From Spirochaetia bacterium (GTDB lineage: Bacteria > Spirochaetota > Spirochaetia > CADAEX01): DNA of 64,000 bases. The stretch is from contig OY759746.1 in assembly GCA_963662795.1 (NCBI GenBank), positions 3,168,001 to 3,232,000 on the forward strand. Direction: 5' to 3'. The position numbers were made by a program, and so were the translations under genes. Positions 1 through 64,000 of the stretch are shown one piece after another; position 1 is the first letter of the stretch; each line of letters starts with the position of its first letter. The notes under the pieces were generated by a model, which was not told the origin of the DNA, searched no databases, and saw nothing but the letters and a program-made list of their open reading frames with translations.

Positions 1-240
1 GTTATTCAGGAAATTTCCCGTACCCTGGATAAAATAATGGATTTCATATTCATCAGGGCCATGAGGTGGAACCTGCTGTGCCATTTTATCTCATCTCTAT
101 CTTTCATCTGATATACAAAAACTACATCCTTAAACTCCACAACTGCATCCTTATGTCAATTATATACATGTAAATACAGTTCTGTATATTGCAAAAGGGA
201 ATTTTCGGATTGAAAATTAATATAGTAGCGGGGTGCCGGT

Positions 241-1734
241 TTGAAAACAGTTGTCGGAATTGATAATGGAACACAGAGTACGAAAATTTTGTTCTATGAC
301 TTTGAAAACATGAAGGTTGTCGCATCATCTTCTGCCGGATATGACATGATAAGCAGGGATGACGGCACAAGAGAGCAAAAAGCCCAATGGTGGATCGGGG
401 CAATTGAAAAATGTTTCAGTGAAATTGATCCCGCGATTAAAAAAACAGCTGTCGCAGTAGGTGTTTCGGGGCATCAGCATGGATTTGTTCCGTTAAATAA
501 AGATGGGAAAGTTCTTTATAATGTAAAATTGTGGTGTGATACATCAACCTCTTCAGAATGCAGGGAAATTGAAAACAGCTTCGGCGGCGGGGAAAAACTG
601 CTCTCAGAAGCCGGAAACAGAATACTTCCCGGTTATACTGCATCAAAAATACTGTGGCTTAAAAATAATCATCCTGAACTTTATAAAGACATGAAATATA
701 TCCTTCTGCCTCATAATTATATAAATTTTTACCTGACCGGAAAATATTCGATGGAGAGCGGAGATGCTTCCGGAACAGGCCTGCTGAATATTAAAACGCG
801 CAAATGGGATAAAGGTGTTTTAAAAGCCATTGATTCAGAAAGAGATATAACAGAGTGTTTACCGGTTCTGATCGGATCACATGAAGCCGCCGGTAAAGTG
901 ACCGGGGAGGTCTCTTCAAAGCTGGGCATACCGGAAGGTATTATAGTTTCTTCCGGAGGCGGTGATAACATGATGGGTGCCATCGGCACCGGTGCAGTAT
1001 CCCCGGGTGTCATTACAATGAGCCTCGGAACATCAGGTACCATATACGGGTTTTCGGACAGACCTGTAATTGATCCGAATGGAAATCTTGCCGCGTTCTG
1101 CTCTTCAACAGGCGGCTGGCTTCCCCTCCTGTGCACAATGAACTGTACTGTAGCAACAGAGCTGATGCGCAAGCTCTTTGACACCGGTGTGGATGAATTC
1201 GGCAAAATTGCATCAAAATCTGTTGCCGGGGCTGAGGGAATAATAACTCTTCCTTTTTTTAACGGAGAACGCACCCCGAATTTGCCGAATGGAAAGGGCT
1301 GTATAGTCGGGATGGATATGACAAATGTCAGAAAAGAGAACCTTTTCAGATCCTCGATGGAATCAGCTGTATTCGGGATGCGGCTCGGACTGGATTCATT
1401 CAGGGAGCTCGGCTTTCTTATAAAAGAGATACGGCTGATCGGAGGAGGCTCAAAATCGGATCTCTGGAGACAAATTACTGCAGATATACTTGATTTACCG
1501 GTTATAGTCCCCGATTTTGATGAGTCTGCGGCATTCGGCAGCGCCATTCAGGCTTTATGGGCATTTGATCATGCCGGAGGTATGCATTCTGATATTACTC
1601 ATCTTATAAAAAAACATGTGGTAATTAACCCCGGGAAAAACTGTATTCCGGATCAGAAGAATAGTGCAGTTTATAATAAAGTTTATAAAACCTACAGCAG
1701 TTATGTAAAATCTTTGAGTGATATTTTCAAATAA
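241..1734 (+). CDS. xylB: Xylulokinase (FGGY family)
   Basis: GIDNGTQSTK N-terminal motif, SGHQHG, LWCDT, GGGDN, FFNGERTP, IGGGSKS; adjacent to xylA; TTG start. Confidence 0.93.
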   Translation: MKTVVGIDNGTQSTKILFYDFENMKVVASSSAGYDMISRDDGTREQKAQWWIGAIEKCFSEIDPAIKKTAVAVGVSGHQHGFVPLNKDGKVLYNVKLWCDTSTSSECREIENSFGGGEKLLSEAGNRILPGYTASKILWLKNNHPELYKDMKYILLPHNYINFYLTGKYSMESGDASGTGLLNIKTRKWDKGVLKAIDSERDITECLPVLIGSHEAAGKVTGEVSSKLGIPEGIIVSSGGGDNMMGAIGTGAVSPGVITMSLGTSGTIYGFSDRPVIDPNGNLAAFCSSTGGWLPLLCTMNCTVATELMRKLFDTGVDEFGKIASKSVAGAEGIITLPFFNGERTPNLPNGKGCIVGMDMTNVRKENLFRSSMESAVFGMRLGLDSFRELGFLIKEIRLIGGGSKSDLWRQITADILDLPVIVPDFDESAAFGSAIQALWAFDHAGGMHSDITHLIKKHVVINPGKNCIPDQKNSAVYNKVYKTYSSYVKSLSDIFK

Positions 1735-1746
1735 GGAGAAACGTTT

Positions 1747-3096
1747 ATGAAAGATTATTTTATCGGCAATCAGGAGTTTTTTAAGGGAATTGGAAAAATC
1801 AGCTATGAGGGCAGCGGTTCAGACAATCCGCTGGCTTTCAAATTCTACAATCCGGAAAGAATCGTAGCCGGAAAAACAATGAGAGAACACCTCCGTTTTT
1901 CCGTTGCCTACTGGCATTCTTTCTGTGCCGGCGGTTCAGATCAATTCGGACATGATACAATTGTTTTCCCATGGGCCGATTCTGATCCTCTTGCCGCGGC
2001 AAGAAAAAAAGCTGATGCTGCATTTGAATTCACAACAAAGATGGGTTTTGATTACTATTGTTTTCATGATGCCGATGTCGCGCCCCAGGGTTCTTCTGCG
2101 GCAGAGTATGAAAAATACTATAGGATAATTGCGGAATATCTTAAGGAAAGACAGGATGCCACCGGTGTGAAGCTATTGTGGAATACTGCCAATGTTTGTT
2201 CCCATCCGAGATATATGAACGGCACAGCTACCAACCCTGATTTTAACGTAATTACATGGGCTGCCATGCAGGTGAAGAATTGTTTGGATGTCAATGTTTA
2301 TCTTGGTGGAGAGAATTATGTTTTCTGGGGTGGAAGGGAAGGCTACATGAGCCTGCTGAATACTGATATGAAGCGGGAGCAGGAACATCTGGCACGTTTT
2401 ATCAGCCTTGCAAGAGACTACGGACGAAAGGTCGGATTTAAAGGTCCTTTTCTTATTGAACCCAAGCCAATGGAGCCTACAAAGCACCAGTATGATTATG
2501 ATGCTGCAACAGCTATTGCGTTTATCCGCTCTGCCGGGTTGACCGGGGATTTTAAATGCAATATTGAATGCAATCACGCAACTCTGGCAGGGCATACGTT
2601 CTCGCATGATCTTCAGGTTTGTGCTGATGCGGGTATGCTCGGAAGTGTGGATGCGAACAGGGGGGATCCCCAGAACGGGTGGGACACAGACCAGTTTCCC
2701 AATAATGTCTATGAAACCGCAGAAGCAATGATGATTATACTTAAAAACGGTGGATTTACCTCCGGCGGTCTTAATTTCGACGCAAGAGTCAGGAGAAATT
2801 CCACAGATGCAGATGATCTTTTTCTTGCCCACATTGGCGCTGCCGATACCTTTGCGCTGGGACTGCTTATCGCGTCAGATATATTGGCGGACGGCAAACT
2901 GGATGAAATGAGGAAGAAACGGTATTCATCATTTGATTCAGGCAGCGGCGCGGAATTTGAGAAAGGAAAGTTTACTCTCTCCGACTTAAGGGATATTGCT
3001 GTCAAAACCGGAGAACCTGCCAGGATAAGCGGTAAACAGGAGCTTTATGAGAATATTATAAATCAATATATGTTTGGTAACAATCAGATCAGGTAG
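1747..3096 (+). CDS. xylA: Xylose isomerase (class II)
   Basis: [52 protein letters not shown] motifs; SD AAGGAG upstream. Confidence 0.97.
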
Positions 3097-3341
3097 CGCT
3101 GATTCATGCCCGGTCAAGGTTTCATAACCATGTTCCGATGCTTACGGATGTTTAACACCGGAATACGGATTTATGCATTTATTCATGTATATGAAACATT
3201 TTCCGTTTTCAGGGTAATGGGACCGGCCGGGTTTTTTTAAATGGCACTATGGAAAAGATCAATAAATATTATCATCTTAAAAGAAAAATACAGTCGGGAA
3301 AAATGCTTTACAATTATTATATTCAACCATAGGATTAATAT

Positions 3342-4295
3342 GTGAACAGCTTTCTGAAATATCTTGCATTATTTTTTGGTTTGGTTTTTTCATTATCCCT
3401 TTTTCTCTCTATCAGCCTGATGGTGAAAACCCCGTTTCTTTCCAAGAACAGTGAAAACTCATATACAGAAAAGAAATATCACTATGCTTTTTTTCTGCCT
3501 GAGACAGATGCCACATTTCTAAGGAACCTTAAAGAGGGTGCAGTTGAAGCCTCCCGGGCACTTGATTGTGCCATTTCTTTTCATTCCATCGATTCAGATC
3601 CTTTGAGTTTTGAAATGGCAAGGTTTTCCGGAGTCGATGGTTTCGGCATATATTTATATGAAAAAGATGAAAAAAAAATGCAGTATCTTTCAGAAATCTT
3701 AAAAGATAATATTCCGGTTGTACAGATTGAAAATGAAGTAACACAGATACCGGGATCATTTTTTATTGGTACAAATAGTTTTGATGTCGGAAAAGGAATC
3801 GGCCGTTTAGCTCTGGAATCCGGCAGGGAGTCATTAAATATGGCTCTGGTTTACAGTAAAAAAAATCCTGGAGTAATTACTGACGGAAATCTTATTGAGA
3901 TGGGAATAAAATCTGTTTTGGGAGAACGGCTTACAGGTTTGCGAACGGAAGAAACAAGCCTGAATCCCCTGGATGCAGAAAACCTTGTTCATAATCTTCT
4001 TGATAATGAATCTGCAATAGATCTGATTGTTCTGACCGATCACAATGATACTATTGTTACAGTTCAGTCTATTATTGATATGAATCTGGTGGGCACCGTC
4101 CAGATTATTGGATTTGGAGATCATGAAACAATAAAATCATATATTAACAAAGGGGTAATACTGGGAAGCATAGTGCGCAACCCCTACAGGATCGGCTTTT
4201 CTACTGTTATGGCTCTCAAGGAAATCAGCACCAATGGATACACCTCTGCCTATGTGGATACAGGAATTACAATACTGACAGGAAAGGCTCCATGA
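3342..4295 (+). CDS. Membrane-anchored sugar-binding sensor protein (periplasmic binding fold) associated with the two-component system
   Basis: N-terminal TM, FIGTNSFDVG, QIIGFGD, NPYRIG, VDTG motifs of RbsB-like fold; stop overlaps kinase start (ATGA). Confidence 0.75.
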   Translation: MNSFLKYLALFFGLVFSLSLFLSISLMVKTPFLSKNSENSYTEKKYHYAFFLPETDATFLRNLKEGAVEASRALDCAISFHSIDSDPLSFEMARFSGVDGFGIYLYEKDEKKMQYLSEILKDNIPVVQIENEVTQIPGSFFIGTNSFDVGKGIGRLALESGRESLNMALVYSKKNPGVITDGNLIEMGIKSVLGERLTGLRTEETSLNPLDAENLVHNLLDNESAIDLIVLTDHNDTIVTVQSIIDMNLVGTVQIIGFGDHETIKSYINKGVILGSIVRNPYRIGFSTVMALKEISTNGYTSAYVDTGITILTGKAP

Positions 4296-5773
4296 GAAAT
4301 TCACTCAAAACAAGACTTATTGAATATATTGCTGTCAGTATGGTCATAATATTATTTTCAATGGGATTTTTTCTGATCAATTCTTTGAAACTTCAGAAAA
4401 TTGCTGACAGAAGGTTTGAGGATGAATTATTTCTGCAAAAATTGAAATACCACCTTTCCGATTTACAGGTACCGCTTGAGAGTTATATGACAAGTTATTC
4501 CTCCTCCTCGCTGGCAAAATTATTATTCATTATGGAAACGCTTGATGAGTCAGTCCCATCAAGACGCCCGATTACAGCTAATGAGTCTGATCTGATAAAA
4601 AGGGAAATATACTTTCTGATTGATGCTTATACGGCACAGCTGAATCAGATAATTGAACTTAAAAGAGGCAGGAAAGTACAGCAGTATACCCAAAGCTATG
4701 AAGAATTGATTAATCTTTATAAATATATCAACAGCAGGATAGATTTAGTCAGTTTGATTGGATTTCGTGTACAGCTGGATGAATACCAGAATTTTCTGGA
4801 ACTTTTCAGGAAGATGCAGTTGTATAATATCCTGCAGATTCTTCTTTCGACGGCCTTTGCATTTTCCATTCTGATGAAAATGGTAAATAATATTACAAGT
4901 CCTATGTATGAGCTGTCACTTATGGCAGGAAAGCTCTCAAGCGGTCTGTTTGATATACCGGATATACATTTTTCTTCTGTCAATGAGGTCAATCAGGTTG
5001 CCGGTGCATTCAATAACATGAAACACAATATCCGCCACTCGATTGAAGAACTTGAGAAGCAGAAGAAGATGGAACAGGAAATCATGTCTGAACGTGTCAG
5101 GAATCTTAAAATGGAACAGCTTCTGAAAAGGATGGAACTCTATACAATGCAGGCACAGATGAATCCGCATTTCCTGTTCAATACAATCAACACGGGTGTT
5201 CAGCTTGCAATTGTAGAAGAGGCGGACCGGACTGCAGAGTTTATGGAAAATCTTGCTGACCTGTTTCGTTACAATATCCGGGAAAAACAGTTTTTTGTTC
5301 CTCTCCGGCACGAACTGGAAGGGCTTGAGTCATACTATAAAATACTTAAAATAAGATTTCCCAAAACCCTTAAACTTGTCTTAAATGTACAGGAAGGTCT
5401 TGCTGACAGGTTCGACTGTCCGGCTATGGTTCTTCAGCCGCTTGTTGAAAATTCAGTGCTGCATGCATTCAAGAAAAAAAAGGGAATAGGGACTGTTACT
5501 GTTTCTGTCAGTTTTGAAGATCCGGTACTTGTAATTTCTGTCCATGATGACGGAATAGGTATTGCTGAAGAAACCATTAAAATGCTGCTCATACCCCATG
5601 TACATGATTATCAGCTTAGTTCCAGGGTTATGGGGCTTGAAAATGTTATTCAGCGCTGTTATTTCTTTTATCCTGATCAGAAGGATGTAATTGATATCAA
5701 AACAGTTCCTGACCAGGGAACGGAAATACTGATCAGAATTCATACTGAGGTTCAGCCATGTATCAGGTTATGA
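4292..5773 (+). CDS. Sensor histidine kinase, LytS/YesM family
   Basis: Two TM segments, HAMP-like region, QAQMNPHFLFNTIN H-box, LQPLVENS, DDGIG, GLENV. Confidence 0.92.
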   Translation: MRNSLKTRLIEYIAVSMVIILFSMGFFLINSLKLQKIADRRFEDELFLQKLKYHLSDLQVPLESYMTSYSSSSLAKLLFIMETLDESVPSRRPITANESDLIKREIYFLIDAYTAQLNQIIELKRGRKVQQYTQSYEELINLYKYINSRIDLVSLIGFRVQLDEYQNFLELFRKMQLYNILQILLSTAFAFSILMKMVNNITSPMYELSLMAGKLSSGLFDIPDIHFSSVNEVNQVAGAFNNMKHNIRHSIEELEKQKKMEQEIMSERVRNLKMEQLLKRMELYTMQAQMNPHFLFNTINTGVQLAIVEEADRTAEFMENLADLFRYNIREKQFFVPLRHELEGLESYYKILKIRFPKTLKLVLNVQEGLADRFDCPAMVLQPLVENSVLHAFKKKKGIGTVTVSVSFEDPVLVISVHDDGIGIAEETIKMLLIPHVHDYQLSSRVMGLENVIQRCYFFYPDQKDVIDIKTVPDQGTEILIRIHTEVQPCIRL

Positions 5774-7263
5774 TAGTAGACGATGAAGAACCTGTTCTGG
5801 ACAGCTTTGCCTTTATACTAAGCAAGGATGTGACAGATTTTGCTCTGTGTGGTAAAGCCAGATCAGGACCTGAAGCAATCAGTAAAATACAGGAACTGAT
5901 GCCCGATCTGGTATTTATGGACATACAAATACCGGGTATTGACGGTATTGAAACTATCAGTCAGATCAGGCATAAGTACCCTAATATAGTTTTTATTCTG
6001 GCTACGGCCTATGAACGATTTGACATTGCCAGGAAAGCCATCCCCCTGGGAGTATTCAGCTATATGGTAAAACCGATATCTAGAAAGGCTCTTCTGGAGG
6101 TTCTTGAAAAAGTAAAAAATCATCTTGACGGATTAAGGGAACGGGACTTGCGCCGTCTTGAAGATGTCGAGCTTCTGCAGAAAACGAGGGATGAAAGAAA
6201 AAACAGTTTTCTGAACAGCCTGATCTGGGGAAATCCCGATGAAAAAGAATGGGGAAAAATTTCACGGCTTTTTTCACTTAACAGTGAAAGGGGGCTTTTA
6301 TCCCTGATTGAAGCTGTCGGTGACATACCTGAAGGCAATAAAATAAAGCTCTATGGGGCGGTAACTGAAAAAATTCAATATAAATATAAATGTCTGAGTA
6401 CTGTTGTTAACGGCAGGTTGCTTATGTTCATTCCTGAAGAGCAGAAACTTAATAATCTTGACTGCAACATTAAAAGTATTCTGAATGATTGTAATCAATA
6501 TAATTTTATAACCGGTCAGGGGGGAATTTATCATTTCTCAGCCCTGCATACCTCCTTTTCAGAGGCCTTTAAACCATTTACTGCAGCCGCAAAGAGGGAA
6601 AAATCTTATTCCGCGGAACAGGAGCGGGTTAAAATGATCTGCAGAAGTATTCTTGATCCGGATAATACGGATTCTCATCATCTTTTTGAAGATTACTGGT
6701 CGGAAATATTCAGCAGTATGAGTTTTCCTGTTGCGCAGGGTAAAATGATTGCTCTTTTTACACTGCTGCTTAGTAAATTTGACAGTCGGCTTCTTTCAGT
6801 ATCAAATTTTCCTATTGATCCGGCAGTAGAAATAATGGGGCTGAAATCAATTGCAGAATGGATTGAATGGTCATCGGGAAACATTAATCGTCTCCAGGAA
6901 GTCAGCAGAATTAATCAAAATCAGTTATGTCCACGTCCGCTTGCTGCCGCTATGTCATATATCCGTGAAAATTATAAAAAACCACTGCAGTTATCCCTTG
7001 TCGCTGAGGAATGCGGGATAACAGGAAGCTATCTCAGCAGGTTATTTAAAGAACATCTGGGTATAACCTTTATTGATTATTTGAACCGCTTCCGGCTGAA
7101 TAAAGCTATAATACTTCTTGAAGAGAAAAAATATTCAATAAAGGAAATTTCATATCTTGTAGGATATCAGGATCCGAACTACTTCAGCAGGATTTTCCGG
7201 CGGCACATGGGGATATCTCCATCTGATCTCCTTGATAACGAGGATGGTAAAAATGATTTATAA
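5758..7263 (+). CDS. Response regulator, receiver + C-terminal AraC HTH (YesN-like)
   Basis: IVDDE, FMDIQIPG receiver; C-terminal YLSRLFK...VGYQDPNYFSRIFR AraC motif. Confidence 0.93.
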   Translation: MYQVMIVDDEEPVLDSFAFILSKDVTDFALCGKARSGPEAISKIQELMPDLVFMDIQIPGIDGIETISQIRHKYPNIVFILATAYERFDIARKAIPLGVFSYMVKPISRKALLEVLEKVKNHLDGLRERDLRRLEDVELLQKTRDERKNSFLNSLIWGNPDEKEWGKISRLFSLNSERGLLSLIEAVGDIPEGNKIKLYGAVTEKIQYKYKCLSTVVNGRLLMFIPEEQKLNNLDCNIKSILNDCNQYNFITGQGGIYHFSALHTSFSEAFKPFTAAAKREKSYSAEQERVKMICRSILDPDNTDSHHLFEDYWSEIFSSMSFPVAQGKMIALFTLLLSKFDSRLLSVSNFPIDPAVEIMGLKSIAEWIEWSSGNINRLQEVSRINQNQLCPRPLAAAMSYIRENYKKPLQLSLVAEECGITGSYLSRLFKEHLGITFIDYLNRFRLNKAIILLEEKKYSIKEISYLVGYQDPNYFSRIFRRHMGISPSDLLDNEDGKNDL

Positions 7264-8284
7264 AAAGATACTGATGCTTTTTTTGCTCGTACTTTTTATT
7301 TTTTCCTGTAATAAACCGGAAAAGGATGAAAACTCAATACGCATCGGATTTTCAGCAGCATCCGATACATTCCTTCTTGAACGATGGGACCGTGATATCA
7401 AAATATTCATGACAACAGCACGGGAACTTGGAGCAGAGGTCATTTTTGCAAAGTCTCCGGGGAATGCTCTTGGACAGATACCACAGATCCAGTATCTGAT
7501 GGAGCAGAATATTGATGTGCTTGTCGTCATTCCTGAAGATATGGAACTTCTTTCCGGTATTATAAAAAAGATAATTGATAAAGGGATTCCTGTCCTTTCC
7601 TATGACAGACCAATTATGGGTGTCCCTATTACAGGGTATGTTTCATTTGACAACAAGGAGGTCGGACGCCTGCTTGCAGGGGCACTGACTTCTGTTGTCA
7701 AGACAGGAAATTATCTGATTGTTAACGGATCGGTACATGATAACAACAGTTTTGAAGTTAACAGGGGTGTGCATGAAGTTCTGGACCCGTTTATTGAAGA
7801 CGGGGACATCAGAGTTGTTGAAGAGATATGGCTGGATGAATGGAGCTTTGATGAAGCTACAGAAAAGATCGGCATGGTTCTTACCAAAACACTGGATATT
7901 CAGGCTGTTTCTGCCGCAAATGATATGATTGCAGAGGCTGCCATACGGCTTCTGTCTGAACGGCGGATGGCAGGGGAGGTTGCTGTCGCCGGACAGGATG
8001 CTGATTTATTATCCTGTCAAAGGGTTGTGGAGGGGACACAGTTAATGACAGTGTATAAACCCATACCGAGGCTCGCAGGACGTGCTGCCGAACTTGCCGT
8101 GCAGATGGCTTTGAAAAAGATCCCTGAACCCGAGCAATATATAAATAACAACAGCGGTCAGGATATTGCTTTTTTTGTTGAAACACCAATACCGGTATTT
8201 AAAGATCAGATGGATGAAACAGTGATTCGGGATGGGTTTCATTCAAAAAATGATGTTTATCGGAATATACCCTCACAGAATTGA
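7253..8284 (+). CDS. XylF-like sugar-binding lipoprotein
   Basis: Lipobox-like IFSC, ERWDRD, VLSYDR, VSFDN, AANDMIA, GQDADL, MTVYKP; start chosen at ATG 7253 (ORF extends to 7232). Confidence 0.8.
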   Translation: MIYKKILMLFLLVLFIFSCNKPEKDENSIRIGFSAASDTFLLERWDRDIKIFMTTARELGAEVIFAKSPGNALGQIPQIQYLMEQNIDVLVVIPEDMELLSGIIKKIIDKGIPVLSYDRPIMGVPITGYVSFDNKEVGRLLAGALTSVVKTGNYLIVNGSVHDNNSFEVNRGVHEVLDPFIEDGDIRVVEEIWLDEWSFDEATEKIGMVLTKTLDIQAVSAANDMIAEAAIRLLSERRMAGEVAVAGQDADLLSCQRVVEGTQLMTVYKPIPRLAGRAAELAVQMALKKIPEPEQYINNNSGQDIAFFVETPIPVFKDQMDETVIRDGFHSKNDVYRNIPSQN

Positions 8285-8318
8285 TAACATAATTGTGCTA
8301 TTTATCCATTATTTTTTT

Positions 8319-8346
8319 ATCATCAGGTCATCTTTGACCTGATGAT
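8319..8346. promoter_or_regulatory. Perfect 12-bp inverted repeat upstream of the transporter operon
   Basis: ATCATCAGGTCA-tctt-TGACCTGATGAT; no U-tract on either strand, so an operator or RNA-stabilising hairpin is more likely than a terminator. Confidence 0.45.
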
Positions 8347-8423
8347 TACATCTAAATCCTGTATCTAACGAAAAACTCTCATTATAAAATATAAATAATA
8401 AATTTTAAAATAAGGAGTTTATT

Positions 8424-9512
8424 ATGAAAAAATTATTTTTGCTGACTATTGTTGTACTTATTGCTTTTACTGCATTTACCGGATGTCAGAAAAAAAAAGA
8501 AGGACTAAGTATTGGTATTGCCATGCCTGAGACACATGTCGCCAGATGGGTAACTGATGGAGAAGCACTTAAAGCCAATGCTGAAGCTATGGGTTATACT
8601 GCGGAAGTCGCTTTCGGTGACGGAGATCAGCCCAAACAGAACAAGCAGATTGAGGATTTTATCACCAAAGGGGTAAAACTGATTGTTGTTGCCAGTATCA
8701 ATACAGGTGTTAATACCGTACTTGCGGATGCCGCGGCAGAAGGAATAGAAATTATTTCCTATGACAGGCTTCTTATGGATTCTGCTGATTTCAATTATTA
8801 CATAACATTTAACCTTACCAAGGTCGGTGAATTCCAGGGACAGGCCATTGTAGATGCCCTTGATCTGAGTAAGGCAGTGAAGCCGAAGTATATCACGCTT
8901 TTTGCGGGATCCCCGACAGATAATAATGCTTATTTCTTCTATGACGGCGCAATGAGTGTTCTTAATCCGTTTATTGATTCAGGTAAACTGAAAGTAGTAG
9001 GGCCATATCCCAGAACTTCTGCTGATAAGGAAAATTTCAACAGAATAGCTACCGAAGGATGGAGAGCGGAAATTGCCAAGGCCAGAATGGAAAATTTGCT
9101 TAATAATGATGCCAAGGATGTAGTCCTTGATGCTGTTCTTGCGCCCAACGATCCTGTCGGCAGGGCAATAATAGAAGCCTGCTCCAACGATGCCAAATAT
9201 GACAAAACCGAAACCCTGCCTGTTGTTACAGGTCAGGATGGAGAACTTGCGACTGTACAGTATATCCGTGACGGCAAACAGTACATGACTGTATTCAAGG
9301 ATTCAAGACTTCTTGCCAAAGCCACAATCCAGCTGGCTGATGCAATTCTTAAAAAAGTAAAACCGAATATTGAAGGCACAACCCTTACTGAGTTTAACAC
9401 CAACAAGAAAATGGTTGCAACTTACCTTCTTGCCCCGATTCTTGTAACAAAGGATAATTATAAAAAAATTATTATCGATAGCGGATATTACACGGAAGAT
9501 CAGTTGAAATAA
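8424..9512 (+). CDS. chvE: ChvE-like multiple-monosaccharide ABC substrate-binding lipoprotein
   Basis: Lipobox FTGC, GIAMP..RW, SYDRL, FAGSPTDNNA, APND, TGQD, MTVFKD; SD AAGGAG. Confidence 0.82.
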   Translation: MKKLFLLTIVVLIAFTAFTGCQKKKEGLSIGIAMPETHVARWVTDGEALKANAEAMGYTAEVAFGDGDQPKQNKQIEDFITKGVKLIVVASINTGVNTVLADAAAEGIEIISYDRLLMDSADFNYYITFNLTKVGEFQGQAIVDALDLSKAVKPKYITLFAGSPTDNNAYFFYDGAMSVLNPFIDSGKLKVVGPYPRTSADKENFNRIATEGWRAEIAKARMENLLNNDAKDVVLDAVLAPNDPVGRAIIEACSNDAKYDKTETLPVVTGQDGELATVQYIRDGKQYMTVFKDSRLLAKATIQLADAILKKVKPNIEGTTLTEFNTNKKMVATYLLAPILVTKDNYKKIIIDSGYYTEDQLK

Positions 9513-9526
9513 TCAAAATAACAAGC

Positions 9527-9573
9527 AGGATTTAAAGGCGTTTATTTCAATAACGCTTTTAAATCCTTTATTT
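9527..9573 (+). terminator. Stem-loop after the SBP gene (partial terminator or mRNA stabiliser)
   Basis: AGGATTTAAAGGCGTT...AACGCTTTTAAATCCT followed by TTATTT. Confidence 0.6.
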
Positions 9574-9589
9574 ACAGGAAATAATTGCA

Positions 9590-11128
9590 GTGAGTGAATA
9601 TATACTGGAAGTTCAGAATCTGACCAAGACTTTCCCGGGAGTTAAAGCCCTGAATAATGTAAATTTCAGAGTAAAAAAGGGAGAAATACATTGCCTTTGC
9701 GGTGAAAACGGAGCAGGTAAATCAACTTTAATGAATGTCGTTAGCGGAGTACATCCTGCAGGCAGCTATGAAGGGAAAGTGTTTTTTCATGGAAAAGAAA
9801 CAAAATATAAAAGTGTCAGGGAAAGTGAAAATGAAAATTTGGCTATAATACACCAGGAACTTTCATTAAGCCCATATCTCTCTATTTTTGAAAATATTTT
9901 TCTGGGCCACATGAAAACCAGGTTCGGTATTATCAACTGGAACCAGCTTATTATGGATTCCCGACCTTATCTTGAAAAGGTTGGTCTTCATGAAAATCCT
10001 GAAACAATTGTAAGCAAAATGGGTGTGGGTAAACAGCAGCTTGTGGAAATTGCGAGGGCACTGTCAAAAAAAGTTGAGCTTTTAATTCTGGATGAACCCA
10101 CGTCTTCGTTAAATGATAAAGAAAGTGAACAGCTGCTTGAGCTGATACTGGGTTTAAAACAGGTCGGTATTACCTGTGTTATGATATCTCATAAACTAAA
10201 TGAAATTCTGAAAATCGCTGATACCATCACAATCCTGAGAGACGGTGAATCAATAACATCCTTTGATACAGGTAAAGAAAATATTACTGAATCAATGATT
10301 ATACAGAAAATGGTCGGCCGTGACATGACCAACCGGTTTCCTGTGAAAAAACATAAGATCAGTGAAGAAATTGTAATGGAGGTTCGGGACTGGTGTGTGT
10401 ATCATCCCGAATATCCTGATTATGCTGTTGTCAGGAATGCCTCTTTTAAACTGAGAAAAGGGGAAATACTTGTTTTCTGCGGTCTTATGGGAGCCGGCAG
10501 AACAGAATTAATGATGAGTATTTTCGGCCGTGCCTACGGGTCCCATTGTTCGGGGAAATTATATCTTAACGGTAAAGAAATGGTTTTTCACTCGCCGAAG
10601 GACGCAATAGCACATGGACTGGGATATGTATCGGAAGACAGAAAGGCCCTGGGATTAATCCTTTTACAGGATGTTAAGAATAATATCAGCAATTCCAGTC
10701 TGAAAAAGATATCTCAATTCGGAATTGTCAATAAAGATAAGGAAAGAGTTGAAGCTGAAAAATACAGGAAAGAACTTGATATTAAAACTCCCTCAATAGA
10801 CCAGCAGGTGAAAAACCTCAGCGGGGGAAATCAGCAGAAGGTTGTTTTGAGCCGCTGTCTGATGGCTGGCCCTTCCATCTTTATTGTAGATGAACCGACT
10901 AGGGGTATTGACGTCGGTGCTAAATATGAAATTTACTGCATACTCAATGATTTAGTCAGTCGTGGTAACAGTGTCATTATGATATCGTCTGAAATGCCTG
11001 AAGCCATTGGTATGGCTGACAGGATATATGTAATGAATGAAGGGGTAATAAAAGGCGAGTTATCCAGAGGCGAAGCATCCGAAGGGAAAATAATGACTAT
11101 GGCCTTACAGAGAATTCAGGAGAAATAA
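9590..11128 (+). CDS. gguA: Monosaccharide ABC transporter ATP-binding protein (GguA/MmsA type, two NBDs)
   Basis: GENGAGKST, LILDEPT, LSGGNQQK, DEPTRGIDVGAK. Confidence 0.88.
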   Translation: MSEYILEVQNLTKTFPGVKALNNVNFRVKKGEIHCLCGENGAGKSTLMNVVSGVHPAGSYEGKVFFHGKETKYKSVRESENENLAIIHQELSLSPYLSIFENIFLGHMKTRFGIINWNQLIMDSRPYLEKVGLHENPETIVSKMGVGKQQLVEIARALSKKVELLILDEPTSSLNDKESEQLLELILGLKQVGITCVMISHKLNEILKIADTITILRDGESITSFDTGKENITESMIIQKMVGRDMTNRFPVKKHKISEEIVMEVRDWCVYHPEYPDYAVVRNASFKLRKGEILVFCGLMGAGRTELMMSIFGRAYGSHCSGKLYLNGKEMVFHSPKDAIAHGLGYVSEDRKALGLILLQDVKNNISNSSLKKISQFGIVNKDKERVEAEKYRKELDIKTPSIDQQVKNLSGGNQQKVVLSRCLMAGPSIFIVDEPTRGIDVGAKYEIYCILNDLVSRGNSVIMISSEMPEAIGMADRIYVMNEGVIKGELSRGEASEGKIMTMALQRIQEK

Positions 11129-12325
11129 ATGAATAATAATAACGCATTAGGAGCAACACAGAGTTTTCTTCTGGTGGCAAAAGAAAATATGCGAAAATAT
11201 ACTATGTTTATTATGCTTGTGGTTATTGTTCTCGGGTTTGCCGTACTTACCGGAGGGGTTAACATAAATCCGAGGAACTTTACCAATATCTTTATTCAGA
11301 ATAGTTATATACTTGTGCTTGCTGTAGGAATGGTTCTGGTTATTGTAGTCGGAAATATTGATCTTTCCGTAGGGTCTGTCGCTGCCTTTACAGGGGCTAT
11401 TGCCGCAATTATTTACAACGCCGGTTTTGGTATAGTGATTACAGTAATATTGACTATTATGGCGGGGCTTGTCATAGGTGCTTTTCAGGGTTACTGGATA
11501 GCATATGCAAAGATTCCGGCGTTTATTGTAACTCTTGCCGGTATGCTTCTGTTCAGGGGCCTTACCTACATTATAACCAATGTTACACCGATTACTCCTA
11601 AAACAGATGTATTTAAAAAGATTGCTTCAGGTACTGTTTCCTTTAATTTTCTTAAAATCAATGATCTTCATCTGCTACCCGTTATTCTTGGAATAATAAT
11701 TGTTTTTTCGTTTGTTCTGTTTTCTGTTTCAGACAGGCAGAAGAAAATTAAAAACAATTTCCACCTTCTTCCCGTAGCTTATTTCATACTTGAGCTTGTT
11801 TTTATTTCCGCTATTATCATGATTCTATGCTTTCAGTTTGCCCGTTACAGAGGGCTTCCGATAGTATTTGTTATACTGGGAATAACAATCGTAATATTTA
11901 CATTTATAACCAGAAATACAATTTTCGGCAGATATATCTATGCGGTAGGTGGTAATTCGCGTTCTGCAAAACTGTCGGGAATAAATTCAGAACGTATTGT
12001 ATTCTTTGTACACACAATAATGGGGGGATTATGCGGATTATCTGGTGTAGTCTTTACTGCGTATATGAATTCCGCTCTCCCGAAAGCAGGGGAACTATTT
12101 GAACTCGAAGCCATTGCGGCCTGTTTCATCGGCGGTGCTTCAGCTTCCGGAGGTATAGGAACAATTATGGGTGCGATTATGGGCGGGCTTATAATGGGGG
12201 TAATAAACAACGGAATGTCACTGATGAATGTCGGAGCAAACTGGCAGTATGTTGTAAAAGCCCTGGTTCTGCTGATGGCGGTCTGGTATGATATTTATAC
12301 AAGAAAGAAAGCCGGAATGGTATGA
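11129..12325 (+). CDS. gguB: Monosaccharide ABC transporter permease (GguB/MmsB type)
   Basis: IDLSVGS, IPAFIVTLAGML, GRYIYAVGGN, FELEAIAACFIGG; multiple TM helices. Confidence 0.88.
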   Translation: MNNNNALGATQSFLLVAKENMRKYTMFIMLVVIVLGFAVLTGGVNINPRNFTNIFIQNSYILVLAVGMVLVIVVGNIDLSVGSVAAFTGAIAAIIYNAGFGIVITVILTIMAGLVIGAFQGYWIAYAKIPAFIVTLAGMLLFRGLTYIITNVTPITPKTDVFKKIASGTVSFNFLKINDLHLLPVILGIIIVFSFVLFSVSDRQKKIKNNFHLLPVAYFILELVFISAIIMILCFQFARYRGLPIVFVILGITIVIFTFITRNTIFGRYIYAVGGNSRSAKLSGINSERIVFFVHTIMGGLCGLSGVVFTAYMNSALPKAGELFELEAIAACFIGGASASGGIGTIMGAIMGGLIMGVINNGMSLMNVGANWQYVVKALVLLMAVWYDIYTRKKAGMV

Positions 12326-12429
12326 AAAATCTTCCCGTTTGAGACAATTTATATAATAAAATTGCCATTCATCATGACGCGTGTTAAACTTTGCTATTAT
12401 ATAAAATATTAATAAGGAGATTTCTGGTT

Positions 12430-13443
12430 ATGAACAGATCAATGAAGATTTTCATTATTTTGATTGTGATGTTGCTGGCTGCGGGGATGCTGTTTGCCCA
12501 GCAGGGGAAGAAGGAAGTTTCTGTTTATACAAGCGTTGAGGAAGGGACTTCAAAGAAATTACTAGATGCGTTCAGCGCTGATACCGGCATCAAGGTAAAC
12601 TTTGTGCACCTGTCCTCAGGCCCTGCTCTCGCGAGAATCAAGGCCGAGATGAACAACCCCCAGGCTGATGTCTGGATGGGCGCGCCAAGTGAAAACCATA
12701 TAATTGCAAAAAATGACGGCTTAAGCCAGCCTTACAAGGGGGGAGACTTCGCAAAGCTTCAGGACAGCTTCAAGGATTCTGAAGGGTACTGGAGAAGTTT
12801 TTACATGAACCCTATGGCTTTTGCGGTTAACATGGAGGTTTTAAAAAGACTTGGAGCGCCAAAACCCATGTCATGGGCAGATCTTTTAAATCCCCTCTAC
12901 AAGGGACAGATACAAATGCCGACTCCGCAGGCCTCAGGGACTGCCTACAATATCGTGGCAAGTCTTGTTTCAATAAACGGCGAGGATAAGGCTTATGACT
13001 ATATGAAAAAACTCAATCCAAGCGTTCAGACATACACATCATCCGGTACAGGCCCATCCAAAGGGGTTTCTGTAGGTCAGTGTGCCATCGGCATCCAGTT
13101 TACCCCTGCCTTTTTTGAATTTATTGAAAACGGATATCCTCTTGAAGTAATTTACCCGAAAGAGGGTGTCTGGTTTGAAGCTCCGGCAGTATCAATCCTG
13201 AAAGGTGCCAGGAATGCTGATTCGGCAAAAGCGCTTGTAGACTGGCTTGTTTCAAAGAAGGGGCAGGATTTTCTTACCGACGCGAAAACATTCTTCTATC
13301 CTGTAATTCCGGAAGCAAAACTGGGTAAAGGAATGCCTGCGTTTGAATCGCTTAAAACTGTGAATGTTGATGTTAAATGGGCCGGCGACAACAAAAAACG
13401 TCTTGTTGAGCGCTGGGTGAACGAGGTTCTTCCCGCAAAATAA
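12430..13443 (+). CDS. ABC substrate-binding protein, AfuA/FbpA (iron or sugar-phosphate) class
   Basis: Signal peptide, LARIKAEMNNPQADVWMG, SWADLL, PQASGT, YPKEG; SD AAGGAG before ATG 12430. Confidence 0.85.
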   Translation: MNRSMKIFIILIVMLLAAGMLFAQQGKKEVSVYTSVEEGTSKKLLDAFSADTGIKVNFVHLSSGPALARIKAEMNNPQADVWMGAPSENHIIAKNDGLSQPYKGGDFAKLQDSFKDSEGYWRSFYMNPMAFAVNMEVLKRLGAPKPMSWADLLNPLYKGQIQMPTPQASGTAYNIVASLVSINGEDKAYDYMKKLNPSVQTYTSSGTGPSKGVSVGQCAIGIQFTPAFFEFIENGYPLEVIYPKEGVWFEAPAVSILKGARNADSAKALVDWLVSKKGQDFLTDAKTFFYPVIPEAKLGKGMPAFESLKTVNVDVKWAGDNKKRLVERWVNEVLPAK

Positions 13444-13457
13444 AATAGTGTTATGAT

Positions 13458-13500
13458 TCTGCCGGCAGGCAAAAAAAATACTGCTGTCCGGCAGATTTTT
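13458..13500 (+). terminator. Stem-loop with U-tract after the SBP gene
   Basis: TCTGCCGG...CCGGCAGA followed by TTTTT. Confidence 0.55.
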
Positions 13501-13504
13501 ATCT

Positions 13505-15244
13505 ATGTTTTACGGAGAGCAACAGAGCATGATTATACCTGCTGCATTAAAAAATCTTAACCGTTTCCGCTCATGGCGGGAGCTTAAAACAGCCTCTCGC
13601 GATCCTCTTCTTCTTTTTACAATTATCCTTATTTTATCGTCACTGGTAATATTTATCCTCTATCCGCTTTTGAGCGTTGTCATAACAAGCTTTAAAACAG
13701 GCCCCGGGGCTCCTTTTACCCTGTCAATATTTAAAGAGGTTATTGCATCAGCATACCTGAGGCTCGCATTCATGAACAGCATCATGATGGGTTTACTTAC
13801 CGCGGTACTGGGTTCTTTTGTGGGGTTTATTTTTGCCTATGCGCTTTCAAGGACTGATATCCCGTTCAAAAAATTCTTTCACATCATCGCGATTATTCCT
13901 GTTGTCTCGCCTCCCTTTATTGGAGCACTTTCCATTATCATGCTTTTCGGAAATAACGGGCTTATTACATATTCTCTCTTTAAAATTATGAACTACCCCA
14001 TCTACGGGATAAGGGGTCTGCTGCTTGCGCAGGTTATCACCTTTTTCCCGATAGCCTACATCACGCTCCGGGGGGTAATAGATTCCATCAGCCCGACACT
14101 TGAGGATGCCGCCCTTGACCTTGGCGGTTCGAGGTGGAAGGTGTTTAAAAAGGTGACGCTTCCCCTTACAATACCCGGAATCGCCAGCGCCATGCTTGTC
14201 CTTTTTATTGAGACACTTGCCGATTTCGGTAATCCCCTGATCCTTGCCGGCAGCCAGTTCCCTGTGCTGTCAGTTCAGGCTTATCTGCAGATTACAGGAA
14301 TGTATGACCTTCCAAAAGGTTCAGCCCTTGCAATCCTTCTCCTTGTTCCATCCATCACGGCATATTTTCTGCAGAAATACTGGGTCTCAAGAAAACAGTA
14401 TGTGACAATTACAGGAAAACCGACAACATCGGCACTCAAATCAGTCAGCCCGGCTGCGAAATGGCTCCTTTTTTCCGTATGCCTTTTTATAGCCGGTGTT
14501 ATTCTCTTAATTTATATAACAATTCTCTGGGGTTCGTTCGCAAAGGTGTGGGGATATGACAATAATCTTACCCTTGCACATTTTAAATATGTATATGAAG
14601 TGGGATTCAAGGCAGTTATTGACACTTTGACGATCGCGGGAATTTCTACTCCTGTTGCCGGTATTCTCGGCATGATTATTGCCTTCCTTGTTATCAGAAA
14701 AAAATTCCCCGGAAGATATTTTATGGAGTTCACTTCAATGCTCAGTTTCGCAGTCCCCGGAACTGTTATCGGTATTGGTTATATCCTCGCTTTCAACAAA
14801 CCGCCGATACTCCTTACCGGGACGCTATTAATACTTCTATTGAACTTTATTTTCAGGTACATCCCTGTCGGGATACAGTCGGGTATCGCAATACTGCGCC
14901 AAGTAGATCCTTCCATAGAAGAGGCTGCAATAGACCTGGGCGCGGATTCGGGGAAAACCTTTTTTAAAATAACGCTTCCCCTTATGGTACCGGCGTTTTT
15001 CTCGGGCCTTATTTTTTCATTTGTAAGGGCGATGACAGCTATTAGCGCGGTTATTTTCCTGGTTTCATCCAGATGGAACCTTATGACTGTACAGATCATG
15101 TCGCAGACCGAATCCGGCAGACTGGGCGCAGCGGCTGCATACAGCGTAATCCTTGTTGTCCTGATACTGCTTGCAATACTGTTAATAAGATCAATCCTTG
15201 TTTTCCGCTACGGCAGATTCGGCGGGACAATGCTAAAGATATGA
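13505..15244 (+). CDS. ABC transporter permease, FbpB/AfuB type (duplicated domain)
   Basis: Two EAA motifs (LEDAALDLGG, IEEAAIDLGA), PPFIGA, DFGNP; many TM helices. Confidence 0.9.
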   Translation: MFYGEQQSMIIPAALKNLNRFRSWRELKTASRDPLLLFTIILILSSLVIFILYPLLSVVITSFKTGPGAPFTLSIFKEVIASAYLRLAFMNSIMMGLLTAVLGSFVGFIFAYALSRTDIPFKKFFHIIAIIPVVSPPFIGALSIIMLFGNNGLITYSLFKIMNYPIYGIRGLLLAQVITFFPIAYITLRGVIDSISPTLEDAALDLGGSRWKVFKKVTLPLTIPGIASAMLVLFIETLADFGNPLILAGSQFPVLSVQAYLQITGMYDLPKGSALAILLLVPSITAYFLQKYWVSRKQYVTITGKPTTSALKSVSPAAKWLLFSVCLFIAGVILLIYITILWGSFAKVWGYDNNLTLAHFKYVYEVGFKAVIDTLTIAGISTPVAGILGMIIAFLVIRKKFPGRYFMEFTSMLSFAVPGTVIGIGYILAFNKPPILLTGTLLILLLNFIFRYIPVGIQSGIAILRQVDPSIEEAAIDLGADSGKTFFKITLPLMVPAFFSGLIFSFVRAMTAISAVIFLVSSRWNLMTVQIMSQTESGRLGAAAAYSVILVVLILLAILLIRSILVFRYGRFGGTMLKI

Positions 15245-15270
15245 ATTAAAAATTACAGGGGAGCATCGTT

Positions 15271-16359
15271 ATGGGAGTCAAGCTTGTAAATATAACAAAG
15301 ATATTCACCGATCCCGCGCATCCTGAAAAAAGGGTACACGCAGTGAATAATGCCAATATTGAAGTCGCAGACGGGGAGTTCGTGACATTCCTCGGACCTT
15401 CAGGGTGCGGAAAAACTACCACACTCAGAATTATTTCAGGTTTTGAAAACCCGACGGAAGGGGAGGTCTGGATATCGGGTAAAATGGTCAATGATCAGCC
15501 TCCCAACAGACGCGACACCTCAATGGTATTTCAAAGTTATGCGATATTTCCCCATCTATCTGTCGGCCAGAACATCGGTTTCGGTCTTGAGCTTAAGGAG
15601 AGACCGAAAAAGGAAATAAAGCAGGAAGTTGAAAAAATAATGAAGGTAATGGACCTTAAGGACCTCATAAACAGACGGCCTGATCAGCTCTCAGGCGGAC
15701 AGCAGCAGAGGGTTGCCCTTGCAAGGGCAATAATCAACAGGCCCGGAGTACTTCTGTTTGACGAGCCTCTATCAAATCTTGACGCAAAACTTCGGGATCA
15801 GATGCGTCTTGAAATAAGGAGGATACAGCAGACTTTCGGCATAACAAGCATTTATGTAACCCATGACCAGTCAGAGGCTATGACGGTTTCAGACAGGATT
15901 GTTGTAATGAATGAAGGGAACATCATGCAGACAGGGGCTCCCTTTGAAATCTATTCACGACCTGCAAACAATTTTGTCGCGGATTTTATCGGCAGGGTCA
16001 ATTTCTTTGAAGGGACCGCGGTATTGACTGACAAAGAGGGAATTGAAGTCCGCTTTGCGGGAGGGGCCGTTAAAAAAATCGCAAGCTCATCAGGCGAAAT
16101 AAGGGATGGTGGACCTGTTCTTGTAACTGTAAGGCCTGAATCGCTTCGTCTTTATCACAGCAGTGAGAGAAAAGGATTTATCGACGGGGAAATATCAAAA
16201 TCAGTTTATCTGGGTCCTGTTGTGGAATATGAAATTGATACAGGCAGCGGCAAGCCTGTTCTGGCTGTCACCCACAATCCTGTTGAGGAAGGTTTTTTCA
16301 GGCTTGGCGAGAAGGTTACGGCAGACTTCAATCCTGTATCCGCGCATGTGCTTGTCTGA
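15271..16359 (+). CDS. ABC transporter ATP-binding protein, FbpC/PotA type
   Basis: GPSGCGKTT, LSGGQQQRVALARA, LFDEPLSNLD, VTHDQ, C-terminal TOBE-like region. Confidence 0.93.
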   Translation: MGVKLVNITKIFTDPAHPEKRVHAVNNANIEVADGEFVTFLGPSGCGKTTTLRIISGFENPTEGEVWISGKMVNDQPPNRRDTSMVFQSYAIFPHLSVGQNIGFGLELKERPKKEIKQEVEKIMKVMDLKDLINRRPDQLSGGQQQRVALARAIINRPGVLLFDEPLSNLDAKLRDQMRLEIRRIQQTFGITSIYVTHDQSEAMTVSDRIVVMNEGNIMQTGAPFEIYSRPANNFVADFIGRVNFFEGTAVLTDKEGIEVRFAGGAVKKIASSSGEIRDGGPVLVTVRPESLRLYHSSERKGFIDGEISKSVYLGPVVEYEIDTGSGKPVLAVTHNPVEEGFFRLGEKVTADFNPVSAHVLV

Positions 16360-16386
16360 AATAAAGGTATCCGGATATGGCGCGGA

Positions 16387-17025
16387 TCAGTAAGCCTTGT
16401 TTATAGCGCTTTCGATAAGCCGGTTTCTTTTGCATTCAATCTGAAACCTTACCATCGAATCAAAAACATCCATTAACCCTTTAGCATCAATTTCCCGGCT
16501 GCAGATATCCGCCTCCTGGAGTTCCCTGATTAAATAGTAGGCGGATTCAATTGTCGAAAGGCAATATGGGGCAGGCTGAGTTTTGAATTTATATGCGGAC
16601 CTGTAGTCATCTGTAAAAGAAAGACGGGGCAGTTTTTGAAGGCTCCGGCTCATATACATCATTTTCCTGGCCTGTCTCCATGTCGCGTCAAGAAGGAAAA
16701 TGAGAAGCTGTCTGTCCTTAATATTGGATTTAAAATCTTCCGACCCGGCTGAAACAACATCCTTTCCCGGGTAGAGCATCATCGGATAATACAACGGGTC
16801 TGACAACAATTCCTGTGTCCGTGGATTATCATCAAATGATTTGTCAATGATAATTTCTGAATTTTCAAGTGACAGGGACGCTAGTCTGCCTGTCCCTGTC
16901 TTCTGCTGATAGGCTTCAACAGGATGCATGAGAAAAATAAATTTAATCCCTGTATCGACCGGCGATATCTGACTGCAGTAACAGGACTTGAGCGACCGGA
17001 AACATTTAAGACAGCGTAAAGACAT
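16387..17025 (-). CDS. tapT: DTW-domain tRNA-uridine aminocarboxypropyltransferase
   Basis: N-terminal CxxC...CxC, HPxE...TG, LYP, LLDATW (DxTW), LSTIES. Confidence 0.88.
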   Translation of the reverse strand: MSLRCLKCFRSLKSCYCSQISPVDTGIKFIFLMHPVEAYQQKTGTGRLASLSLENSEIIIDKSFDDNPRTQELLSDPLYYPMMLYPGKDVVSAGSEDFKSNIKDRQLLIFLLDATWRQARKMMYMSRSLQKLPRLSFTDDYRSAYKFKTQPAPYCLSTIESAYYLIRELQEADICSREIDAKGLMDVFDSMVRFQIECKRNRLIESAINKAY

Positions 17026-17093
17026 ATAATTCAGGGTATTCTGCCATTGGATTATTTACAAGCTTCTGTTTCTTTAAACTGATAAAAATATTT

Positions 17094-17370
17094 TCATGAG
17101 TAAAATTCTATTGCGTCCATCCGGGCCTTCAGTAATATCGGCAAGGCGGGATTCCGCGAATCCGGACTGCCTGAGTCCCGTAATATCTCCCGGACCCCGC
17201 AGACGGAGATCCTCTTCCGCAATTTTAAAGCCGTCATTTGTATCTTTTATTATTCTTAATCTTGCCTTCGCCTCTTCTGTCATCTCTCTGGTAAAAACAA
17301 GAAAAGTGTATGAGGGATAGCTGCTTATGCCTATTCTTCCCCGCAGCTGATGCAGTGCTGTAAGGCCGAA
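17094..17370 (-). pseudogene. recG: Displaced, frameshifted copy of the recG 3' end
   Basis: Aligns to 23113-23409; about 21 mismatches over the 244-bp ungapped block 17127-17370 by manual count, plus a 20-bp deletion near the stop; right-most 43 bp identical. Confidence 0.93.
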
Positions 17371-17748
17371 CCTCTATTCAGGCTTCTGGTGGCAAATGAA
17401 ATGATTATCCCCTATATCTGTGAGTACATGTCTGTTCGGAATTGCGGAATGATAATTTCATAAACAGGCTTTCTTGTTGTTGTTGGATACAGAATTTCAA
17501 CAAGAATAGAGTTTTTTATTTTTATGGCAGTAAAGGCTATTACAAGTATAATTGGCCTTTTTATCGGGCAGAATTTTATTGCCGAAAAACCTGGGCAGGT
17601 GAGGGAAGGTATTAAAAAAGGACAATATAGTTACTGTTATGCCTGGGGCTTGCTTTTTTTCAGTGTTGTTCATTTTTCTGAAACTGTTAAGTTAAACACA
17701 TTAATTGATGTATCGGCTTAAATTGCAAGTGCTTCCCTGTTTGATTCA

Positions 17749-18831
17749 TCAATTACAATTAATGGTCTTTTTACTAAACTCTATAAGATCTGAAAGTATT
17801 TTTATTTTATCGTAAATTGTGTAATACACGCTGACCGAAGAATTAACGAGAGATATTTTCTGAATGCAGTTATCATTTATTATTTCTGGTGATTGCGTTT
17901 TTATTCCCATAAAATTGAACCATTCACATAAATAGGTAATCATTGAGGTATCTTCTCCGGCTGCATCGCTTACAATAGCAATGGCATCGATACCTCCAAG
18001 AATTGCCATATAATAGCCGATGAATTTTATGATCTGATAAAAGTAAACTTCACGAATGGCAACTGCCTGTTCCGAAGTGTCTTTAAGGAATTCTCTGAAA
18101 TTTATGTTTCGGCCAAGGTATCCGCATATTCCGCTTTTGTTTTCAATAAGATCAACAATATCATGAATCTCCATTCCATATGCATGGAGTTCCATAAGCA
18201 TTGTCGGATCAATGTCCCCACAGCCGGTCATGGAAGGAAGCCCTTCGGCAGAGCTGAATCCAATGCTTGTTTCTATGGGTTGGCCTTCCTGTATGGCTGT
18301 GATATTTGTTTTATCCCCCAGATAAATACTGATAATTTTGGAAATTGAAGAATCATATTTTTGCTTTAGAATATCTGCAATCCATTTATGAGTTAACCCG
18401 AAACCGCCTCTTTTTGTAAAGGATGATTTTCTGAATTTTGACGGTATCGCGCAGATCAGGCTATCGTCAGGCAAAGCTGAAAAAAAAGCCTTATCGCTTA
18501 TTAATCGATGATGTGACTTTGGAAATAAAGCTGTAAAAAAATTGATTACACTGACAGTATAGAGGTCATTATTTGATAAACTGGCTCCGGCAGTATAAAG
18601 ATTATTGATTTGTATATTGCTGAGGTCTTCAATTGAATTCATCCCTTTAATAAGATCACTTTCCTGCAAATACCAGCATTCCTCAATATTTTCTTTCACG
18701 TTATAAGAAATGAATGTTTTAGACACTGTAAGCCAGTTTTCATATAACAGATCCGATTCCATAATAGATTGACAGTTTTTTATCAGAGTTAGTTTAATAC
18801 GGCTGGATTGGATATCAAGCAGTATATTCAC
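17749..18831 (-). CDS. Acetate-kinase-fold pseudoenzyme (Ack3)
   Basis: Recognisable ASKHA/AckA remnants (DKAFF, GGFGLTH, ETSIGFSSAEGL, GCGDIDP, NKSG) but no HR, GFHG His, TR Arg or TDEE; GTG start overlaps upstream stop. Confidence 0.75.
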   Translation of the reverse strand: MNILLDIQSSRIKLTLIKNCQSIMESDLLYENWLTVSKTFISYNVKENIEECWYLQESDLIKGMNSIEDLSNIQINNLYTAGASLSNNDLYTVSVINFFTALFPKSHHRLISDKAFFSALPDDSLICAIPSKFRKSSFTKRGGFGLTHKWIADILKQKYDSSISKIISIYLGDKTNITAIQEGQPIETSIGFSSAEGLPSMTGCGDIDPTMLMELHAYGMEIHDIVDLIENKSGICGYLGRNINFREFLKDTSEQAVAIREVYFYQIIKFIGYYMAILGGIDAIAIVSDAAGEDTSMITYLCEWFNFMGIKTQSPEIINDNCIQKISLVNSSVSVYYTIYDKIKILSDLIEFSKKTINCN

Positions 18832-20042
18832 AGCAATACTTCCTCCATTTTATATAATTTGACAACTTCTTCTGCTATTACAATCTCTTCATCTGTAGGA
18901 ATTATGAGAATTTTAACAGTTGAGTCCTTACTGTCAATTCTGGCTATCATATCAGGTTGTGCCTGTGTGTTTTTCTCAGCATCAAGGTTAATTCCGCACC
19001 ATTTCATATCTGCACAAACCTGTTCTCTTATTTCTGCGCATTGTATTCCTACGTCATCTGTAAAAATAAGGCAATCGATACCCTGTAGCGCCGATATAAA
19101 TGCTCCAATATACCGTTTTACGCTGTGTATATACTTTTTCAGAGCGAGTTGTGACTTTACATCTTCAGGGTTTTTACTCCTTTCAATAATGTCACGTATA
19201 TCGCTGGACTTTTCACTCAGGGATAAAAGGCCGCTTTTATTGTTTAATATATTCTGCACTTCATCTATGGTATATCCGAAATCTGAAATTAAATTCATTG
19301 GGATAAATGCATCAATGTCTCCGCATCGTGTACTCATGACAATTCCAGGTATTCCTGTATAACCCATGGAAATATCGATGGATTTTCCATTTTTTACTGC
19401 ATTAATTTCCGAACCTCCGGTACCTAAATGGCAGATTATCATTTTTAATTTATCATTGGTTGTTTTTAAAATATCAGGAACAGTTTCAGTTATATACTGA
19501 AATGACAATCCATGGAAACCGTATTTTCTGAATCTGAATTTTTCTAAAATATGTTGCGGCAGTATGTACTGAAATGCCCTTTGTGGAATGTCCTTATGAA
19601 AGGCGTTGTCTGTTGTTACAAACTGAGGTATTTTGGGATAGATTTTTGCACAGGCTTTTATGGTCATTAATGCTACGGCATGGTGAATCGGGATAATGGG
19701 CACCAGTTTTTGCATTAAAGTCAGTAGGTTTTTATCAATTTCAGCAGTTGTAAAATTATCAAGCCCATTGGCCCATCTGTGCCCAATTATATCAATAGTG
19801 ACCTTGAGACGATTAATTGTCTCAAGAATAATTGTCACAGCTATCTGATGATTTCCAAGAGGAACTGTTTCAGTAAGATTAATATTCTCATTTTTAAATT
19901 CAATGAATGATGGTTTATCACCTTTAACCCCGACCCGATGTGCTTTACCTTTTAAAATTTCCTTAAGATTATCATTTTCCAGTGTTTTGTATACTTTAAA
20001 GGTTAAAGAAGAACTTCCCCCATTAAACACAAGTAAATTCAT
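18828..20042 (-). CDS. Acetate kinase family protein with PPi-dependent (Entamoeba-type) signature (Ack2)
   Basis: FNGGSSSLTFKV, GHR, PIH, DNAFH, YGFHGLS, CHLGTGGS, VMSTRCGDID, FTDDVG, PTDEE. Confidence 0.85.
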   Translation of the reverse strand: MNLLVFNGGSSSLTFKVYKTLENDNLKEILKGKAHRVGVKGDKPSFIEFKNENINLTETVPLGNHQIAVTIILETINRLKVTIDIIGHRWANGLDNFTTAEIDKNLLTLMQKLVPIIPIHHAVALMTIKACAKIYPKIPQFVTTDNAFHKDIPQRAFQYILPQHILEKFRFRKYGFHGLSFQYITETVPDILKTTNDKLKMIICHLGTGGSEINAVKNGKSIDISMGYTGIPGIVMSTRCGDIDAFIPMNLISDFGYTIDEVQNILNNKSGLLSLSEKSSDIRDIIERSKNPEDVKSQLALKKYIHSVKRYIGAFISALQGIDCLIFTDDVGIQCAEIREQVCADMKWCGINLDAEKNTQAQPDMIARIDSKDSTVKILIIPTDEEIVIAEEVVKLYKMEEVLL

Positions 20043-20118
20043 GTTGTTTTTTTTATTGAATTAATATGTCGGGAGATTAAATTATTAAAAAATATTAATA
20101 GTCTCTGGGGAAATATTT

Positions 20119-20147
20119 GAGAGGATGGAAATATTTCCCATCCTCTC
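20119..20147 (-). other. Intercistronic stem-loop inside the island operon
   Basis: GAGAGGATGG-aaatatttc-CCATCCTCTC, perfect 10-bp stem, no U-tract on the transcribed (minus) strand. Confidence 0.55.
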
Positions 20148-20160
20148 TCATTGAGATGTT

Positions 20161-20958
20161 TCAAATTTCCATATCCTCAAAATAACTTCCCGGAACCCAA
20201 TAGCTTTTTTCCAGGTTTATAAAAGTTGAATAATTATGAAGCATTCCATAATTGGAAGAGCTGATTGAATACCAGCTTATATTTTCGTTTTTTGCAAGTT
20301 CAAGACGAATTTCATCCAGGGTGTCGATACTTGATTGATAATTTTCCTGTGTTTTTCCGATTAAATACAGCTGATCCTCTCTGGTGAGAAAAGAGTATAT
20401 AGGTGCAAGACTTTTACTGTCTGCAAGAGTGACTAATTTCTCCGGTGTAATATCTTTTTTCGGCTGAACTTCTATATGAATGATACTCATTTGTGGATAG
20501 TATCCCCTTTTGGAAGGCGAAAATGATTCAATTGGATAGGATGTAATAACAGGACAATCTATACTGAAAGTTGTTTTTACATCGCTGTCGATAGATGGAT
20601 ACTGACAAGTATAAGTGCAATTGTATTTTACAAGGCATGGTTCATTGGATTTAGGTGTTCTTTTTTCAACAAAATAAGGGAAGGCCATTTCAATTTTTAT
20701 GGTGTTGGCATTTAGCGCAGCAACATAATCTTTAATATTTGTTTTCATCGTTTCAATTCCGATTCTATCCCTGTGAAGGTGTGTAACCTGGATAAATTTA
20801 TCGATCCACTCTGCTTCGAATTCTTTCATTATCCGGGCATGTATTGAAATATTGGCTACTGTATGCTGTCCATTTTTATCCCTTTCTGAGGTTACTTTAA
20901 TGGGGAACGGTAATTCCCGAATACTAACATTTACAAGAAAAGCCCTTCCTTTTTTCAT
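20161..20958 (-). CDS. FolE2/MptA (GTP cyclohydrolase IB)-like T-fold protein with degenerate catalytic motifs
   Basis: Spacing and hydrophobic pattern match FolE2 (V.I..LP.PI, Q.TVA, FPYF.EK.TP, PIYS.L.REDQ, N...LH), but HMSR, CPCS, AHNQR, FVED and ESIH are all altered. Confidence 0.72.
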   Translation of the reverse strand: MKKGRAFLVNVSIRELPFPIKVTSERDKNGQHTVANISIHARIMKEFEAEWIDKFIQVTHLHRDRIGIETMKTNIKDYVAALNANTIKIEMAFPYFVEKRTPKSNEPCLVKYNCTYTCQYPSIDSDVKTTFSIDCPVITSYPIESFSPSKRGYYPQMSIIHIEVQPKKDITPEKLVTLADSKSLAPIYSFLTREDQLYLIGKTQENYQSSIDTLDEIRLELAKNENISWYSISSSNYGMLHNYSTFINLEKSYWVPGSYFEDMEI

Positions 20959-22232
20959 GATTTATCTCCATTACTTTGAAAACTATATGTAAAATTAGTG
21001 TGTACATCATATGTTTTATTTAGAATTCCTATAACATCTTCCAGTATAACCCTCTCTTCATCCGTAGGTACCACGAGTGTCTTGATTCTTGAAGAAGAAT
21101 CTGAAATATCAACAGGTTCTTTTATTTTAAATGCTTTTTGATTTTTAACTTTATCAACGATAAGGCCAATACTATCAAAGCCTTTTGTTATTTCTTTTCT
21201 AACATTTGTATCGTTTTCTCCTACACCGCCTGCGAAGATGATAGCATCAACATTATAATCCAGGACACCTAAATATGCTGCTAAAAATAACCTGATTTTG
21301 TAGCAATAAAGTTTTTGTACCAGAATGCAATTTTCATCACCTTCTGCAATGCCCTGTTCTATATCCCTCATGTCTGTTTTTCCGGTAAAACCGAAAATGC
21401 CGCTCTTCTTGTTAAGCTGTACATTGACAAGTTCTTCTACAGAAATTTTTTCTTTGCCGCAGATATAAGGAATAACTGCCGGATCAACAGTCCCGGATCT
21501 GGTTCCCATCATTACACCATCGAGAGGGGAAATCCCCATGCTGTGTTCAACCGCAACACCATTTTTAATAGCTGTAAGGCTTGCCCCATTTCCGATGTGC
21601 AATGTAATAAGATTCGTATCTTCAGGTCTTTTCCCAAGAAGTGCTGCAGATTTTTTTGACAGGTAAAGGTGTGAAGTCCCGTGGAATCCATATTTTCTTA
21701 CTTTATATTTTTTATACCATTCATATGGCACGCCATATAAATAAGCTTCCTCAGGGAGTGTTTGAAAAAAAGCAGTATCGAAAACGGCAATCTGTGGCAT
21801 ATCAGGTACAAGACCTGTTACTGCATCAATTCCTGCGAGATTTGCCGGATTATGAAGCGGGCCTAATTCAATCATTTCAACGATAGTGTCGTAGACTTCA
21901 CGATTAATAAGAGCGCTTTTCACGAATTTTTCTCCGCCGTGTAAAACTCTGTGTCCTACCGCTGAGATATCTGTCAGGGCTGATAAAACCCTGTAATCCG
22001 GATCAAGTTCACCTTTTAATGCTTCGAATATAAGTTGAATTGCTTCCTGGTGATTCTTACAGTTCCTTTTTACTTTTAAACTGGGTTTCCCACTTACATT
22101 ATGCCGAATAAATGAATCAGCTATTCCTACCCGCTCAACAATTCCTGATGTTACTGCAGAACAATTTTCTTTTTTAAAAAGGGCATATTTTGCCGATGAA
22201 GTACCGCAGTTTAGACATAGTATAAAGCTCAT
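20955..22232 (-). CDS. ackA: Acetate kinase, ATP-type (Ack1, island copy)
   Basis: LNCGTSSAKY, GHRVLHGG, PLHNP, FDTAF, YGFHGTSH, HIGNGAS, GTRSG, FAGGVGEN, PTDEE. Confidence 0.92.
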   Translation of the reverse strand: MSFILCLNCGTSSAKYALFKKENCSAVTSGIVERVGIADSFIRHNVSGKPSLKVKRNCKNHQEAIQLIFEALKGELDPDYRVLSALTDISAVGHRVLHGGEKFVKSALINREVYDTIVEMIELGPLHNPANLAGIDAVTGLVPDMPQIAVFDTAFFQTLPEEAYLYGVPYEWYKKYKVRKYGFHGTSHLYLSKKSAALLGKRPEDTNLITLHIGNGASLTAIKNGVAVEHSMGISPLDGVMMGTRSGTVDPAVIPYICGKEKISVEELVNVQLNKKSGIFGFTGKTDMRDIEQGIAEGDENCILVQKLYCYKIRLFLAAYLGVLDYNVDAIIFAGGVGENDTNVRKEITKGFDSIGLIVDKVKNQKAFKIKEPVDISDSSSRIKTLVVPTDEERVILEDVIGILNKTYDVHTNFTYSFQSNGDKS

Positions 22233-22241
22233 TTTTTCTCC

Positions 22242-22850
22242 TTATGATATTTTATGTAATTGAAGGCCCGTTAATAATAACGAGCAAGAATCAACTGTCG
22301 CTTTTATCGATTCGGAAGAAAAAGTATTGATGGAATAGAGCATGGAAATTAAAATCATAAGTAATAAATGGGCCATATTATTTACATCAACGCTTTTTCG
22401 TATTTCTCCTATTTTTATCCCTAACTTGAGAATTTTAGCAAACAATTTTTTAATTTCATTAAGCCTTAAAAATATTTTTTTTCTCTGGATAATAAATTCA
22501 GGATTATTCACCAGCAATACTTCCAGAAGAACAGTAATGATTTCCTTTTCTGAAATAATATCTGTTAGAAATCTATGTATTAAAAAATTAATTTTTTCAG
22601 CTGATGTCAGAAATATATTGTCACATGCAGTCATGTAATCGGTACCGATTACATCCAGAATGTAGTCAACAGCAAAATCAAGAAGTTCCTGCTTGTCTTT
22701 AAAGTAACTGTAAAATGCAGTTCTCCCCAAATCACTATGATTTGCAATTGTATTCATGTTTGCATTATCAAATCCCAGGTGTGCAAATTCAATTATTGCA
22801 GATTTCATTATTTTGGTTTTTATTACTTTCTTGTTGATAATCTTTGGCAT
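22242..22850 (-). CDS. TetR/AcrR family transcriptional regulator
   Basis: N-terminal HTH: F..LGF.NANMNTIA...LGRTAFYSYFKDKQELL. Confidence 0.9.
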   Translation of the reverse strand: MPKIINKKVIKTKIMKSAIIEFAHLGFDNANMNTIANHSDLGRTAFYSYFKDKQELLDFAVDYILDVIGTDYMTACDNIFLTSAEKINFLIHRFLTDIISEKEIITVLLEVLLVNNPEFIIQRKKIFLRLNEIKKLFAKILKLGIKIGEIRKSVDVNNMAHLLLMILISMLYSINTFSSESIKATVDSCSLLLTGLQLHKIS

Positions 22851-22917
22851 ATATTTTTGTTGACACCATTGTCAATAAAAATATATTTTATATTGACATC
22901 ATTGTCAATATAAAATA
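22849..22917 (-). promoter_or_regulatory. Tandem palindromic operators overlapping a sigma70 promoter of the tetR-ack operon
   Basis: Two TTGACA-N4-TGTCAA palindromes (cores 22860-22875 and 22893-22908); minus strand reads TTGACA(22908-22903)-N17-TATATT(22885-22880). Confidence 0.8.
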
Positions 22918-23112
22918 AAAAAACAATTGAAATAATCCAGACGAACTGATGCAGCCTGTGTGATGGGCTGACTCAAATAAAACTGTCTGTGGATTTTCTG
23001 GTGGGTGTTCGATGATGTTGATCCAGGTTTTATCATTTTACCTGTGATTTTTCATGATCCCCATTGAATTATTTACTGGTAGCTATTTCTTTCAACCGAT
23101 AAATTGTTATTA

Positions 23113-25080
23113 TCATGAGTAAATTTCAATCGCATCTTCTCTGGCTTTCTCAAGTATTTCCTGGTCTTCAATAATATCGGCAAGGCGGAATTCAGCAAAT
23201 CCTGACTGCCTGATTCCCGTAATATCTCCCGGACCCCGCAGACGGAGGTCCTCTTCCGCTATTTTAAAGCCGTCAGTTGTATCCTTTATTATCCTGAGCC
23301 TTGCCTTTGCATCTTCTGTCATCTCTCTGGTAAAAACAAGAAAGGAGTATGAAGGGTAGCTGCTTCTGCCTATTCTTCCCCGCAGCTGATGCAGTGCTGT
23401 AAGGCCGAATCTTTCTGCGTGCTCGATTACCATGCAGGTAGCCTTCGGCACATCAATTCCGACTTCTACAACACTTGTCGCGGCAAGTATTTTTATCTCT
23501 CCTTTTGAGAAACCGCTCATTACAGCTTCCTTTTCCTCTTCAGGAACACGGGAGTGGAGCAGGGCGCACTTATATTCAGGAAAAATATCATTTTCAAGAT
23601 GAGCGTACATAGATTCGGCATTTTTGAGATTAAGGTGTTCTGACTCCTCAACAAGCGGATATACAAAATATGCCTGGAAACCGTTTTCTATCTCCCTTCT
23701 GACCCAGTCATAAACTTTCTGAATATTCTCCTGAAGTACTGTATGTGTTTTTATCAGGCCCCGGCCTGCAGGCATTGATCTTATGGTTGATATTGAGATA
23801 TCGCCGAAAAATGTCATCTGCAGGGTTCTCGGGATAGGGGTCGCAGTCATCATCAGAAAGTCTGTCTCATCCCCTTTCCCCGTGAGCGCGCTTCTCTGGG
23901 CAACTCCGAATTTGTGCTGCTCGTCAACTATCGCAAACCCCAGGTTTTTAAACTTTACTGGTTCTGAAAGGAGGGAATGGGTTCCTATTATCAGGTCAAT
24001 TTCACCCGCTTCAAGCGCCTCACGGACAAGTTTTTTTTTGCTCTCTGGCAGTTTGCCTGAAATAAACGCTATTTTTATATCAGCGCCGGAAAAGAGGCGG
24101 GATGCTGATTCAAGATGCTGTTTCGCAAGCAGTTCTGTCGGGGCCATGAATGCTGTCTGATAGCCTGATTCAATGTAGGGAAGGGCGGATAAAAATCCGA
24201 CTATTGTTTTTCCGCAGCCGACATCTCCCTGAAGTATTCTGCTCATCGGGAGGGTTGAGTTCCCGTCGATGTAGATTTCTTCAACTGCCTTTAACTGGTC
24301 TTCTGTGAGTTTAAATGGGAGTGATTTTAAAAATTCCCCCTGCAGAGTCCGCCTGAGTGTTCTTTCCTTCCTCGATCTTGCTTCTTTCTCTTTTTTCAGG
24401 TCAAGCATTGATTTCTGGAACAGGAAAAATTCCTCATATTTGATTGTTTTTACCGCTTCATCAAGAGTCTCCCTGTTTTCCGGGAAGTGGATGTTTTTTA
24501 TCGCATCCGGCCGGCTGAGGAGGGCGTTTTTCTCAATCAGAGTATCAGGTATGATGTTTTCAAGGTATTTGCCCCGCACTTCAATAGCCTGATGTATTAT
24601 TTTTTTAAGGAAACCCATTGTAAGCTCACCCGTAAGGGGATAGACCGGTATGATTTTCTTGAAATTGACAGGGGATTCGCTGTAAGGTTCAAATTCAAAA
24701 TTGCTGCACTGGATTTCACCGAAACGGAGGGAAAAAGTACCGCTGATGAAGTATTTTTCCCCTTCCCTGAATGAGTTTCTCAGGAAATTCCTGCCGAAAC
24801 AGACCAGAGCGCCTTCAGCGCTGTCATCGCTTATTGAAACTTTAAGTGTTTTTTTGGGACCGTATCCAAACCAGGAAAAATCAGTTACATAACAGATTGT
24901 GTTCAGGTTTACACCTGTACCGGTGCTTCTGTATACCTCTGCCAGACTGTTTAATGTGTCTCTGTAATCGTATGCGCGCGGATAGTAACAGAGCAGGTCA
25001 TCAGGTGAAAAAATACCTGCTTCCTTAAGGTTTTTAAGTGAAGCAGGTCCGATTCCCTTTAATGATTTAAGCGATGACAT
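23113..25080 (-). CDS. recG: ATP-dependent DNA helicase RecG
   Basis: QGDVGCGKT, MAPTELLA, DEQHKFG, MTATPIPRT, QLRGRIGR, DLRLRGPG. Confidence 0.96.
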   Translation of the reverse strand: MSSLKSLKGIGPASLKNLKEAGIFSPDDLLCYYPRAYDYRDTLNSLAEVYRSTGTGVNLNTICYVTDFSWFGYGPKKTLKVSISDDSAEGALVCFGRNFLRNSFREGEKYFISGTFSLRFGEIQCSNFEFEPYSESPVNFKKIIPVYPLTGELTMGFLKKIIHQAIEVRGKYLENIIPDTLIEKNALLSRPDAIKNIHFPENRETLDEAVKTIKYEEFFLFQKSMLDLKKEKEARSRKERTLRRTLQGEFLKSLPFKLTEDQLKAVEEIYIDGNSTLPMSRILQGDVGCGKTIVGFLSALPYIESGYQTAFMAPTELLAKQHLESASRLFSGADIKIAFISGKLPESKKKLVREALEAGEIDLIIGTHSLLSEPVKFKNLGFAIVDEQHKFGVAQRSALTGKGDETDFLMMTATPIPRTLQMTFFGDISISTIRSMPAGRGLIKTHTVLQENIQKVYDWVRREIENGFQAYFVYPLVEESEHLNLKNAESMYAHLENDIFPEYKCALLHSRVPEEEKEAVMSGFSKGEIKILAATSVVEVGIDVPKATCMVIEHAERFGLTALHQLRGRIGRSSYPSYSFLVFTREMTEDAKARLRIIKDTTDGFKIAEEDLRLRGPGDITGIRQSGFAEFRLADIIEDQEILEKAREDAIEIYS

Positions 25081-25095
25081 CTTTAATCCGGCAAT

Positions 25096-25683
25096 TTAGA
25101 AAGGAATAGTAATGAATATTGCTGAAAGAAAGTTTACTGCGAAGTTTCCGATAAAATATGAACCAACAAGCATACCGAAGAAAACCAGGAGGTTAGTCTG
25201 ATAGCTTGATGCTGCATTTTTAAAAAAAACAGAAGCAGCCGATGATGCCATCGGTACGAGCATTGCATCTATACTGCTGATGATCGGAGAAAAAGTGTTT
25301 GATGTAAAATAGAGGAGAAAGAGCCTTATTAAAACTATGATTCCGATAAAGAATATCAGTGAAGCAGCCGCGCTCCAGAATGCTTTTACAAATACGGAAA
25401 GGATTATCCCGAAAGATATTGTCCCGTAAATACCAAGCTGCTGCAGAATGCTGCCGACAATTACAAGGAGTGTAATTGCCACTATCGGTGAAAAATCAAC
25501 ATTGCCGAACCTGAATCCCATTTTTCTGAAGATATTCAGGTAAGGATCGCATAGTTTGACAAAAATGCTGTTAGGATCATTTGCCCTCTGCGGTGAAAAC
25601 CATGTCATCATTATTCTTATGAGTAAAATGAACATGTAGATGGAAACTGCTCCACCCAGAAAATCTGTAAAATTCTTTAACAT
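25096..25683 (-). CDS. yggT: YggT family membrane protein
   Basis: IRIMMTWF...DPYLNIFR...VDFSPIVA motif; hydrophobic. Confidence 0.85.
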   Translation of the reverse strand: MLKNFTDFLGGAVSIYMFILLIRIMMTWFSPQRANDPNSIFVKLCDPYLNIFRKMGFRFGNVDFSPIVAITLLVIVGSILQQLGIYGTISFGIILSVFVKAFWSAAASLIFFIGIIVLIRLFLLYFTSNTFSPIISSIDAMLVPMASSAASVFFKNAASSYQTNLLVFFGMLVGSYFIGNFAVNFLSAIFITIPF

Positions 25684-25697
25684 ATTAACCCCTGTTT

Positions 25698-28600
25698 TTA
25701 TTCTCTCCAGACTGATTTAACAAATGAATGCTGCTGCGCATTTTTTATAAAAACCTCGTCTGATACTGTACTTAACTGCGGAGCTGCCCTGATTATTATT
25801 TCCTTACCCGGTTTATCCGGAATATGGAAAAATACCTGGCAGCTGCCGTTGTTTTCAAGAAGAAATGATTTGAACGAATCAAGCTCATCTTCGGATATAT
25901 TATCTGAAAACGCAAAATGAACTTCCCTGAATGACGCTTCTGTAAGATTATCAGTTTCAACAACTTTTTCACATATCAGCTTGGGTTCAAAACTGTTTTT
26001 ATCTGTTTTTACAATAAAACCAAGCACTTTCTCCTCGGAGATAAGGTATCTGAAATTGCTCCAGACTGACGGGAACATGACTATGTCTATCTCCCTTTCA
26101 TAGGTTTCAATTGTAACTGATGCCATCTGCAGCATTGATTTTGTTGTAAACTGTCTTACTTTTTTAATAATTCCTATAACCGTATATTTTTTTTCTGCGG
26201 AACTCCTGTCAAATTCATCCAACCTCAGTGTAACACATTTATCATATACGGATTTATAATTTTTAAGCGGATGACCGGAAAAGTAGAACCCGAGATTTTC
26301 CTTTTCAAAAGTAAGCAGTTCTTTTTCAGGCCATTCGTTAACCATCTCAAGCTCTACCGGAGGAAGATCGTTATTGTCTGATGCGTCAAATAGTGATGAC
26401 TGCCCGTACTTTCTGTTTTCCTGCTCCCTGGCTGCCGAATCAACAAGTCTGTCAAGGTTGCTGAAAAGAATTGCCCTTCCGCTTTCAATACTGTCAAACA
26501 GTCCTGATTTTATCAGGGTCTCAAGCACTTTTTTATTTATTACCCTTAAATCGCTTCTGTTAAGGAAATCAGCAAAACTGCTGTATGTGCCGTTTTCTGT
26601 CCTTTCCCGGATTATTTCATCAACAGCGGCAGTACCGACATTTTTTATTCCAATCAGTCCGTAAACAATTTTTCCGTCTGCTACAGTAAAACTTCTTTCA
26701 GACAGATTTATATCCGGAGGGAGTATTTCAAGCCCCATATGGCGTGATTCAGTAATATATTCGCCAAGCTTTACCGGATCGTTTATTTCATTTGTAAGGT
26801 TCGCGGACATGAACTCGGCCGGATAGTTTGCCTTGAGATATGCTGTCTGATAAGCTAAGACAGAATATGCCGCGGCATGGGATTTGTTGAATCCGTATCC
26901 CGCGAAAGGCCTGAGCATCTCAAATATCTCATCAGCCTGTTTTTCGCTGTGTCCGTTTTTTTTGGCCCCTTCGATAAACTCGACTTTCATTTTCGCCATT
27001 TTACCGACATCTTTTTTCCCCATGGCGCGGCGGAGGATATCTGCTTTTCCAAGGGAAAACCCCGCCATAATCTGGGCTACTTTCATTACCTGTTCCTGGT
27101 AGACAATAACACCGTATGTCGGCTTTAAAACTTCTTTAAGGGAAGGGTCCGGGTATTTGATGGGCGTCCTGCCGTTTTTGGAATTTATAAACTGCGGAAT
27201 ATTCTGCATCGGCCCGGGGCGGTAAAGGGCATTTAATGCGATAAGATCTTCAATGCTTTCAGGTTTTGTGTCTTTAAGAATTTTCTGCATACCGGGACTT
27301 TCAAACTGGAATATGCATGCGCTTTTTCCCTCTCCCAGCATCTGGAAGGTTTTTTCATCATAATCGGGAATATTTATTATCTGAAAATCCCGGGATTTTT
27401 TTCTAATAAGGTTTTCCGTATTTTTTATCAGTGTGAGGGTTTTAAGACCCAGAAAATCCATTTTCACCAGACCGCACTCTTCAAGCTGATCCATTGTAAA
27501 CTGTGTAGATACCGCGTTTGTTTTGGCATCTTTATAGAGCGGGACATAGTTTGTAAGCTCTTCCCTGCCGATAACGAGCCCTGCGGCATGAAGGGAGGCG
27601 TGTCTGTTTAAGCCTTCAAGATTTCTTGAGATTGAGATCAGCTTCGAATAAACGCCGCCCCGGTCTGTGAGTTTTCTGAGTTCTTCCTCTTTCTCTATTG
27701 CCTCATCCAGTTTTTTGGCGTCTCTGGGAACAAGTTTTGAAATCCTGTTTGACTCGTCAAACGGTATATCAAGGACACGTGCGACATCTTTTAATACCGC
27801 CTTTGTCTTGAGCGAACCGAACGTGATGATCTGGCACACCCTGTCTGTTCCGTATTTTGCTGTTACATAATCAATTACTTCCTGTCTTCTTTCGAAGCAG
27901 AAGTCTATATCAAAGTCAGGCATTGATATCCTTTCAGGATTTAAAAATCTTTCAAAAAGCAGCCCGTATTTGAACGGATCAATATCAGTGACAAGAAGAG
28001 AGTACGCGACAACGGAACCCGCGCCTGACCCCCTGCCTGGACCGACAGGTATGTCCTTTTCACGCGCATACCGGATAAAGTCCCACACAATAAGAAAATA
28101 GCCGGTAAATCCCATGGATATTATTACATCCAGCTCAAAATCAACACGCTTTTTTATTTCATCTGTTATTACGGTATATCTGTTTGACAGGCCTGAGTAA
28201 GTAAGATGGCGCAAATATTCATCCGGAGAGGTGAATTCCGGCGGTATTTTGAATTCAGGAAGCAGGGGCCCGGGAAGTTCAATTTTAAGATTGCACATAT
28301 CAGCTATAATTCTTGTATTTTTTACAGCCTGGGGGACAGATTTGAATATTTCCTTCATTTCGGAATCCGACTTCATGTAAAATTCCTGTTTTTCAAAGGA
28401 CATCCTGTTTTCATCGGAGAGTTTTTTCTGTGTCCCTATACAGATCAGGATTTCCTGGGAATCCGCGTCTTCTTTTCTTACATAGTGGATATCATTTGTC
28501 GCAACAAGGGGGATTCCTGTCTTTTCGGAAATCCGTATCAGAGCAGCATTGGCCCTTTTCTGGTCCGGTATTCCGTGATCCTGAAGTTCGAGATAATAGT

Positions 28601-29111
28601 TCCCCCGTCCGAAAACAGTGTCATATTCAAGAGCTTTTTCCTCAGCTTCTTTTTCCCGTCCCTGAAGGATCAGCGAAGGGATCAGCCCTGCAATGCATGC
28701 ACTGGTGCATATCAGTCCCCGTGAATGCTCTTTGAGGGTATCAAAATCAATTCTTGGTTTATAGTAAAATCCTTCGGTATAAGCCACTGAAGTAAGCTTC
28801 ATGAGATTTCTGTAGCCTGTTATATCTTTGGCCAGAAGGATCAGATGGTAATAATTATTGCCGCTTTCATGCCCGCTTTTTATTTTCATTGATGCAGGAG
28901 CAATATAAAATTCGTTTCCGATAATCGGTTTTATCTCTTTTTTAATGCATTCCTTGTAGAATTTGAGTACCCCGAACATGTTTCCGTGGTCTGTAATTGC
29001 AAGGGAATCCATTCCAAGTTCTTTGGCCCTGTCGACAAGCCGTGTAATGCTTGCAGCGCCGTCAAGCAGTGAAAAATCTGTATGGTTATGAAGATGTATA
29101 AATTCTGACAT
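25698..29111 (-). CDS. dnaE: DNA polymerase III alpha subunit
   Basis: PHP HLHNHTDFSLLDG, TDHGN, GRGSGAGS, PDFDIDF, KMDFLGL, GFNKSH. Confidence 0.98.
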   Translation of the reverse strand: MSEFIHLHNHTDFSLLDGAASITRLVDRAKELGMDSLAITDHGNMFGVLKFYKECIKKEIKPIIGNEFYIAPASMKIKSGHESGNNYYHLILLAKDITGYRNLMKLTSVAYTEGFYYKPRIDFDTLKEHSRGLICTSACIAGLIPSLILQGREKEAEEKALEYDTVFGRGNYYLELQDHGIPDQKRANAALIRISEKTGIPLVATNDIHYVRKEDADSQEILICIGTQKKLSDENRMSFEKQEFYMKSDSEMKEIFKSVPQAVKNTRIIADMCNLKIELPGPLLPEFKIPPEFTSPDEYLRHLTYSGLSNRYTVITDEIKKRVDFELDVIISMGFTGYFLIVWDFIRYAREKDIPVGPGRGSGAGSVVAYSLLVTDIDPFKYGLLFERFLNPERISMPDFDIDFCFERRQEVIDYVTAKYGTDRVCQIITFGSLKTKAVLKDVARVLDIPFDESNRISKLVPRDAKKLDEAIEKEEELRKLTDRGGVYSKLISISRNLEGLNRHASLHAAGLVIGREELTNYVPLYKDAKTNAVSTQFTMDQLEECGLVKMDFLGLKTLTLIKNTENLIRKKSRDFQIINIPDYDEKTFQMLGEGKSACIFQFESPGMQKILKDTKPESIEDLIALNALYRPGPMQNIPQFINSKNGRTPIKYPDPSLKEVLKPTYGVIVYQEQVMKVAQIMAGFSLGKADILRRAMGKKDVGKMAKMKVEFIEGAKKNGHSEKQADEIFEMLRPFAGYGFNKSHAAAYSVLAYQTAYLKANYPAEFMSANLTNEINDPVKLGEYITESRHMGLEILPPDINLSERSFTVADGKIVYGLIGIKNVGTAAVDEIIRERTENGTYSSFADFLNRSDLRVINKKVLETLIKSGLFDSIESGRAILFSNLDRLVDSAAREQENRKYGQSSLFDASDNNDLPPVELEMVNEWPEKELLTFEKENLGFYFSGHPLKNYKSVYDKCVTLRLDEFDRSSAEKKYTVIGIIKKVRQFTTKSMLQMASVTIETYEREIDIVMFPSVWSNFRYLISEEKVLGFIVKTDKNSFEPKLICEKVVETDNLTEASFREVHFAFSDNISEDELDSFKSFLLENNGSCQVFFHIPDKPGKEIIIRAAPQLSTVSDEVFIKNAQQHSFVKSVWRE

Positions 29112-29252
29112 AGTTTATGTTTTTATTAATGGTAATATAGCTTATTTGATCTTATGTTGTAAACCCAAACTTTATCCGGCACGGCGCATTAAAATCACGG
29201 ACGCACCTTGTGAAAAGGGGAAAGCGCTGATATTATTTTCAAAGGGGTATTT

Positions 29253-29603
29253 ATGTATCAGCTGATTGGAAGGAAAAGCTGCAGTGAAACGAGAAAAACT
29301 GAAAGATTCCTGAAGGAAAGAAACATGGATTTTCAGTTTGTTGATCTTGATAAAAGGGAATTATCACCCGGTGAGTTGAAAAATATTTTCAATTCTGTCC
29401 CCCCTGATTCGCTTATTGATGAAAAATCAAGGCAATATAGCAAAAGGGGCCTTGAGTTTATGGATTATGATCCTGCTCAGGAAATACTTGAGGACCAGAA
29501 ACTTATAATTACTCCGATTTTACGGATAAAAAACAGGGTTTTAACACGGGCAGCGGGCGCTGCTCTTGATGAGGGTGCCTTAAAAAATTTTTTACAATCT
29601 TAA
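29253..29603 (+). CDS. ArsC/Spx family protein
   Basis: GRKSC.ETRK..RFLKER, C-terminal L..TPILR; 116 aa. Confidence 0.75.
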   Translation: MYQLIGRKSCSETRKTERFLKERNMDFQFVDLDKRELSPGELKNIFNSVPPDSLIDEKSRQYSKRGLEFMDYDPAQEILEDQKLIITPILRIKNRVLTRAAGAALDEGALKNFLQS

Positions 29604-29636
29604 TGAGCAGTCCAGACTATCAAACAGGAATTTAAC

Positions 29637-30914
29637 ATGAACCAGAACATGAACAGCAGCAATCTGTATATTGATTCGGAAATCGGCGAACTGGAGGAGG
29701 TGATTATTCACACTCCGGGACAGGAAATTGAGGTAATAACTCCCCTTACAGCGGAAAAACTTCTTTATAACGATATTATACCCTTAAGCGTGGTGAGAAA
29801 ACAGTACACAATTTTAAGGGATTTTCTCTCTCTTGTGGCAAAAACTGTTGAGGTTAAGGATGTGCTTCTAAAGGTACTGGAAGAAAAAGAGACAAGAGCC
29901 AGCCTGCTTGAACAGCTTACCGGGACAGAAAGACTCAAAAACCGCAGGGATGAGCTTGCCTCCATGAGCGCTTCCTCTCTCTGCAGCACCCTTATTTCCG
30001 GGCTTAAAAGCAAAAAAAATACATTAAACAGTTTCCTGTCTGATGAGGAGTTTGATTACTTCCCCCTGCCCAACCTTTATTTTACACGGGATTCTGTAAT
30101 GGTTTTCCGTGACCATTTTATCACGGGAAGCATGGCTAACAGCGTAAGGGAACCTGAAGCGTTTCTGATGCAGAAGATAATTGAAAAGTATTACGGTGTA
30201 ACTCCCGAGAGACAGATTTTCGACGGCGCACTGAATAAAGACGGGGGAATAACAATAGAGGGGGGGGACTTTCTTGTATTCAGCAGTGATATCCTGATAA
30301 TCGGATTATCGGAAAGGACAACGCCCAAGGCTGTCGACACGATTATAGAAAGGCTCATCGCTCTTTTCAGAACTTCATTCACCGTATACTGCGTAATTCT
30401 TCCAAAAAAGAGAGAAACAATACACCTTGATATGGTCTTTAACATAATAAACAAAAATGAAGTTCTTATATACGAACCTTATATCACAGGTGAATCACAG
30501 CTTAAATTCGTGAGGATTGATGTTGATGAATCAGGCGGGAAGAATATTAAGTATATTAGAAGCCTTATAAAGGATTTCAGGGAATCAGGTTATCCTCTCG
30601 AACCTGTATACTGCGGAGGAGACGACAACCGCTTAAGGCAGAGGGAACAGTGGCTTTCCGGGAACAACTTTTTTGCTTTTAAACCGGGGAAAATTATAGG
30701 TTATGACTGTAACGAAGCTACACTTAAAGCCCTTGAGAAATCGGGATATTCAGTCTGCCAGGCTGAAAGGTTTATTGACGGAAGCATGAAAATTTCTGAT
30801 TATGAAAAACTTGCCGTAACTATACCGGGAACCGATCTTGCCCGCGGGGGCGGCGGGGTCAGATGCATGACACTTCCGGTACGGAGAAAACACTATGATA
30901 TGGGGAATAACTGA
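29637..30914 (+). CDS. arcA: Arginine deiminase
   Basis: SEIG.L, HTPG, PNLYFTRD, IEGGD, HLD, EQW, GGGGVRCMT (catalytic Cys). Confidence 0.9.
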   Translation: MNQNMNSSNLYIDSEIGELEEVIIHTPGQEIEVITPLTAEKLLYNDIIPLSVVRKQYTILRDFLSLVAKTVEVKDVLLKVLEEKETRASLLEQLTGTERLKNRRDELASMSASSLCSTLISGLKSKKNTLNSFLSDEEFDYFPLPNLYFTRDSVMVFRDHFITGSMANSVREPEAFLMQKIIEKYYGVTPERQIFDGALNKDGGITIEGGDFLVFSSDILIIGLSERTTPKAVDTIIERLIALFRTSFTVYCVILPKKRETIHLDMVFNIINKNEVLIYEPYITGESQLKFVRIDVDESGGKNIKYIRSLIKDFRESGYPLEPVYCGGDDNRLRQREQWLSGNNFFAFKPGKIIGYDCNEATLKALEKSGYSVCQAERFIDGSMKISDYEKLAVTIPGTDLARGGGGVRCMTLPVRRKHYDMGNN

Positions 30915-30919
30915 TATTT

Positions 30920-31687
30920 ATGAAATACGCCATACTTGGAAGCGGTTCAAGCGCCAATTCCTATATCTTCGAGGATACTGATTATTCTTTTATTGTTGAT
31001 AACGGTTTCACATTAAAGGAATTTACAAGAAGGGCTGATGAACTCGGCTTTGATATCGGGAAAATAAGATTTATTTTTCTGACACACAGGCATATAGATC
31101 ATTCGCGCGGGATAGGCGCGCTGTCAAAAAAACTTAAAATACCTGTTGTTATGGGAAGGGACGTACCCTTTGACAAAACAGAGGCTCACCGTATCTATAA
31201 AAGGCTTGATGTGGAACCCGGAAGGGCATACAGCTTTGAAAAACTGGAGTTTTCTGTCTTTTCAATATCGCATGATTCAATCGGATCAGTCAGCTACAGT
31301 TTTAAGATAGACAATAAAATATTTACAATAATCACTGATACCGGCAGAATCCTTGATGATATGGAAATCCACGCAATGAATTCGGATGTCCTTTTCCTTG
31401 AGTCAAATTACTGTCCTCAAATGCTTGCCGACGGCCCTTATCCTTTATATCTTAAACAGAGGATTGAATCAAACGAGGGGCATCTTTCAAACAATGATGC
31501 TGTACTTTTTCTTTCGAGGATACACAGCGCACAGCCTCTTAAAAACAGGATGACATATCTTTGCCACCTGTCAGACACCAATAACAGCTGTGAAAAAGTT
31601 GAAAGCATTATTAAAGAAAGCATGCCGGAGAGTTTCCGCTACCGCGTTTGCGGTAAAGGAGAAGTTGTCTCCGGGATTAATTTCTGA
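30920..31687 (+). CDS. Metallo-beta-lactamase-fold hydrolase (YycJ/WalJ-like)
   Basis: LGSGSSAN, THRHIDH, SHD, TDTG, LESNY, GHLSN, HLS. Confidence 0.88.
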   Translation: MKYAILGSGSSANSYIFEDTDYSFIVDNGFTLKEFTRRADELGFDIGKIRFIFLTHRHIDHSRGIGALSKKLKIPVVMGRDVPFDKTEAHRIYKRLDVEPGRAYSFEKLEFSVFSISHDSIGSVSYSFKIDNKIFTIITDTGRILDDMEIHAMNSDVLFLESNYCPQMLADGPYPLYLKQRIESNEGHLSNNDAVLFLSRIHSAQPLKNRMTYLCHLSDTNNSCEKVESIIKESMPESFRYRVCGKGEVVSGINF

Positions 31688-31711
31688 TAGCAATTATGGA
31701 GGAATGATAAA

Positions 31712-32266
31712 ATGGGAAAAAAAGTTCTTTGTATTTTAGCTGAAGGATTTGAAGAGATTGAAGCTGTTACTCCTGTGGATCTTTTAAGACGGGCAGGCAT
31801 AGAAGTTGTTGTCGCGGGACTTTCAGGTATTGATATTACAGGTTCCCATGGGATAACAGTACTTGCAGACTGTGAACTTGATGAGGCGGATGATGATTTT
31901 GACGGGGTAATTATTCCCGGCGGCATTCCCGGCGCTCCAAATATTGCGGGCAACGCACAGGCGATGGGATTTATCACCAAAATGTATGATAACGGGAAAC
32001 TTGTCGCCGCAATCTGCGCATCTCCTGCTGTTGTTCTTGGAAAGGCAGGCATTCTTGCAGGCAAAAAAGTTACCGGTGCGCCCGGTTTTGTGGAAAAGCT
32101 TCCATCTGATGCTGTTTTTACAGAAGGCAGGGTTGTCACAGATAAAAATATAATAACCTCCCGAGGCGCAGGTACTGCTGCAGAGTTTGCCGGTACAATT
32201 ATAGCTTATTTTGAGGGGAAAGAGACTTCGGATAAGCTTCTCGATTCAACGCTTTACAAAAGGTAA
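31712..32266 (+). CDS. DJ-1/YajL/ThiJ family protein
   Basis: GFEEIEA, LRRAG, IPGG, AAICASP, TSRGAGT. Confidence 0.92.
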   Translation: MGKKVLCILAEGFEEIEAVTPVDLLRRAGIEVVVAGLSGIDITGSHGITVLADCELDEADDDFDGVIIPGGIPGAPNIAGNAQAMGFITKMYDNGKLVAAICASPAVVLGKAGILAGKKVTGAPGFVEKLPSDAVFTEGRVVTDKNIITSRGAGTAAEFAGTIIAYFEGKETSDKLLDSTLYKR

Positions 32267-32311
32267 TACTCTTTATCAAGGCGGGAATTGTTAATAAGCC
32301 TGAAAAAAAGG

Positions 32312-32350
32312 AACAAAGGCCTGAATACCATCAGTACACAGGCCTTTGTT
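32312..32350. terminator. Probable terminator between convergent genes
   Basis: AACAAAGGCCTG...CAGGCCTTTGTT 12-bp inverted repeat, with an A-run on the left. Confidence 0.6.
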
Positions 32351-32414
32351 GATAAGCCGGACAACGATTTAACTTTAACACCAGAGCTCCGGCAGAATAC
32401 AGAAAATAAAATTA

Positions 32415-33752
32415 TTAAAGCGGTTTTGCGATAATATCCTTAATTCCGGGGAATTTTTTAAGGTCCTTATTGATGTTTTTCATCCTGTCTTTGTTTACAT
32501 AATTTTTGTTCTGGAAGCTGTATGTGAAATTAGTGTGGACATCATAAGTGCCTTCAAGAAGCGCCTTTGTATCTTCTGTCATTACAAGCTCTTCGTCTGT
32601 CGGGATTACAAAAATCTTTACCTTTGAGTCTTTGGCAGATATTTCTGTTTCAGCGTTTCTGGTCATGGAACTCTTGTTTTTTTCCAGGTCAAGCTTTATG
32701 CCGAACTCTTCAAGACCCGAAGTTGCAAGCATCCTTGTAACAGGCCCTCTTTCACCAACGCCTGCTGTAAAAACAATTGCGTCAACATGTCCGAGCGCGA
32801 AAGCGTAGGAGCCGATATATTTTTTTATTCTGTATGCTTCCATTTTCTGCGCAAGAATAGCCCTTTCATTTCCCTCTTCGGCTGCGATTTCAATATCTCT
32901 CCTGTCTACCCATTTTTCAGTAATACCGAGAACTCCGCTTTTCTTGTTAAGGGCGTTTTCAGCCTGTTCCGGAGTCAATCCTGCTTTCCTCATCATGTAG
33001 AATGAAATTGCCGGATCATGGTCTCCGCTTCTTGTTCCCATTATAAGTCCTTCAAGCGGAGTGAGGCCCATGGATGTATCGTAGGATACGCCGTTTTTTA
33101 CAGCGTTTATGCTTGAGCCGTTTCCGATATGCGCGATAATCAGGTTGGTCGTGAAAGGATCCTTTCCGAGAAGGGCTGATGCTCTTTTTGCTGTGTAAAG
33201 GAAAGATGTTCCGTGAAAACCGTACCTGCGGACTCCGTACCTGGAATACCACTCATAAGGCAGCGCATAAAGGTATACTTCTTTAGACATAGTCTGATGC
33301 CATGCTGTATCCATTATGGCGCAATGCTTTACATTGGGAAGTTCTTCCTGGGCAGCCTTGATTCCTATAATGTTTGCAGGGTTATGAAGAGGCGCCAGCC
33401 CCTGAATGGAATCAAAAGTTTCAATTATTTTATCATCTATAATAATTGATTTGTTGAATTTTTCTCCGCCGTGCACAACCCTGTGTCCTACAGCCTTTAT
33501 ATCGTCTATTGACTTGATTGCACCGACAACCGGGTCAACAAGTGTTTTCATGATAAGATCAATTGCTTCCTTGTGTGTTGGGCACGAATGTTCGAGTTTG
33601 TATTCTTCTTTTCCTGATGTGTTATGCTTGATAAATGAGCCTTCAATTCCGATTCTTTCTACAATTCCGTTTGCGAGCACTTCCTGTTTGTCAAAGTCAT
33701 AGATTTGATATTTTAATGAAGAACTACCGCAATTTAATGTGAGTATTATCAC
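32415..33752 (-). CDS. ackA: Acetate kinase (housekeeping copy)
   Basis: All canonical motifs: LNCGSSSLKY, GHRVVHGG, APLHNP, YGFHGTS, HIGNGSS, GTRSGD, FTAGVGE, PTDEE; GTG start at 33752 with GGAGG SD. Confidence 0.96.
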   Translation of the reverse strand: MIILTLNCGSSSLKYQIYDFDKQEVLANGIVERIGIEGSFIKHNTSGKEEYKLEHSCPTHKEAIDLIMKTLVDPVVGAIKSIDDIKAVGHRVVHGGEKFNKSIIIDDKIIETFDSIQGLAPLHNPANIIGIKAAQEELPNVKHCAIMDTAWHQTMSKEVYLYALPYEWYSRYGVRRYGFHGTSFLYTAKRASALLGKDPFTTNLIIAHIGNGSSINAVKNGVSYDTSMGLTPLEGLIMGTRSGDHDPAISFYMMRKAGLTPEQAENALNKKSGVLGITEKWVDRRDIEIAAEEGNERAILAQKMEAYRIKKYIGSYAFALGHVDAIVFTAGVGERGPVTRMLATSGLEEFGIKLDLEKNKSSMTRNAETEISAKDSKVKIFVIPTDEELVMTEDTKALLEGTYDVHTNFTYSFQNKNYVNKDRMKNINKDLKKFPGIKDIIAKPL

Positions 33753-33865
33753 AAATTTCCTCCAAAACAGTGTTTTATGATTTATTCTGCCGTAAAACAC
33801 TGAAAAATACAATAGAAGATATACTGCTGTGAAGTAAAAGGAATGGTGATGCAGTTTACTCTCAT

Positions 33866-35215
33866 GTGACCTCCGGTACTTTTATGATCATAATCTGTCT
33901 CATTAATTGCATTGCGGTATTTCCTGTTTTTACTCAGGAACAGAAGCAGGAAATAAAGCAGAAAGTGCTTAAAAAATGGGAGATAGAGGCAAGGGGTGAA
34001 TATGATTCCGAAGAGGGTAAATCATCGATGCTCAAGGCAGGAGATTCCCGTTATTTCATGTCTGTTATGGATTTCGAAAAGGGAGGGAAAACTATTTTTA
34101 ATTTTTCAACCCCGTATGCTGTTTTTGGAAAGGTGGCGGGGAAAGGCCTTTTAAAGGAAATCAGGAATCCGGCAGCACATTACCCCGGTTCTTCGGTTTT
34201 CAGGGAAAAAACAGAAGTAGCAGCAGATAAAAGTTTTAAGAGTTCAGGCAACAGCGGAATCAGATTAAGCGCAGGAGAGGCTTTTTCTGTTTTTAATGAG
34301 ATGAGCACATCAGAATCAGGCACTCTTGACTGGAGCGGCGCATACGGCAGATATAAAATCAAACGATGGCTGGATATATCATGCGCGGCTGCAAAATACA
34401 AAGAAAAAGATGACAGCGTCTCTGACTCCTGGTATACAGAGCGGAGAACGGGATACGGACGGGAAGTTGTAAATACATCTTTTTCAGCTTCTGCCGGTGG
34501 AAGCTCTGCAGGGGCCGGCGCTGCTGCAGCATTAACGTCCTGCAATGGAACTCCCCCTGGTCTTTTTTACCGTTTTTCACCTTACCTTGCCCTCTTTTTT
34601 ATAAGAATTGACTTGCTTATTTCAGGAACGAATGACAGCTATATAAAGCCGGAAGGCTCTCTCTCGTCATCAGCGCTGCGGAAAGGGGCTCTTTTATCTT
34701 TATATCCGCTTGATTTTTTAAGATTCACCGGCAGGTATGTCTCAGACATTTATCACGAAAAACTTTCTGATAAAAATTACGGTTCATATTCAGAAGAAAA
34801 ATCTGCATCTATTTTTTTTGATCCCGCTTTTCTGATATTTGGTACAGGCATAAGTGATAAAAGCAACTTCAGCAATGATACGAATGAAAAGAACCGGGAT
34901 ATCTGTTTTTCAGGCGGTTTAAAAGCGCATAACTGTAAGGCTGTACTTGAAAAAAAGGACAGATACCGGAACAGTGAAAAATATTGTGATACCCTGAGGC
35001 TTGAAGCCGGAATCAGAAACAGGATTGTGAATATTTATATTCTCGGTAAACTGATTAAGCAGGAAGATACGGAAAAAAACCTAAAAACAAGGATAACAGT
35101 TTACGGATCTAAAATGTCAGTATTTGGTGAGTATTCTGCATCGGCATTGAATGACGCAACCGGGCGGACAGAGAGTTTCTTTGAATACAGCACAGGTTTT
35201 ACGGCTAAATATTGA
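33866..35215 (+). CDS. Hypothetical exported protein, possibly an outer-membrane beta-barrel
   Basis: N-terminal hydrophobic signal-like segment; alternating polar/hydrophobic strands; aromatic C-terminal residue (…YSTGFTAKY). Confidence 0.45.
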   Translation: MTSGTFMIIICLINCIAVFPVFTQEQKQEIKQKVLKKWEIEARGEYDSEEGKSSMLKAGDSRYFMSVMDFEKGGKTIFNFSTPYAVFGKVAGKGLLKEIRNPAAHYPGSSVFREKTEVAADKSFKSSGNSGIRLSAGEAFSVFNEMSTSESGTLDWSGAYGRYKIKRWLDISCAAAKYKEKDDSVSDSWYTERRTGYGREVVNTSFSASAGGSSAGAGAAAALTSCNGTPPGLFYRFSPYLALFFIRIDLLISGTNDSYIKPEGSLSSSALRKGALLSLYPLDFLRFTGRYVSDIYHEKLSDKNYGSYSEEKSASIFFDPAFLIFGTGISDKSNFSNDTNEKNRDICFSGGLKAHNCKAVLEKKDRYRNSEKYCDTLRLEAGIRNRIVNIYILGKLIKQEDTEKNLKTRITVYGSKMSVFGEYSASALNDATGRTESFFEYSTGFTAKY

Positions 35216-36557
35216 GCATGAATTTTGCAAGTTCGAAATATATTGTAAGCCCGAATACATCAATCACTGTCGCCATAAGCGGCCCGGACATAACTGTCGG
35301 ATCATGCCCTGTTTTATGTATGACGAGAGGTGCAATAGCTCCGATTGTAGTTGAAAACAAGACAACAAAACACAGTGAAAGTGATATGGCAAAAGCCTGA
35401 TATACGTTAATTCCAGGCGGCAGCAATATGCCCCTTATAAAAACAACAAGCCCGGTACCTAAACCCATTATGAATCCAACCATCAGCTCTTTTTTTAAAA
35501 CTTTCCAGATATCCTTGAAATAAAGTTCTTCAGTCGCAAGACCCCTTATTATAAGAGTTGTTGACTGGCTTCCCGCGTTACCGCCGGTTTGTGTAATTAC
35601 CGGCATGAACATGAAAAGAAATGCGGCTCCGATTATAATGTCTTCGTAATGATGAAGTACGTTTGTTGTAATGGTACCGACAATCAGGAGGACTGTAAGC
35701 CATGGTATTCTTCTTTTTACAAGATCAAAAACTGATGATTCAAGATACGGAAGAGGATTTCCTCCCATGGCGACCATCTTGTAAACATCTTCTGTCTGTT
35801 CTTCGTGAATAACTTCAATAACATCATCAAAGGTTACTATACCAAGCAGAACGTTGTTTTTATCAACAACCGGCACAGCCAGAAGGCTGTATGTTTCAAG
35901 GATTTTGGCAACCTCTTCCTGATCTGTTTCTTCATGAACAGATATAACATCTGTTTCCATAATCCCTGAAATAATCTGTTCATCTTTTGCGGCAAGTATG
36001 TCTCTAAGGGATACAACCCCTATAAGTCTTTTCAGCTGGTCAAGCACATAAAAATAGTAAACAGTTTCAATTTCCTCAGCACCTTTTCTTACAAATTTCA
36101 GGGCCTGGGCAACAGTAATCGAGGGTTTTATTGCAATATAGCGCGGAGTCATTAGCCCTGCAGCATCATCCTCATCAAATTTAAGAAGGAAGAGTGTCTC
36201 TTTTTTTGCTTCGTCACTCAGGTTTTCCCAGACTGATTTTCTTACTTCATGGGAAACAGACTGTATAAAGTCTACAATGTCATCAGGTTCCATCTCATTT
36301 AAAAGCTGTTTGATGTTTTCAACATTAAGCTCGCTCAGTATCATTTCCTGTTCTTTGTAGGTAAGTGAATTGATAAGCTCTACTTTCATTTCAAGATTAA
36401 GGCTTTTAAATATATGTATTGATTCTTCGGGGGTTAATGTGTTCCAGTTTTCAATGAGGTCCTGCAGTGAAATTTCCAGAAGCAGATTTTTTATTTCTTC
36501 CGGTTTGAGTATATTCAGATATTCTTTAATATATTCAAGAGAATATTTCATAAACAA
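35205..36557 (-). CDS. mgtE: Magnesium transporter MgtE
   Basis: MEPDD, AAGLMT, CBS pair, RIPWL, GGNAGSQ, DP.VMSGPL.AT..D. Confidence 0.95.
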   Translation of the reverse strand: MFMKYSLEYIKEYLNILKPEEIKNLLLEISLQDLIENWNTLTPEESIHIFKSLNLEMKVELINSLTYKEQEMILSELNVENIKQLLNEMEPDDIVDFIQSVSHEVRKSVWENLSDEAKKETLFLLKFDEDDAAGLMTPRYIAIKPSITVAQALKFVRKGAEEIETVYYFYVLDQLKRLIGVVSLRDILAAKDEQIISGIMETDVISVHEETDQEEVAKILETYSLLAVPVVDKNNVLLGIVTFDDVIEVIHEEQTEDVYKMVAMGGNPLPYLESSVFDLVKRRIPWLTVLLIVGTITTNVLHHYEDIIIGAAFLFMFMPVITQTGGNAGSQSTTLIIRGLATEELYFKDIWKVLKKELMVGFIMGLGTGLVVFIRGILLPPGINVYQAFAISLSLCFVVLFSTTIGAIAPLVIHKTGHDPTVMSGPLMATVIDVFGLTIYFELAKFMLNI

Positions 36558-36565
36558 AGCCTCCT

Positions 36566-37507
36566 TCAGTCAATGTAGATTATTTCCTTTTCCAGTCTGA
36601 AACCGTAGGTTTTAAATACTTTGTCTTCAATCAGCTGAATCAGCTCTTTAATATCCGCCGCAGTAGCATTTCCGTTATTGATAATTATATTGGCATGAAG
36701 CGGTGAAACCTGTGCTCCTCCGATGCTGCAGCCCCGCAATCCCAGGCTGTCAATAATTTTTCCGGACGGGTGGCCGAACTCCCTGTTGTTTTTGAATACA
36801 GATCCTGCGCAAGGATATGAATAGTGCCCTTTTGCTGTTCTGTCTTTTTTAAATTCCGCAGCTTTACTTAAAAGTATTTCTTTTCCCGACTGCTGAAGAA
36901 TGAATTCCGCTGCCAGAATTATGTTTCCGGTATTCTGAAAAGGGGAAATCTTATAGCCGAAATCACTTTGTTTTACTCTGTACTCGCATATTTTACCAAG
37001 GTTGTCCATGTATGAGACTTTATAGAGCAAATCAGAAACAGATTTTTCGTAACATCTTGCGTTCATGTAAACGCTGCCGCCTGTTGAACCAGGCATACCG
37101 TAGAAGTATTCAAGCCCTGAAAGTGATTTTTTGCAGGCTTCTTCCGCAAGTAAGCTGAATTCAACTCCAGCCCCTGATTTTATGATGTTGCCGTTAAACG
37201 AGATTGAGCTGAATCCCTTCATGTCAATAACAGCACCCCTGAATCCGCTGTCGCTGAAGAGGATGTTTGCCCCGCCTCCGAGAATAAACCGGGGAAGATC
37301 ATTTTCCTTTATTACAGAAAGAATTTTTTCAAGAGATGATATATCTTTGGGCGATGCAAAAACATCAGCATTACCTCCGATATTAAAGGTCGAGTGTTTC
37401 GCCAGAGGTTCGTTAAACAACATTACCCCGTTTATATTGATTTTATTGAATATTTTGCTTAAACTTTCCACAGATTTATGATACTTGTAAATAAAACAAG
37501 TTTCCAT
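36566..37507 (-). CDS. murB: UDP-N-acetylenolpyruvoylglucosamine reductase
   Basis: TFNIGG, LGGGANIL, GMPGSTGG...MNA, AGSVFKN, HANIIIN; true start may be slightly downstream. Confidence 0.95.
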   Translation of the reverse strand: METCFIYKYHKSVESLSKIFNKININGVMLFNEPLAKHSTFNIGGNADVFASPKDISSLEKILSVIKENDLPRFILGGGANILFSDSGFRGAVIDMKGFSSISFNGNIIKSGAGVEFSLLAEEACKKSLSGLEYFYGMPGSTGGSVYMNARCYEKSVSDLLYKVSYMDNLGKICEYRVKQSDFGYKISPFQNTGNIILAAEFILQQSGKEILLSKAAEFKKDRTAKGHYSYPCAGSVFKNNREFGHPSGKIIDSLGLRGCSIGGAQVSPLHANIIINNGNATAADIKELIQLIEDKVFKTYGFRLEKEIIYID

Positions 37508-37558
37508 AGTTTATTATTAAAAACAACATTATTGATTCTGCAATAAACGGGGGATTAA

Positions 37559-38974
37559 ATGGGTTTAAGGCTTTTCAATACCATGGGTAGGGGAATGCAG
37601 GAATTTGTACCAATCAACAAGGGAGAGGCCTTTGTCTACGCATGCGGCCCGACTGTTTATAATTATGCCCACATCGGAAATCTGCGCACATATATTTTCG
37701 AAGATATTCTCAGAAGGGTGCTTGAATTCTCAGGCTATAAAATCAAACATGTAATGAATGTTACTGATGTCGGCCATTTAACTGATGACGCGGACAGCGG
37801 TGAAGATAAAATGGAAAAATCGGCCAGGGAAACAGGTCGGACTGTATGGGATATTGCAAAGTTTTATACAGATGCGTTTTTCAGCGATATAGAAAGCCTT
37901 AATATAGAAAAGCCTGAAATTATATGCCGTGCGACAGATCATGTGGGCGATATGATTGATCTGATTAAAAAACTTGAAGATAAGGGTTATACATATGTTT
38001 CCGGCGGAAACGTTTATTTTTCAATAGACAAGTTTGCTGATTATGGAAAGATGGCACTTCTGGACAGGCAGAATCTGCAGGCAGGGTCCAGAATTGAAGT
38101 AGACAGCAACAAAAGAAATCCTCATGATTTTGTCCTCTGGTTTACGAAATCAAAATTTGAAAACCATGCAATGCTCTGGGATTCTCCCTGGGGTAAGGGT
38201 TATCCCGGATGGCATATTGAATGCAGCGCAATGAGCATGAGATATCTTGGTGAAAGCTTTGATATCCACTGCGGCGGAATTGACCACATAAATGTCCACC
38301 ATACAAATGAAATTGCCCAGTCCGAGGCCGCAAGCGGAAAAAAATGGGTTAATTACTGGCTTCACGGTGAATTCCTTGTAATGAATAAATCAAAAATGGC
38401 CAAATCCGCAGGGAATTTTATAACACTTTCAACATTGAAAGAGAAAGGATATGATCCGCTTGATTACAGATACTTCTGCCTTTCCGGTCATTACAGAAGC
38501 CAGCTGCAGTTCAGTTTTGAATCACTCGATGCAGCAAGGACTGCAAGGGTAAATCTGGTGGAAAGGGTTAAAGCGCTTAATGCAGAGGCACTCGGGGCGG
38601 TACCAGATAAACTGTCGGAAAAAGGGACTTTATATCTTGAGGATTTCAAATCAGGAATAGAAGACGATCTAAACTGTCCCAAAGCGCTTGCTGTTTTCTG
38701 GACAATGCTTAAGGACCAGAACCTTGAAGCAGGTGAAAAGCTTAGCCTGGCACTTATGTTTGACAAAGTTACAGGCCTTGAATTATCTGAAAAAAAGGAT
38801 GAAAAGGAAGAAATAGCAGAACTTGATGACAATATCCGCCGGTTGATAGATGAGAGGGAAGAAGCAAGAAAATCAAAGGATTTCGCCCGTTCTGATTCAC
38901 TAAGATCCGAGCTTAAAATGCTCGGTATTGAAATTAAAGATACTCCTGACGGTACAGTCTGGAAAAAATTGTAA
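37559..38974 (+). CDS. cysS: Cysteine--tRNA ligase
   Basis: [28 protein letters not shown]. Confidence 0.97.
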
Positions 38975-38998
38975 CTAAAAAAGCCCAAAGTTGTTTAA
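38970..38998 (+). promoter_or_regulatory. Candidate ECF-sigma autoregulatory promoter
   Basis: TGTAAC-N16-TGTTTAA ending 3 nt before the sigma ATG; no SD. Confidence 0.4.
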
Positions 38999-39001
38999 AC
39001 T

Positions 39002-39526
39002 ATGAATTTACATACAGATATACCTTCATTTGAAAGACTGTATAAAACAGTTTTCCCAATTGTTTATAAAGTCGCATATAATATAATTGGTGAATCAAAT
39101 GCGGCAGAAGATGTATGCCAGGAGGCTTTTATTAAATATTATAACCTTACATCTCCTCTTCCGACTATGGATGATGCAAAATACTGGATGATAAGGGTAG
39201 TGAAAAATATCTCTTTTAATTACTGTAAAAGGGAATCGCGAAAAAACAAAATATTTGATAAAATAAAAAATGATCCTGTTTATTCCGATAATACAGGTGA
39301 AAAAGAACTCCTGCTCGGAGAGACAAAAGAAACAGTACAAAACATGTTAAGGCAGCTGCCTGAAAAATTAAAGGCGCCTCTTGTTTTACGTGAATTTGCC
39401 GGTCTTAATTACAGGGAAATAGCAAAAGTACTAGGCATATCTGAGAGCAACGTCAAAGTAAGAATATTCAGAGCAAGAGAAACTTTACAGAAACTGATTT
39501 CACCAGGAGATGTATATGTGCCCTGA
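39002..39526 (+). CDS. ECF RNA polymerase sigma factor
   Basis: AEDVCQEAF, W..RV..N region 2; LVLRE...Y.EIA..LGISESNVKVRIFRAR region 4. Confidence 0.93.
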   Translation: MNLHTDIPSFERLYKTVFPIVYKVAYNIIGESNAAEDVCQEAFIKYYNLTSPLPTMDDAKYWMIRVVKNISFNYCKRESRKNKIFDKIKNDPVYSDNTGEKELLLGETKETVQNMLRQLPEKLKAPLVLREFAGLNYREIAKVLGISESNVKVRIFRARETLQKLISPGDVYVP

Positions 39527-40064
39527 CAAGGAAACACTTTCAGCTTTTATTGATAATGAAGTTGAAGGAGTTTTTAAAAAAGATATCGAAAATCATTTGG
39601 CTTCATGCACAAAATGCAGCAAGGAAACAAAAAAGCTGAAATATATTTCAGAGCTTTGCTTAACTGATGATACGGTTAAGGATAAACATATTGAAGAGGC
39701 ACAAAGCCGGGTTTGGGAAAGGATAGACTCCGAAATCCATAATGTAATAAGAAACAGGGAAACATCCAGTATCTGGTCCCGAAAGGTTTCTATACCATTT
39801 CCTGTTATGGCTGCGGCCGCAGCTGTAATACTGTTATTTGCAATTTCGACACTTTACGGCTTCTATTCACTGAATTCAGGCAAATATGATTCCCGATTGA
39901 ATTTTTCTGAAGCTGTTACAATCAGGGAACCTGAGGATTTTAATTTGTTTGAGAAGGAATTGATTCTTAATGTAGATTTAAATCTGCCTGAAAATACTGT
40001 TTTTATGATCAGCGGAACACCTATGCTTATCAGGGAAGTGGATTATCATAATATCAATAAATAA
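39510..40064 (+). CDS. Zinc-finger (ZAS) anti-sigma factor
   Basis: CP...LSAFID.E...HLASCTKC (HxxxCxxC), single TM; start probably ATG at 39516. Confidence 0.85.
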   Translation: MYMCPDKETLSAFIDNEVEGVFKKDIENHLASCTKCSKETKKLKYISELCLTDDTVKDKHIEEAQSRVWERIDSEIHNVIRNRETSSIWSRKVSIPFPVMAAAAAVILLFAISTLYGFYSLNSGKYDSRLNFSEAVTIREPEDFNLFEKELILNVDLNLPENTVFMISGTPMLIREVDYHNINK

Positions 40065-40077
40065 CAGGGAAATTAAT

Positions 40078-40692
40078 ATGTCTGGAAGAATTGTATTACT
40101 GGCTGTTGTATTTGCTGTTGCATCTAATCTTGCCGCTCAGGAGTCTTCTCAGGATAAAAACCCCACGGTGATGCCGGAAACCGGCCCTCTTTCAAAAAGT
40201 ACTTCATTACAGGAAAAAAAGCTTAAGAGCTATACAATAAATCTTGCAATACGGATCTTTGATGATTTAAATACTTTAATAGTAAATTCAAGCTGGTCGA
40301 GGACTACTGTCTCCGGCAAACCCGTAACAATAAACCTTAAAGCCAATAATCTTCAGATTGCCGCTGCTTTCATCCCTTATTATGTAGATGACAGAAATGT
40401 CGTTCTCCTGGCGCAGGGAAAAGTAATGTTAAAGCCTGTTAACCTTGCAGCGGGAAAATATTATTCAACAGTAGATTCACTGCCTCTCAGGATTGGGGAA
40501 AAAGCTTTTTTTCTCCCTTTGGGTCTGATTGATGAAAAAATGGAGAATATTTCTTCGTGTGTACTTGAAATTGAAGTGCAGAATTGTGATAAGATTACTG
40601 AAGAAAGTAAAGAAGACGGGAGTGCTATTCTTGAAACTGAAAATCAGCCAGATCAGGGCAAACAGGCCAAAAACGGAAAAAATACCAATTGA
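40078..40692 (+). CDS. Hypothetical exported protein
   Basis: Signal peptide (…NLAAQ); lies in the ECF operon. Confidence 0.6.
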   Translation: MSGRIVLLAVVFAVASNLAAQESSQDKNPTVMPETGPLSKSTSLQEKKLKSYTINLAIRIFDDLNTLIVNSSWSRTTVSGKPVTINLKANNLQIAAAFIPYYVDDRNVVLLAQGKVMLKPVNLAAGKYYSTVDSLPLRIGEKAFFLPLGLIDEKMENISSCVLEIEVQNCDKITEESKEDGSAILETENQPDQGKQAKNGKNTN

Positions 40693-42385
40693 CAGGGCAT
40701 TTCAAAAAACAATAAAAAGGGCACGCGGTTCATCGTGTTTTATACCGATCCTCATTTTCATATTTTTATCACTTGTATACGGTTTTACTTCATATTTTTC
40801 CAATCCTTCTCCTGTTATTGACTCAATATCTCCGGAAATAGGCTATCCGGGTGAAACTCTTGAATTGACAGGAAAACATTTTGGAGAACCAAGTCCTGAC
40901 AACAAGGAAGGGTTAATAATAAAACCTGTGGATGCCTCTGTTTATATTGGAAGGGAAAGACTTGTTCTCTCTGATTACCTTATCTGGAATGATAAAAAAA
41001 TCAGAATAAGGATTCCCTCTGATATAGCTTCCGGCGGAGTTTTTGTTGAAAGTAAAAGCGGAAAAAGCAATGAGATAACATTTATAAACAGAAAAGAAAT
41101 CCCTGTTATTATATCAGGCCCTGTTGATCCGGGGCAGCCCTATATATCGTCATTCGAACCTACGGTCGGTGCCGTGAGTGACGTTATTACACTTAACGGA
41201 ATGAATTTCGGAATGGAAAAAGAAAAAAGCCAGGTATATTTTTCCCTGGATGCAGCCAATTCCGGCGTAAGAAGCGAAGCGGCTGAAGATCTTTCCATTT
41301 CAGCTTCAGATGCGGACTTTGACTATAGCAGCTGGACTGATAACGAGATAAAAGTGAGGGTTCCTGACGGAGCTTCTTCCGGTAAAATGTGGGTAAAAAC
41401 TGACAGGGGAACAAGCAATTCTGTCTATTTTGAAAAAACAGAAATTTCAGGGACACGGAGCTATGGAGAGAAAAGGGGATATCAGGTCCGGTATGAGATA
41501 AATTTAAATGCCGGAGAAGCAGGCGAGGATAACAATATCTATATCTGGGTACCAAGGCTCTCTGCTTCACCTGAACAGCGGAAAATAGAATATGAACGCA
41601 ATATAGCTCCTGAACTTGATAATTATCACAATCTTATGCTTTACCATTTTGCGAACATGAAAACCAGGGAAACAAAATCCATACTTTTGAATGTATGGTT
41701 TGAAAGATACGAAGTCCTTACACATATCAGCAGGAATAAAACAAGCTGGAATTATGACAAGGACACTCAATTTTACAGGGAATTTACAAGAGATTTATAC
41801 CAGCTTAAGCTTGATGATCCGGGACTTGATCCTGCATTTAAAAAAATAGGCAGACATAAAGAACCCTATTCAGCGGCTGAATCTATATACAGAATAGTCA
41901 GAACAATGAATTACGTTATAAGCCCGTCAGAAAAAGACGTAATTGCAAATTTCCAGAACCTGACAGGCGATTCATATACCTATGCAATGATTTTCACCAT
42001 ACTTGCCCGCAAGGCGGGAATTCCGGCAAGGCCTGTGGCCGGGTTTCTGGTTTTTGATAACAAAAAGACAGTAAAACATTTCTGGGCAGAGTTTTATATT
42101 ACAGGATTCGGCTGGATTCCTGTCGACCCTGCACTCGGGGACGGAGCAGCTTTCGGGAACATCCCGCAGGTTGAAAACCCTTCCGATTACTACTTTGGAA
42201 ATCTTGACAGCAACCATATAACATTTTCACGGGGCATTATTACTGTTCCTGTTATCTCTCCGAACGGAAGAAGTATCTTTAAAAACAAGATGTACTCGCT
42301 CCAGACAGCCTATGAGGAAGTTTCAGGCGATATCAAATCATATACAATAGACTGGAATGACCTGAAAATAATTGAATGGTGGTAA
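40631..42385 (+). CDS. IPT/TIG-repeat, transglutaminase-like domain membrane protein
   Basis: TM, two IPT/TIG-like repeats (P.I.SISP...G..F, WND..I.V.IP), RKAGIPARPVAG, HFWAEFY, GWIPVDP; start uncertain (TTG 40631 with GGGAG SD chosen; ORF opens at 40529). Confidence 0.8.
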   Translation: MKLKISQIRANRPKTEKIPIDRAFQKTIKRARGSSCFIPILIFIFLSLVYGFTSYFSNPSPVIDSISPEIGYPGETLELTGKHFGEPSPDNKEGLIIKPVDASVYIGRERLVLSDYLIWNDKKIRIRIPSDIASGGVFVESKSGKSNEITFINRKEIPVIISGPVDPGQPYISSFEPTVGAVSDVITLNGMNFGMEKEKSQVYFSLDAANSGVRSEAAEDLSISASDADFDYSSWTDNEIKVRVPDGASSGKMWVKTDRGTSNSVYFEKTEISGTRSYGEKRGYQVRYEINLNAGEAGEDNNIYIWVPRLSASPEQRKIEYERNIAPELDNYHNLMLYHFANMKTRETKSILLNVWFERYEVLTHISRNKTSWNYDKDTQFYREFTRDLYQLKLDDPGLDPAFKKIGRHKEPYSAAESIYRIVRTMNYVISPSEKDVIANFQNLTGDSYTYAMIFTILARKAGIPARPVAGFLVFDNKKTVKHFWAEFYITGFGWIPVDPALGDGAAFGNIPQVENPSDYYFGNLDSNHITFSRGIITVPVISPNGRSIFKNKMYSLQTAYEEVSGDIKSYTIDWNDLKIIEWW

Positions 42386-42451
42386 TTATGACTATTGGAT
42401 TAGATTCCAGATACCGAAAAGTTAATAAGCGGATTTAATTTGACTATTGCG

Positions 42452-42481
42452 TTGACAAATCAAGTCGCGGACTAATATAAT
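42452..42481 (+). promoter_or_regulatory. Sigma70-type promoter
   Basis: TTGACA-N18-TATAAT, 30 nt upstream of the ATG at 42512. Confidence 0.65.
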
Positions 42482-42511
42482 TTAATAACGAATATAATTA
42501 CCGGGAGAAGT

Positions 42512-43750
42512 ATGAATAACCCCTTACAGCTGTCATTGGTTAATTTTAAAAAAGGCGCTTATGTTATTGTTGAAGGAAAACAAGTCGCCACTAAATTTTT
42601 CATCATACGAACCGGTAAAGTCCTGATAAGCAGAGAATTTGAAGTAGTTGAGGAACAGGACGGAAATATTCTGGGGCCGGGCGATTTTTTCGGTGTTATT
42701 TCAACAATGTCGGGGCACAGCCATATTGAAAATGCCCAGGCCCTTACAGATGTTTCTCTTATAGCTGTTCAGAAAGACCAGTACGGCCTGCTTATTGAAA
42801 AAAATACCCAGATAGCATTGAAAATTGTCCAGAGTTTTTCAAGAAAAATGAGATATCTGGACGAGGCCTTAACAAGAATCACATTAAAAAGCATTGCTGA
42901 TGAAAGACCGGACCACCTTTTCAAGGTAGCTGAGTATTATGCCAGGCAGAGCATGTATAATCATGCTTTTTTTGCGTATTATCAGTATATAAGGTACTGC
43001 CCGACAGGAGAAAACCTTAATACTGCCAAGGAAAGAATGGCAAAGATCAAACCCTATGCAAATGCTCTGTATCTTGAAGAAAAAGCTGAAGATATTACAA
43101 GAACATATCCTAAAGACACCATGATATTCAGCGAAAGCCAGCCTGGACAGGAGCTTTATATTATTCAGAAAGGCAGCGTAAAGATAACAAAGATTGTAAA
43201 TGATAATGAAATTCTCATTGCAATACTCAAAACCGGAGATATTTTCGGTGAAATGTCGCTTCTGGAAAATAAACCCAGATCAGCTTCTGCAATTGCCTAT
43301 GAGGATTCAGTTCTGATGGCAGTAAACAAGGTAAACTTTCAGAGAATGGTTGGTCAGCAGCCGCAGATGATCACACGGCTTACACAGCTGCTTGCAGAAC
43401 GTATCTGGCTTATGTACAGGCAGCTTGAGAATACCCAGATGTCGAATCCCATCGGCCGTCTGTATGATGCGCTTTACATACAGCTTGAAAAGGCAAGGGT
43501 TTCAATTTCTCCCAAGACACCATATACATTCAACATCGGCCCGAAAGAGCTTCTTGAGATGGTAGGTCTCACTAAATCGGACAGCAACGCCCTGATAACT
43601 GAACTTTTTTCAAATAAAAAAATGAAACTGATTGAAAATAAAATATTTACCGCTGATACGGAAGAAATTACAAAGCAGGCAAATTATTTCCGTAAAATGG
43701 AAAAAATTGAGCAGTCAAGAAGAAAGAGCTCCATGCTCTCTGTTTATTAA
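42512..43750 (+). CDS. Tandem cyclic-nucleotide-binding domain protein (Crp/Fnr-like, central TPR-like repeat)
   Basis: Two cNMP domains (LGPGDFFG; GDIFGEMSLLENKPRSASA) separated by A..Y..Y..YCP.G TPR-like segment. Confidence 0.85.
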   Translation: MNNPLQLSLVNFKKGAYVIVEGKQVATKFFIIRTGKVLISREFEVVEEQDGNILGPGDFFGVISTMSGHSHIENAQALTDVSLIAVQKDQYGLLIEKNTQIALKIVQSFSRKMRYLDEALTRITLKSIADERPDHLFKVAEYYARQSMYNHAFFAYYQYIRYCPTGENLNTAKERMAKIKPYANALYLEEKAEDITRTYPKDTMIFSESQPGQELYIIQKGSVKITKIVNDNEILIAILKTGDIFGEMSLLENKPRSASAIAYEDSVLMAVNKVNFQRMVGQQPQMITRLTQLLAERIWLMYRQLENTQMSNPIGRLYDALYIQLEKARVSISPKTPYTFNIGPKELLEMVGLTKSDSNALITELFSNKKMKLIENKIFTADTEEITKQANYFRKMEKIEQSRRKSSMLSVY

Positions 43751-43777
43751 AAATCTCAGACAGTACTATAGGTTCCC

Positions 43778-44491
43778 CTAATTAAGCCGGGGAAACGCAA
43801 CTTCATCAATTACTTTTATGGCGTATGATTCCCCTTTTTTCTCTGCCCTGTATAACAGCTGAAATCCGTCGTTATCGCTTATTGGGAAAAACATTTCGCC
43901 CTTTTCACTTAAGTCTTCAGTAAACTCTCCGGCAAAGCTGTCAATTGAACCGTTTAAAACAATCAAATCAAACGGTCGGCTGGTTTTGAAAAAATTTAAC
44001 TCTTTGGTAAACTGGTTAATTATATTAGGGTACTTTTCAGGCATGAAAAGGGCATATTTATCATTTTCTCCCTTGTCTGTTTCAATCAGAAAAACAGTAC
44101 TGTAAAGAGAAGATAAAACCGCTGCAGTAAAACCTGCCCCTCTGCCCATAACAAGCGCCCTGTTTCTGTCTGTATTCTGCAGATTGAGAAGAATTTTAAG
44201 AATATCGGAATGGGAGACGATTGTTCCGGATGCTGTACCGGTATTATCAAGCGGAAGAGAGATATCAATATAGGCATATTTTTTAATTTTTTCCGGGAGA
44301 AAATCTTCCCTTTTGACCGCAGATAAGGCCTGAAATATTTTTTTATCTTTTTTCGGGTATTTTTTTTCAAATGAAGATACAAGAGCAGATCTTTGCTGTG
44401 CAAATGAGTCATACAACTCCTGCGGTGTAACAAAAGAGGGTACAAAAACTAAAAACAGAAGTATATAAACAAAGTACGGTTTTTTTTGCAT
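43778..44491 (-). CDS. Protein-L-isoaspartate O-methyltransferase-like protein, divergent
   Basis: AL..V.RE.FLP....YAY.D..LP, G.GAGF.AAVLS, PFDLIV; N-terminal signal-like peptide. Confidence 0.65.
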   Translation of the reverse strand: MQKKPYFVYILLFLVFVPSFVTPQELYDSFAQQRSALVSSFEKKYPKKDKKIFQALSAVKREDFLPEKIKKYAYIDISLPLDNTGTASGTIVSHSDILKILLNLQNTDRNRALVMGRGAGFTAAVLSSLYSTVFLIETDKGENDKYALFMPEKYPNIINQFTKELNFFKTSRPFDLIVLNGSIDSFAGEFTEDLSEKGEMFFPISDNDGFQLLYRAEKKGESYAIKVIDEVAFPRLN

Positions 44492-44592
44492 GAATTAAAT
44501 ATAGCACAATTGGTTTTTTTCTTGAAGCACTGTTGTTTATTTGTTAATATTACGCCTGTTAAGGGGTTTCCTCAGGAGGGGTGGGCATCAAT

Positions 44593-47238
44593 ATGAAAGC
44601 AGTCGAACTTGAAAAAACGTACAATCCTAAAGATTTTGAAGACAGGATTTATGATGAGTGGATAAAAAACAATGAATTTCTTCCCAGAATCAGGGAAGGG
44701 GTAAAACCATTTGTTATTGTAATTCCACCGCCTAATGTTACCGGTGTACTCCACATGGGACACGGGCTGAATAATTCCCTGCAGGATATTTTAATCAGGT
44801 ATTACCGTATGAATGGGGTACCGACTCTATGGCTTCCCGGAACAGACCATGCAGGTATTGCTACCCAGAATGTTGTAGAAAAAAGACTTCTTGCCGGCGG
44901 GATAAAAAGGGTTGATCTCGGCAGGGAGAAATTCATTGAAAAAACATGGGAAGTAAAGAAAGAGCACCATGCAATTATAATTGATCAGCTTAAAAAAATA
45001 GGTTCATCCTGTGACTGGACAAGAGAGCGGTTTACTCTTGATGAAGGGCTCTCAGCCGCGGTAAGAGAAGTCTTTGTAACCCTTTATGAACGGGATCTTA
45101 TATACAAGGGGAAATACCTCGTAAACTGGTGCGCATCCTGCGGTACTGCGCTTGCAGATGACGAGGTTGAGCATCAGGAGCTTGACGGGAGAATGTATCA
45201 TTACTACTATCCGCTTGAAGACGGTTCAGGACAGCTTGAAATTGCGACAACAAGACCTGAAACAATGCTTGGCGATACCGCACTTGCCGTAAACCCTGAT
45301 GATGAGCGCTATACAAAATATGTCGGGATGAAGGCGCGCCTTCCCCTTACCGACAGGATAATCCCGATAATCGCAGACTCTTATGTCTCAAAGGATTTCG
45401 GAACCGGTGTTGTTAAAATAACTCCTGCCCACGATCCCAACGACTGGGAAATAAGCGAGCGGCATAACCTTGAAAAAATTAATATCCTGAATGAAGACAG
45501 AACACTCAACAACAACGTACCTGAAAAATACAGGGGTATGGGCGTAATGGATGCGAGAAAAGCCGTTATCGGGGATATCAAAAAACTGGGTCTTTATATC
45601 AGGGATGTAGACCATAAGCATCAGGTCGGACACTGTTACAGGTGTCACAATGTTGTAGAACCTTACATGTCAGAGCAATGGTTTGTAAAAATGAAGCCTC
45701 TTGCAGAGAAAGCCCTTGATGCATGGAAAAAAGATGAAATCATTTTTTACCCGAAAAAATGGGAGAATACATATAGGCACTGGCTTGAAAACATAAGAGA
45801 CTGGTGTATATCAAGACAGCTGTGGTGGGGGCACCGCATCCCTGTCTGGTACTGCGATGACTGCGGGGAGATGACTGTTTCAAGAACAGACATTGAAAAA
45901 TGCCCCAAATGCGCAAGTTCAAATCTCAGACAGGACAATGATGTGCTTGACACCTGGTTTTCCTCCTGGCTCTGGCCGTTTTCAACCCTTGGCTGGCCCG
46001 AGAAAACTGATGACATTAAATACTTTTTTCCTACAACAGCACTTGTAACAGCTTATGATATTATTTTCTTCTGGGTTGCCAGAATGATAATGGTAAGCCT
46101 TGAGTTTATGGGAGAAGTTCCGTTCCGCGATATCTACATCCACGGCCTTATTAGGGACAAAAACGGAAGAAAGATGTCAAAATCCCTTGGCAACGGAATA
46201 AATCCCCTTGATATAGTAAATGAATACGGAGCTGATGCTTTCAAGTTTACTCTGGCTTTCCTCGCTGCCCAGGGGCAGGATATTCTGATCGACAGTGAAT
46301 CGTTTAAATTCGGTTCCAAGTTCGCCAACAAACTCTGGAACGCTTCACGATACATACTGATGAATCTTGAGGACAGAAACATACTTGATTATGAGAGCGT
46401 TAAAAAGAATGATATAGACAGGTGGATTATACACAGGTTAAATGAGACAACTTCCGTAATTGAAAAAGCGCTTAAATCATACCGTTTTAATGATGCGGCA
46501 AAGGCTGCCTATGAATATTTCTGGGAAGATTTCTGCGACTGGTATATCGAAGCTTCCAAATTATCACTTTATTCAGAAGAACCGGCAGAAAAGGACAGGG
46601 CAATAACCATTCTGCTTCATCTTCTTTCTGAAACACTCAAACTTCTCCATCCTTTCCTTTCTTACATTACAGAAGAGATATACCTTAAGATTCCCGGCAG
46701 CGATTCAAGTATTGTCAATTCACAGTATCCTGTTTTTGATGCTGCCAAAACGGATGAGGGACTTGCGGAAAACATGAAGCAGCTTCAGGATTTTATCAGA
46801 CAGGTAAGAACACTGAGGAGCGAGTTTACAATTCCCCCTTCAAAAAAAATAAAGCTCAAATTACGCTTTGACAAAGGCTTTTCTCCCTCTGATTTTTTCA
46901 AAAATAACAGAGCTCTTGTTGCCATGCTTGTAACTGCTAAGGAAGTTGATTTTGTTGATTCAAACCCTTCAGAGGGGGGCAATATTTCCATAGCAGGTTC
47001 CGGATATGAAGCATATATCGCGGTGCGTGACGTTATTGATGTTCCGATGGAAATTGTAAAGCTGAAAAAAGAGATAGAAAAGTCAGAGTCTCTCTACCAA
47101 AGGGCCTCGGGAAAACTTTCAAATCCCCAATTCATGGATAAGGCGCCGGAAGATATCATTGAAAAAGAAAGAAATACAAAAGAAGAACTCGGTATAAAAA
47201 TAGCAAAAATGAAAAGTTATATAGCTGAATTACAGTAG
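44593..47238 (+). CDS. valS: Valine--tRNA ligase
   Basis: PPPNVTGVLHMGH, DWCISRQLWWGH, DTWFSS, KMSKS; start ATG 44593 or GTG 44581. Confidence 0.98.
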   Translation: MKAVELEKTYNPKDFEDRIYDEWIKNNEFLPRIREGVKPFVIVIPPPNVTGVLHMGHGLNNSLQDILIRYYRMNGVPTLWLPGTDHAGIATQNVVEKRLLAGGIKRVDLGREKFIEKTWEVKKEHHAIIIDQLKKIGSSCDWTRERFTLDEGLSAAVREVFVTLYERDLIYKGKYLVNWCASCGTALADDEVEHQELDGRMYHYYYPLEDGSGQLEIATTRPETMLGDTALAVNPDDERYTKYVGMKARLPLTDRIIPIIADSYVSKDFGTGVVKITPAHDPNDWEISERHNLEKINILNEDRTLNNNVPEKYRGMGVMDARKAVIGDIKKLGLYIRDVDHKHQVGHCYRCHNVVEPYMSEQWFVKMKPLAEKALDAWKKDEIIFYPKKWENTYRHWLENIRDWCISRQLWWGHRIPVWYCDDCGEMTVSRTDIEKCPKCASSNLRQDNDVLDTWFSSWLWPFSTLGWPEKTDDIKYFFPTTALVTAYDIIFFWVARMIMVSLEFMGEVPFRDIYIHGLIRDKNGRKMSKSLGNGINPLDIVNEYGADAFKFTLAFLAAQGQDILIDSESFKFGSKFANKLWNASRYILMNLEDRNILDYESVKKNDIDRWIIHRLNETTSVIEKALKSYRFNDAAKAAYEYFWEDFCDWYIEASKLSLYSEEPAEKDRAITILLHLLSETLKLLHPFLSYITEEIYLKIPGSDSSIVNSQYPVFDAAKTDEGLAENMKQLQDFIRQVRTLRSEFTIPPSKKIKLKLRFDKGFSPSDFFKNNRALVAMLVTAKEVDFVDSNPSEGGNISIAGSGYEAYIAVRDVIDVPMEIVKLKKEIEKSESLYQRASGKLSNPQFMDKAPEDIIEKERNTKEELGIKIAKMKSYIAELQ

Positions 47239-47294
47239 GCATTTAATCACCTTAGTTTTATTCTGACCTTAACCGGCAGGAGGAGAGCAAAACA

Positions 47295-49007
47295 TTGAAA
47301 GCAGGAAGTTATTTTTTCAAGACATACAAGGAAGTTCCGCGCGAAGCGCAGACGCCAAGCCATATACTCATGCACAGGGCGGGAATGATACAGAAACTCT
47401 CAAGCGGTATATACAGTTATCTTCCGCTTGCCCTGAGGTCGCTTAAAAAAATTGAGACCATAATAAGGGAAGAGCTTGACAGCCGCGGGTGTCAGGAGGT
47501 ACTGATGCCTGCCGTTCAGCCGGGCGAACTCTGGGAAGAAAGCGGACGGTGGAATTACTACGGACCTGAGCTCCTCCGTTTCAAGGACAGAAAAAATGCC
47601 GATTACTGCCTGGGCCCTACCCATGAAGAGGTTATCACCGATATGGTAAGAAGAAACCTCACTTCCTACAAACAGCTGCCTCTTAACCTGTACCAGATCC
47701 AGACCAAATTCCGCGATGAGATCCGGCCCCGTTTCGGCCTCATGAGAGGGCGTGAATTCATAATGAAAGATGCTTATAGTTTTGATGTGAATGAGAATGA
47801 TGCCAAAAAAAGCTATAAAGTTATGTATGATGCGTATAACGCTGTTTTCAAACGGTGCGGCCTTGAATTCCGTGCAGTTGATGCGGCCACCGGCGCTATC
47901 GGCGGTGATATGTCCCACGAGTTTCAGGTATTGGCTGAAACCGGCGAGGATGAAATCCTTTCCTGCAGCCGTTGTTCATATTCCGCCAATGTTGAAAAAG
48001 CGGTCTCAGGCAAGGTTATTGAAAAACCGGTTAAAGACGGCAGCAAAGATGCATCGGAAGTACACACCCCGGGGATGAAAACAGTTGAAGAGGTTGCCTC
48101 TTTTCTTTCACTTGACCCCTCAATGCTGATAAAAACCCTGATCTACCTGGTTGATGATAAACCTGTTGCCGTTCTGGTAAGGGGCAACTGCGAAGCCAAC
48201 GAGTCAAAAATACAGGCGTTTCTGGGAGCCAACTCTGTTGCGCCGGCTGATGAAGAGACAGTCAGGAGAGTAACAGGCGCGGATGTCGGGTTTGCAGGTC
48301 CCCGTGGACTGAAAGAAGGGATTGAAATACTAATTGATAAACAGATTTATGGTGATACCGGCTATGCATGCGGCGCGAATAAAACAGACTATCATCTTAC
48401 CGGCATCGATCCGGAAAGAGATATTGCAGCTGATAAAACCGGGGATTTTACTTTCGCGCTTGAAGGAGACCCCTGTCCGCACTGCGGCGGGACACTGAAA
48501 AAATTCAGGGGCATTGAAGTAGGACAGGTTTTTTACCTTGGCACAAAATACTCTTCTCCGATGAAATGTGTTTTTATTGATAATGAGGGAAAAGAGCAGA
48601 CTGCTGTCATGGGCTGCTACGGCATAGGGGTAAGCAGGACAATGGCCGCCGCGATAGAGCAGAACCATGATGATATGGGAATAATATGGCCTGCTGCCAT
48701 AGCCCCTTTTGAAGTGACAGTAATTCCTGTCCAGGGCGGAAACGATCTTGTTGAAAATACAGCTGAAAATATCTACAACGAACTGAGAAAAAGCGGTGTT
48801 GATGTAATTCTTGATGACAGGAACCTGAGGGCCGGAGTCAAGTTCAACGACGCTGACCTTGTAGGTTATCCTGTCCAGATTATCTGCGGAAGCCGTCTGG
48901 TTGAACAGGGGATGATGGAGATAAAGGTGAGAAAAACAGGTGAGAAGAGCGAAGTCAAAATAGAAGAGGCAGCTGCTGTTATAAAAGAGATGCTTTTAAC
49001 CCTGTAA
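47295..49007 (+). CDS. proS: Proline--tRNA ligase (bacterial type with INS editing domain)
   Basis: LGPTHEE, KFRDEIRPRFGLMRGREF, GIEVGQVF.LG.KYS, MGCYGIG; TTG start with GGAGGAG SD. Confidence 0.97.
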   Translation: MKAGSYFFKTYKEVPREAQTPSHILMHRAGMIQKLSSGIYSYLPLALRSLKKIETIIREELDSRGCQEVLMPAVQPGELWEESGRWNYYGPELLRFKDRKNADYCLGPTHEEVITDMVRRNLTSYKQLPLNLYQIQTKFRDEIRPRFGLMRGREFIMKDAYSFDVNENDAKKSYKVMYDAYNAVFKRCGLEFRAVDAATGAIGGDMSHEFQVLAETGEDEILSCSRCSYSANVEKAVSGKVIEKPVKDGSKDASEVHTPGMKTVEEVASFLSLDPSMLIKTLIYLVDDKPVAVLVRGNCEANESKIQAFLGANSVAPADEETVRRVTGADVGFAGPRGLKEGIEILIDKQIYGDTGYACGANKTDYHLTGIDPERDIAADKTGDFTFALEGDPCPHCGGTLKKFRGIEVGQVFYLGTKYSSPMKCVFIDNEGKEQTAVMGCYGIGVSRTMAAAIEQNHDDMGIIWPAAIAPFEVTVIPVQGGNDLVENTAENIYNELRKSGVDVILDDRNLRAGVKFNDADLVGYPVQIICGSRLVEQGMMEIKVRKTGEKSEVKIEEAAAVIKEMLLTL

Positions 49008-49038
49008 ATAAATGTAAGGCCGGTTCTCCATAGTGCAG

Positions 49039-49066
49039 GGGCGGGCAGTTTCAAGGGTTCCCGCCC
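49039..49066. terminator. GC-rich hairpin between convergent proS and LEA genes
   Basis: GGGCGGG...CCCGCCC. Confidence 0.4.
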
Positions 49067-49079
49067 ATTACAGGCAATT

Positions 49080-49931
49080 TTATTTTGATACGGCAGTACT
49101 CTTTTCTATTCTGAACGGAACATCTGCTGAACCGAAACCCGGATAGGCAGTTCTCAGCGATACATTCCCGTCAAGTACAAGATCAAGCCCTTTTCCCTTA
49201 AATATAAACTCAAACAGTTCTTTTCCTACTTTGGAAGGATTTATTTCGACCGGTATTTTGACAGTAGTGCTTTTACCGGGCGCCATTTCTTCGATATTCT
49301 TGATTATTCCTTTCATCCACTGCGATTTGTTGACCGTAAAATCAAAGTTGAAACTGTCAGGTGAAATAGCGAAACTGTTTTTATTTACAATATTGACGGA
49401 TAATTCAAGAAGCGCTGAAAAGGGTGTAATACTTAATGCCTTAAAACTCTCAAAAGTAACTTCCGGCATCTTTAAAACAGGAAAAGTCCCTTCGTGCTTT
49501 ACAGGAAAAGCCTTGCTGCCGAAAACAGGAAGGTCAACAGTGAACTCACTCTCAATCCTGTATGCAGCGTTGTTTTTTGAAGCCAGGTCCTTAAATACAT
49601 TAAAAAGTTCTTTATATTCAACTGAAACCGGTATTTCGACAAAGCTGCTGTCTTCTTTTTTAATGGATAAAGGAGATGGGGAAACACCTGATATGAATTT
49701 ATTGTTTTCAACAAATAAATCATATTTGAAAGAGGCAAGGTCAAGAGATACCGCGTTGGGGTTATCTATTTTATATTTAAAAATAAATTCCATGGTATTG
49801 AAGCTTATTCCTGATATCTTTACGCTGTCAAATGATACCTCAGGTTCCTTGAATATTGTTTTAAACGACGCGCAGGAAGTTGAAATCATCAGCAGTGTAA
49901 AAACCGTAAAAATAATAATATTCTTTTTCAT
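49080..49931 (-). CDS. LEA type 2 (WHy) tandem-domain lipoprotein
   Basis: Lipobox STSC; two repeats with NPN/NKN motif followed by YDL/FDF and IPV. Confidence 0.8.
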   Translation of the reverse strand: MKKNIIIFTVFTLLMISTSCASFKTIFKEPEVSFDSVKISGISFNTMEFIFKYKIDNPNAVSLDLASFKYDLFVENNKFISGVSPSPLSIKKEDSSFVEIPVSVEYKELFNVFKDLASKNNAAYRIESEFTVDLPVFGSKAFPVKHEGTFPVLKMPEVTFESFKALSITPFSALLELSVNIVNKNSFAISPDSFNFDFTVNKSQWMKGIIKNIEEMAPGKSTTVKIPVEINPSKVGKELFEFIFKGKGLDLVLDGNVSLRTAYPGFGSADVPFRIEKSTAVSK

Positions 49932-50070
49932 ATCAGTCCTCTTTATTGAAGATTATAATCCATGATACTATTAATCGTCACCACTTAAACTGCGAAATAT
50001 TGATATTCGTAAAATTAAAAAGTATATTAAGATAAATAAATATAATAAATTAAATATATTGAGGAGTGTT

Positions 50071-52539
50071 ATGCGATATATAATGATCGGCGGAGTCGCT
50101 GGCGGAGCTGCCGCTGCGGCGAGGTTAAGAAGAAATGATGAAAAAGCGGATGTTGTAATCTATGAGCGGGGAGAGTATATATCCTATGCCAACTGCGGCC
50201 TTCCATATTACCTTGGAGAGGTAATTAAAGAGAGGGAAAGCCTTTTTGTTGAAAGTCCGGAGAGTTTCAGGGAAAACCTGAATATAGATGTAAATATTTT
50301 ACATGAAGTTATATCAATAGACAGGTTAAATCACACAATAAAGATAAAAGATCTTAAAACAGGGAAACTGAAAGAAGACAGATATGACAAGCTTGTCCTT
50401 TCCCCTGGGGCAGAACCTTTTATTCCGCCTGTCCCCGGAGCGGATAATGAGAACATTTTTTCAGTACGCGGTGTTCCTGATATAGACAGAATAAAAAAAT
50501 TCACAGATGAAAGTAAACCCTCATCAGCCGTTATTGTCGGGGGAGGTTTTATCGGTATAGAGATTGCTGAAAACCTTGCCGAAAGAGGGGTAAAGACTTC
50601 AATCGTAGAGCTTTTGGGACAGGTAATGACAACAGTTGATTTTGAAATGGCCTCCATAGTTCATGAACACCTTAAATTAAAAGGAATAGGCCTTTTCCTG
50701 AATGAAGGGATAAAAAAGATAGAGAAAAATGACAAAGGGATGACTGCCTTCCTTAACTGCGGCACTAAAATTGATACAGACATGATAATATTTTCCGCCG
50801 GTATAAAGCCTGAGATATCTCTTGCTGTTGACGCAGGACTTGTTACCGGAAGGGGAATACGTGTCAATGAATATATGCAGACGACAGACCCTGACATTTA
50901 CGCGGTAGGGGACGCTGTTGAGACAGTTTCCCCTGTTACCGGCAAATATGTTGTGGTCCCGCTTGCGGGCCCCGCCGGGAAGCAGGCGAGAATTGCCGCA
51001 GATAATATTGCGTATAACTCCGGCAAAAAATACAAAGGGGCGATTGGTACAGCTGTGGCGAAGGTTTTTGATCTTACTGTCGCCTCAACAGGATATTCCG
51101 AGAAGGCCCTTAAGAGGGACAATATAGAGTATAAAACTGTTATTACCCACGGTTTCTCCCATGCGGGATACTACCCTGGAGCCATGCCTCTTACTCTGAA
51201 GTTGATATTTTCTCCCCAGGGAAAGCTCTACGGCGGACAAGTTATAGGCTATGACGGGGCGGATAAGCGGATAGAGATGATAGCATCTGTTCTCAGATTC
51301 GGAGGATCGGTAAACGAACTTACAGAACTTGAACAGGCTTATGCACCTCCCTATTCTTCCAGCAAGGACCCTGTAAACATTCTGGGTTTTACCGCGGAAA
51401 ACCTTCTTATGGGAAGGTCGGATCATATTACATGGGCTGATCTTAAAGAGAGGATTGACAGCAGAGATGACTCCATCTTTCTTCTTGACGTTCGGACCAA
51501 AGATGAGACAGAACTCCACAGGATGGAAGGCGCCCTTAATATTCCGAAAGAGGAAGTCAGGTCAAGATTAAATGAAATCCCCAAAGATAAAAAAATTATA
51601 GTCCTCTGCATGGTGGGACTGCGTTCCTATCTTGTAGAGAGGGTGTTAAAGCAGAACGGATATGATGCGGCAATACTTTCCGGAGGACTTAAAATATATT
51701 TTTCTGCCTCTGCAGAACAGGATAACAGGGCAGAAACCTTAAAAGCATGCCCGATAGACGGAGATATGAAAATGGAAGTGAATAATATACTGCATAATAT
51801 AAAAACTGTTGAACTTGACGCCTGCGGACTTCAGTGCCCCGGGCCGATAATGAAACTTAAAAAAGAGATTGATAAACTCGCGGCCGGAGAGCGGATTATT
51901 GAAAAAGCTTCTGATCCCGGATTTGAGAAAGACATAAAATCATGGTGCAACATGACAGGCAACACTCTTGTCAGCACAGTATCTGAAAAAGGAATTATTA
52001 CAGCTGTTGTTGAAAAGGGTGCCGGCACAGTACCTGCCGGAAATGAGGGTTTCATAGTCAATTCAGGGGCAAAGGATGTCACTCTTATCAGTTTCTCTGA
52101 TGATATGGATAAAGCGCTTGCCTCTCTGGTAATTGCAAACGGAGCACTTTCTGCCGGTAAAAAGGTAACTATTTTCTACACATTCTGGGGCCTCAATATA
52201 ATAAAGAAAGTGAAAAAACCGTCTGTCAAAAAAGGGATTATGGGCAGAATGTTTTCTATTATGCTCCCCTCAAACAATGCAAAACTTAAACTCTCCAAGA
52301 TGAACATGGGCGGCATGGGTTCAGCCATGATGAGGATGATTATGAAAAGCCAGAAAATCGACACCTTGAATACCATGCTTGAAAACGCTGTAAGCAGCGG
52401 CATCAGGATTATCGCCTGCCAGATGTCAATGGATGTAATGGGGGTAAAGAGGGAAGAGCTGATTGACGCGGCTGAGATCGGAGGGGTTGCCAACTATCTC
52501 GAAAGCGCATCCGATGCGAGAATAAACCTTTTTATATAA
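50071..52539 (+). CDS. CoA-disulfide reductase - rhodanese - TusA - DsrE/DrsH fusion
   Basis: GGVAGG, SYANCGLPY, GGGFIG, YAPPYS, DVR...C..GLRS rhodanese, DACGLQCPGP (TusA), FYTFWGL and ACQMSMD (DsrE-like); SD GAGGAG. Confidence 0.9.
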   Translation: MRYIMIGGVAGGAAAAARLRRNDEKADVVIYERGEYISYANCGLPYYLGEVIKERESLFVESPESFRENLNIDVNILHEVISIDRLNHTIKIKDLKTGKLKEDRYDKLVLSPGAEPFIPPVPGADNENIFSVRGVPDIDRIKKFTDESKPSSAVIVGGGFIGIEIAENLAERGVKTSIVELLGQVMTTVDFEMASIVHEHLKLKGIGLFLNEGIKKIEKNDKGMTAFLNCGTKIDTDMIIFSAGIKPEISLAVDAGLVTGRGIRVNEYMQTTDPDIYAVGDAVETVSPVTGKYVVVPLAGPAGKQARIAADNIAYNSGKKYKGAIGTAVAKVFDLTVASTGYSEKALKRDNIEYKTVITHGFSHAGYYPGAMPLTLKLIFSPQGKLYGGQVIGYDGADKRIEMIASVLRFGGSVNELTELEQAYAPPYSSSKDPVNILGFTAENLLMGRSDHITWADLKERIDSRDDSIFLLDVRTKDETELHRMEGALNIPKEEVRSRLNEIPKDKKIIVLCMVGLRSYLVERVLKQNGYDAAILSGGLKIYFSASAEQDNRAETLKACPIDGDMKMEVNNILHNIKTVELDACGLQCPGPIMKLKKEIDKLAAGERIIEKASDPGFEKDIKSWCNMTGNTLVSTVSEKGIITAVVEKGAGTVPAGNEGFIVNSGAKDVTLISFSDDMDKALASLVIANGALSAGKKVTIFYTFWGLNIIKKVKKPSVKKGIMGRMFSIMLPSNNAKLKLSKMNMGGMGSAMMRMIMKSQKIDTLNTMLENAVSSGIRIIACQMSMDVMGVKREELIDAAEIGGVANYLESASDARINLFI

Positions 52540-53511
52540 GTGAGGAACTTAATGGCCGGGGAAATTAAAAACATCAGGGTACTGATCCTGAAAAAATATG
52601 ATGAACATATTTTCAGAATTATAAGGGACTGTTTCCCCCCGGACTGGAGTGTTACAGCGTCTCCTCCCGGAGATGAATTACAGGAGAGGGAAATTCTCTC
52701 CTGCGATGTGCTTATCCCTGAACACACCAATGTTACGGTTCAGATGATAGAGACTGCGGGAAGGCTTAAAGTTATACAGTCAGGCGCCGGGTATGACAGC
52801 ATCGACCTTGATGCGGCGCGGAAAAAAGGAATAATTGCGGCCAACGCTCCAGGTGTTAACTCAAATGCGGTGGCCGAGCATGTTTTCGCTTTTCTTCTTG
52901 CCTGGTATAAACAGACAGGACCGCTTGATACTGCCGTTAAGAACGGAAAATGGCCGAGGGAAAAAACGGGAAGGGCTCTTGAAAACCTTACCATAGGTAT
53001 TGCCGGCTTCGGCATGATCGGAAGACGGGTGGCAGAGATTGCTTCAGTTTTCGGTATGAGAATTCTTGTTTTTTCAAGAAGCCCTGTTGATGTAACTGAC
53101 GGAAAGAACATATTTACGGCAGACAAGGAGACGCTGATAAGCGAATCCGACGTAATCACGCTTCATCTTGCCTCAACAGGTGAAACTCAGGGCTTTATAG
53201 GAAAAAATGAACTTGCCATGATGAAAAAAGAGGCATTTTTAATCAACACTGCAAGGGGAAATCTTATAGATGAGGAAGCTCTTATAGACGCGCTTGAAAA
53301 GAGGATGATAGGCGGGGCAGCCCTTGATGTATTTAAAACAGAACCGCTTCCCCCCGGCAGCAGGCTTAGGAATCTTGACAACGTTCTTTTATCGCCCCAT
53401 ACGGCAGGTGAACCTGATTATATAGCTTCCTACAGGAAACGGTTTACATATTTTTATGAGAACATAAAAAAGATACTTAATGGAGACAGTGACGCGGTAA
53501 TTCTGAAATAG
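52540..53511 (+). CDS. D-isomer-specific 2-hydroxyacid dehydrogenase
   Basis: GAGYDSID, NAPG.N..AVAEH, GFGMIG, INTARG, LDVF..EP, SPHTAG. Confidence 0.92.
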   Translation: MRNLMAGEIKNIRVLILKKYDEHIFRIIRDCFPPDWSVTASPPGDELQEREILSCDVLIPEHTNVTVQMIETAGRLKVIQSGAGYDSIDLDAARKKGIIAANAPGVNSNAVAEHVFAFLLAWYKQTGPLDTAVKNGKWPREKTGRALENLTIGIAGFGMIGRRVAEIASVFGMRILVFSRSPVDVTDGKNIFTADKETLISESDVITLHLASTGETQGFIGKNELAMMKKEAFLINTARGNLIDEEALIDALEKRMIGGAALDVFKTEPLPPGSRLRNLDNVLLSPHTAGEPDYIASYRKRFTYFYENIKKILNGDSDAVILK

Positions 53512-53532
53512 TGCGCGGCTTTTTTTATTGCG

Positions 53533-54678
53533 TTATGCATCCTGTTTTTCAACAAGATAGAGAAACTCTTTTACATGTATTTCCCTGTTTTTTAGGTTTC
53601 TGCTGCCGCGGAAAGTATTGTATTTTGTCTCAAGCACAGTGACTTTTCCGATTTTTTCAAGCAGGTCTACCATCGCATCAAGCGGAATAAACCCTTCGGA
53701 GTTGAAAGAAACAAGAAGAAATTTTGCCTTAAGCTTTGACGCAAGCTCTTTAAAAGCGTTATAGGACTCAATCCTGTTGTTGTATGATGATCTGTTCCAG
53801 TTTTCAGGAATTCCCGAGACCCTGCTTGTTTTGTCTGGCAACCTATAATCGGTAATCAGGTTTAGCATGAAGTAATTTGACCCGTATGGATGCTGATTGT
53901 AGGGAGGGTCAAGGTATGCGATATCCACCTCTGGCGCTTTGTCTGCAATCACGGCGGCATCTCCCCTTAAAATCAAAGTCCTGCAACTGAAATTGCTGAA
54001 AACCGGAAACTGCAGATTAATGTCCCCTGTTATTCTTGAAAGGGCATCTCCGTTGGTTCCTCCGAACCGTCCGATACCTGATTTTCTGCATTTATAATAT
54101 CCTTTGAAAACACCTGCCGTATTTGCATGGATTGAAGCCTCGGAGAGGAGGGGCGCAAGAAAATAAGGCCTGTATTTTTCATCAATTGTGTCAATCAGAG
54201 CGCGGGCTGTATCAATATATTTTGCGTTTCTGACTGTATAAAAAACCCGCTCTCCTTTTTGAATGTTCCAGCTGTCCCGGGGTGCGTAATGCTCTCTGAT
54301 AATACCGGATTTAAGCGGGCTGGATGCAAGTTCAGAGATGAGATAATTAAACAGCTTTTCAAGATATTTTAAATCTGTTTCATCTGCGTCTGAAAGATAG
54401 CATCTGTTTATGACTTCTGAGTATTTTTCAAGATCGTTTACAACAAGCAGTCGTGAATGTTTTTTGAAATAACGCGAAACAATACCAGAACCTGAAAACA
54501 GATCAAAAATTGAAAGTTTTTCACTGTTGAGTCTTTCCTTTACACGGGACAATCCGTTTCCTATAAAAGCAAGAAGTGCCCTCTTGTTTCCCAGATAGGT
54601 AATAAGCTGTTCCGTCAGATATGAGGGATTTTCCCTTTCTGTTTCTTCGGTCATTAAACTGTCCGCCCTGGTGCTCAT
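53533..54678 (-). CDS. N6-adenine DNA methyltransferase (D12/alpha class), no adjacent endonuclease
   Basis: YLGNK, DLFSGSG (motif I), VNDLE, YLDPPY (motif IV), SFNSEG. Confidence 0.88.
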   Translation of the reverse strand: MSTRADSLMTEETERENPSYLTEQLITYLGNKRALLAFIGNGLSRVKERLNSEKLSIFDLFSGSGIVSRYFKKHSRLLVVNDLEKYSEVINRCYLSDADETDLKYLEKLFNYLISELASSPLKSGIIREHYAPRDSWNIQKGERVFYTVRNAKYIDTARALIDTIDEKYRPYFLAPLLSEASIHANTAGVFKGYYKCRKSGIGRFGGTNGDALSRITGDINLQFPVFSNFSCRTLILRGDAAVIADKAPEVDIAYLDPPYNQHPYGSNYFMLNLITDYRLPDKTSRVSGIPENWNRSSYNNRIESYNAFKELASKLKAKFLLVSFNSEGFIPLDAMVDLLEKIGKVTVLETKYNTFRGSRNLKNREIHVKEFLYLVEKQDA

Positions 54679-54716
54679 AATTAAATATTAGCATAAAAAA
54701 ATTTAAATCAGTATAA

Positions 54717-55910
54717 CTATTGCTGCTTTTTAAAATAAGATGATATAGCCCCTGCTAGTGCAAAATAATCTTCCCTTTTGGAGTAAATACCTGTTGAAAT
54801 TCTTATCGATTTTTCTGCCCGCCCGGCATCCCTTCCCATGCTGGTCAGTATAGCTGAGGGCCCGTTGATGTCCTCTGTGCAGGCGCTGAAGCGGCTTACG
54901 CATATCCTTTTTTCCGCCATGTAGTCAAGAAAACTTTCCATATCATCTATTTCGGGGATGCTGATGCAGAGTACTCCGGGAACCTTCCTCGATGGTGATT
55001 CAACATTTATTTCAAAAGAGAGTTTTAAAAGAATTCCAAGCCCCTCTGAGGTGAGGATTTCAAGCCTCTCCAGATCTTTTTTTAAATTAGCGCTGTGGTA
55101 TTCAAGAGCTTTTGCCAGTGCCGCGGCAGAGTGGGTGTTTTCAGTGCCCGGGAAAAGAGAACCTTCCTGGCTGCCCCCGTACCTGAAGCTGCCCAGTTTA
55201 AAATCATCCGGTACTGAAAGGATTCCGCACCCCTTGGGAGCATAGAGTTTGTGGCTGCTTAAGGCAAACATTTCGCAGTAATTCCTCCACTCCTCGACCG
55301 GCATCCTTGCCGCTGACTGGACCGCGTCCATAAAGACCATGGCATCATACTGCTTTGCGATATCTGATATTTCTTTTAAAGGCTGAATCCCTCCAGTCTC
55401 ATGATTTACAGGGGAATAAACAATGATATTATTCTTTTTCTGATTTCTCTCCAGAACAGTTTCAAGCTCTGCAGGGGCGATAGCCCCTTCTGAATCAACA
55501 TCAAGTATTTTGTATCTGCCCGCCGGCAGGCTGGTAATATTATTAAGCACTGCTGAATGTTCAATTGCTGTTGTGATAAAAAAGGATTTCTTATCCGCGC
55601 GGTAAAGCCCATTGATACCTGCAAAAAGCGCTTCCGTGCCGGATGAGCAGAAATGGATTTCTTCAGGCATTGATTTAAAACAGGAAGCGGCAGTTGTCCT
55701 GCTCCTGTCAAGGTCTTCCCATGCTTTAAGCCCTGCCGTATGATAGCTTGAAGGGTTTCCCCATTTATTTCTGCATGAATCTTCAAATGCCCCGATGCAT
55801 TCAGTCAGTACCGGCGTTGTCGCGTTGTAATCCATGTAGATTAAATCAGCCGGCAGTGAGGTTTTCAGTTTTTCAAGAAGTGCCCTGTTCTTTTCGCAGT
55901 TGCATGCCAT
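54717..55910 (-). CDS. Cysteine desulfurase family (class V PLP enzyme)
   Basis: YMDYNATT, GNPSS, SGTE, IEH.AV, NHETG, DAVQ, SSHK, GTEN, SAC. Confidence 0.85.
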   Translation of the reverse strand: MACNCEKNRALLEKLKTSLPADLIYMDYNATTPVLTECIGAFEDSCRNKWGNPSSYHTAGLKAWEDLDRSRTTAASCFKSMPEEIHFCSSGTEALFAGINGLYRADKKSFFITTAIEHSAVLNNITSLPAGRYKILDVDSEGAIAPAELETVLERNQKKNNIIVYSPVNHETGGIQPLKEISDIAKQYDAMVFMDAVQSAARMPVEEWRNYCEMFALSSHKLYAPKGCGILSVPDDFKLGSFRYGGSQEGSLFPGTENTHSAAALAKALEYHSANLKKDLERLEILTSEGLGILLKLSFEINVESPSRKVPGVLCISIPEIDDMESFLDYMAEKRICVSRFSACTEDINGPSAILTSMGRDAGRAEKSIRISTGIYSKREDYFALAGAISSYFKKQQ

Positions 55911-55986
55911 GATTTTTTATCGTCCTTTAGCGGCGGTTAGTCAATATCCTTACTCTGTATTTTGCCCGACAGGGATAAGACAGAAA

Positions 55987-56760
55987 CTACTCTTTCTCTC
56001 CGTTATGCGCGGATAATCCGGCTATTTTATCAAAAAGTTTTTTGAGCTTTTTCTTTTCCCTGCCGTTGATGTTAGCCCGGGAGAAGATGTCCCTTAGAAA
56101 TACCTTCAGGTCGCTGTTGTCAGTTATTCTGAAAAAGCCCAGTTTCCCAAGGGATGAGGTGATATCTTCCGCAAGAGAGTTCACCTCGCTGAGGGAAGCC
56201 CTTTTTTCAGCCTCTGCAATATTGGGATCGACGTCGCGAATAGGCTCGCCGGCCTGTTTTTCAATATCAGGGAGGCGGGAATATAAAACATAGGCCATAA
56301 TCTGTACAGCGTGGGAAAGGTTTAGTGACGGGAAAAGGGGAGATGAGGGGATTACAGTGCTTATTGTGCACTCTTTAAGCTCATCATCCCTAAGTCCGTG
56401 CTTCTCGTTCCCGAAAACCAGGGCTGCTTTTCCGTATCCTTTTTCAATGATAAAATCCGCTGTCTCTTCAGGTGAGAATGAAGTGTATTTTCTCTTTTTC
56501 CCGATCCTTCTTGTGGCAGCTGATGCGAAACTGATATCAGAGAGGGCTTCTTTGAGCGTCGAAAACTCCTCCCTTTTTTCATAAATTTCAAATGCATGCA
56601 CAGAGATGTAGCTGATTTTATTCTCATCATATGCTTTGGGATTTACAATTCTCAGCCTTGTAAGACCCATGTTTTTCATTGCGCGGCAAATTGAGCCTAT
56701 ATTGGAGCTTTCATCCGGAGATACAAGGATTACATATATTTTGTCGAGTATATTGCCCAT
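55987..56760 (-). CDS. trmJ: TrmJ/LasT family SPOUT RNA methyltransferase
   Basis: NIGSICRAMKNMG, LVFGNEKHGL, SLNLSHAVQI. Confidence 0.85.
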   Translation of the reverse strand: MGNILDKIYVILVSPDESSNIGSICRAMKNMGLTRLRIVNPKAYDENKISYISVHAFEIYEKREEFSTLKEALSDISFASAATRRIGKKRKYTSFSPEETADFIIEKGYGKAALVFGNEKHGLRDDELKECTISTVIPSSPLFPSLNLSHAVQIMAYVLYSRLPDIEKQAGEPIRDVDPNIAEAEKRASLSEVNSLAEDITSSLGKLGFFRITDNSDLKVFLRDIFSRANINGREKKKLKKLFDKIAGLSAHNGEKE

Positions 56761-56845
56761 AATAAAACCATTAAAACAAATATTTTAAAAAAAATATATT
56801 ACTATCAATAGATATAGAGCCATGATTTTGATAATATAAATCACC

Positions 56846-58018
56846 ATGGACAGATTTACACAAAAAATTGAAGATGTTTTTTTCCCTCCTATTGTTAAAT
56901 TCAAGGCAGAGGCCGCAAAAAGACTTGATTACTCCAAGCCTGTTCTGAATCTTAATCAGGCAATCCCGAATTATCAGCCCCCTGTTGTAATAAAAGAGGC
57001 GATAAAGAAAGAGCTTGATAATCCCTCTTTCTGCTTTTATACATTTGACGAGGGGATTCCCCAGCTGAGGGAAGCAGTTTCAGACTCGCTCAACAGTACA
57101 TATGAGACAAAAGTAAAACCCGGCAATATCTGTGTCGTACCCGGAGCCAACAACGGATTTTTCTCCATGCTGCCTGTTATTGCATCAGCAGGTGATGAGA
57201 TTATCATACTGACCCCTTTTTATTTCAATCATTATATGTCCCTGAAAATAGCAGGTATTACTCCGGTTGAGATTGTCCTTGATCCTGAAAACAGTTTCTC
57301 ACTTCCCTATGATAAAATTATCTCCGCGATTACTGAAAAAACAAAAGCTCTTGTTTTTGTAAATCCTTCAAATCCGACAGGAAGGTCCTACAGCCAGGTG
57401 GAAGTGGATACGCTCTATCAGATTTGCAGGAAAAGAAAGGTCTATCTTATAAGTGATGAGGTATACTCCTGTTTTCATGATTCATATCCGGCACCGGCAT
57501 CTGTCCTTAATAATCCGTCATTTCCTGATTATTCAGTCTGTATAAATTCCTATTCAAAGACGTTCAGTATTACGGGACTGCGTGTCGGATTTATAGCAGC
57601 ATCTGAGGATTTTATTCATCACTTTACAAAAGTGCAGGATTCAAATGTTGTATGTGTTTCGACACTGTCGCAGGCGGCAGCCCTCGCAGGGCTTAAATAC
57701 GGTAAAGAGTGGCTTGAAGAGAAAATAATTTTTTCAAGAGAGAAGAAAGATAAATTCCTTAAATACTTCAGGGAGTCAGGGAGCACTTTTTTCTCGATTG
57801 TCTCGTCAGGCTCTTTTTTTGTCTATCTTAATTTTAAAGACCGGAGCATCAAAGCGCCTCAGCTCTGCTACAGTATGATGGAAACGGAAAACCTTGTAAC
57901 GCTGCCGGGTGAATATTTCGGCTCAGAACAGGACTATGCTATCCGTCTTGCACTCGGCAACCTGCATGAGCATGAGATTGCCCCTGCAGTTGAAAAACTT
58001 GTCAGGTTCAGGGGATAG
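56846..58018 (+). CDS. PLP-dependent aminotransferase class I/II
   Basis: G...LREA, NPSNPTG, ISDEVY, SYSKTFSITGLRVG, R-L. Confidence 0.9.
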   Translation: MDRFTQKIEDVFFPPIVKFKAEAAKRLDYSKPVLNLNQAIPNYQPPVVIKEAIKKELDNPSFCFYTFDEGIPQLREAVSDSLNSTYETKVKPGNICVVPGANNGFFSMLPVIASAGDEIIILTPFYFNHYMSLKIAGITPVEIVLDPENSFSLPYDKIISAITEKTKALVFVNPSNPTGRSYSQVEVDTLYQICRKRKVYLISDEVYSCFHDSYPAPASVLNNPSFPDYSVCINSYSKTFSITGLRVGFIAASEDFIHHFTKVQDSNVVCVSTLSQAAALAGLKYGKEWLEEKIIFSREKKDKFLKYFRESGSTFFSIVSSGSFFVYLNFKDRSIKAPQLCYSMMETENLVTLPGEYFGSEQDYAIRLALGNLHEHEIAPAVEKLVRFRG

Positions 58019-58078
58019 ATTACAGTATTCGGAAATAGTTGTACGGGGAGGGGAATTTCTGTTCCCCGGGGAGTATAA

Positions 58079-59479
58079 ATGCGGGAAGCTGAAAAAGAAC
58101 TGATTGAAATTATCCTGACTCTTAATCTGTTTTACTACTGCGGGAATGGAAACGGCGCAGGAGAAGGCCTTTTCATGCTTACCGAAAAGGACAGGGCCCC
58201 TTTTTTTATTGATATCAACGGTGTCGCATCATTTCCTCATTACAGGAAAATATTCCTGGATGCTTTTTTATCTTCAATTAAGAATTTGACTGAAAAAGTG
58301 GGCAGTGAAAGCGGCGGTGCGGGTAATCATCTGACACTTGCGGCGTGCGGACATTCGGCAATACCTTTCGCTTCCATGGCGGCGGAGAAGCTTTCCCTCC
58401 CCATGGTTTATATTAGGGAAAGCGCAAAAAAGCACGGTAAAAAGAATATGATTGAGGGCTCAATCAGTGATGGCAGTGACTGCATTATATTTACAGAAAC
58501 CTACTCATCCGCTGCCGGAATAGAAAGCGCCGTAAAGGGTCTTCTGGAAAGGAAATGCAGAATAATCGGCATTTCCTCATTAATAAACATGACTGGTGAA
58601 AATACCATTGATATTGAAGGTGAAAGAAAGCCTGTTGAAAGCCCGCTTTCGCTTAAATCACTGATTGATTATGCTGAAAAAACCAAAGCTCTGCCGGAGA
58701 AAATTATTAAGTCAGCGCGCAGCTGGATGAGTGTGTTTGAAACTGATGCGGAGGATGATGCCGCAGTTATAACAGCAGTCTCACCATCTGCTTCAGAAGA
58801 TGCGGGATGGGTAACAGTATCCGGGTCTCAGAAAAATGAAACAGATGCTGCAGAAATTCTCCTTGATTTAAAGGCTGTTACCCTTTCTGTCTCATCCCCT
58901 TACCGGTATGCCTCCGGAATATTAAGCCCGATTTACTGCGACAACCGTCTTATGATTTCTTCACCTGCCAAATGGAAAGTTGTTATTGAAATCATGGAGA
59001 ATATTATCAAAAACCGGATAGGACTTGAGAACATTGAGGTAATCGCTGGAACTTCCACTGCCGGTATTCCACACGCAGCCCGCCTTGCATCATCACTAGG
59101 CCTTCCGCTAGTCTATGTTAAGTCAGAAAAAGGGGAGAGAGGGAAAAAATCCAATATCGAAGGGCTACTTCCGTACGGTAAAAGAGTGCTGGTTGTTGAA
59201 GATCTTGTAAGCACAGGAAAAAGCTCAATAGAGGCCGTGAGAATCCTCCGCGGGCACGGTGCAATAGTTGAAAGCTGTATCGCGATATTCAGCTATCAGA
59301 TGAAATCTGCGCTTGATATATTCTCTGAAGAAAAATGCGCCCTTTATACAGCCTCGAATTTCAGCGTACTGATTAAAACCGCAGTTGAAAAAAAATATAT
59401 AACGGAAGAAGAGGCTGAGAAGGCTGTAAGCTGGAACATGAATCCTGAAGGGTGGGGGAAAACACATGGCCATGAATGA
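58079..59479 (+). CDS. pyrE: Orotate phosphoribosyltransferase, tandem two-domain form
   Basis: C-terminal domain ASGILSPIYCDNR, TAGIPHA, VVEDLVSTG; N-terminal homologous domain AIPFA...YIRESAKKHG...IEG; next to pyrF. Confidence 0.88.
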   Translation: MREAEKELIEIILTLNLFYYCGNGNGAGEGLFMLTEKDRAPFFIDINGVASFPHYRKIFLDAFLSSIKNLTEKVGSESGGAGNHLTLAACGHSAIPFASMAAEKLSLPMVYIRESAKKHGKKNMIEGSISDGSDCIIFTETYSSAAGIESAVKGLLERKCRIIGISSLINMTGENTIDIEGERKPVESPLSLKSLIDYAEKTKALPEKIIKSARSWMSVFETDAEDDAAVITAVSPSASEDAGWVTVSGSQKNETDAAEILLDLKAVTLSVSSPYRYASGILSPIYCDNRLMISSPAKWKVVIEIMENIIKNRIGLENIEVIAGTSTAGIPHAARLASSLGLPLVYVKSEKGERGKKSNIEGLLPYGKRVLVVEDLVSTGKSSIEAVRILRGHGAIVESCIAIFSYQMKSALDIFSEEKCALYTASNFSVLIKTAVEKKYITEEEAEKAVSWNMNPEGWGKTHGHE

Positions 59480-60425
59480 AAATTTCGCGGATTCTCTTAT
59501 CAGGGAAATAGATTCAAGGAAAAACCCGTCTGCAGCAGGTCTTGACCCTTCGCTTGCAAACCTGCCGCCGGAAATACTTGAAAAATACAGATTGTCATCA
59601 GGGAATATGAGCTTTAAAGCCGCATCGGATGCTGTGCTTGATTTCAACAAAAATCTTATTGACTGCCTTTATGATATTGTCCCTGCTGTCAAGCTTCAGT
59701 CGGCATATTATGAGCAGCTTGGTCCGGACGGGATATCGGCTCTGCTTGAAACCGCAAAGTACGCAAAATCAAAAGGGCTTATTGTAATCGGGGATGTAAA
59801 GCGGAATGATATCGGCAGCACCTGCGGCGCGTATTCTTCAGCCTACATCGGCAGGGTAGACCTTCTGGGAGCTGAAACTCCTCTATTTGATTTCGACGCA
59901 ATAACTGTCAACAGCTATCTCGGTTATGAAGGAATTGAACCTTTTTTAAAGGACTGCCGCCTTTACGGCAAAGGTATTTTTTCGCTTGTGAAAACTTCAA
60001 ACAAAGGATCTCTGGAATTTCAGGGAGTGATGACAGATAACGGACCTAATTACTCTGTGATGGGACGGCTTGTTTCAGAGTGGGGCAGGTCCCTTACCGG
60101 CTCATCCGGATACAGTTCAGCCGGGGCTGTTGTGGGGGCTACATTCCCTCATGAGGCAAAGCTTTTAAGGGAAGAGATGAAAAACTCGTTTTTTCTTGTG
60201 CCGGGTTACGGCGCTCAGGGAGGAGGGGCGGAAGGCGTTATCAACTGTTTCAACCCTGACGGATGCGGCGCAATTATTAATTCTTCCCGCGCGATAATGT
60301 ATGCGTACATGAAAGAGAATGACAGCAAAAATTATAAAAAACACGCAAGAGATGAAGCGTTAAGGATGAAAAAAGAAATTTCAGATGAACTTATGAAAAG
60401 AGGAATTTGCAGATGGGAGAATTAA
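59466..60425 (+). CDS. pyrF: Orotidine-5'-phosphate decarboxylase (subfamily 2)
   Basis: GLDP, K.Q.AYYE, DVKRNDIGST, VKTSN, GAVVGAT, LVPGYGAQGG, NSSR. Confidence 0.94.
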   Translation: MAMNENFADSLIREIDSRKNPSAAGLDPSLANLPPEILEKYRLSSGNMSFKAASDAVLDFNKNLIDCLYDIVPAVKLQSAYYEQLGPDGISALLETAKYAKSKGLIVIGDVKRNDIGSTCGAYSSAYIGRVDLLGAETPLFDFDAITVNSYLGYEGIEPFLKDCRLYGKGIFSLVKTSNKGSLEFQGVMTDNGPNYSVMGRLVSEWGRSLTGSSGYSSAGAVVGATFPHEAKLLREEMKNSFFLVPGYGAQGGGAEGVINCFNPDGCGAIINSSRAIMYAYMKENDSKNYKKHARDEALRMKKEISDELMKRGICRWEN

Positions 60426-60426
60426 G

Positions 60427-61302
60427 ATGAGAAAACCTGTTTATGAAATAGCAGCTGTTCATGATTTATCAGGTTACGGCAGGTGTTCACTTACTGTCGC
60501 TATTCCTATTCTGTCCTGTATGGGAATGCAGGTGTGTCCTCTGCCTACATCCATTCTTTCAACCCATACGGGCGGTTTCAGGGATTACACTTTTTTTGAT
60601 TTTACTGACCAGATGCAGGGGATAATTGACCACTGGAAAAAGCTGGATATCAGTTTTGACGCTATCTATACAGGCTTTCTGGGTTCATCAAGGCAGATAG
60701 ACATAATCGCGGATTTCATTGACCGTTTTCATCATGATAATCTTCTTGTTGTTGTTGATCCAGTTATGGGCGATGAGGGCGAGCTTTATGATACTATCGG
60801 CACACCTATTGTCGAGGGGATGAAAAAGCTTGTTAAAAAGGCTGACCTCATTACACCCAATATTACAGAAGCCGCTATTCTGCTTGGTGAGAAAAATTAC
60901 GGTAAACTTACTGTCAAAGAGATTAAAGAGATTCTTGAAAAATTGTCTGATATCGGCCCGGGGATGGTAGTTGTAACAAGTGTGATATGTGAAAATGAAA
61001 AACATCCGGTTGTTGTCGCTTATAAAAGGAAAAGCGGAAGATACTGGAAAATACGCAGCGATTACTTCCCTGTCTATTATCCCGGTACCGGCGATATTTT
61101 TTCAAGCATAATGACAGGGTGTATCCTCAGGGGCGACAGTCTTCCTGTATCAGCCGCTACAGCTGTCGAGTTTATCTCGGCGGCAATAAAGGAAACCTAC
61201 GGCCACGATCTTCCGCCCCGCAACGGCATAATGTTTGAGAAGGTCCTTAACCTCCTCGCAGGTACAAAGCTTTCAGGATTTTTGAATATTTCAGCATTAT
61301 GA
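60427..61302 (+). CDS. pdxK: Pyridoxal/pyridoxamine kinase
   Basis: HDLSGYGRCSL, LSTHTGG, YTGFLGS, VDPVMGD, TPNITEA, PGTGD. Confidence 0.88.
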   Translation: MRKPVYEIAAVHDLSGYGRCSLTVAIPILSCMGMQVCPLPTSILSTHTGGFRDYTFFDFTDQMQGIIDHWKKLDISFDAIYTGFLGSSRQIDIIADFIDRFHHDNLLVVVDPVMGDEGELYDTIGTPIVEGMKKLVKKADLITPNITEAAILLGEKNYGKLTVKEIKEILEKLSDIGPGMVVVTSVICENEKHPVVVAYKRKSGRYWKIRSDYFPVYYPGTGDIFSSIMTGCILRGDSLPVSAATAVEFISAAIKETYGHDLPPRNGIMFEKVLNLLAGTKLSGFLNISAL

Positions 61303-62162
61303 TAGTAACAGATTTTGACGGCACATTATTCAGCGATTCTCACAGTTTCAACGATAAAGACCTGGCAACACTAAAGTATCTTGGCGAAAAGGGAATATTA
61401 CGGGTAATTGCGACAGGAAGGTCGCTTTTCTCCGCAAACAAAGTCATACCGCCTGATTTCCCGATCGACTATCTGGTGTTTTCTTCAGGCGCAGGAATAA
61501 TGGAATGGAAAAGCAGGGAAATAATCAGTCTCTTCTCTCTCAAGAGGTCCCAGATAAAGGCAGCCTCCGAAATACTTATCAGCGGCGCTTTTAATTTTAT
61601 GCTGCATAAGAAAATCCCTGATAATCATTTTTTTTATTACTGCCGCCATACCGGCGATGACGATGATTTTGATAGAAGGTGCAGATTATATACCGGCTAT
61701 TCAATGGAGTGGGATGAGAGTGCCGTAGAAGCAATGGAAGAGGCTTGTCAATTTGTCGTAATAATTCCTTATACTGACAATGCTGATCCTCTCTCGAGAT
61801 TCAGCGTATTAAAAAGCGCTCTTGATGAGCAGGGAAATCTGCATATCATAAGGGCAACATCCCCGATTGATAAAAAAACACTATGGATAGAGATTTTTCC
61901 GGCAGGAGTTTCAAAGGCACACGCGGTAAAAACCATTGCGGATATAAAAGGGATAGATTATAAATATATTGCCGCTGTGGGCAACGATTTTAACGATCTG
62001 GATATGCTTAGGTGGGTAAAAAACAGTTTTGTTGTTGAGAATGCTCCTCCCGAGCTTAAAAAAGAGTTTGTAAACGTCAGGTCAAACAATGACTGCGGAT
62101 TTACCGAGGCGGTAGAAAAATGGAAGGTCCTTCACAATAAAGGTAATACGGAAACTTTATAA
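61299..62162 (+). CDS. Cof-type HAD hydrolase
   Basis: DFDGTL, ATGR, SKAHA, GNDFNDLDM. Confidence 0.88.
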   Translation: MIVTDFDGTLFSDSHSFNDKDLATLKYLGEKGILRVIATGRSLFSANKVIPPDFPIDYLVFSSGAGIMEWKSREIISLFSLKRSQIKAASEILISGAFNFMLHKKIPDNHFFYYCRHTGDDDDFDRRCRLYTGYSMEWDESAVEAMEEACQFVVIIPYTDNADPLSRFSVLKSALDEQGNLHIIRATSPIDKKTLWIEIFPAGVSKAHAVKTIADIKGIDYKYIAAVGNDFNDLDMLRWVKNSFVVENAPPELKKEFVNVRSNNDCGFTEAVEKWKVLHNKGNTETL

Positions 62163-62176
62163 AAAGGCAGGTTTAT

Positions 62177-62710
62177 ATGTCAGATGTATCAATCTTTGAC
62201 AATGCAATAAGAAAGGTAAAGGATTTTCCAAAAAAAGGGATATTGTTTTACGATATAACAGGCCTGCTGATTAAACAGGATGCATTCAGCTACTGCATGG
62301 AAAAAATGGTGAAGCTTTATGAGAACAGGGGCATAACAAAAATAGCTGCAGTAGAAGCGAGGGGTTTTATATTCGCATCCCCTCTTGCGTTAAGGCTTAA
62401 TGTCCCTCTTCTTCTTGTCCGCAAGAAGAACAAACTCCCCGGTGAAAAACTGACAAAAAGTTATTTACTTGAATACGGCGAAGATTCAATTGAAATACAT
62501 AAAAACGATATAGCTCCCGGTGATAATATTCTTGTTGTTGATGACCTTATCGCAACCGGCGGAACAATAAAAGCTGCCTGCGAACTTCTTGAATCTGCCG
62601 GAGCTTCCATAGAAGAGATTTTTGCGGTAATCGGCCTCCCATTTCTTGACTATAACAAGAAACTTACCAGATACCGGATTAGTACTTTCATTAATTATGA
62701 AAGCGAATAA
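62177..62710 (+). CDS. apt: Adenine phosphoribosyltransferase
   Basis: DFPKKGILFYDIT, EARGF, RK..KLP, LEYG, VDDLIATGGT. Confidence 0.96.
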   Translation: MSDVSIFDNAIRKVKDFPKKGILFYDITGLLIKQDAFSYCMEKMVKLYENRGITKIAAVEARGFIFASPLALRLNVPLLLVRKKNKLPGEKLTKSYLLEYGEDSIEIHKNDIAPGDNILVVDDLIATGGTIKAACELLESAGASIEEIFAVIGLPFLDYNKKLTRYRISTFINYESE

Positions 62711-62767
62711 ACAGCGCCGCTGCAGTAAATGCAGCAGAAACGGTACTGAAAAAAATAAGGGCAGATA

Positions 62768-62796
62768 TTGACATAAAACTGATATTTGGATATTTT
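62768..62796 (+). promoter_or_regulatory. Sigma70 promoter of the tRNA pair
   Basis: TTGACA-N17-TATTTT, 14 nt upstream of tRNA-Gln. Confidence 0.6.
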
Positions 62797-62810
62797 AAGA
62801 ACGAATTTAT

Positions 62811-62881
62811 TGCCCGATAGTGTAACGGTAACACTCATGATTCTGGATCATGTTTTGGGGGTTCAAATCCTCCTCGGGCAG
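62811..62881 (+). tRNA. tRNA-Gln (CUG)
   Basis: Acceptor TGCCCGA/TCGGGCA, anticodon arm CATGA-TT CTG GA-TCATG, T arm GGGGG-TTCAAAT-CCTCC; CCA not encoded. Confidence 0.93.
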
Positions 62882-62894
62882 AAAAATCTGATAG

Positions 62895-62966
62895 GGCCCC
62901 TTCGTCTATCGGTTAGGACAGGAGATTCTCATTCTTCAAAGAGGGGTTCGATTCCCCTAGGGGCTA
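62895..62966 (+). tRNA. tRNA-Glu (CUC)
   Basis: Acceptor GGCCCCT/AGGGGCT, anticodon arm GGAGA-TT CTC AT-TCTTC, T arm AGGGG-TTCGATT-CCCCT; CCA not encoded. Confidence 0.93.
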
Positions 62967-62968
62967 TT

Positions 62969-63010
62969 AAAAACCTGTTCAGTAATTGCTTATTGAACAG
63001 GTTTTTGTTT
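62969..63010 (+). terminator. Intrinsic terminator after the tRNAs
   Basis: AAAAACCTGTTCAGTAA-ttgc-TTATTGAACAGGTTTTT. Confidence 0.8.
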
Positions 63011-63429
63011 CTGCACTGCGTTTGTAATACCAAATTATTCTACTTTTTATTCACTGATAATCAGTGTAATAATTGTCTTAACTATTATCTGCTCTGTCAA
63101 TTTACATAACGAATATTTTTTTCAGAGAAAGGTCTCCGGTTTATTTTTGTATCAATATAGGTCTTACCGTAAAATCAAAAGTTTTTCCGGTATTGTATGA
63201 GTAAAAATACCTGGATTACTGTGAAATATAAGACAAATTGAATATTGAATAAAAAATGTATAGAGAGAATCCTGATTTGGAGTTAACATATCAATGAAAC
63301 ATTATGCCTTTAATCAGCTTAGAAGCGGCAGTTAATATATTTCATAGTTAAAATTATAAATAGTAAACTGAATATACGCTTCATATCCTCATTCTTTTGA
63401 TGAATACAACAGGTGATAAGGAGAAATAA

Positions 63430-64000
63430 ATGAGTCGTATCTGCTATGCAGCATATAATGAAGATTTCATTAAACTGGCAGAAGGAATATTTAAAAAGCT
63501 GGGTAAAGATGTTGACATTCAGATATATGATCCTGGAAATCCCGGAGAGCTTGAGAAAAAAGGCCTCAGGGTCCTTATGGCACGCGGAGCAACCGCAATG
63601 AAAATAAGAAAAGCAGTGGATCTTCCAGTTGTGGAAATACCTATCCCTTTTGAGGACCTGATTCAGGCTTTAAATACAGCAAGCAGAATTGGCAGGAGAA
63701 TCGGTGTCGTCGGGTCAGGCAATCTTCTGCAGGGTCTTGATAATCTTAATCCCCTTTTAAATGTAAGCATAACTCAGGTTCAGGCAAGAAATGAAGACGA
63801 TACAATCAAGCAAATGCTTAAACTTAAAAATGAAGGCATAGATGTATTCGTAGGAGGGAAACTGCAGGCGCGTATCGCAAAAAAACTGCAGATGAATTAC
63901 GTAAGGATTGATTTCAGCGAAAAAGCGCTTTCTTATGCAATTTCCGAAGCTGAGGCCTTGCTCGATACAACCTTCTGTAATGTGAGAAAAAATGAAGAGC
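63430..64000 (+). CDS. PrpR N-terminal-domain regulator (probably sigma54-interacting); truncated by window end, absent from the ORF track
   Basis: My translation: MSRICYAAY...VLMARGATAMKIRKAVDLPVVEIP...DLIQAL...IGVVG...GIDVFVGG; SD AAGGAG upstream; no stop before 64000. Confidence 0.75.
   Translation, partial: MSRICYAAYNEDFIKLAEGIFKKLGKDVDIQIYDPGNPGELEKKGLRVLMARGATAMKIRKAVDLPVVEIPIPFEDLIQALNTASRIGRRIGVVGSGNLLQGLDNLNPLLNVSITQVQARNEDDTIKQMLKLKNEGIDVFVGGKLQARIAKKLQMNYVRIDFSEKALSYAISEAEALLDTTFCNVRKNEE

What the first reader, a model, noticed from the sequence alone, without database searches (positions are those of the whole stretch)
17749..22917. Candidate new system: TetR-controlled operon of three acetate-kinase paralogues plus a degenerate FolE2-like protein, a possible ATP/PPi transphosphorylation module
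Seen (minus strand): tetR, Ack1 (intact ATP-type motifs), FolE2-like, stem-loop, Ack2 (catalytic residues intact, nucleotide-site motifs altered), Ack3 (catalytic residues lost). The genes form two overlapping pairs: Ack1/FolE2-like share ATGA at 20955-58 and Ack2/Ack3 share GTGA at 18828-31. A normal ackA exists at 32415-33752 and no pta is in the operon, so this is not the standard Pta-AckA route. Known: ATP-type AckA interconverts acetate+ATP and acetyl-P+ADP; Entamoeba ACK makes acetate+PPi from acetyl-P+Pi; many spirochaetes use PPi-dependent PFK. Inference: co-expressed Ack1 and Ack2 would give net ATP+Pi <-> ADP+PPi via an acyl phosphate, supplying or salvaging PPi. Ack3 and the T-fold protein could be structural or regulatory subunits. 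An alternative is activation of a non-acetate acid for an unknown biosynthesis. I know of no description of this gene set.
Basis: partly seen in the sequence, partly recalled or inferred. Interest (0 to 1): 0.9.

Follow-up and report, generated by a model that had tools for sequence, protein, structure and literature searches.

The report
Acetate-kinase trio with FolE2-like partner
A small acquired gene island carries a widely conserved but undescribed gene set, an Entamoeba-type (probably pyrophosphate-forming) acetate kinase, a dead acetate-kinase copy and a remodelled GTP-cyclohydrolase-like protein, which may be a way for anaerobic bacteria to make pyrophosphate from acetyl phosphate.

Summary
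In detail: tetR, Ack1, FolE2-like, hairpin, Ack2 and Ack3 lie on the minus strand, with 4-nt overlaps. They form a 6-kb island inserted at the recG 3' end; a same-genus genome has the empty site.

The conserved core is Ack2-Ack3-T-fold.
- Starting from the T-fold protein, 39 of 80 genome loci carry the Ack2-Ack3 pair beside it.
- Starting from Ack2, 44 of 51 metagenome loci with enough flank carry Ack3 and T-fold.

Ack2 belongs to the Entamoeba PPi-acetate-kinase type. The family profile scores 4H0O best, and it shares the extra Gly in PHOSPHATE2 and the Asp in ADENOSINE. A 2017 paper flagged such bacterial sequences but did not test them.

Ack3 is a conserved pseudo-kinase. The T-fold protein is not degenerate. 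It is a highly conserved sister family of FolE2 with all three metal ligands replaced, and it coexists with a real GTP cyclohydrolase I in 6 of 6 genomes checked.

Cassette genomes have Pta (20/20) and H+-PPase (19/20) and rarely have soluble PPase (1/20). Cassette-free relatives show the same pattern.

The PPi reading is plausible but untested. The T-fold and Ack3 roles are unknown. I found no description of the cassette.

The parts
22854..22914 (-). Promoter and two TetR-operator-like palindromes, TTGACA-N4-TGTCAA, at 22860-22875 and 22893-22908. The promoter-like site TTGACA-17-TATATT lies at 22908-22880.
   Evidence: (D10, I14). These are the only 2 matches in the 64-kb window; 0.23 are expected by chance. 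One copy lies about 40 nt upstream of tetR in L013.
22242..22850 (-). TetR-family regulator, 202 aa
   Evidence: PF00440 at 34.9 bits. Homologue at 64% identity in L013 and a 47% partial match in L014.
20955..22232 (-). Ack1, an ATP-type acetate kinase, 425 aa
   Evidence: PF00871 at 444 bits and TIGR00016 at 457 bits, over the 293 cut-off. ATP-type motifs. Groups with housekeeping AckA in the tree. 4H0O is its second-weakest PDB hit.
20161..20958 (-). T-fold protein of a FolE2 sister family, 265 aa, with no FolE2 metal ligands
   Evidence: PF02649 at 87 bits. FolE2 equivalog NF010200 at 72.5 bits, under the 215 cut-off. AF2 model pLDDT 83.9; FolE2 fold with TM about 0.8. Cys, His and Glu ligands are replaced by Tyr141, Tyr154 and Gln196.
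20119..20147 (-). 13-bp perfect hairpin in the 118-nt gap between the T-fold gene and Ack2
   Evidence: It was not reported as a terminator by the scan.
18828..20042 (-). Ack2, an Entamoeba-type (candidate Pi/PPi) acetate kinase, 404 aa
   Evidence: The family profile scores 4H0O at 465.6 bits against 410.4 for the next hit.
17749..18831 (-). Ack3, a conserved acetate-kinase pseudoenzyme, 360 aa, GTG start
   Evidence: PF00871 at 120 bits, covering profile positions 125-379 only. TIGR00016 at 110.7 bits, under the 293 cut-off. Catalytic residues lost. Full acetate-kinase fold in the AF2 model, pLDDT 84, TM about 0.8.
17044..17384 (.). Left island border: a remnant copy of the recG 3' end and the spacer after it
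   Evidence: Direct repeat with 23061-23423: 89% over 265 nt, plus blocks at 79% and 74%. 69-aa recG-tail ORF.
23061..23423 (.). Right island border: the 3' end of the intact recG (23113-25080) and the spacer after it
   Evidence: The empty site in same-genus G001 has recG followed directly by the 212-aa ORF.

Best explanation
The region is a 6-kb horizontally acquired island under a TetR-type repressor. It carries a widespread three-gene module (Ack2, Ack3, T-fold) plus an extra ATP-type acetate kinase (Ack1).

Most likely mechanism:
- Ack2 is the catalytic subunit of an Entamoeba-type acetate kinase. It transfers the phosphoryl group of acetyl phosphate to orthophosphate, giving acetate and pyrophosphate. 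The acetyl phosphate comes from Pta, or from Ack1 plus ATP.
- Ack3 is a full-length but catalytically dead paralogue. It serves as a non-catalytic partner of Ack2, since acetate kinases are dimers.
- The T-fold protein is a remodelled relative of GTP cyclohydrolase IB. It works at the acetyl-CoA/acetyl-phosphate/PPi node as an accessory enzyme or regulator; its chemistry is not yet known.
- The PPi feeds the host's PPi-dependent PFK, PPDK and H+-PPase.

Shown here: gene content, conservation, motif states, island insertion and host PPi enzymes.
Inferred: Pi/PPi use by Ack2, Ack2-Ack3 pairing, any role of the T-fold protein, and repression by TetR.
For: Cassette linkage from both sides:
- 39 of 80 T-fold loci have Ack2+Ack3 beside the T-fold gene. 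One more is cut off at the contig end, and 9 have an ATP-type Ack beside it (L055 moved by hand).
- 44 of 51 Ack2 loci with at least 2100 nt downstream have Ack3+T-fold, and 49 of 51 have Ack3.
- The genes mostly abut or overlap.

Ack2 type:
- The family profile ranks 4H0O first, at 465.6 against 410.4 bits. Ack1 puts 4H0O second from last, at 163 against 408 bits.
- The extra Gly in PHOSPHATE2 and FTDD in ADENOSINE are invariant in 21 of 21 aligned members. These are the features that PMC5517563 section 12 names for Entamoeba ACKs and candidate bacterial PPi-ACKs.
- Catalytic residues are kept.

Acetyl phosphate supply: Pta is present in 20 of 20 cassette genomes and in the host. A pta gene lies inside 18 of 160 loci.

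PPi economy: the host has H+-PPase, PPDK and PPi-PFK, each over its curated cut-off, and no PF00719 hit. Among cassette genomes, 19 of 20 have H+-PPase and 1 of 20 has PF00719. In L062 the T-fold gene is followed by H+-PPase.

T-fold protein under strong selection: 51 invariant columns and 63% mean column identity across phyla. It forms one clade on a long branch from canonical FolE2. It coexists with FolE or canonical FolE2 in 6 of 6 genomes.

Island: direct repeats, lower GC (0.36 against 0.41), and an empty site in G001.
Against: - No enzyme assay exists for any bacterial member. PMC5517563 itself says the Asp at the Gln323 position may mean the enzyme uses neither ATP nor PPi.
- H+-PPase presence and PF00719 absence are just as common in 60 cassette-free relatives of the same class (53 of 60 and 8 of 60). 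This pattern therefore fits the reading but does not discriminate.
- The T-fold gene also occurs without any adjacent Ack in 19 of 80 loci. It also occurs in genomes whose best Ack2-profile hits score only 366-388 bits, like ATP-type AckA, in 4 of 5 checked; the fifth gave no hit. Its function therefore cannot depend on Ack2/Ack3.
- 5 of 51 Ack2 loci have Ack3 but no T-fold gene, and 2 of 51 have neither.
- The window's own Ack2 is a fast-evolving member with an altered acyl pocket (GHRWANG, PIHHA, MGYTGIPG), so its acyl substrate may differ.
- No expression data were found.
Confidence: 0.5

Rival explanations
1. The purpose of the operon is a closed ATP/PPi transphosphorylation cycle. Ack1 makes acetyl-P from ATP and acetate, and Ack2 passes the phosphoryl group to Pi, for a net ATP + Pi = ADP + PPi with catalytic acetate. 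Ack3 and the T-fold protein are structural or regulatory subunits.
For: - An ATP-type Ack sits in the same row as Ack2-Ack3-T-fold in the window, L013, L042 and L093, and within 1.4-2.5 kb in L095 and L143.
- The Ack1 stop overlaps the T-fold start.
- The PPi source for PPi-dependent glycolysis is an acknowledged open problem. ATP-to-PPi cycles have been sought in C. thermocellum (PMC8863071, passages).
Against: - Most cassettes lack an Ack1 in the row: 34 of the 39 Ack2+Ack3 genome loci show none adjacent.
- Pta is present in 20 of 20 cassette genomes, so acetyl-P need not come from ATP.
- The host already has two housekeeping AckA genes.
Confidence: 0.2
2. Ack2 uses a phosphoryl acceptor or donor that is neither ADP/ATP nor Pi/PPi. 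The T-fold protein binds, makes or consumes that compound. The module would then make or use an unknown phosphorylated metabolite.
For: - Bacterial members have Asp-Ile/Val where Entamoeba has Gln-Met. PMC5517563 raises exactly this doubt.
- The T-fold protein is as conserved as an enzyme. Every FolE2 active-site motif is replaced by another invariant motif: Y141-P142, Q156, D195-Q196, H241-x-Y243.
Against: - The T-fold gene occurs in genomes without Ack2.
- The neighbours point to plain acetyl-CoA/acetyl-P/PPi metabolism: pta, ackA, acetylating aldehyde dehydrogenase and H+-PPase.
- No biosynthetic genes are conserved around the cassette.
Confidence: 0.18
3. The island is a TetR-controlled catabolic or overflow operon for a short-chain acid other than acetate, such as propionate or butyrate. 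The spirochaete Ack2 lineage would have changed its acyl specificity.
For: - The window, L013, L018 and L045 Ack2 share changes at pocket positions: V93 to A/G/V after a Trp, N124 to H, and P232 to G/A.
- Control by a TetR suggests induction by a small molecule.
Against: - The family consensus keeps the acetate-pocket residues.
- Ack1 has a standard acetate/propionate-type pocket.
- There are no transporter or CoA-transferase genes in the island.
Confidence: 0.08
4. Ack3 and the FolE2-like gene are decaying duplicates with no function, or the set is an anti-phage defence island.
For: - Ack3 has lost its catalytic residues, and the T-fold protein has lost the FolE2 metal ligands.
- The set sits on an acquired island.
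Against: - Both are intact ORFs conserved across many phyla in a fixed order.
- The T-fold protein has 51 invariant columns.
- PADLOC gave no hit for four of the proteins and only E = 0.0011 and 0.0057 for the T-fold protein.
Confidence: 0.03

Closest known systems
Entamoeba histolytica PPi-forming acetate kinase (EhACK, EC 2.7.2.12, PDB 4H0O)
   Same: - Ack2 shares the one-residue longer PHOSPHATE2 loop (HLGTGGS), MSTRCGDID, and the Asp after Thr in the ADENOSINE motif.
- It also shares Thr for Lys14, Leu for Thr182 and Asp for Asn383.
- The family profile scores 4H0O best.
   Different: - Bacterial members have Asp-Ile/Val instead of Gln323-Met324.
- They are encoded with a dead paralogue and a T-fold protein, which are not known for Entamoeba. 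I could not search eukaryote genomes.
- Their activity is untested.
Candidate bacterial PPi-ACKs of Anaerolineaceae noted by Dang and Ingram-Smith 2017 (PMC5517563, section 12 read in full)
   Same: The same two diagnostic features: the extra Gly in PHOSPHATE2, and Asp-Asp in ADENOSINE.
   Different: - The section read does not mention gene neighbours, a pseudo-kinase or a T-fold partner.
- The paper's supplementary alignment could not be seen.
- I did not check the four named genomes.
Pta-AckA pathway (ATP-type acetate kinase)
   Same: - Ack1 and the two housekeeping genes are ordinary members.
- Pta supplies acetyl-P.
- The T-fold gene sits in pta-ackA-T-fold rows in 6 loci; 7 of the 9 loci with an adjacent ATP-type Ack are planctomycete MAGs by record title.
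   Different: The cassette adds a second, non-ATP-type kinase and two proteins that have no part in the textbook pathway.
GTP cyclohydrolase IB (FolE2, PDB 3D2O, 8G6C, 2R5R)
   Same: The same bimodular T-fold (TM about 0.8, 21-24% identity). The Pfam PF02649 match is over its cut-off.
   Different: - The metal ligands Cys, His and Glu are replaced by Tyr, Phe/Tyr and Gln.
- The KGTHMSRF motif is replaced by FEAxWIDKF.
- The score is far below the NCBIfam equivalog cut-off.
- It always occurs beside a real GCH-I in the 6 genomes checked.

Membership tests
Acetate/propionate kinase family (PF00871, TIGR00016) | Profile score over the curated cut-off | tested here: met
   Ack1 scores 444 (Pfam) and 457 (TIGR00016) bits. 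Ack2 scores 331 and 339 bits. Ack3 passes Pfam (120 bits, cut-off 22) but fails TIGR00016 (110.7, cut-off 293.4)..
Acetate/propionate kinase family (active enzyme) | Catalytic residues Asn7, Arg91, Asp148, His180, Arg241 and Glu384. The roles are recalled from the M. thermophila literature; the numbering was checked by counting along the 1G99 alignment. | tested here: met
   Met for Ack1 and Ack2 and for the Ack2 family (32 sequences). Not met for Ack3 or its family (35 sequences), where only Asp148 is kept..
PPi/Pi-dependent acetate kinase (EhACK type) | Extended PHOSPHATE2 loop with a second Gly (Gly203 of EhACK) | tested here: met
   HLGTGGS in Ack2. L206-G207-T208-G209-G210 are invariant columns in 21 of 21 aligned members. 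The feature is defined in PMC5517563.
PPi/Pi-dependent acetate kinase (EhACK type) | Asp in the ADENOSINE motif just before the Gln323-Met324 position | tested here: met
   FTDD is invariant in A2.
PPi/Pi-dependent acetate kinase (EhACK type) | Gln-Met occluding the adenosine pocket | tested here: not met
   Asp-Val in the window and Asp-Ile in the family. This is the same state as the Anaerolineaceae candidates in PMC5517563.
PPi/Pi-dependent acetate kinase (EhACK type) | Acetyl-P + Pi to acetate + PPi activity, with no use of ADP/ATP | not testable with these tools
   This needs an enzyme assay.
GTP cyclohydrolase IB (FolE2) | Metal ligands Cys, His and Glu (Cys154, His166 and Glu208 in B. 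pseudomallei, PMC11573665 passages; the same spacing as C147, H159 and E201 of chain 3D2O) | tested here: not met
   Tyr141 (invariant), Phe/Tyr (Tyr154 in the window) and Gln196 (invariant)..
GTP cyclohydrolase IB (FolE2) | Equivalog-level profile score | tested here: not met
   NF010200 scores 72.5 bits against a cut-off of 215. Canonical FolE2 genes in the same genomes score 322-338 bits on PF02649, against 82-95 bits for this family.
GTP cyclohydrolase IB (FolE2) | Bimodular T-fold | tested here: met
   AF2 model pLDDT 83.9. Foldseek hits 2R5R, 8G8V and 3D2O at E 1e-17 to 1e-18 with TM 0.77-0.81.
TetR-family repressor with its own operator | N-terminal HTH domain, and a palindromic site in its own promoter | tested here: met
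   PF00440 at 34.9 bits. Two TTGACA-N4-TGTCAA sites overlap the promoter-like hexamers, and these are the only ones in the window. One is conserved in L013. Binding and ligand were not tested.
Integrative genomic island | Flanking direct repeats at a gene's 3' end, and an empty site in a relative | tested here: met
   The island is also present at the same place on an 80-kb contig of run X4.
Integrative genomic island | An integrase or recombinase gene within the island | tested here: not met
   Between the repeats, one search lists the five genes, the 69-aa recG-tail remnant, a 65-aa ORF, and ORFs of 61 to 184 aa on the opposite strand that lie inside or overlap the five genes. Of these only the five genes were scanned for families.

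The most novel reading that the evidence does not exclude
Ack2-Ack3-T-fold is a dedicated bacterial pyrophosphate-generating machine found in many phyla. It converts acetyl phosphate and Pi into PPi, and so supplies the long-sought PPi for PPi-dependent glycolysis in anaerobes. It is also the bacterial stock from which Archamoebae took their PPi-acetate kinase. On this reading the T-fold protein would be a new functional class derived from GTP cyclohydrolase IB, acting at the acetyl-P/PPi node as an enzyme or sensor.
Probability: 0.3. Interest if true: 0.85.

Novelty: new variant of a known kind. Interest (0 to 1): 0.7.

Why it matters
PPi-forming acetate kinase is so far known only from Entamoeba (PMC5517563). 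The source of PPi for PPi-dependent glycolysis in bacteria such as C. thermocellum is stated to be elusive (PMC8863071). A conserved bacterial cassette built round an Entamoeba-type kinase makes that question directly testable with three small proteins. It also defines two unstudied families: a pseudo-acetate-kinase, and a FolE2 sister family that current pipelines misname 'GTP cyclohydrolase FolE2'. This misnaming will mislead folate and queuosine pathway reconstructions.

Tried and rejected
Complex prediction. I submitted Ack2 (residues 1-397), Ack3 (1-345) and the T-fold protein (5-260) with their alignments. The result was 'no answer' (score 0.00 in two runs, controls not run). It counts neither for nor against binding.

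Expression. No RNA holder was listed for the island. Only contigs were laid. Run X22 gave nothing.

Defence-system reading. PADLOC gave no real hit.

T-fold protein as a Pta substitute. Rejected, because 20 of 20 cassette genomes have a strong Pta.

T-fold protein as the cell's only GTP cyclohydrolase I. Rejected, because 6 of 6 genomes have FolE or a canonical FolE2 as well.

Close relatives. None of 60 class relatives has a member of the T-fold family. The 5 hits were at 24-29% identity with no Ack within 1.5 kb, as expected of canonical FolE2.

PPi-economy correlation. It fails as a discriminator once the control is added.

ESM Atlas. It returned only 'FolE2' clusters.

Phylogeny with Entamoeba ACK. 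Not done, because I held no stored copy of that sequence. The PDB profile scores stand in for it.

Literature. No paper joined acetate kinase with FolE2 or a T-fold protein, and none reported a tested bacterial PPi-ACK. The structural papers on N. gonorrhoeae FolE2 were not held, so those residue roles rest on PMC11573665 passages and on recall.

Papers and what I saw of them:
- PMC5517563: passages and section 12.
- PMC11573665, PMC8863071, PMC8136499 and PMC9983610: passages only.
- Supplements are closed. The supplementary alignments of PMC5517563 may bear on which bacterial sequences were already listed.

Full report
OBSERVATION

- TetR, 22242-22850
- Ack1, 20955-22232
- FolE2-like protein, 20161-20958
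- Ack2, 18828-20042
- Ack3, 17749-18831 (GTG start)

The Ack1 stop overlaps the T-fold start at 20955-20958, and the Ack2 stop overlaps the Ack3 start at 18828-18831. Pfam gives PF00871 at 444, 331 and 120 bits for the three kinases, PF02649 at 87 bits and TetR_N at 35 bits. NCBIfam's ackA model is passed by Ack1 and Ack2 but not by Ack3 (110.7 against 293.4). The FolE2 equivalog model is not passed by the T-fold protein (72.5 against 215).

The 118-nt gap between the T-fold gene and Ack2 holds a perfect 13-bp hairpin at 20119-20147. Upstream of tetR, a promoter-like TTGACA-17-TATATT is overlapped by two TTGACA-N4-TGTCAA palindromes. These are the only two such sites in the window, and one is kept in front of the orthologous tetR in L013. 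The genome has five PF00871 genes: the three here, the one at about 32577-33746 in the window, and one at C1:2278838. It has one pta, far from the operon.

AN ACQUIRED ISLAND

The operon lies between two direct copies of the recG 3' end and the spacer after it: 17044-17384 and 23061-23423. They are 89% identical over 265 nt, with further blocks at 79% and 74%. A 69-aa recG-tail ORF is left at 17074-17283. GC drops to 0.36 in the island, against about 0.41 around it.

In a genome of the same genus (G001), recG (95% identical protein) is followed directly by the 212-aa ORF that lies left of the island here. That is the empty site. No integrase-sized ORF lies between the repeats. A second organism label (run X4) carries the island at the same place on an 80-kb contig. 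There, 84 nt replace the 17178-17664 stretch.

THE CONSERVED UNIT

None of 60 relatives of the same class has the T-fold family. Their five PF02649-like hits are 24-29% identical and have no Ack within 1.5 kb. A wide protein search, however, found 198 relatives at E <= 1e-5. The 120 listed are all 48% identical or more and about 265 aa long, and the names they carry come from many phyla.

Starting from the T-fold protein. A scan of species-representative genomes gave 200 confirmed matches, of which the best 80 were fetched. Their contexts are as follows (L055 reassigned by hand):

| Context of the T-fold gene | Loci (of 80) |
|---|---|
| Ack2-type and Ack3-type genes directly beside it, nearly always in the order Ack2-Ack3-T-fold with abutting or overlapping genes | 39 |
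| Ack3 present, then the contig ends | 1 |
| ATP-type Ack directly upstream, with pta in front in 6 of them | 9 |
| No Ack adjacent, despite at least 2.5 kb on both sides | 19 |
| Flanks too short to judge | 12 |

Starting from Ack2. Of the 51 loci with at least 2100 nt downstream of Ack2, 44 have Ack3 and the T-fold gene, 5 have Ack3 only and 2 have neither. Of the 29 shorter loci, 10 show the start of Ack3, 2 show the T-fold gene upstream and 17 show nothing more.

Outside this core no other gene is conserved. The full window row, TetR-Ack1-T-fold-Ack2-Ack3, recurs in L013, a spirochaete MAG, at 64, 74, 71, 55 and 36% identity. L014 has TetR-Ack1-T-fold. L093 has T-fold-Ack2-Ack3-Ack1. L042 has pta-ackA-Ack2-Ack3-T-fold.

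ACK2

Against solved structures, the window's Ack2 scores Thermotoga ACK and 4H0O almost equally (274.9 and 273.0 bits). The Ack2 family profile puts 4H0O first by 55 bits (465.6 against 410.4). Ack1 puts 4H0O second from last (163 against 408 bits). 4H0O is the Entamoeba histolytica enzyme (PMC5517563, figure legend).

The residue-by-residue alignment and the family table (32 Ack2, 35 Ack3 and 12 Ack1-type sequences) show two things. Ack2 keeps Asn7, Arg91, Asp148, His180, Arg241 and Glu384. It also shares these states with EhACK:
- the extra Gly in PHOSPHATE2 (HLGTGGS)
- MSTRCGDID
- Asp after Thr in ADENOSINE (FTDD against FTDQ)
- Thr for Lys14, Leu for Thr182 and Asp for Asn383

Dang and Ingram-Smith (PMC5517563, section 12, read in full) describe exactly these two features, the extended PHOSPHATE2 loop and the conserved Asp with a second Asp at the Gln323 position. 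They saw them in four Anaerolineaceae sequences and some digester metagenome sequences. They leave open whether such enzymes use PPi, ATP or neither. So the Ack2 type is in print as an untested candidate, but its gene neighbours are not mentioned in that section. In the tree, Ack2 sequences form one supported clade (SH-aLRT 99), Ack3 sequences form another on a long branch, and Ack1 groups with housekeeping ATP-type enzymes.

ACK3

Ack3 is a full-length acetate-kinase fold (AF2 pLDDT 84; TM about 0.8 to many ACK structures at 19-22% identity). As a family it has lost Asn7, Ser10, Ser12, Arg91, His180, Arg241 and Glu384. It keeps CDTAFF, RRYGGxGLxHxWAW and GCGDIDPT. It is therefore a conserved pseudo-enzyme and not a decaying copy.

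THE T-FOLD PROTEIN

The AF2 model (pLDDT 83.9) matches FolE2 structures at TM 0.77-0.81. FolE2 binds its metal through Cys, His and Glu (Cys154, His166 and Glu208 in B. pseudomallei; PMC11573665 passages). The same spacing identifies C147, H159 and E201 in the 3D2O alignment. In this family those positions are Tyr141 (invariant), Phe/Tyr and Gln196 (invariant). The KGTHMSRF stretch of FolE2 is FEAxWIDKF here.

The family is nevertheless highly constrained, with 51 invariant columns and 63% mean column identity among 25 sequences from many phyla. That is as high as Ack2 (65%) and higher than Ack3 (49%). It forms one clade, separated from canonical FolE2 by a long branch. Within it the genomic contexts are interleaved.

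It coexists with a true GTP cyclohydrolase I in 6 of 6 genomes checked: FolE in the host and in G065, and a canonical FolE2 of 322-338 bits in G061-G064. It is therefore a paralogous family with a new function, not a degenerate FolE2.

Its other neighbours point to the same metabolic node:
- pta-ackA, mostly in planctomycete MAGs
- an acetylating acetaldehyde dehydrogenase followed by an Ech-type hydrogenase, in Geobacteraceae-like MAGs
- an H+-PPase, in L062

Four of five genomes with a solo or ackA-linked T-fold gene have only Acks that score like ATP-type enzymes on the Ack2 profile (366-388 bits), and one gave no Ack hit. So the T-fold function does not require Ack2/Ack3.

PPi CONTEXT AND ITS CONTROL

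The host has Pta, H+-PPase (885 bits), PPDK (1346 bits, over cut-off) and PPi-PFK (814 bits, over cut-off), and no PF00719 hit. Of 20 cassette-bearing genomes, 20 have Pta, 19 have H+-PPase and 1 has PF00719. Among the 60 cassette-free relatives of the host's class, 53 have H+-PPase and 8 have PF00719. The cassette therefore lives in PPi-conserving organisms, but this trait is not specific to carriers. Family II PPase was not examined.

MECHANISM

Best-supported reading (confidence 0.5): Ack2 turns acetyl-P plus Pi into acetate plus PPi, as EhACK does. The acetyl-P comes from Pta or, in this island, also from Ack1. Ack3 is Ack2's non-catalytic dimer partner. The T-fold protein is an accessory enzyme or regulator of the acetyl-CoA/acetyl-P/PPi node. 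TetR represses the row.

Only the gene content, conservation, motif states and context are shown here. Substrate use, pairing and regulation are inferred.

It is not general, because most cassettes have no Ack1 in the row. A complex prediction gave no verdict, and no RNA data were found.

NOVELTY

Searches found no paper that links acetate kinase with a FolE2-like or T-fold protein, or that reports a tested bacterial PPi-ACK. PMC8863071 (passages) states that the PPi source for PPi-dependent glycolysis in C. thermocellum remains elusive, and it dismisses PPi-ACK there only because that organism's single Ack is ATP-dependent. PMC8136499 (passages) lists acetate kinase among ancestral bacterial acquisitions of Archamoebae.

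I rate the finding a new variant of a known kind. The kinase type is known from Entamoeba and was flagged in bacteria. The three-protein cassette, the pseudo-kinase family and the FolE2 sister family appear undescribed.

Noticed in passing
window 17044-17384 and 23061-23423: The remnant recG tail (left copy) is 88.6% identical to same-genus G001 over 255 nt. The copy that completes the working recG is 84.9% identical over 364 nt. The island may therefore have brought its own replacement recG 3' end.
   Followed up: partly
window 17178-17664: In run X4's 80-kb contig this stretch is replaced by 84 nt, so the 65-aa plus-strand ORF at 17524-17721 is absent there. It is unlikely to be part of the system.
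   Followed up: partly
window 18828-20042; L013, L018, L045: A sub-lineage of Ack2 has changed acyl-pocket motifs: GHRW(A/G/V), P(I/L/V)HH, MGYT(G/A). The window's Ack2 sits on a long branch of 0.87. Its acyl specificity may differ.
   Followed up: partly
L062:1748-4687: In a TA06 MAG the T-fold gene is followed, after 103 nt on the same strand, by a membrane H+-pyrophosphatase (879 bits). L036 also has an H+-PPase-like gene about 4.5 kb from the cassette.
   Followed up: partly
L042:3519-8792: A five-gene row, pta-ackA(ATP-type)-Ack2-Ack3-T-fold, in an actinomycete MAG. This is the most complete acetyl-P module seen.
   Followed up: partly
L049, L071, L081, L082 (also L050, L091): In Geobacteraceae-like MAGs the T-fold gene follows an acetylating acetaldehyde dehydrogenase and precedes Ech/complex-I-like hydrogenase genes.
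   Followed up: partly
L035:5779-6974 and L092:5784-7010: Ack2 is split into two ORFs in these two MAG loci. This is either a frameshift or an assembly error.
   Followed up: no
L020, L079, L080, L086 downstream of the T-fold gene: Planctomycete pta-ackA-T-fold rows are followed by a 670-aa DUF4954/DUF6819 protein, and by glucosamine-6-phosphate deaminase in three of the four.
   Followed up: no
G000:C1:3507995-3510520: The host has a second PPDK-like gene (654 bits, under the TIGR01828 cut-off) besides the true PPDK.
   Followed up: no
protein names: Public annotations and ESM Atlas clusters name this T-fold family 'GTP cyclohydrolase FolE2/I', although the metal ligands are absent. This is a likely systematic misannotation.
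   Followed up: partly

What the first reader, a model, noticed from the sequence alone, without database searches (positions are those of the whole stretch)
18828..20042. Bacterial acetate kinase with the signature of the PPi-dependent Entamoeba enzyme
Seen: PHOSPHATE2 motif CHLGTGGS (Asn to Thr plus an extra Gly versus HIGNGS/A in the two ATP-type copies here), ADENOSINE motif FTDDVG (versus FTAGVG and FAGGVG), SSSLTFKV (versus SSSLKY), FHGLS and VMSTRCGDID. Catalytic Asn7, Arg91, Asp148, His180, Arg241 and Glu384 equivalents are retained. Known, recalled from the literature and not re-aligned: Entamoeba histolytica PPi-dependent ACK has HLGTGGS, FTDQMG, SSSLTYKV and VMSTRCGDID, with an occluded adenosine pocket. 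Inference: this is a bacterial member of that clade, likely PPi/Pi-using, and informative about the origin of the amoebal gene. GHRWANG (Val93 to Ala) and YTGIPG (Pro232 to Gly) suggest a roomier acyl pocket.
Basis: partly seen in the sequence, partly recalled or inferred. Interest (0 to 1): 0.85.

Follow-up and report, generated by a model that had tools for sequence, protein, structure and literature searches.

The report
Bacterial Entamoeba-type acetate kinase in a three-gene cassette
This bacterial gene belongs to the same branch of acetate kinases as the unusual pyrophosphate-forming enzyme of Entamoeba, and in bacteria it almost always sits beside a catalytically dead copy of itself and a degenerate FolE2-like protein, a trio that appears undescribed.

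Summary
ORF 18828-20042 (-) is an intact 404-aa acetate kinase (PF00871) carrying every motif quoted. All ACK catalytic residues are kept.

It is not a one-off. All 120 listed homologues carry HLGTGG. With the signature motifs removed, a careful tree puts the target, 25 bacterial relatives and four archamoebal ACKs (two Entamoeba, Mastigamoeba, Mastigella) on one side of a split from 49 ATP-type ACKs (97/89). The target is not the amoebal sister.

In 51 of 53 metagenome loci with room, the gene is followed by an ACK paralog lacking the catalytic residues. In 46 of 50 a FolE2-like protein is also present, with FolE2's metal-site residues (recalled) replaced. Flanking genes are unrelated. In this window the trio lies with an ATP-type ACK and a TetR gene in a low-GC 6-kb block bracketed by a duplicated recG 3' end. 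Forty relatives lack it.

Pi/PPi use is likely (about 0.6) but untested. The genome also has phosphoketolase, Pta, a GGDD-type PFK and an H+-PPase, and no family-I soluble PPase was found. No paper describing the clade or cassette turned up.

The parts
18828..20042 (-). TGG-type (Entamoeba-type) acetate-kinase-family enzyme, 404 aa, with all catalytic residues intact
   Evidence: AF2 model has pLDDT 89.7. Tree placement.
17749..18831 (-). Catalytically dead ACK paralog, 360 aa, GTG start overlapping the stop of the upstream gene by 4 nt. It lacks the equivalents of Asn7, Arg91, His123, His180, Asn211, Arg241 and Glu384.
   Evidence: PF00871 at E 9.5e-35, covering profile positions 125-379 only. 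Alignments. AF2 pLDDT 85.5 with a full ACK fold, TM 0.75-0.84 at 18-22% identity. Found directly downstream of the TGG gene in 51 of 53 loci.
20161..20958 (-). FolE2-like T-fold protein, 265 aa, start overlapping the stop of the ATP-type ack by 4 nt. FolE2's metal-site residues are replaced, but the subfamily has 32 invariant positions of its own.
   Evidence: PF02649 at 86.7 bits. FolE2 equivalog at 72.5 bits against a cut-off of 215. Alignment to PDB 2R5R and 3D2O. Conservation. Present in 46 of 50 loci.
20955..22232 (-). ATP-type acetate kinase, 425 aa (HIGNGAS, FAGGVG), with a C-terminal tail TYDVHTNFTYSFQ. It is a facultative fourth member of the cluster.
   Evidence: A 64%-identical gene with the same tail lies beside the cassette in L019.
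22242..22850 (-). TetR-family regulator, 9 nt upstream of the ATP-type ack, probably the first gene of the block
   Evidence: PF00440 at E 1.3e-08. A promoter-like site TTGACA-17-TATATT lies at 22908-22880 on the - strand (consensus match only).
17044..17384 (.). Downstream copy of the recG 3' end and its spacer. It is a direct repeat of 23061-23423 and contains a 69-aa remnant ORF at 17074-17283 (-).
   Evidence: D1: 265 nt at 89% identity; about 340 nt at 87% overall; spacing about 6.03 kb.
23061..23423 (.). 3' end of the intact recG gene (23113-25080, -) and its spacer, the upstream copy of the repeat that brackets the block

Best explanation
The ORF encodes an active acetate-kinase-family enzyme. 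It belongs to a large, almost entirely bacterial clade, here called the TGG clade, defined by HLGTGGS, MSTR and FTDD[IV]G. This clade also holds the Pi/PPi-dependent acetate kinase of Entamoeba and the ACKs of other Archamoebae. The most likely reaction is the Entamoeba one: acyl phosphate (acetyl phosphate by default) + Pi -> carboxylate + PPi, with no use of ADP/ATP. In bacteria the gene is the catalytic member of a self-contained three-gene cassette: TGG-ACK, a catalytically dead ACK paralog, and a FolE2-like T-fold protein that has lost FolE2's metal site. I infer that the dead paralog pairs with the active enzyme, because ACKs are dimers and the two genes are translationally coupled. I also infer that the FolE2-like protein is a third subunit or an obligate helper. 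In this genome the cassette arrived as part of a 6-kb inserted block, together with an ATP-type ACK and a TetR regulator. Acetyl phosphate could come from phosphoketolase, from Pta or from the adjacent ATP-type ACK. The PPi could feed the GGDD-type PFK, PPDK or the H+-pumping pyrophosphatase. Shown here: gene integrity, motifs, clade membership, cassette conservation and the island structure. Inferred: phosphoryl acceptor, acyl substrate, physical complex and physiological role.
For: Family and catalytic residues come (N7, R89, H120, D145, H177, R239 and E385 are in 66 of 66 clade members).

Clade: 119 of the 120 listed homologues show CHLGTGG[SA] by regex, and the 120th (P0055) shows it in the alignment. 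FTD[DQ][IV]G was found in 111 of 120 by a strict regex.

Positions where EhACK departs from ATP-ACKs (N211T, G239S and G331 with a side chain; PMC4390882 passages) depart here too: T 66 of 66, S 66 of 66, D 65 of 66. The Gly203-type insertion, needed for EhACK activity (PMC5517563), is in 66 of 66.

Profile test: the TGG profile scores 4H0O at 467.8 bits, first, against 411.8 for T. maritima AckA. The ATP-type profile scores 4H0O at 381.9, rank 18 of 19, against 615.5.

Trees: in the quick tree the 49 ATP-type rows form one side of a branch with SH-aLRT 99. In the careful tree with 48 motif columns removed that split has 97/89, and a 29-row set (25 bacterial plus 4 archamoebal) has 100/96.

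Cassette: the dead ACK is directly downstream in 51 of 53 loci, and the FolE2-like gene is present in 46 of 50. All 3 other genomes of the phylum with the FolE2-like gene have the same gene order. Flanking genes are unrelated. Pairwise distances of the three genes correlate at r 0.83, 0.75 and 0.71, Mantel p 0.001, over 42 loci.

Island: GC is 0.356-0.374 against 0.39-0.46 nearby, the recG 3' end is repeated on both sides, and no relative among 40 has a protein more than 39% identical. All 11 best relatives' loci show H-x-G-N-G.

PPi economy of the genome: Xfp, Pta, H+-PPase, one PFK with GGDDS and one with GGDGT, PPDK_N hits and no PF00719 hit. Pta lies beside the cassette in 3 loci and an ATP-type ACK in 6 loci.
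Against: No activity has been measured for any bacterial member.

As a single sequence the target is no closer to EhACK than to an ATP-type enzyme: 273.0 bits to 4H0O against 274.9 to T. maritima AckA, and 38% identity to E. histolytica ACK.

The ADENOSINE motif is FTDDVG, not FTDQMG. Met324 is Val here (Ile in M. thermophila ACK) and Glu327 is Gln.

Dang & Ingram-Smith found that opening the EhACK pocket did not give ATP use and closing the MtACK pocket did not give PPi use, so the motifs are markers and not proven determinants.

Foldseek on the AF2 model does not separate EhACK (rank 8) from ATP-type structures.

The target is not sister to the amoebal enzymes. The bootstrap of that tree had not settled (correlation 0.979).

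The obligate partners have no known counterpart in Entamoeba, so the bacterial enzyme may do something different.

The genome already has three ATP-type ACKs for acetyl phosphate.

No fused forms that would show physical association were found (weak evidence).
Confidence: 0.6

Rival explanations
1. The TGG-type kinase works on a different carboxylate or phosphoryl pair from acetate/acetyl-P with Pi/PPi. The substrate would be set by its partners, for example a compound bound or made by the FolE2-like T-fold protein, or an oligophosphate acceptor. 'Acetate kinase' would then be only the family name.
For: The FolE2-like partner is the most conserved of the three genes: mean pairwise identity 0.60, against 0.56 for the kinase and 0.40 for the dead paralog. 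It has 32 invariant positions, including His60, His62, Arg63, Glu98, Lys99, Cys108 and Cys114, which suggests a working site of its own. The acyl-pocket positions vary within the clade. The cassette is self-contained with unrelated flanks.
Against: EhACK, a member of the same clade, is an acetate kinase acting alone (PMC5517563). Phe179 is invariant, Leu122 is Ile/Leu/Val, and all ACK catalytic residues are kept. Pta or an ATP-type ACK is a neighbour in some loci. The FolE2-like protein lacks FolE2's metal-site residues, and the recalled guanine-anchoring Glu216 position is Ile here.
Confidence: 0.23
2. It is an ordinary ADP/ATP-dependent acetate or propionate kinase paralog. Its nucleotide-site motifs have drifted, and its resemblance to EhACK reflects shared ancestry without a shared phosphoryl donor.
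For: It scores equally against T. maritima AckA and EhACK. NCBIfam gives only the generic 'acetate/propionate family kinase'. The model folds like all ACKs. Position 331 is Val (Ile in M. thermophila ACK). The determinants of PPi use are unresolved (PMC5517563).
Against: Gly331, described as conserved in all ACKs except EhACK and as a contact of the alpha and beta phosphates of ATP (PMC4390882), is Asp in 65 of 66 clade members, and its neighbour Ala330 is Asp in 66 of 66. In MtACK, G331Q, N211T and G239S cut activity 44- to 200-fold (PMC4390882), yet all three positions are changed here. The PHOSPHATE2 insertion is in 66 of 66. The clade groups with the one enzyme known not to use ATP.
Confidence: 0.12
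3. The gene product is not an enzyme in vivo but a regulatory or structural protein of the cassette.
For: Two of the three cassette proteins have lost the catalytic residues of their parent families.
Against: All seven ACK catalytic residues are invariant in 66 of 66 clade members. The clade includes a kinetically characterised enzyme.
Confidence: 0.03

Closest known systems
Entamoeba histolytica pyrophosphate-forming acetate kinase (EhACK, EC 2.7.2.12, PDB 4H0O)
   Same: Same clade in trees with and without the motif columns. Shared features are the PHOSPHATE2 HLGTGGS with Thr for Asn211 plus the extra Gly, LOOP3 MSTR with Ser for Gly239, SSSLT[FY]KV with Thr for Lys14, Asp at the Ala330 position, a side chain at Gly331, and all catalytic residues.
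   Different: Identity is only 38%. The ADENOSINE motif is FTDDVG against FTDQMG, and Glu327 is Gln. The target is in a different sub-branch from the Archamoebae. The bacterial gene comes with a dead ACK paralog and a FolE2-like protein, for which I know of no Entamoeba counterpart and could not search one. Activity is unmeasured.
ATP-dependent acetate kinases (M. thermophila 1G99/1TUY, T. maritima 2IIR; AckA, TdcD, PduW)
   Same: Same Pfam family, fold (TM about 0.8) and catalytic residues. As a single sequence the similarity is equal to that with EhACK.
   Different: Asn211, Gly239, Ala330, Gly331, Glu334, Asn335 and Lys14 are all replaced, and there is a one-residue insertion in PHOSPHATE2. 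The split in the tree has 97/89 support. The three other intact ACKs of this genome are of this ATP type.
GTP cyclohydrolase IB (FolE2; PDB 3D2O, 8G6C; UPF0343 protein NE1163, 2R5R), for the neighbouring gene
   Same: Matches PF02649 (86.7 bits) and aligns end to end with 2R5R at E 6e-25.
   Different: It is far below the FolE2 equivalog cut-off (72.5 against 215 bits). The positions of Cys147, Cys149, His159 and Glu201 of the N. gonorrhoeae enzyme are Tyr, Ile, Tyr and Gln here. Their role as metal ligands is recalled and not tested. It has its own set of 32 invariant residues, and it is always found beside the two ACK-like genes.

Membership tests
Acetate/propionate kinase family (PF00871, TIGR00016) | Profile match above the curated cut-off over the full length | tested here: met
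   PF00871 at 330.7 bits (cut-off 22), profile positions 2-392 of 392. TIGR00016 at 339.3 bits (cut-off 293.4).
Acetate/propionate kinase family (PF00871, TIGR00016) | Catalytic residues Asn7, Arg91, His123, Asp148, His180, Arg241 and Glu384 (M. thermophila numbering) | tested here: met
   N7, R89, H120, D145, H177, R239 and E385 by alignment to 1G99. Each is in 66 of 66 clade members.
Acetate/propionate kinase family (PF00871, TIGR00016) | Two-domain ASKHA fold | tested here: met
   AF2 model at pLDDT 89.7. Foldseek TM 0.77-0.83 to solved ACKs.
PPi-dependent acetate kinase (EhACK type, EC 2.7.2.12) | PHOSPHATE2 with Thr in place of Asn211 and one extra Gly (EhACK Thr201, Gly203) | tested here: met
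   CHLGTGGS at 204-211. T, G and G are each in 66 of 66.
PPi-dependent acetate kinase (EhACK type, EC 2.7.2.12) | LOOP3 Ser in place of Gly239 | tested here: met
   VMSTR with S237. In 66 of 66.
PPi-dependent acetate kinase (EhACK type, EC 2.7.2.12) | ADENOSINE motif occluding residues Asp322, Gln323, Met324 and Glu327 | tested here: inconclusive
   Asp322 is D329 (identical). Gln323 is D330 (a side chain, but a different one). Met324 is V331 (Ile in M. thermophila ACK). Glu327 is Q334. The residue list comes from passages of PMC5931981.
PPi-dependent acetate kinase (EhACK type, EC 2.7.2.12) | Groups with EhACK rather than with ATP-type ACKs in a phylogeny | tested here: met
   Careful tree without motif columns: the ATP-type split has 97/89, and a 29-row set holding both the target and Entamoeba has 100/96.
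PPi-dependent acetate kinase (EhACK type, EC 2.7.2.12) | Uses Pi/PPi and cannot use ADP/ATP | not testable with these tools
   Needs an enzyme assay.
GTP cyclohydrolase IB (FolE2), for the neighbour 20161-20958 | Equivalog-level profile score | tested here: not met
   NF010200 at 72.5 bits against a cut-off of 215.
GTP cyclohydrolase IB (FolE2), for the neighbour 20161-20958 | Metal-site residues Cys147, His159 and Glu201 (N. gonorrhoeae numbering; their roles are recalled) | tested here: not met
   They align to Tyr141, Tyr153 and Gln196. Tyr141 is 94% conserved in the subfamily.
Active acetate kinase, for the neighbour 17749-18831 | ACK catalytic residues | tested here: not met
   The equivalents of Asn7, Arg91, His123, His180, Asn211, Arg241 and Glu384 are absent, and only Asp148 is kept. 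The fold is kept.

The most novel reading that the evidence does not exclude
The TGG-ACK, dead-ACK and FolE2-like trio is a widespread, horizontally mobile bacterial three-protein machine. It would make PPi (or a longer oligophosphate) from acyl phosphate without any nucleotide. One active ASKHA subunit would be partnered by a pseudo-kinase and by a T-fold protein repurposed from GTP cyclohydrolase into a phosphate or PPi handler. Where an ATP-type ACK sits in the same operon, as here, the pair would form an acetate-cycling converter: ATP + Pi -> ADP + PPi. That would supply PPi-dependent glycolysis and the H+-pyrophosphatase. The Archamoebae would have acquired only the catalytic subunit of this machine.
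Probability: 0.3. Interest if true: 0.85.

Novelty: new variant of a known kind. Interest (0 to 1): 0.75.

Why it matters
The literature I could read treats the Entamoeba enzyme as the only PPi-dependent acetate kinase. It also states that Gly331 is conserved in all other ACKs (PMC5517563, PMC5931981, PMC4390882). A large bacterial clade with the same signature would do several things:
- It gives many natural sequence variants with which to work out what really determines PPi versus ATP use, which mutagenesis has not settled.
- It identifies the bacterial gene pool from which the archamoebal gene was probably taken.
- It offers a candidate PPi source for anaerobes that run PPi-dependent glycolysis, an open question for cellulolytic clostridia (PMC8863071), although that organism was not examined here.
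- It reveals two conserved pseudoenzyme-like partners, a dead ACK and a degenerate FolE2, whose roles are unknown and easy to test.

Tried and rejected
**Searches that gave little**
- Foldseek of the target model against the PDB does not discriminate. All ACKs score TM about 0.8 and 4H0O is rank 8.
- The ESM Atlas search for the FolE2-like protein returned only FolE2-named clusters.
- PADLOC gave nothing for four proteins. For the FolE2-like protein it gave two hits at E 0.0011 and 0.0057, which I take as chance.
- Rfam found no riboswitch or other cis element, either on window 15000-26000 at E up to 1 (two chance-level hits) or on 8 of the 80 metagenome loci at gathering scores (two tRNAs and a PyrR site away from the cassette).
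- Pfam on 30 flanking genes showed no recurring theme beyond Pta in 3 loci.
- Fusion searches, FolE2-like 'longer' and target 'longer', found nothing. The tool itself calls that weak evidence.
- The promoter and terminator scan was at shuffle level: 32 promoter-like sites against 25.7 expected, and 4 terminator-like sites against 4.5.
- No RNA holder was listed for the block.

**Readings considered and dropped**
- Defence system: no PADLOC support.
- Recent duplicate of the TGG gene as the origin of the dead paralog: its profile is nearer the ATP-type profile (hhalign score 497 against 360), and it lacks the PHOSPHATE2 insertion.
- A 774-aa 'fusion' ORF in L019: an artefact of a high-GC contig. 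It resolves into a dead ACK followed by an ATP-type ACK.

**Rows left out of the trees**
- The dead paralog was left out.
- Of 101 ATP-type representatives of 385-420 aa, every second one was taken (46 rows), plus the genome's 3 ATP-type ACKs.
- The 27 TGG rows were picked by hand from the more than 130 available.

**Papers**
- PMC5517563: read parts 1-2 of 5 (abstract, introduction, results, start of the discussion).
- PMC8136499, PMC11736642, PMC8863071, PMC5931981, PMC3072085, PMC9983610 and PMC4390882: only the passages returned by 'find'.
- Supplements were not opened. The full ACK alignment of PMC5517563 and the LGT trees of PMC8136499 are in supplements and may already show bacterial relatives of the amoebal gene.
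- 'Not in print' rests on the searches, in a library that lacks most subscription journals.

**Recalled, not from any call**
- The roles of Cys147, His159, Glu201 and Glu216 in N. gonorrhoeae FolE2.
- GGDD against GGDG as the PPi/ATP mark of PFKs (partly backed by a passage of PMC5931981).
Full report
**Observation**

The ORF at 18828..20042 (-) is intact and 404 aa long. It is a full-length acetate-kinase-family protein: PF00871 at E 1.3e-98 and TIGR00016 at 339 bits against a cut-off of 293. All quoted motifs are present. The alignment to M. thermophila ACK 1G99 shows the catalytic residues retained: N7, R89, H120, D145, H177, R239 and E385. The departures, in M. thermophila numbering, are:
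- Lys14 to Thr.
- Val93 to Ala.
- Asn211 to Thr, followed by an inserted Gly.
- Pro232 to Gly.
- Gly239 to Ser.
- Ala330-Gly331 to Asp-Asp.
- Glu334-Asn335 to Ile-Gln.

**Not a singleton**

A search of the 5.8-billion-protein collection gave 3646 hits. The best 120 are 44-57% identical to the target, apart from one 97% near-copy. Of these, 119 show CHLGTGG[SA] by regex, and the remaining one shows it in an alignment. The few names given by sources are MAGs of Elusimicrobiota, Omnitrophota, Fibrobacterota, Sedimentisphaerales, Bacteroidota and Raymondbacteria. In a 66-sequence alignment (A1), T208, G209, G210, S237 and D329 are invariant and D330 is in 65 of 66. Passages of PMC4390882 name exactly Asn211, Gly239 and Gly331 as the positions where EhACK departs from other ACKs. 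They also state that Gly331 is conserved in all ACKs except EhACK, and this clade contradicts that.

**Does it group with Entamoeba?**

As a single sequence the target scores the same against T. maritima AckA (274.9 bits) and EhACK 4H0O (273.0 bits). It is 38% identical to E. histolytica ACK. Profiles separate the two types:
- The clade profile ranks 4H0O first in the PDB, at 467.8 bits against 411.8 for the next entry.
- A profile of 49 ATP-type ACKs (A5) ranks 4H0O 18th of 19, at 381.9 bits against 615.5 for T. maritima.

A scan of 1.84 billion cluster representatives with the clade profile brought in P0124. (834 bits to 4H0O) and one search identify it as E. dispar ACK. One search also supplied E. 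histolytica ACK (P0273), Mastigamoeba balamuthi (P0148) and Mastigella eilhardi (P0127).

A quick tree of 78 rows put the 49 ATP-type rows on one side of a branch with SH-aLRT 99. To avoid circularity I removed 48 columns covering the six signature motifs and ran a careful search on 79 rows and 364 columns:
- The ATP-type split has 97/89.
- A set of 25 bacterial TGG rows plus the 4 archamoebal rows has 100/96.
- The bootstrap had not fully settled (correlation 0.979).
- Inside the clan, the Archamoebae plus one metagenomic sequence group weakly (74/83), beside other bacterial lineages.
- The target sits elsewhere, with P0002 and P0003 (100/95).

So the target is a member of the EhACK clan and not the amoebal sister.

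**The context changes the picture**

The gene immediately downstream (17749-18831, 4-nt overlap) is an ACK paralog. It matches only profile positions 125-379 and lacks the equivalents of Asn7, Arg91, His123, His180, Asn211, Arg241 and Glu384. It still models as a complete ACK fold, with pLDDT 85.5 and TM 0.75-0.84 at 18-22% identity.

Upstream, after a 118-nt gap, lies a 265-aa FolE2-like protein: PF02649 at 86.7 bits, but 72.5 bits against a cut-off of 215 for the FolE2 equivalog. In the alignment to the N. gonorrhoeae enzyme, Cys147, Cys149, His159 and Glu201 are replaced by Tyr, Ile, Tyr and Gln. Their roles as metal ligands are recalled.

- 51 of 53 loci with at least 1000 bp downstream have the dead paralog directly after the TGG gene.
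- 46 of 50 loci with at least 1900 bp downstream have the FolE2-like gene. In 45 it lies right after the dead paralog, and in one (L019) it lies upstream, as in the window.
- The exceptions are L069 and L072 (neither gene) and L057 and L082 (no FolE2-like gene).

Flanking genes are unrelated from locus to locus. Pta is a neighbour in 3 loci and an ATP-type ACK in 6. L019 carries the same four genes as the window in rotated order, including an ATP-type ACK that is 64% identical to the window's and has the same YDVHT-x-FTYSFQ tail.

The pairwise distances of the three cassette genes correlate over 42 loci at r 0.83, 0.75 and 0.71, with Mantel p 0.001. The FolE2-like gene is the most conserved of the three: mean pairwise identity 0.60, against 0.56 for the kinase and 0.40 for the dead paralog. 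It has 32 invariant positions of its own. The dead paralog's profile is nearer the ATP-type profile than the TGG profile (hhalign score 497 against 360), so it is not a recent copy of its neighbour.

**Acquired block**

None of 40 relatives of the same genus, family or class has a protein more than 39% identical to the target. The 11 best relatives' loci all read H-x-G-N-G. The FolE2-like gene was found in 4 of 401 genomes sampled from the phylum: this genome and three of one other genus, all with the cassette order.

In the window, the five co-directional genes (TetR, ATP-type ACK, FolE2-like, TGG-ACK, dead ACK; 17749-22850) lie in the lowest-GC stretch, 0.356-0.374. They are bracketed by a direct repeat of about 340 nt at 87-89% identity. 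The repeat is the 3' end of recG plus its spacer, and the downstream copy holds a 69-aa RecG C-terminal remnant. No integrase lies inside the block.

**Mechanism**

The steps shown are listed above. The reaction is inferred from clade membership with the only characterised member: acyl phosphate + Pi -> acid + PPi, in the direction EhACK strongly prefers (PMC5517563). The genome could supply acetyl phosphate through phosphoketolase, Pta or the ATP-type ACKs. It could use PPi through the following:
- A 568-aa PFK with GGDDS, alongside a second PFK with GGDGT.
- PPDK-like genes.
- An H+-pyrophosphatase.

No family-I soluble PPase was found.

An ATP-type and a TGG-type ACK in one operon would together convert ATP + Pi to ADP + PPi, with acetate as the carrier. 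This is a hypothesis. That the dead paralog pairs with the active enzyme, and that the FolE2-like protein is a third subunit, are inferences from translational coupling, co-inheritance and the dimeric nature of ACKs. The complex predictor was unavailable.

**Against the main reading**
- There is no assay for any bacterial member.
- The ADENOSINE motif differs from EhACK at three of five 'occluding' residues.
- The determinants of donor choice are unresolved.
- The conserved partners suggest the bacterial function may differ from the amoebal one.

**Novelty**

Searches for a PPi-dependent acetate kinase outside Entamoeba, for EC 2.7.2.12, for EhACK, and for acetate kinase together with FolE2 or GTP cyclohydrolase found no description of the bacterial clade or of the cassette. 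[quoted passage not shown] PMC8136499 (2021) lists acetate kinase among genes acquired laterally by the archamoebal ancestor. Its supplementary trees, which I could not open, may show bacterial relatives.

**Verdict**

PPi use is likely but unproven.

Noticed in passing
window 17044-17384 and 23061-23423: There is a direct repeat of the recG 3' end plus its spacer (87-89% identity, about 6.03 kb apart). It brackets the five-gene block and leaves a 69-aa RecG C-terminal remnant ORF at 17074-17283 (-). No integrase lies inside the block.
   Followed up: yes
window 20955-22232 and 32415-33812; L019 about 10256-11532: Both ATP-type ACKs of the window end in a tail TYDVHTNFTYSFQ beyond the usual ACK C-terminus, and the second continues for about 40 more residues. 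A high-GC metagenome relative beside a cassette has the same tail (SYDVHTRFTYSFQK). Its function is unknown.
   Followed up: partly
genome G000: C1:2278838-2279998, plus four sites in the window: The genome carries five ACK-family genes: three ATP-type, one TGG-type and one dead. That is an unusually large set.
   Followed up: partly
L057 2781-7226; L065 1-4202; L078 3-3773: In three loci the cassette lies near a trio of genes: a 600-aa protein with no Pfam match, a radical SAM/SPASM protein and a phosphotransacetylase.
   Followed up: no
proteins P0136, P0165, P0189, P0222, P0260: These cluster representatives of 770-776 aa have an ATP-type ACK domain at about residues 170-570. At least one similar long ORF (L019, 774 aa) is an artefact of a high-GC contig, so these may be miscalled genes rather than fusions.
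   Followed up: partly
protein P0131: This 436-aa metagenomic protein is the well-supported sister (100/97) of the Mastigamoeba balamuthi ACK. It may come from an uncultured archamoeba.
   Followed up: no
L043 10548-12182: Formate-tetrahydrofolate ligase lies directly downstream of the FolE2-like gene in this one locus. It was seen only once, so it may be chance.
   Followed up: no
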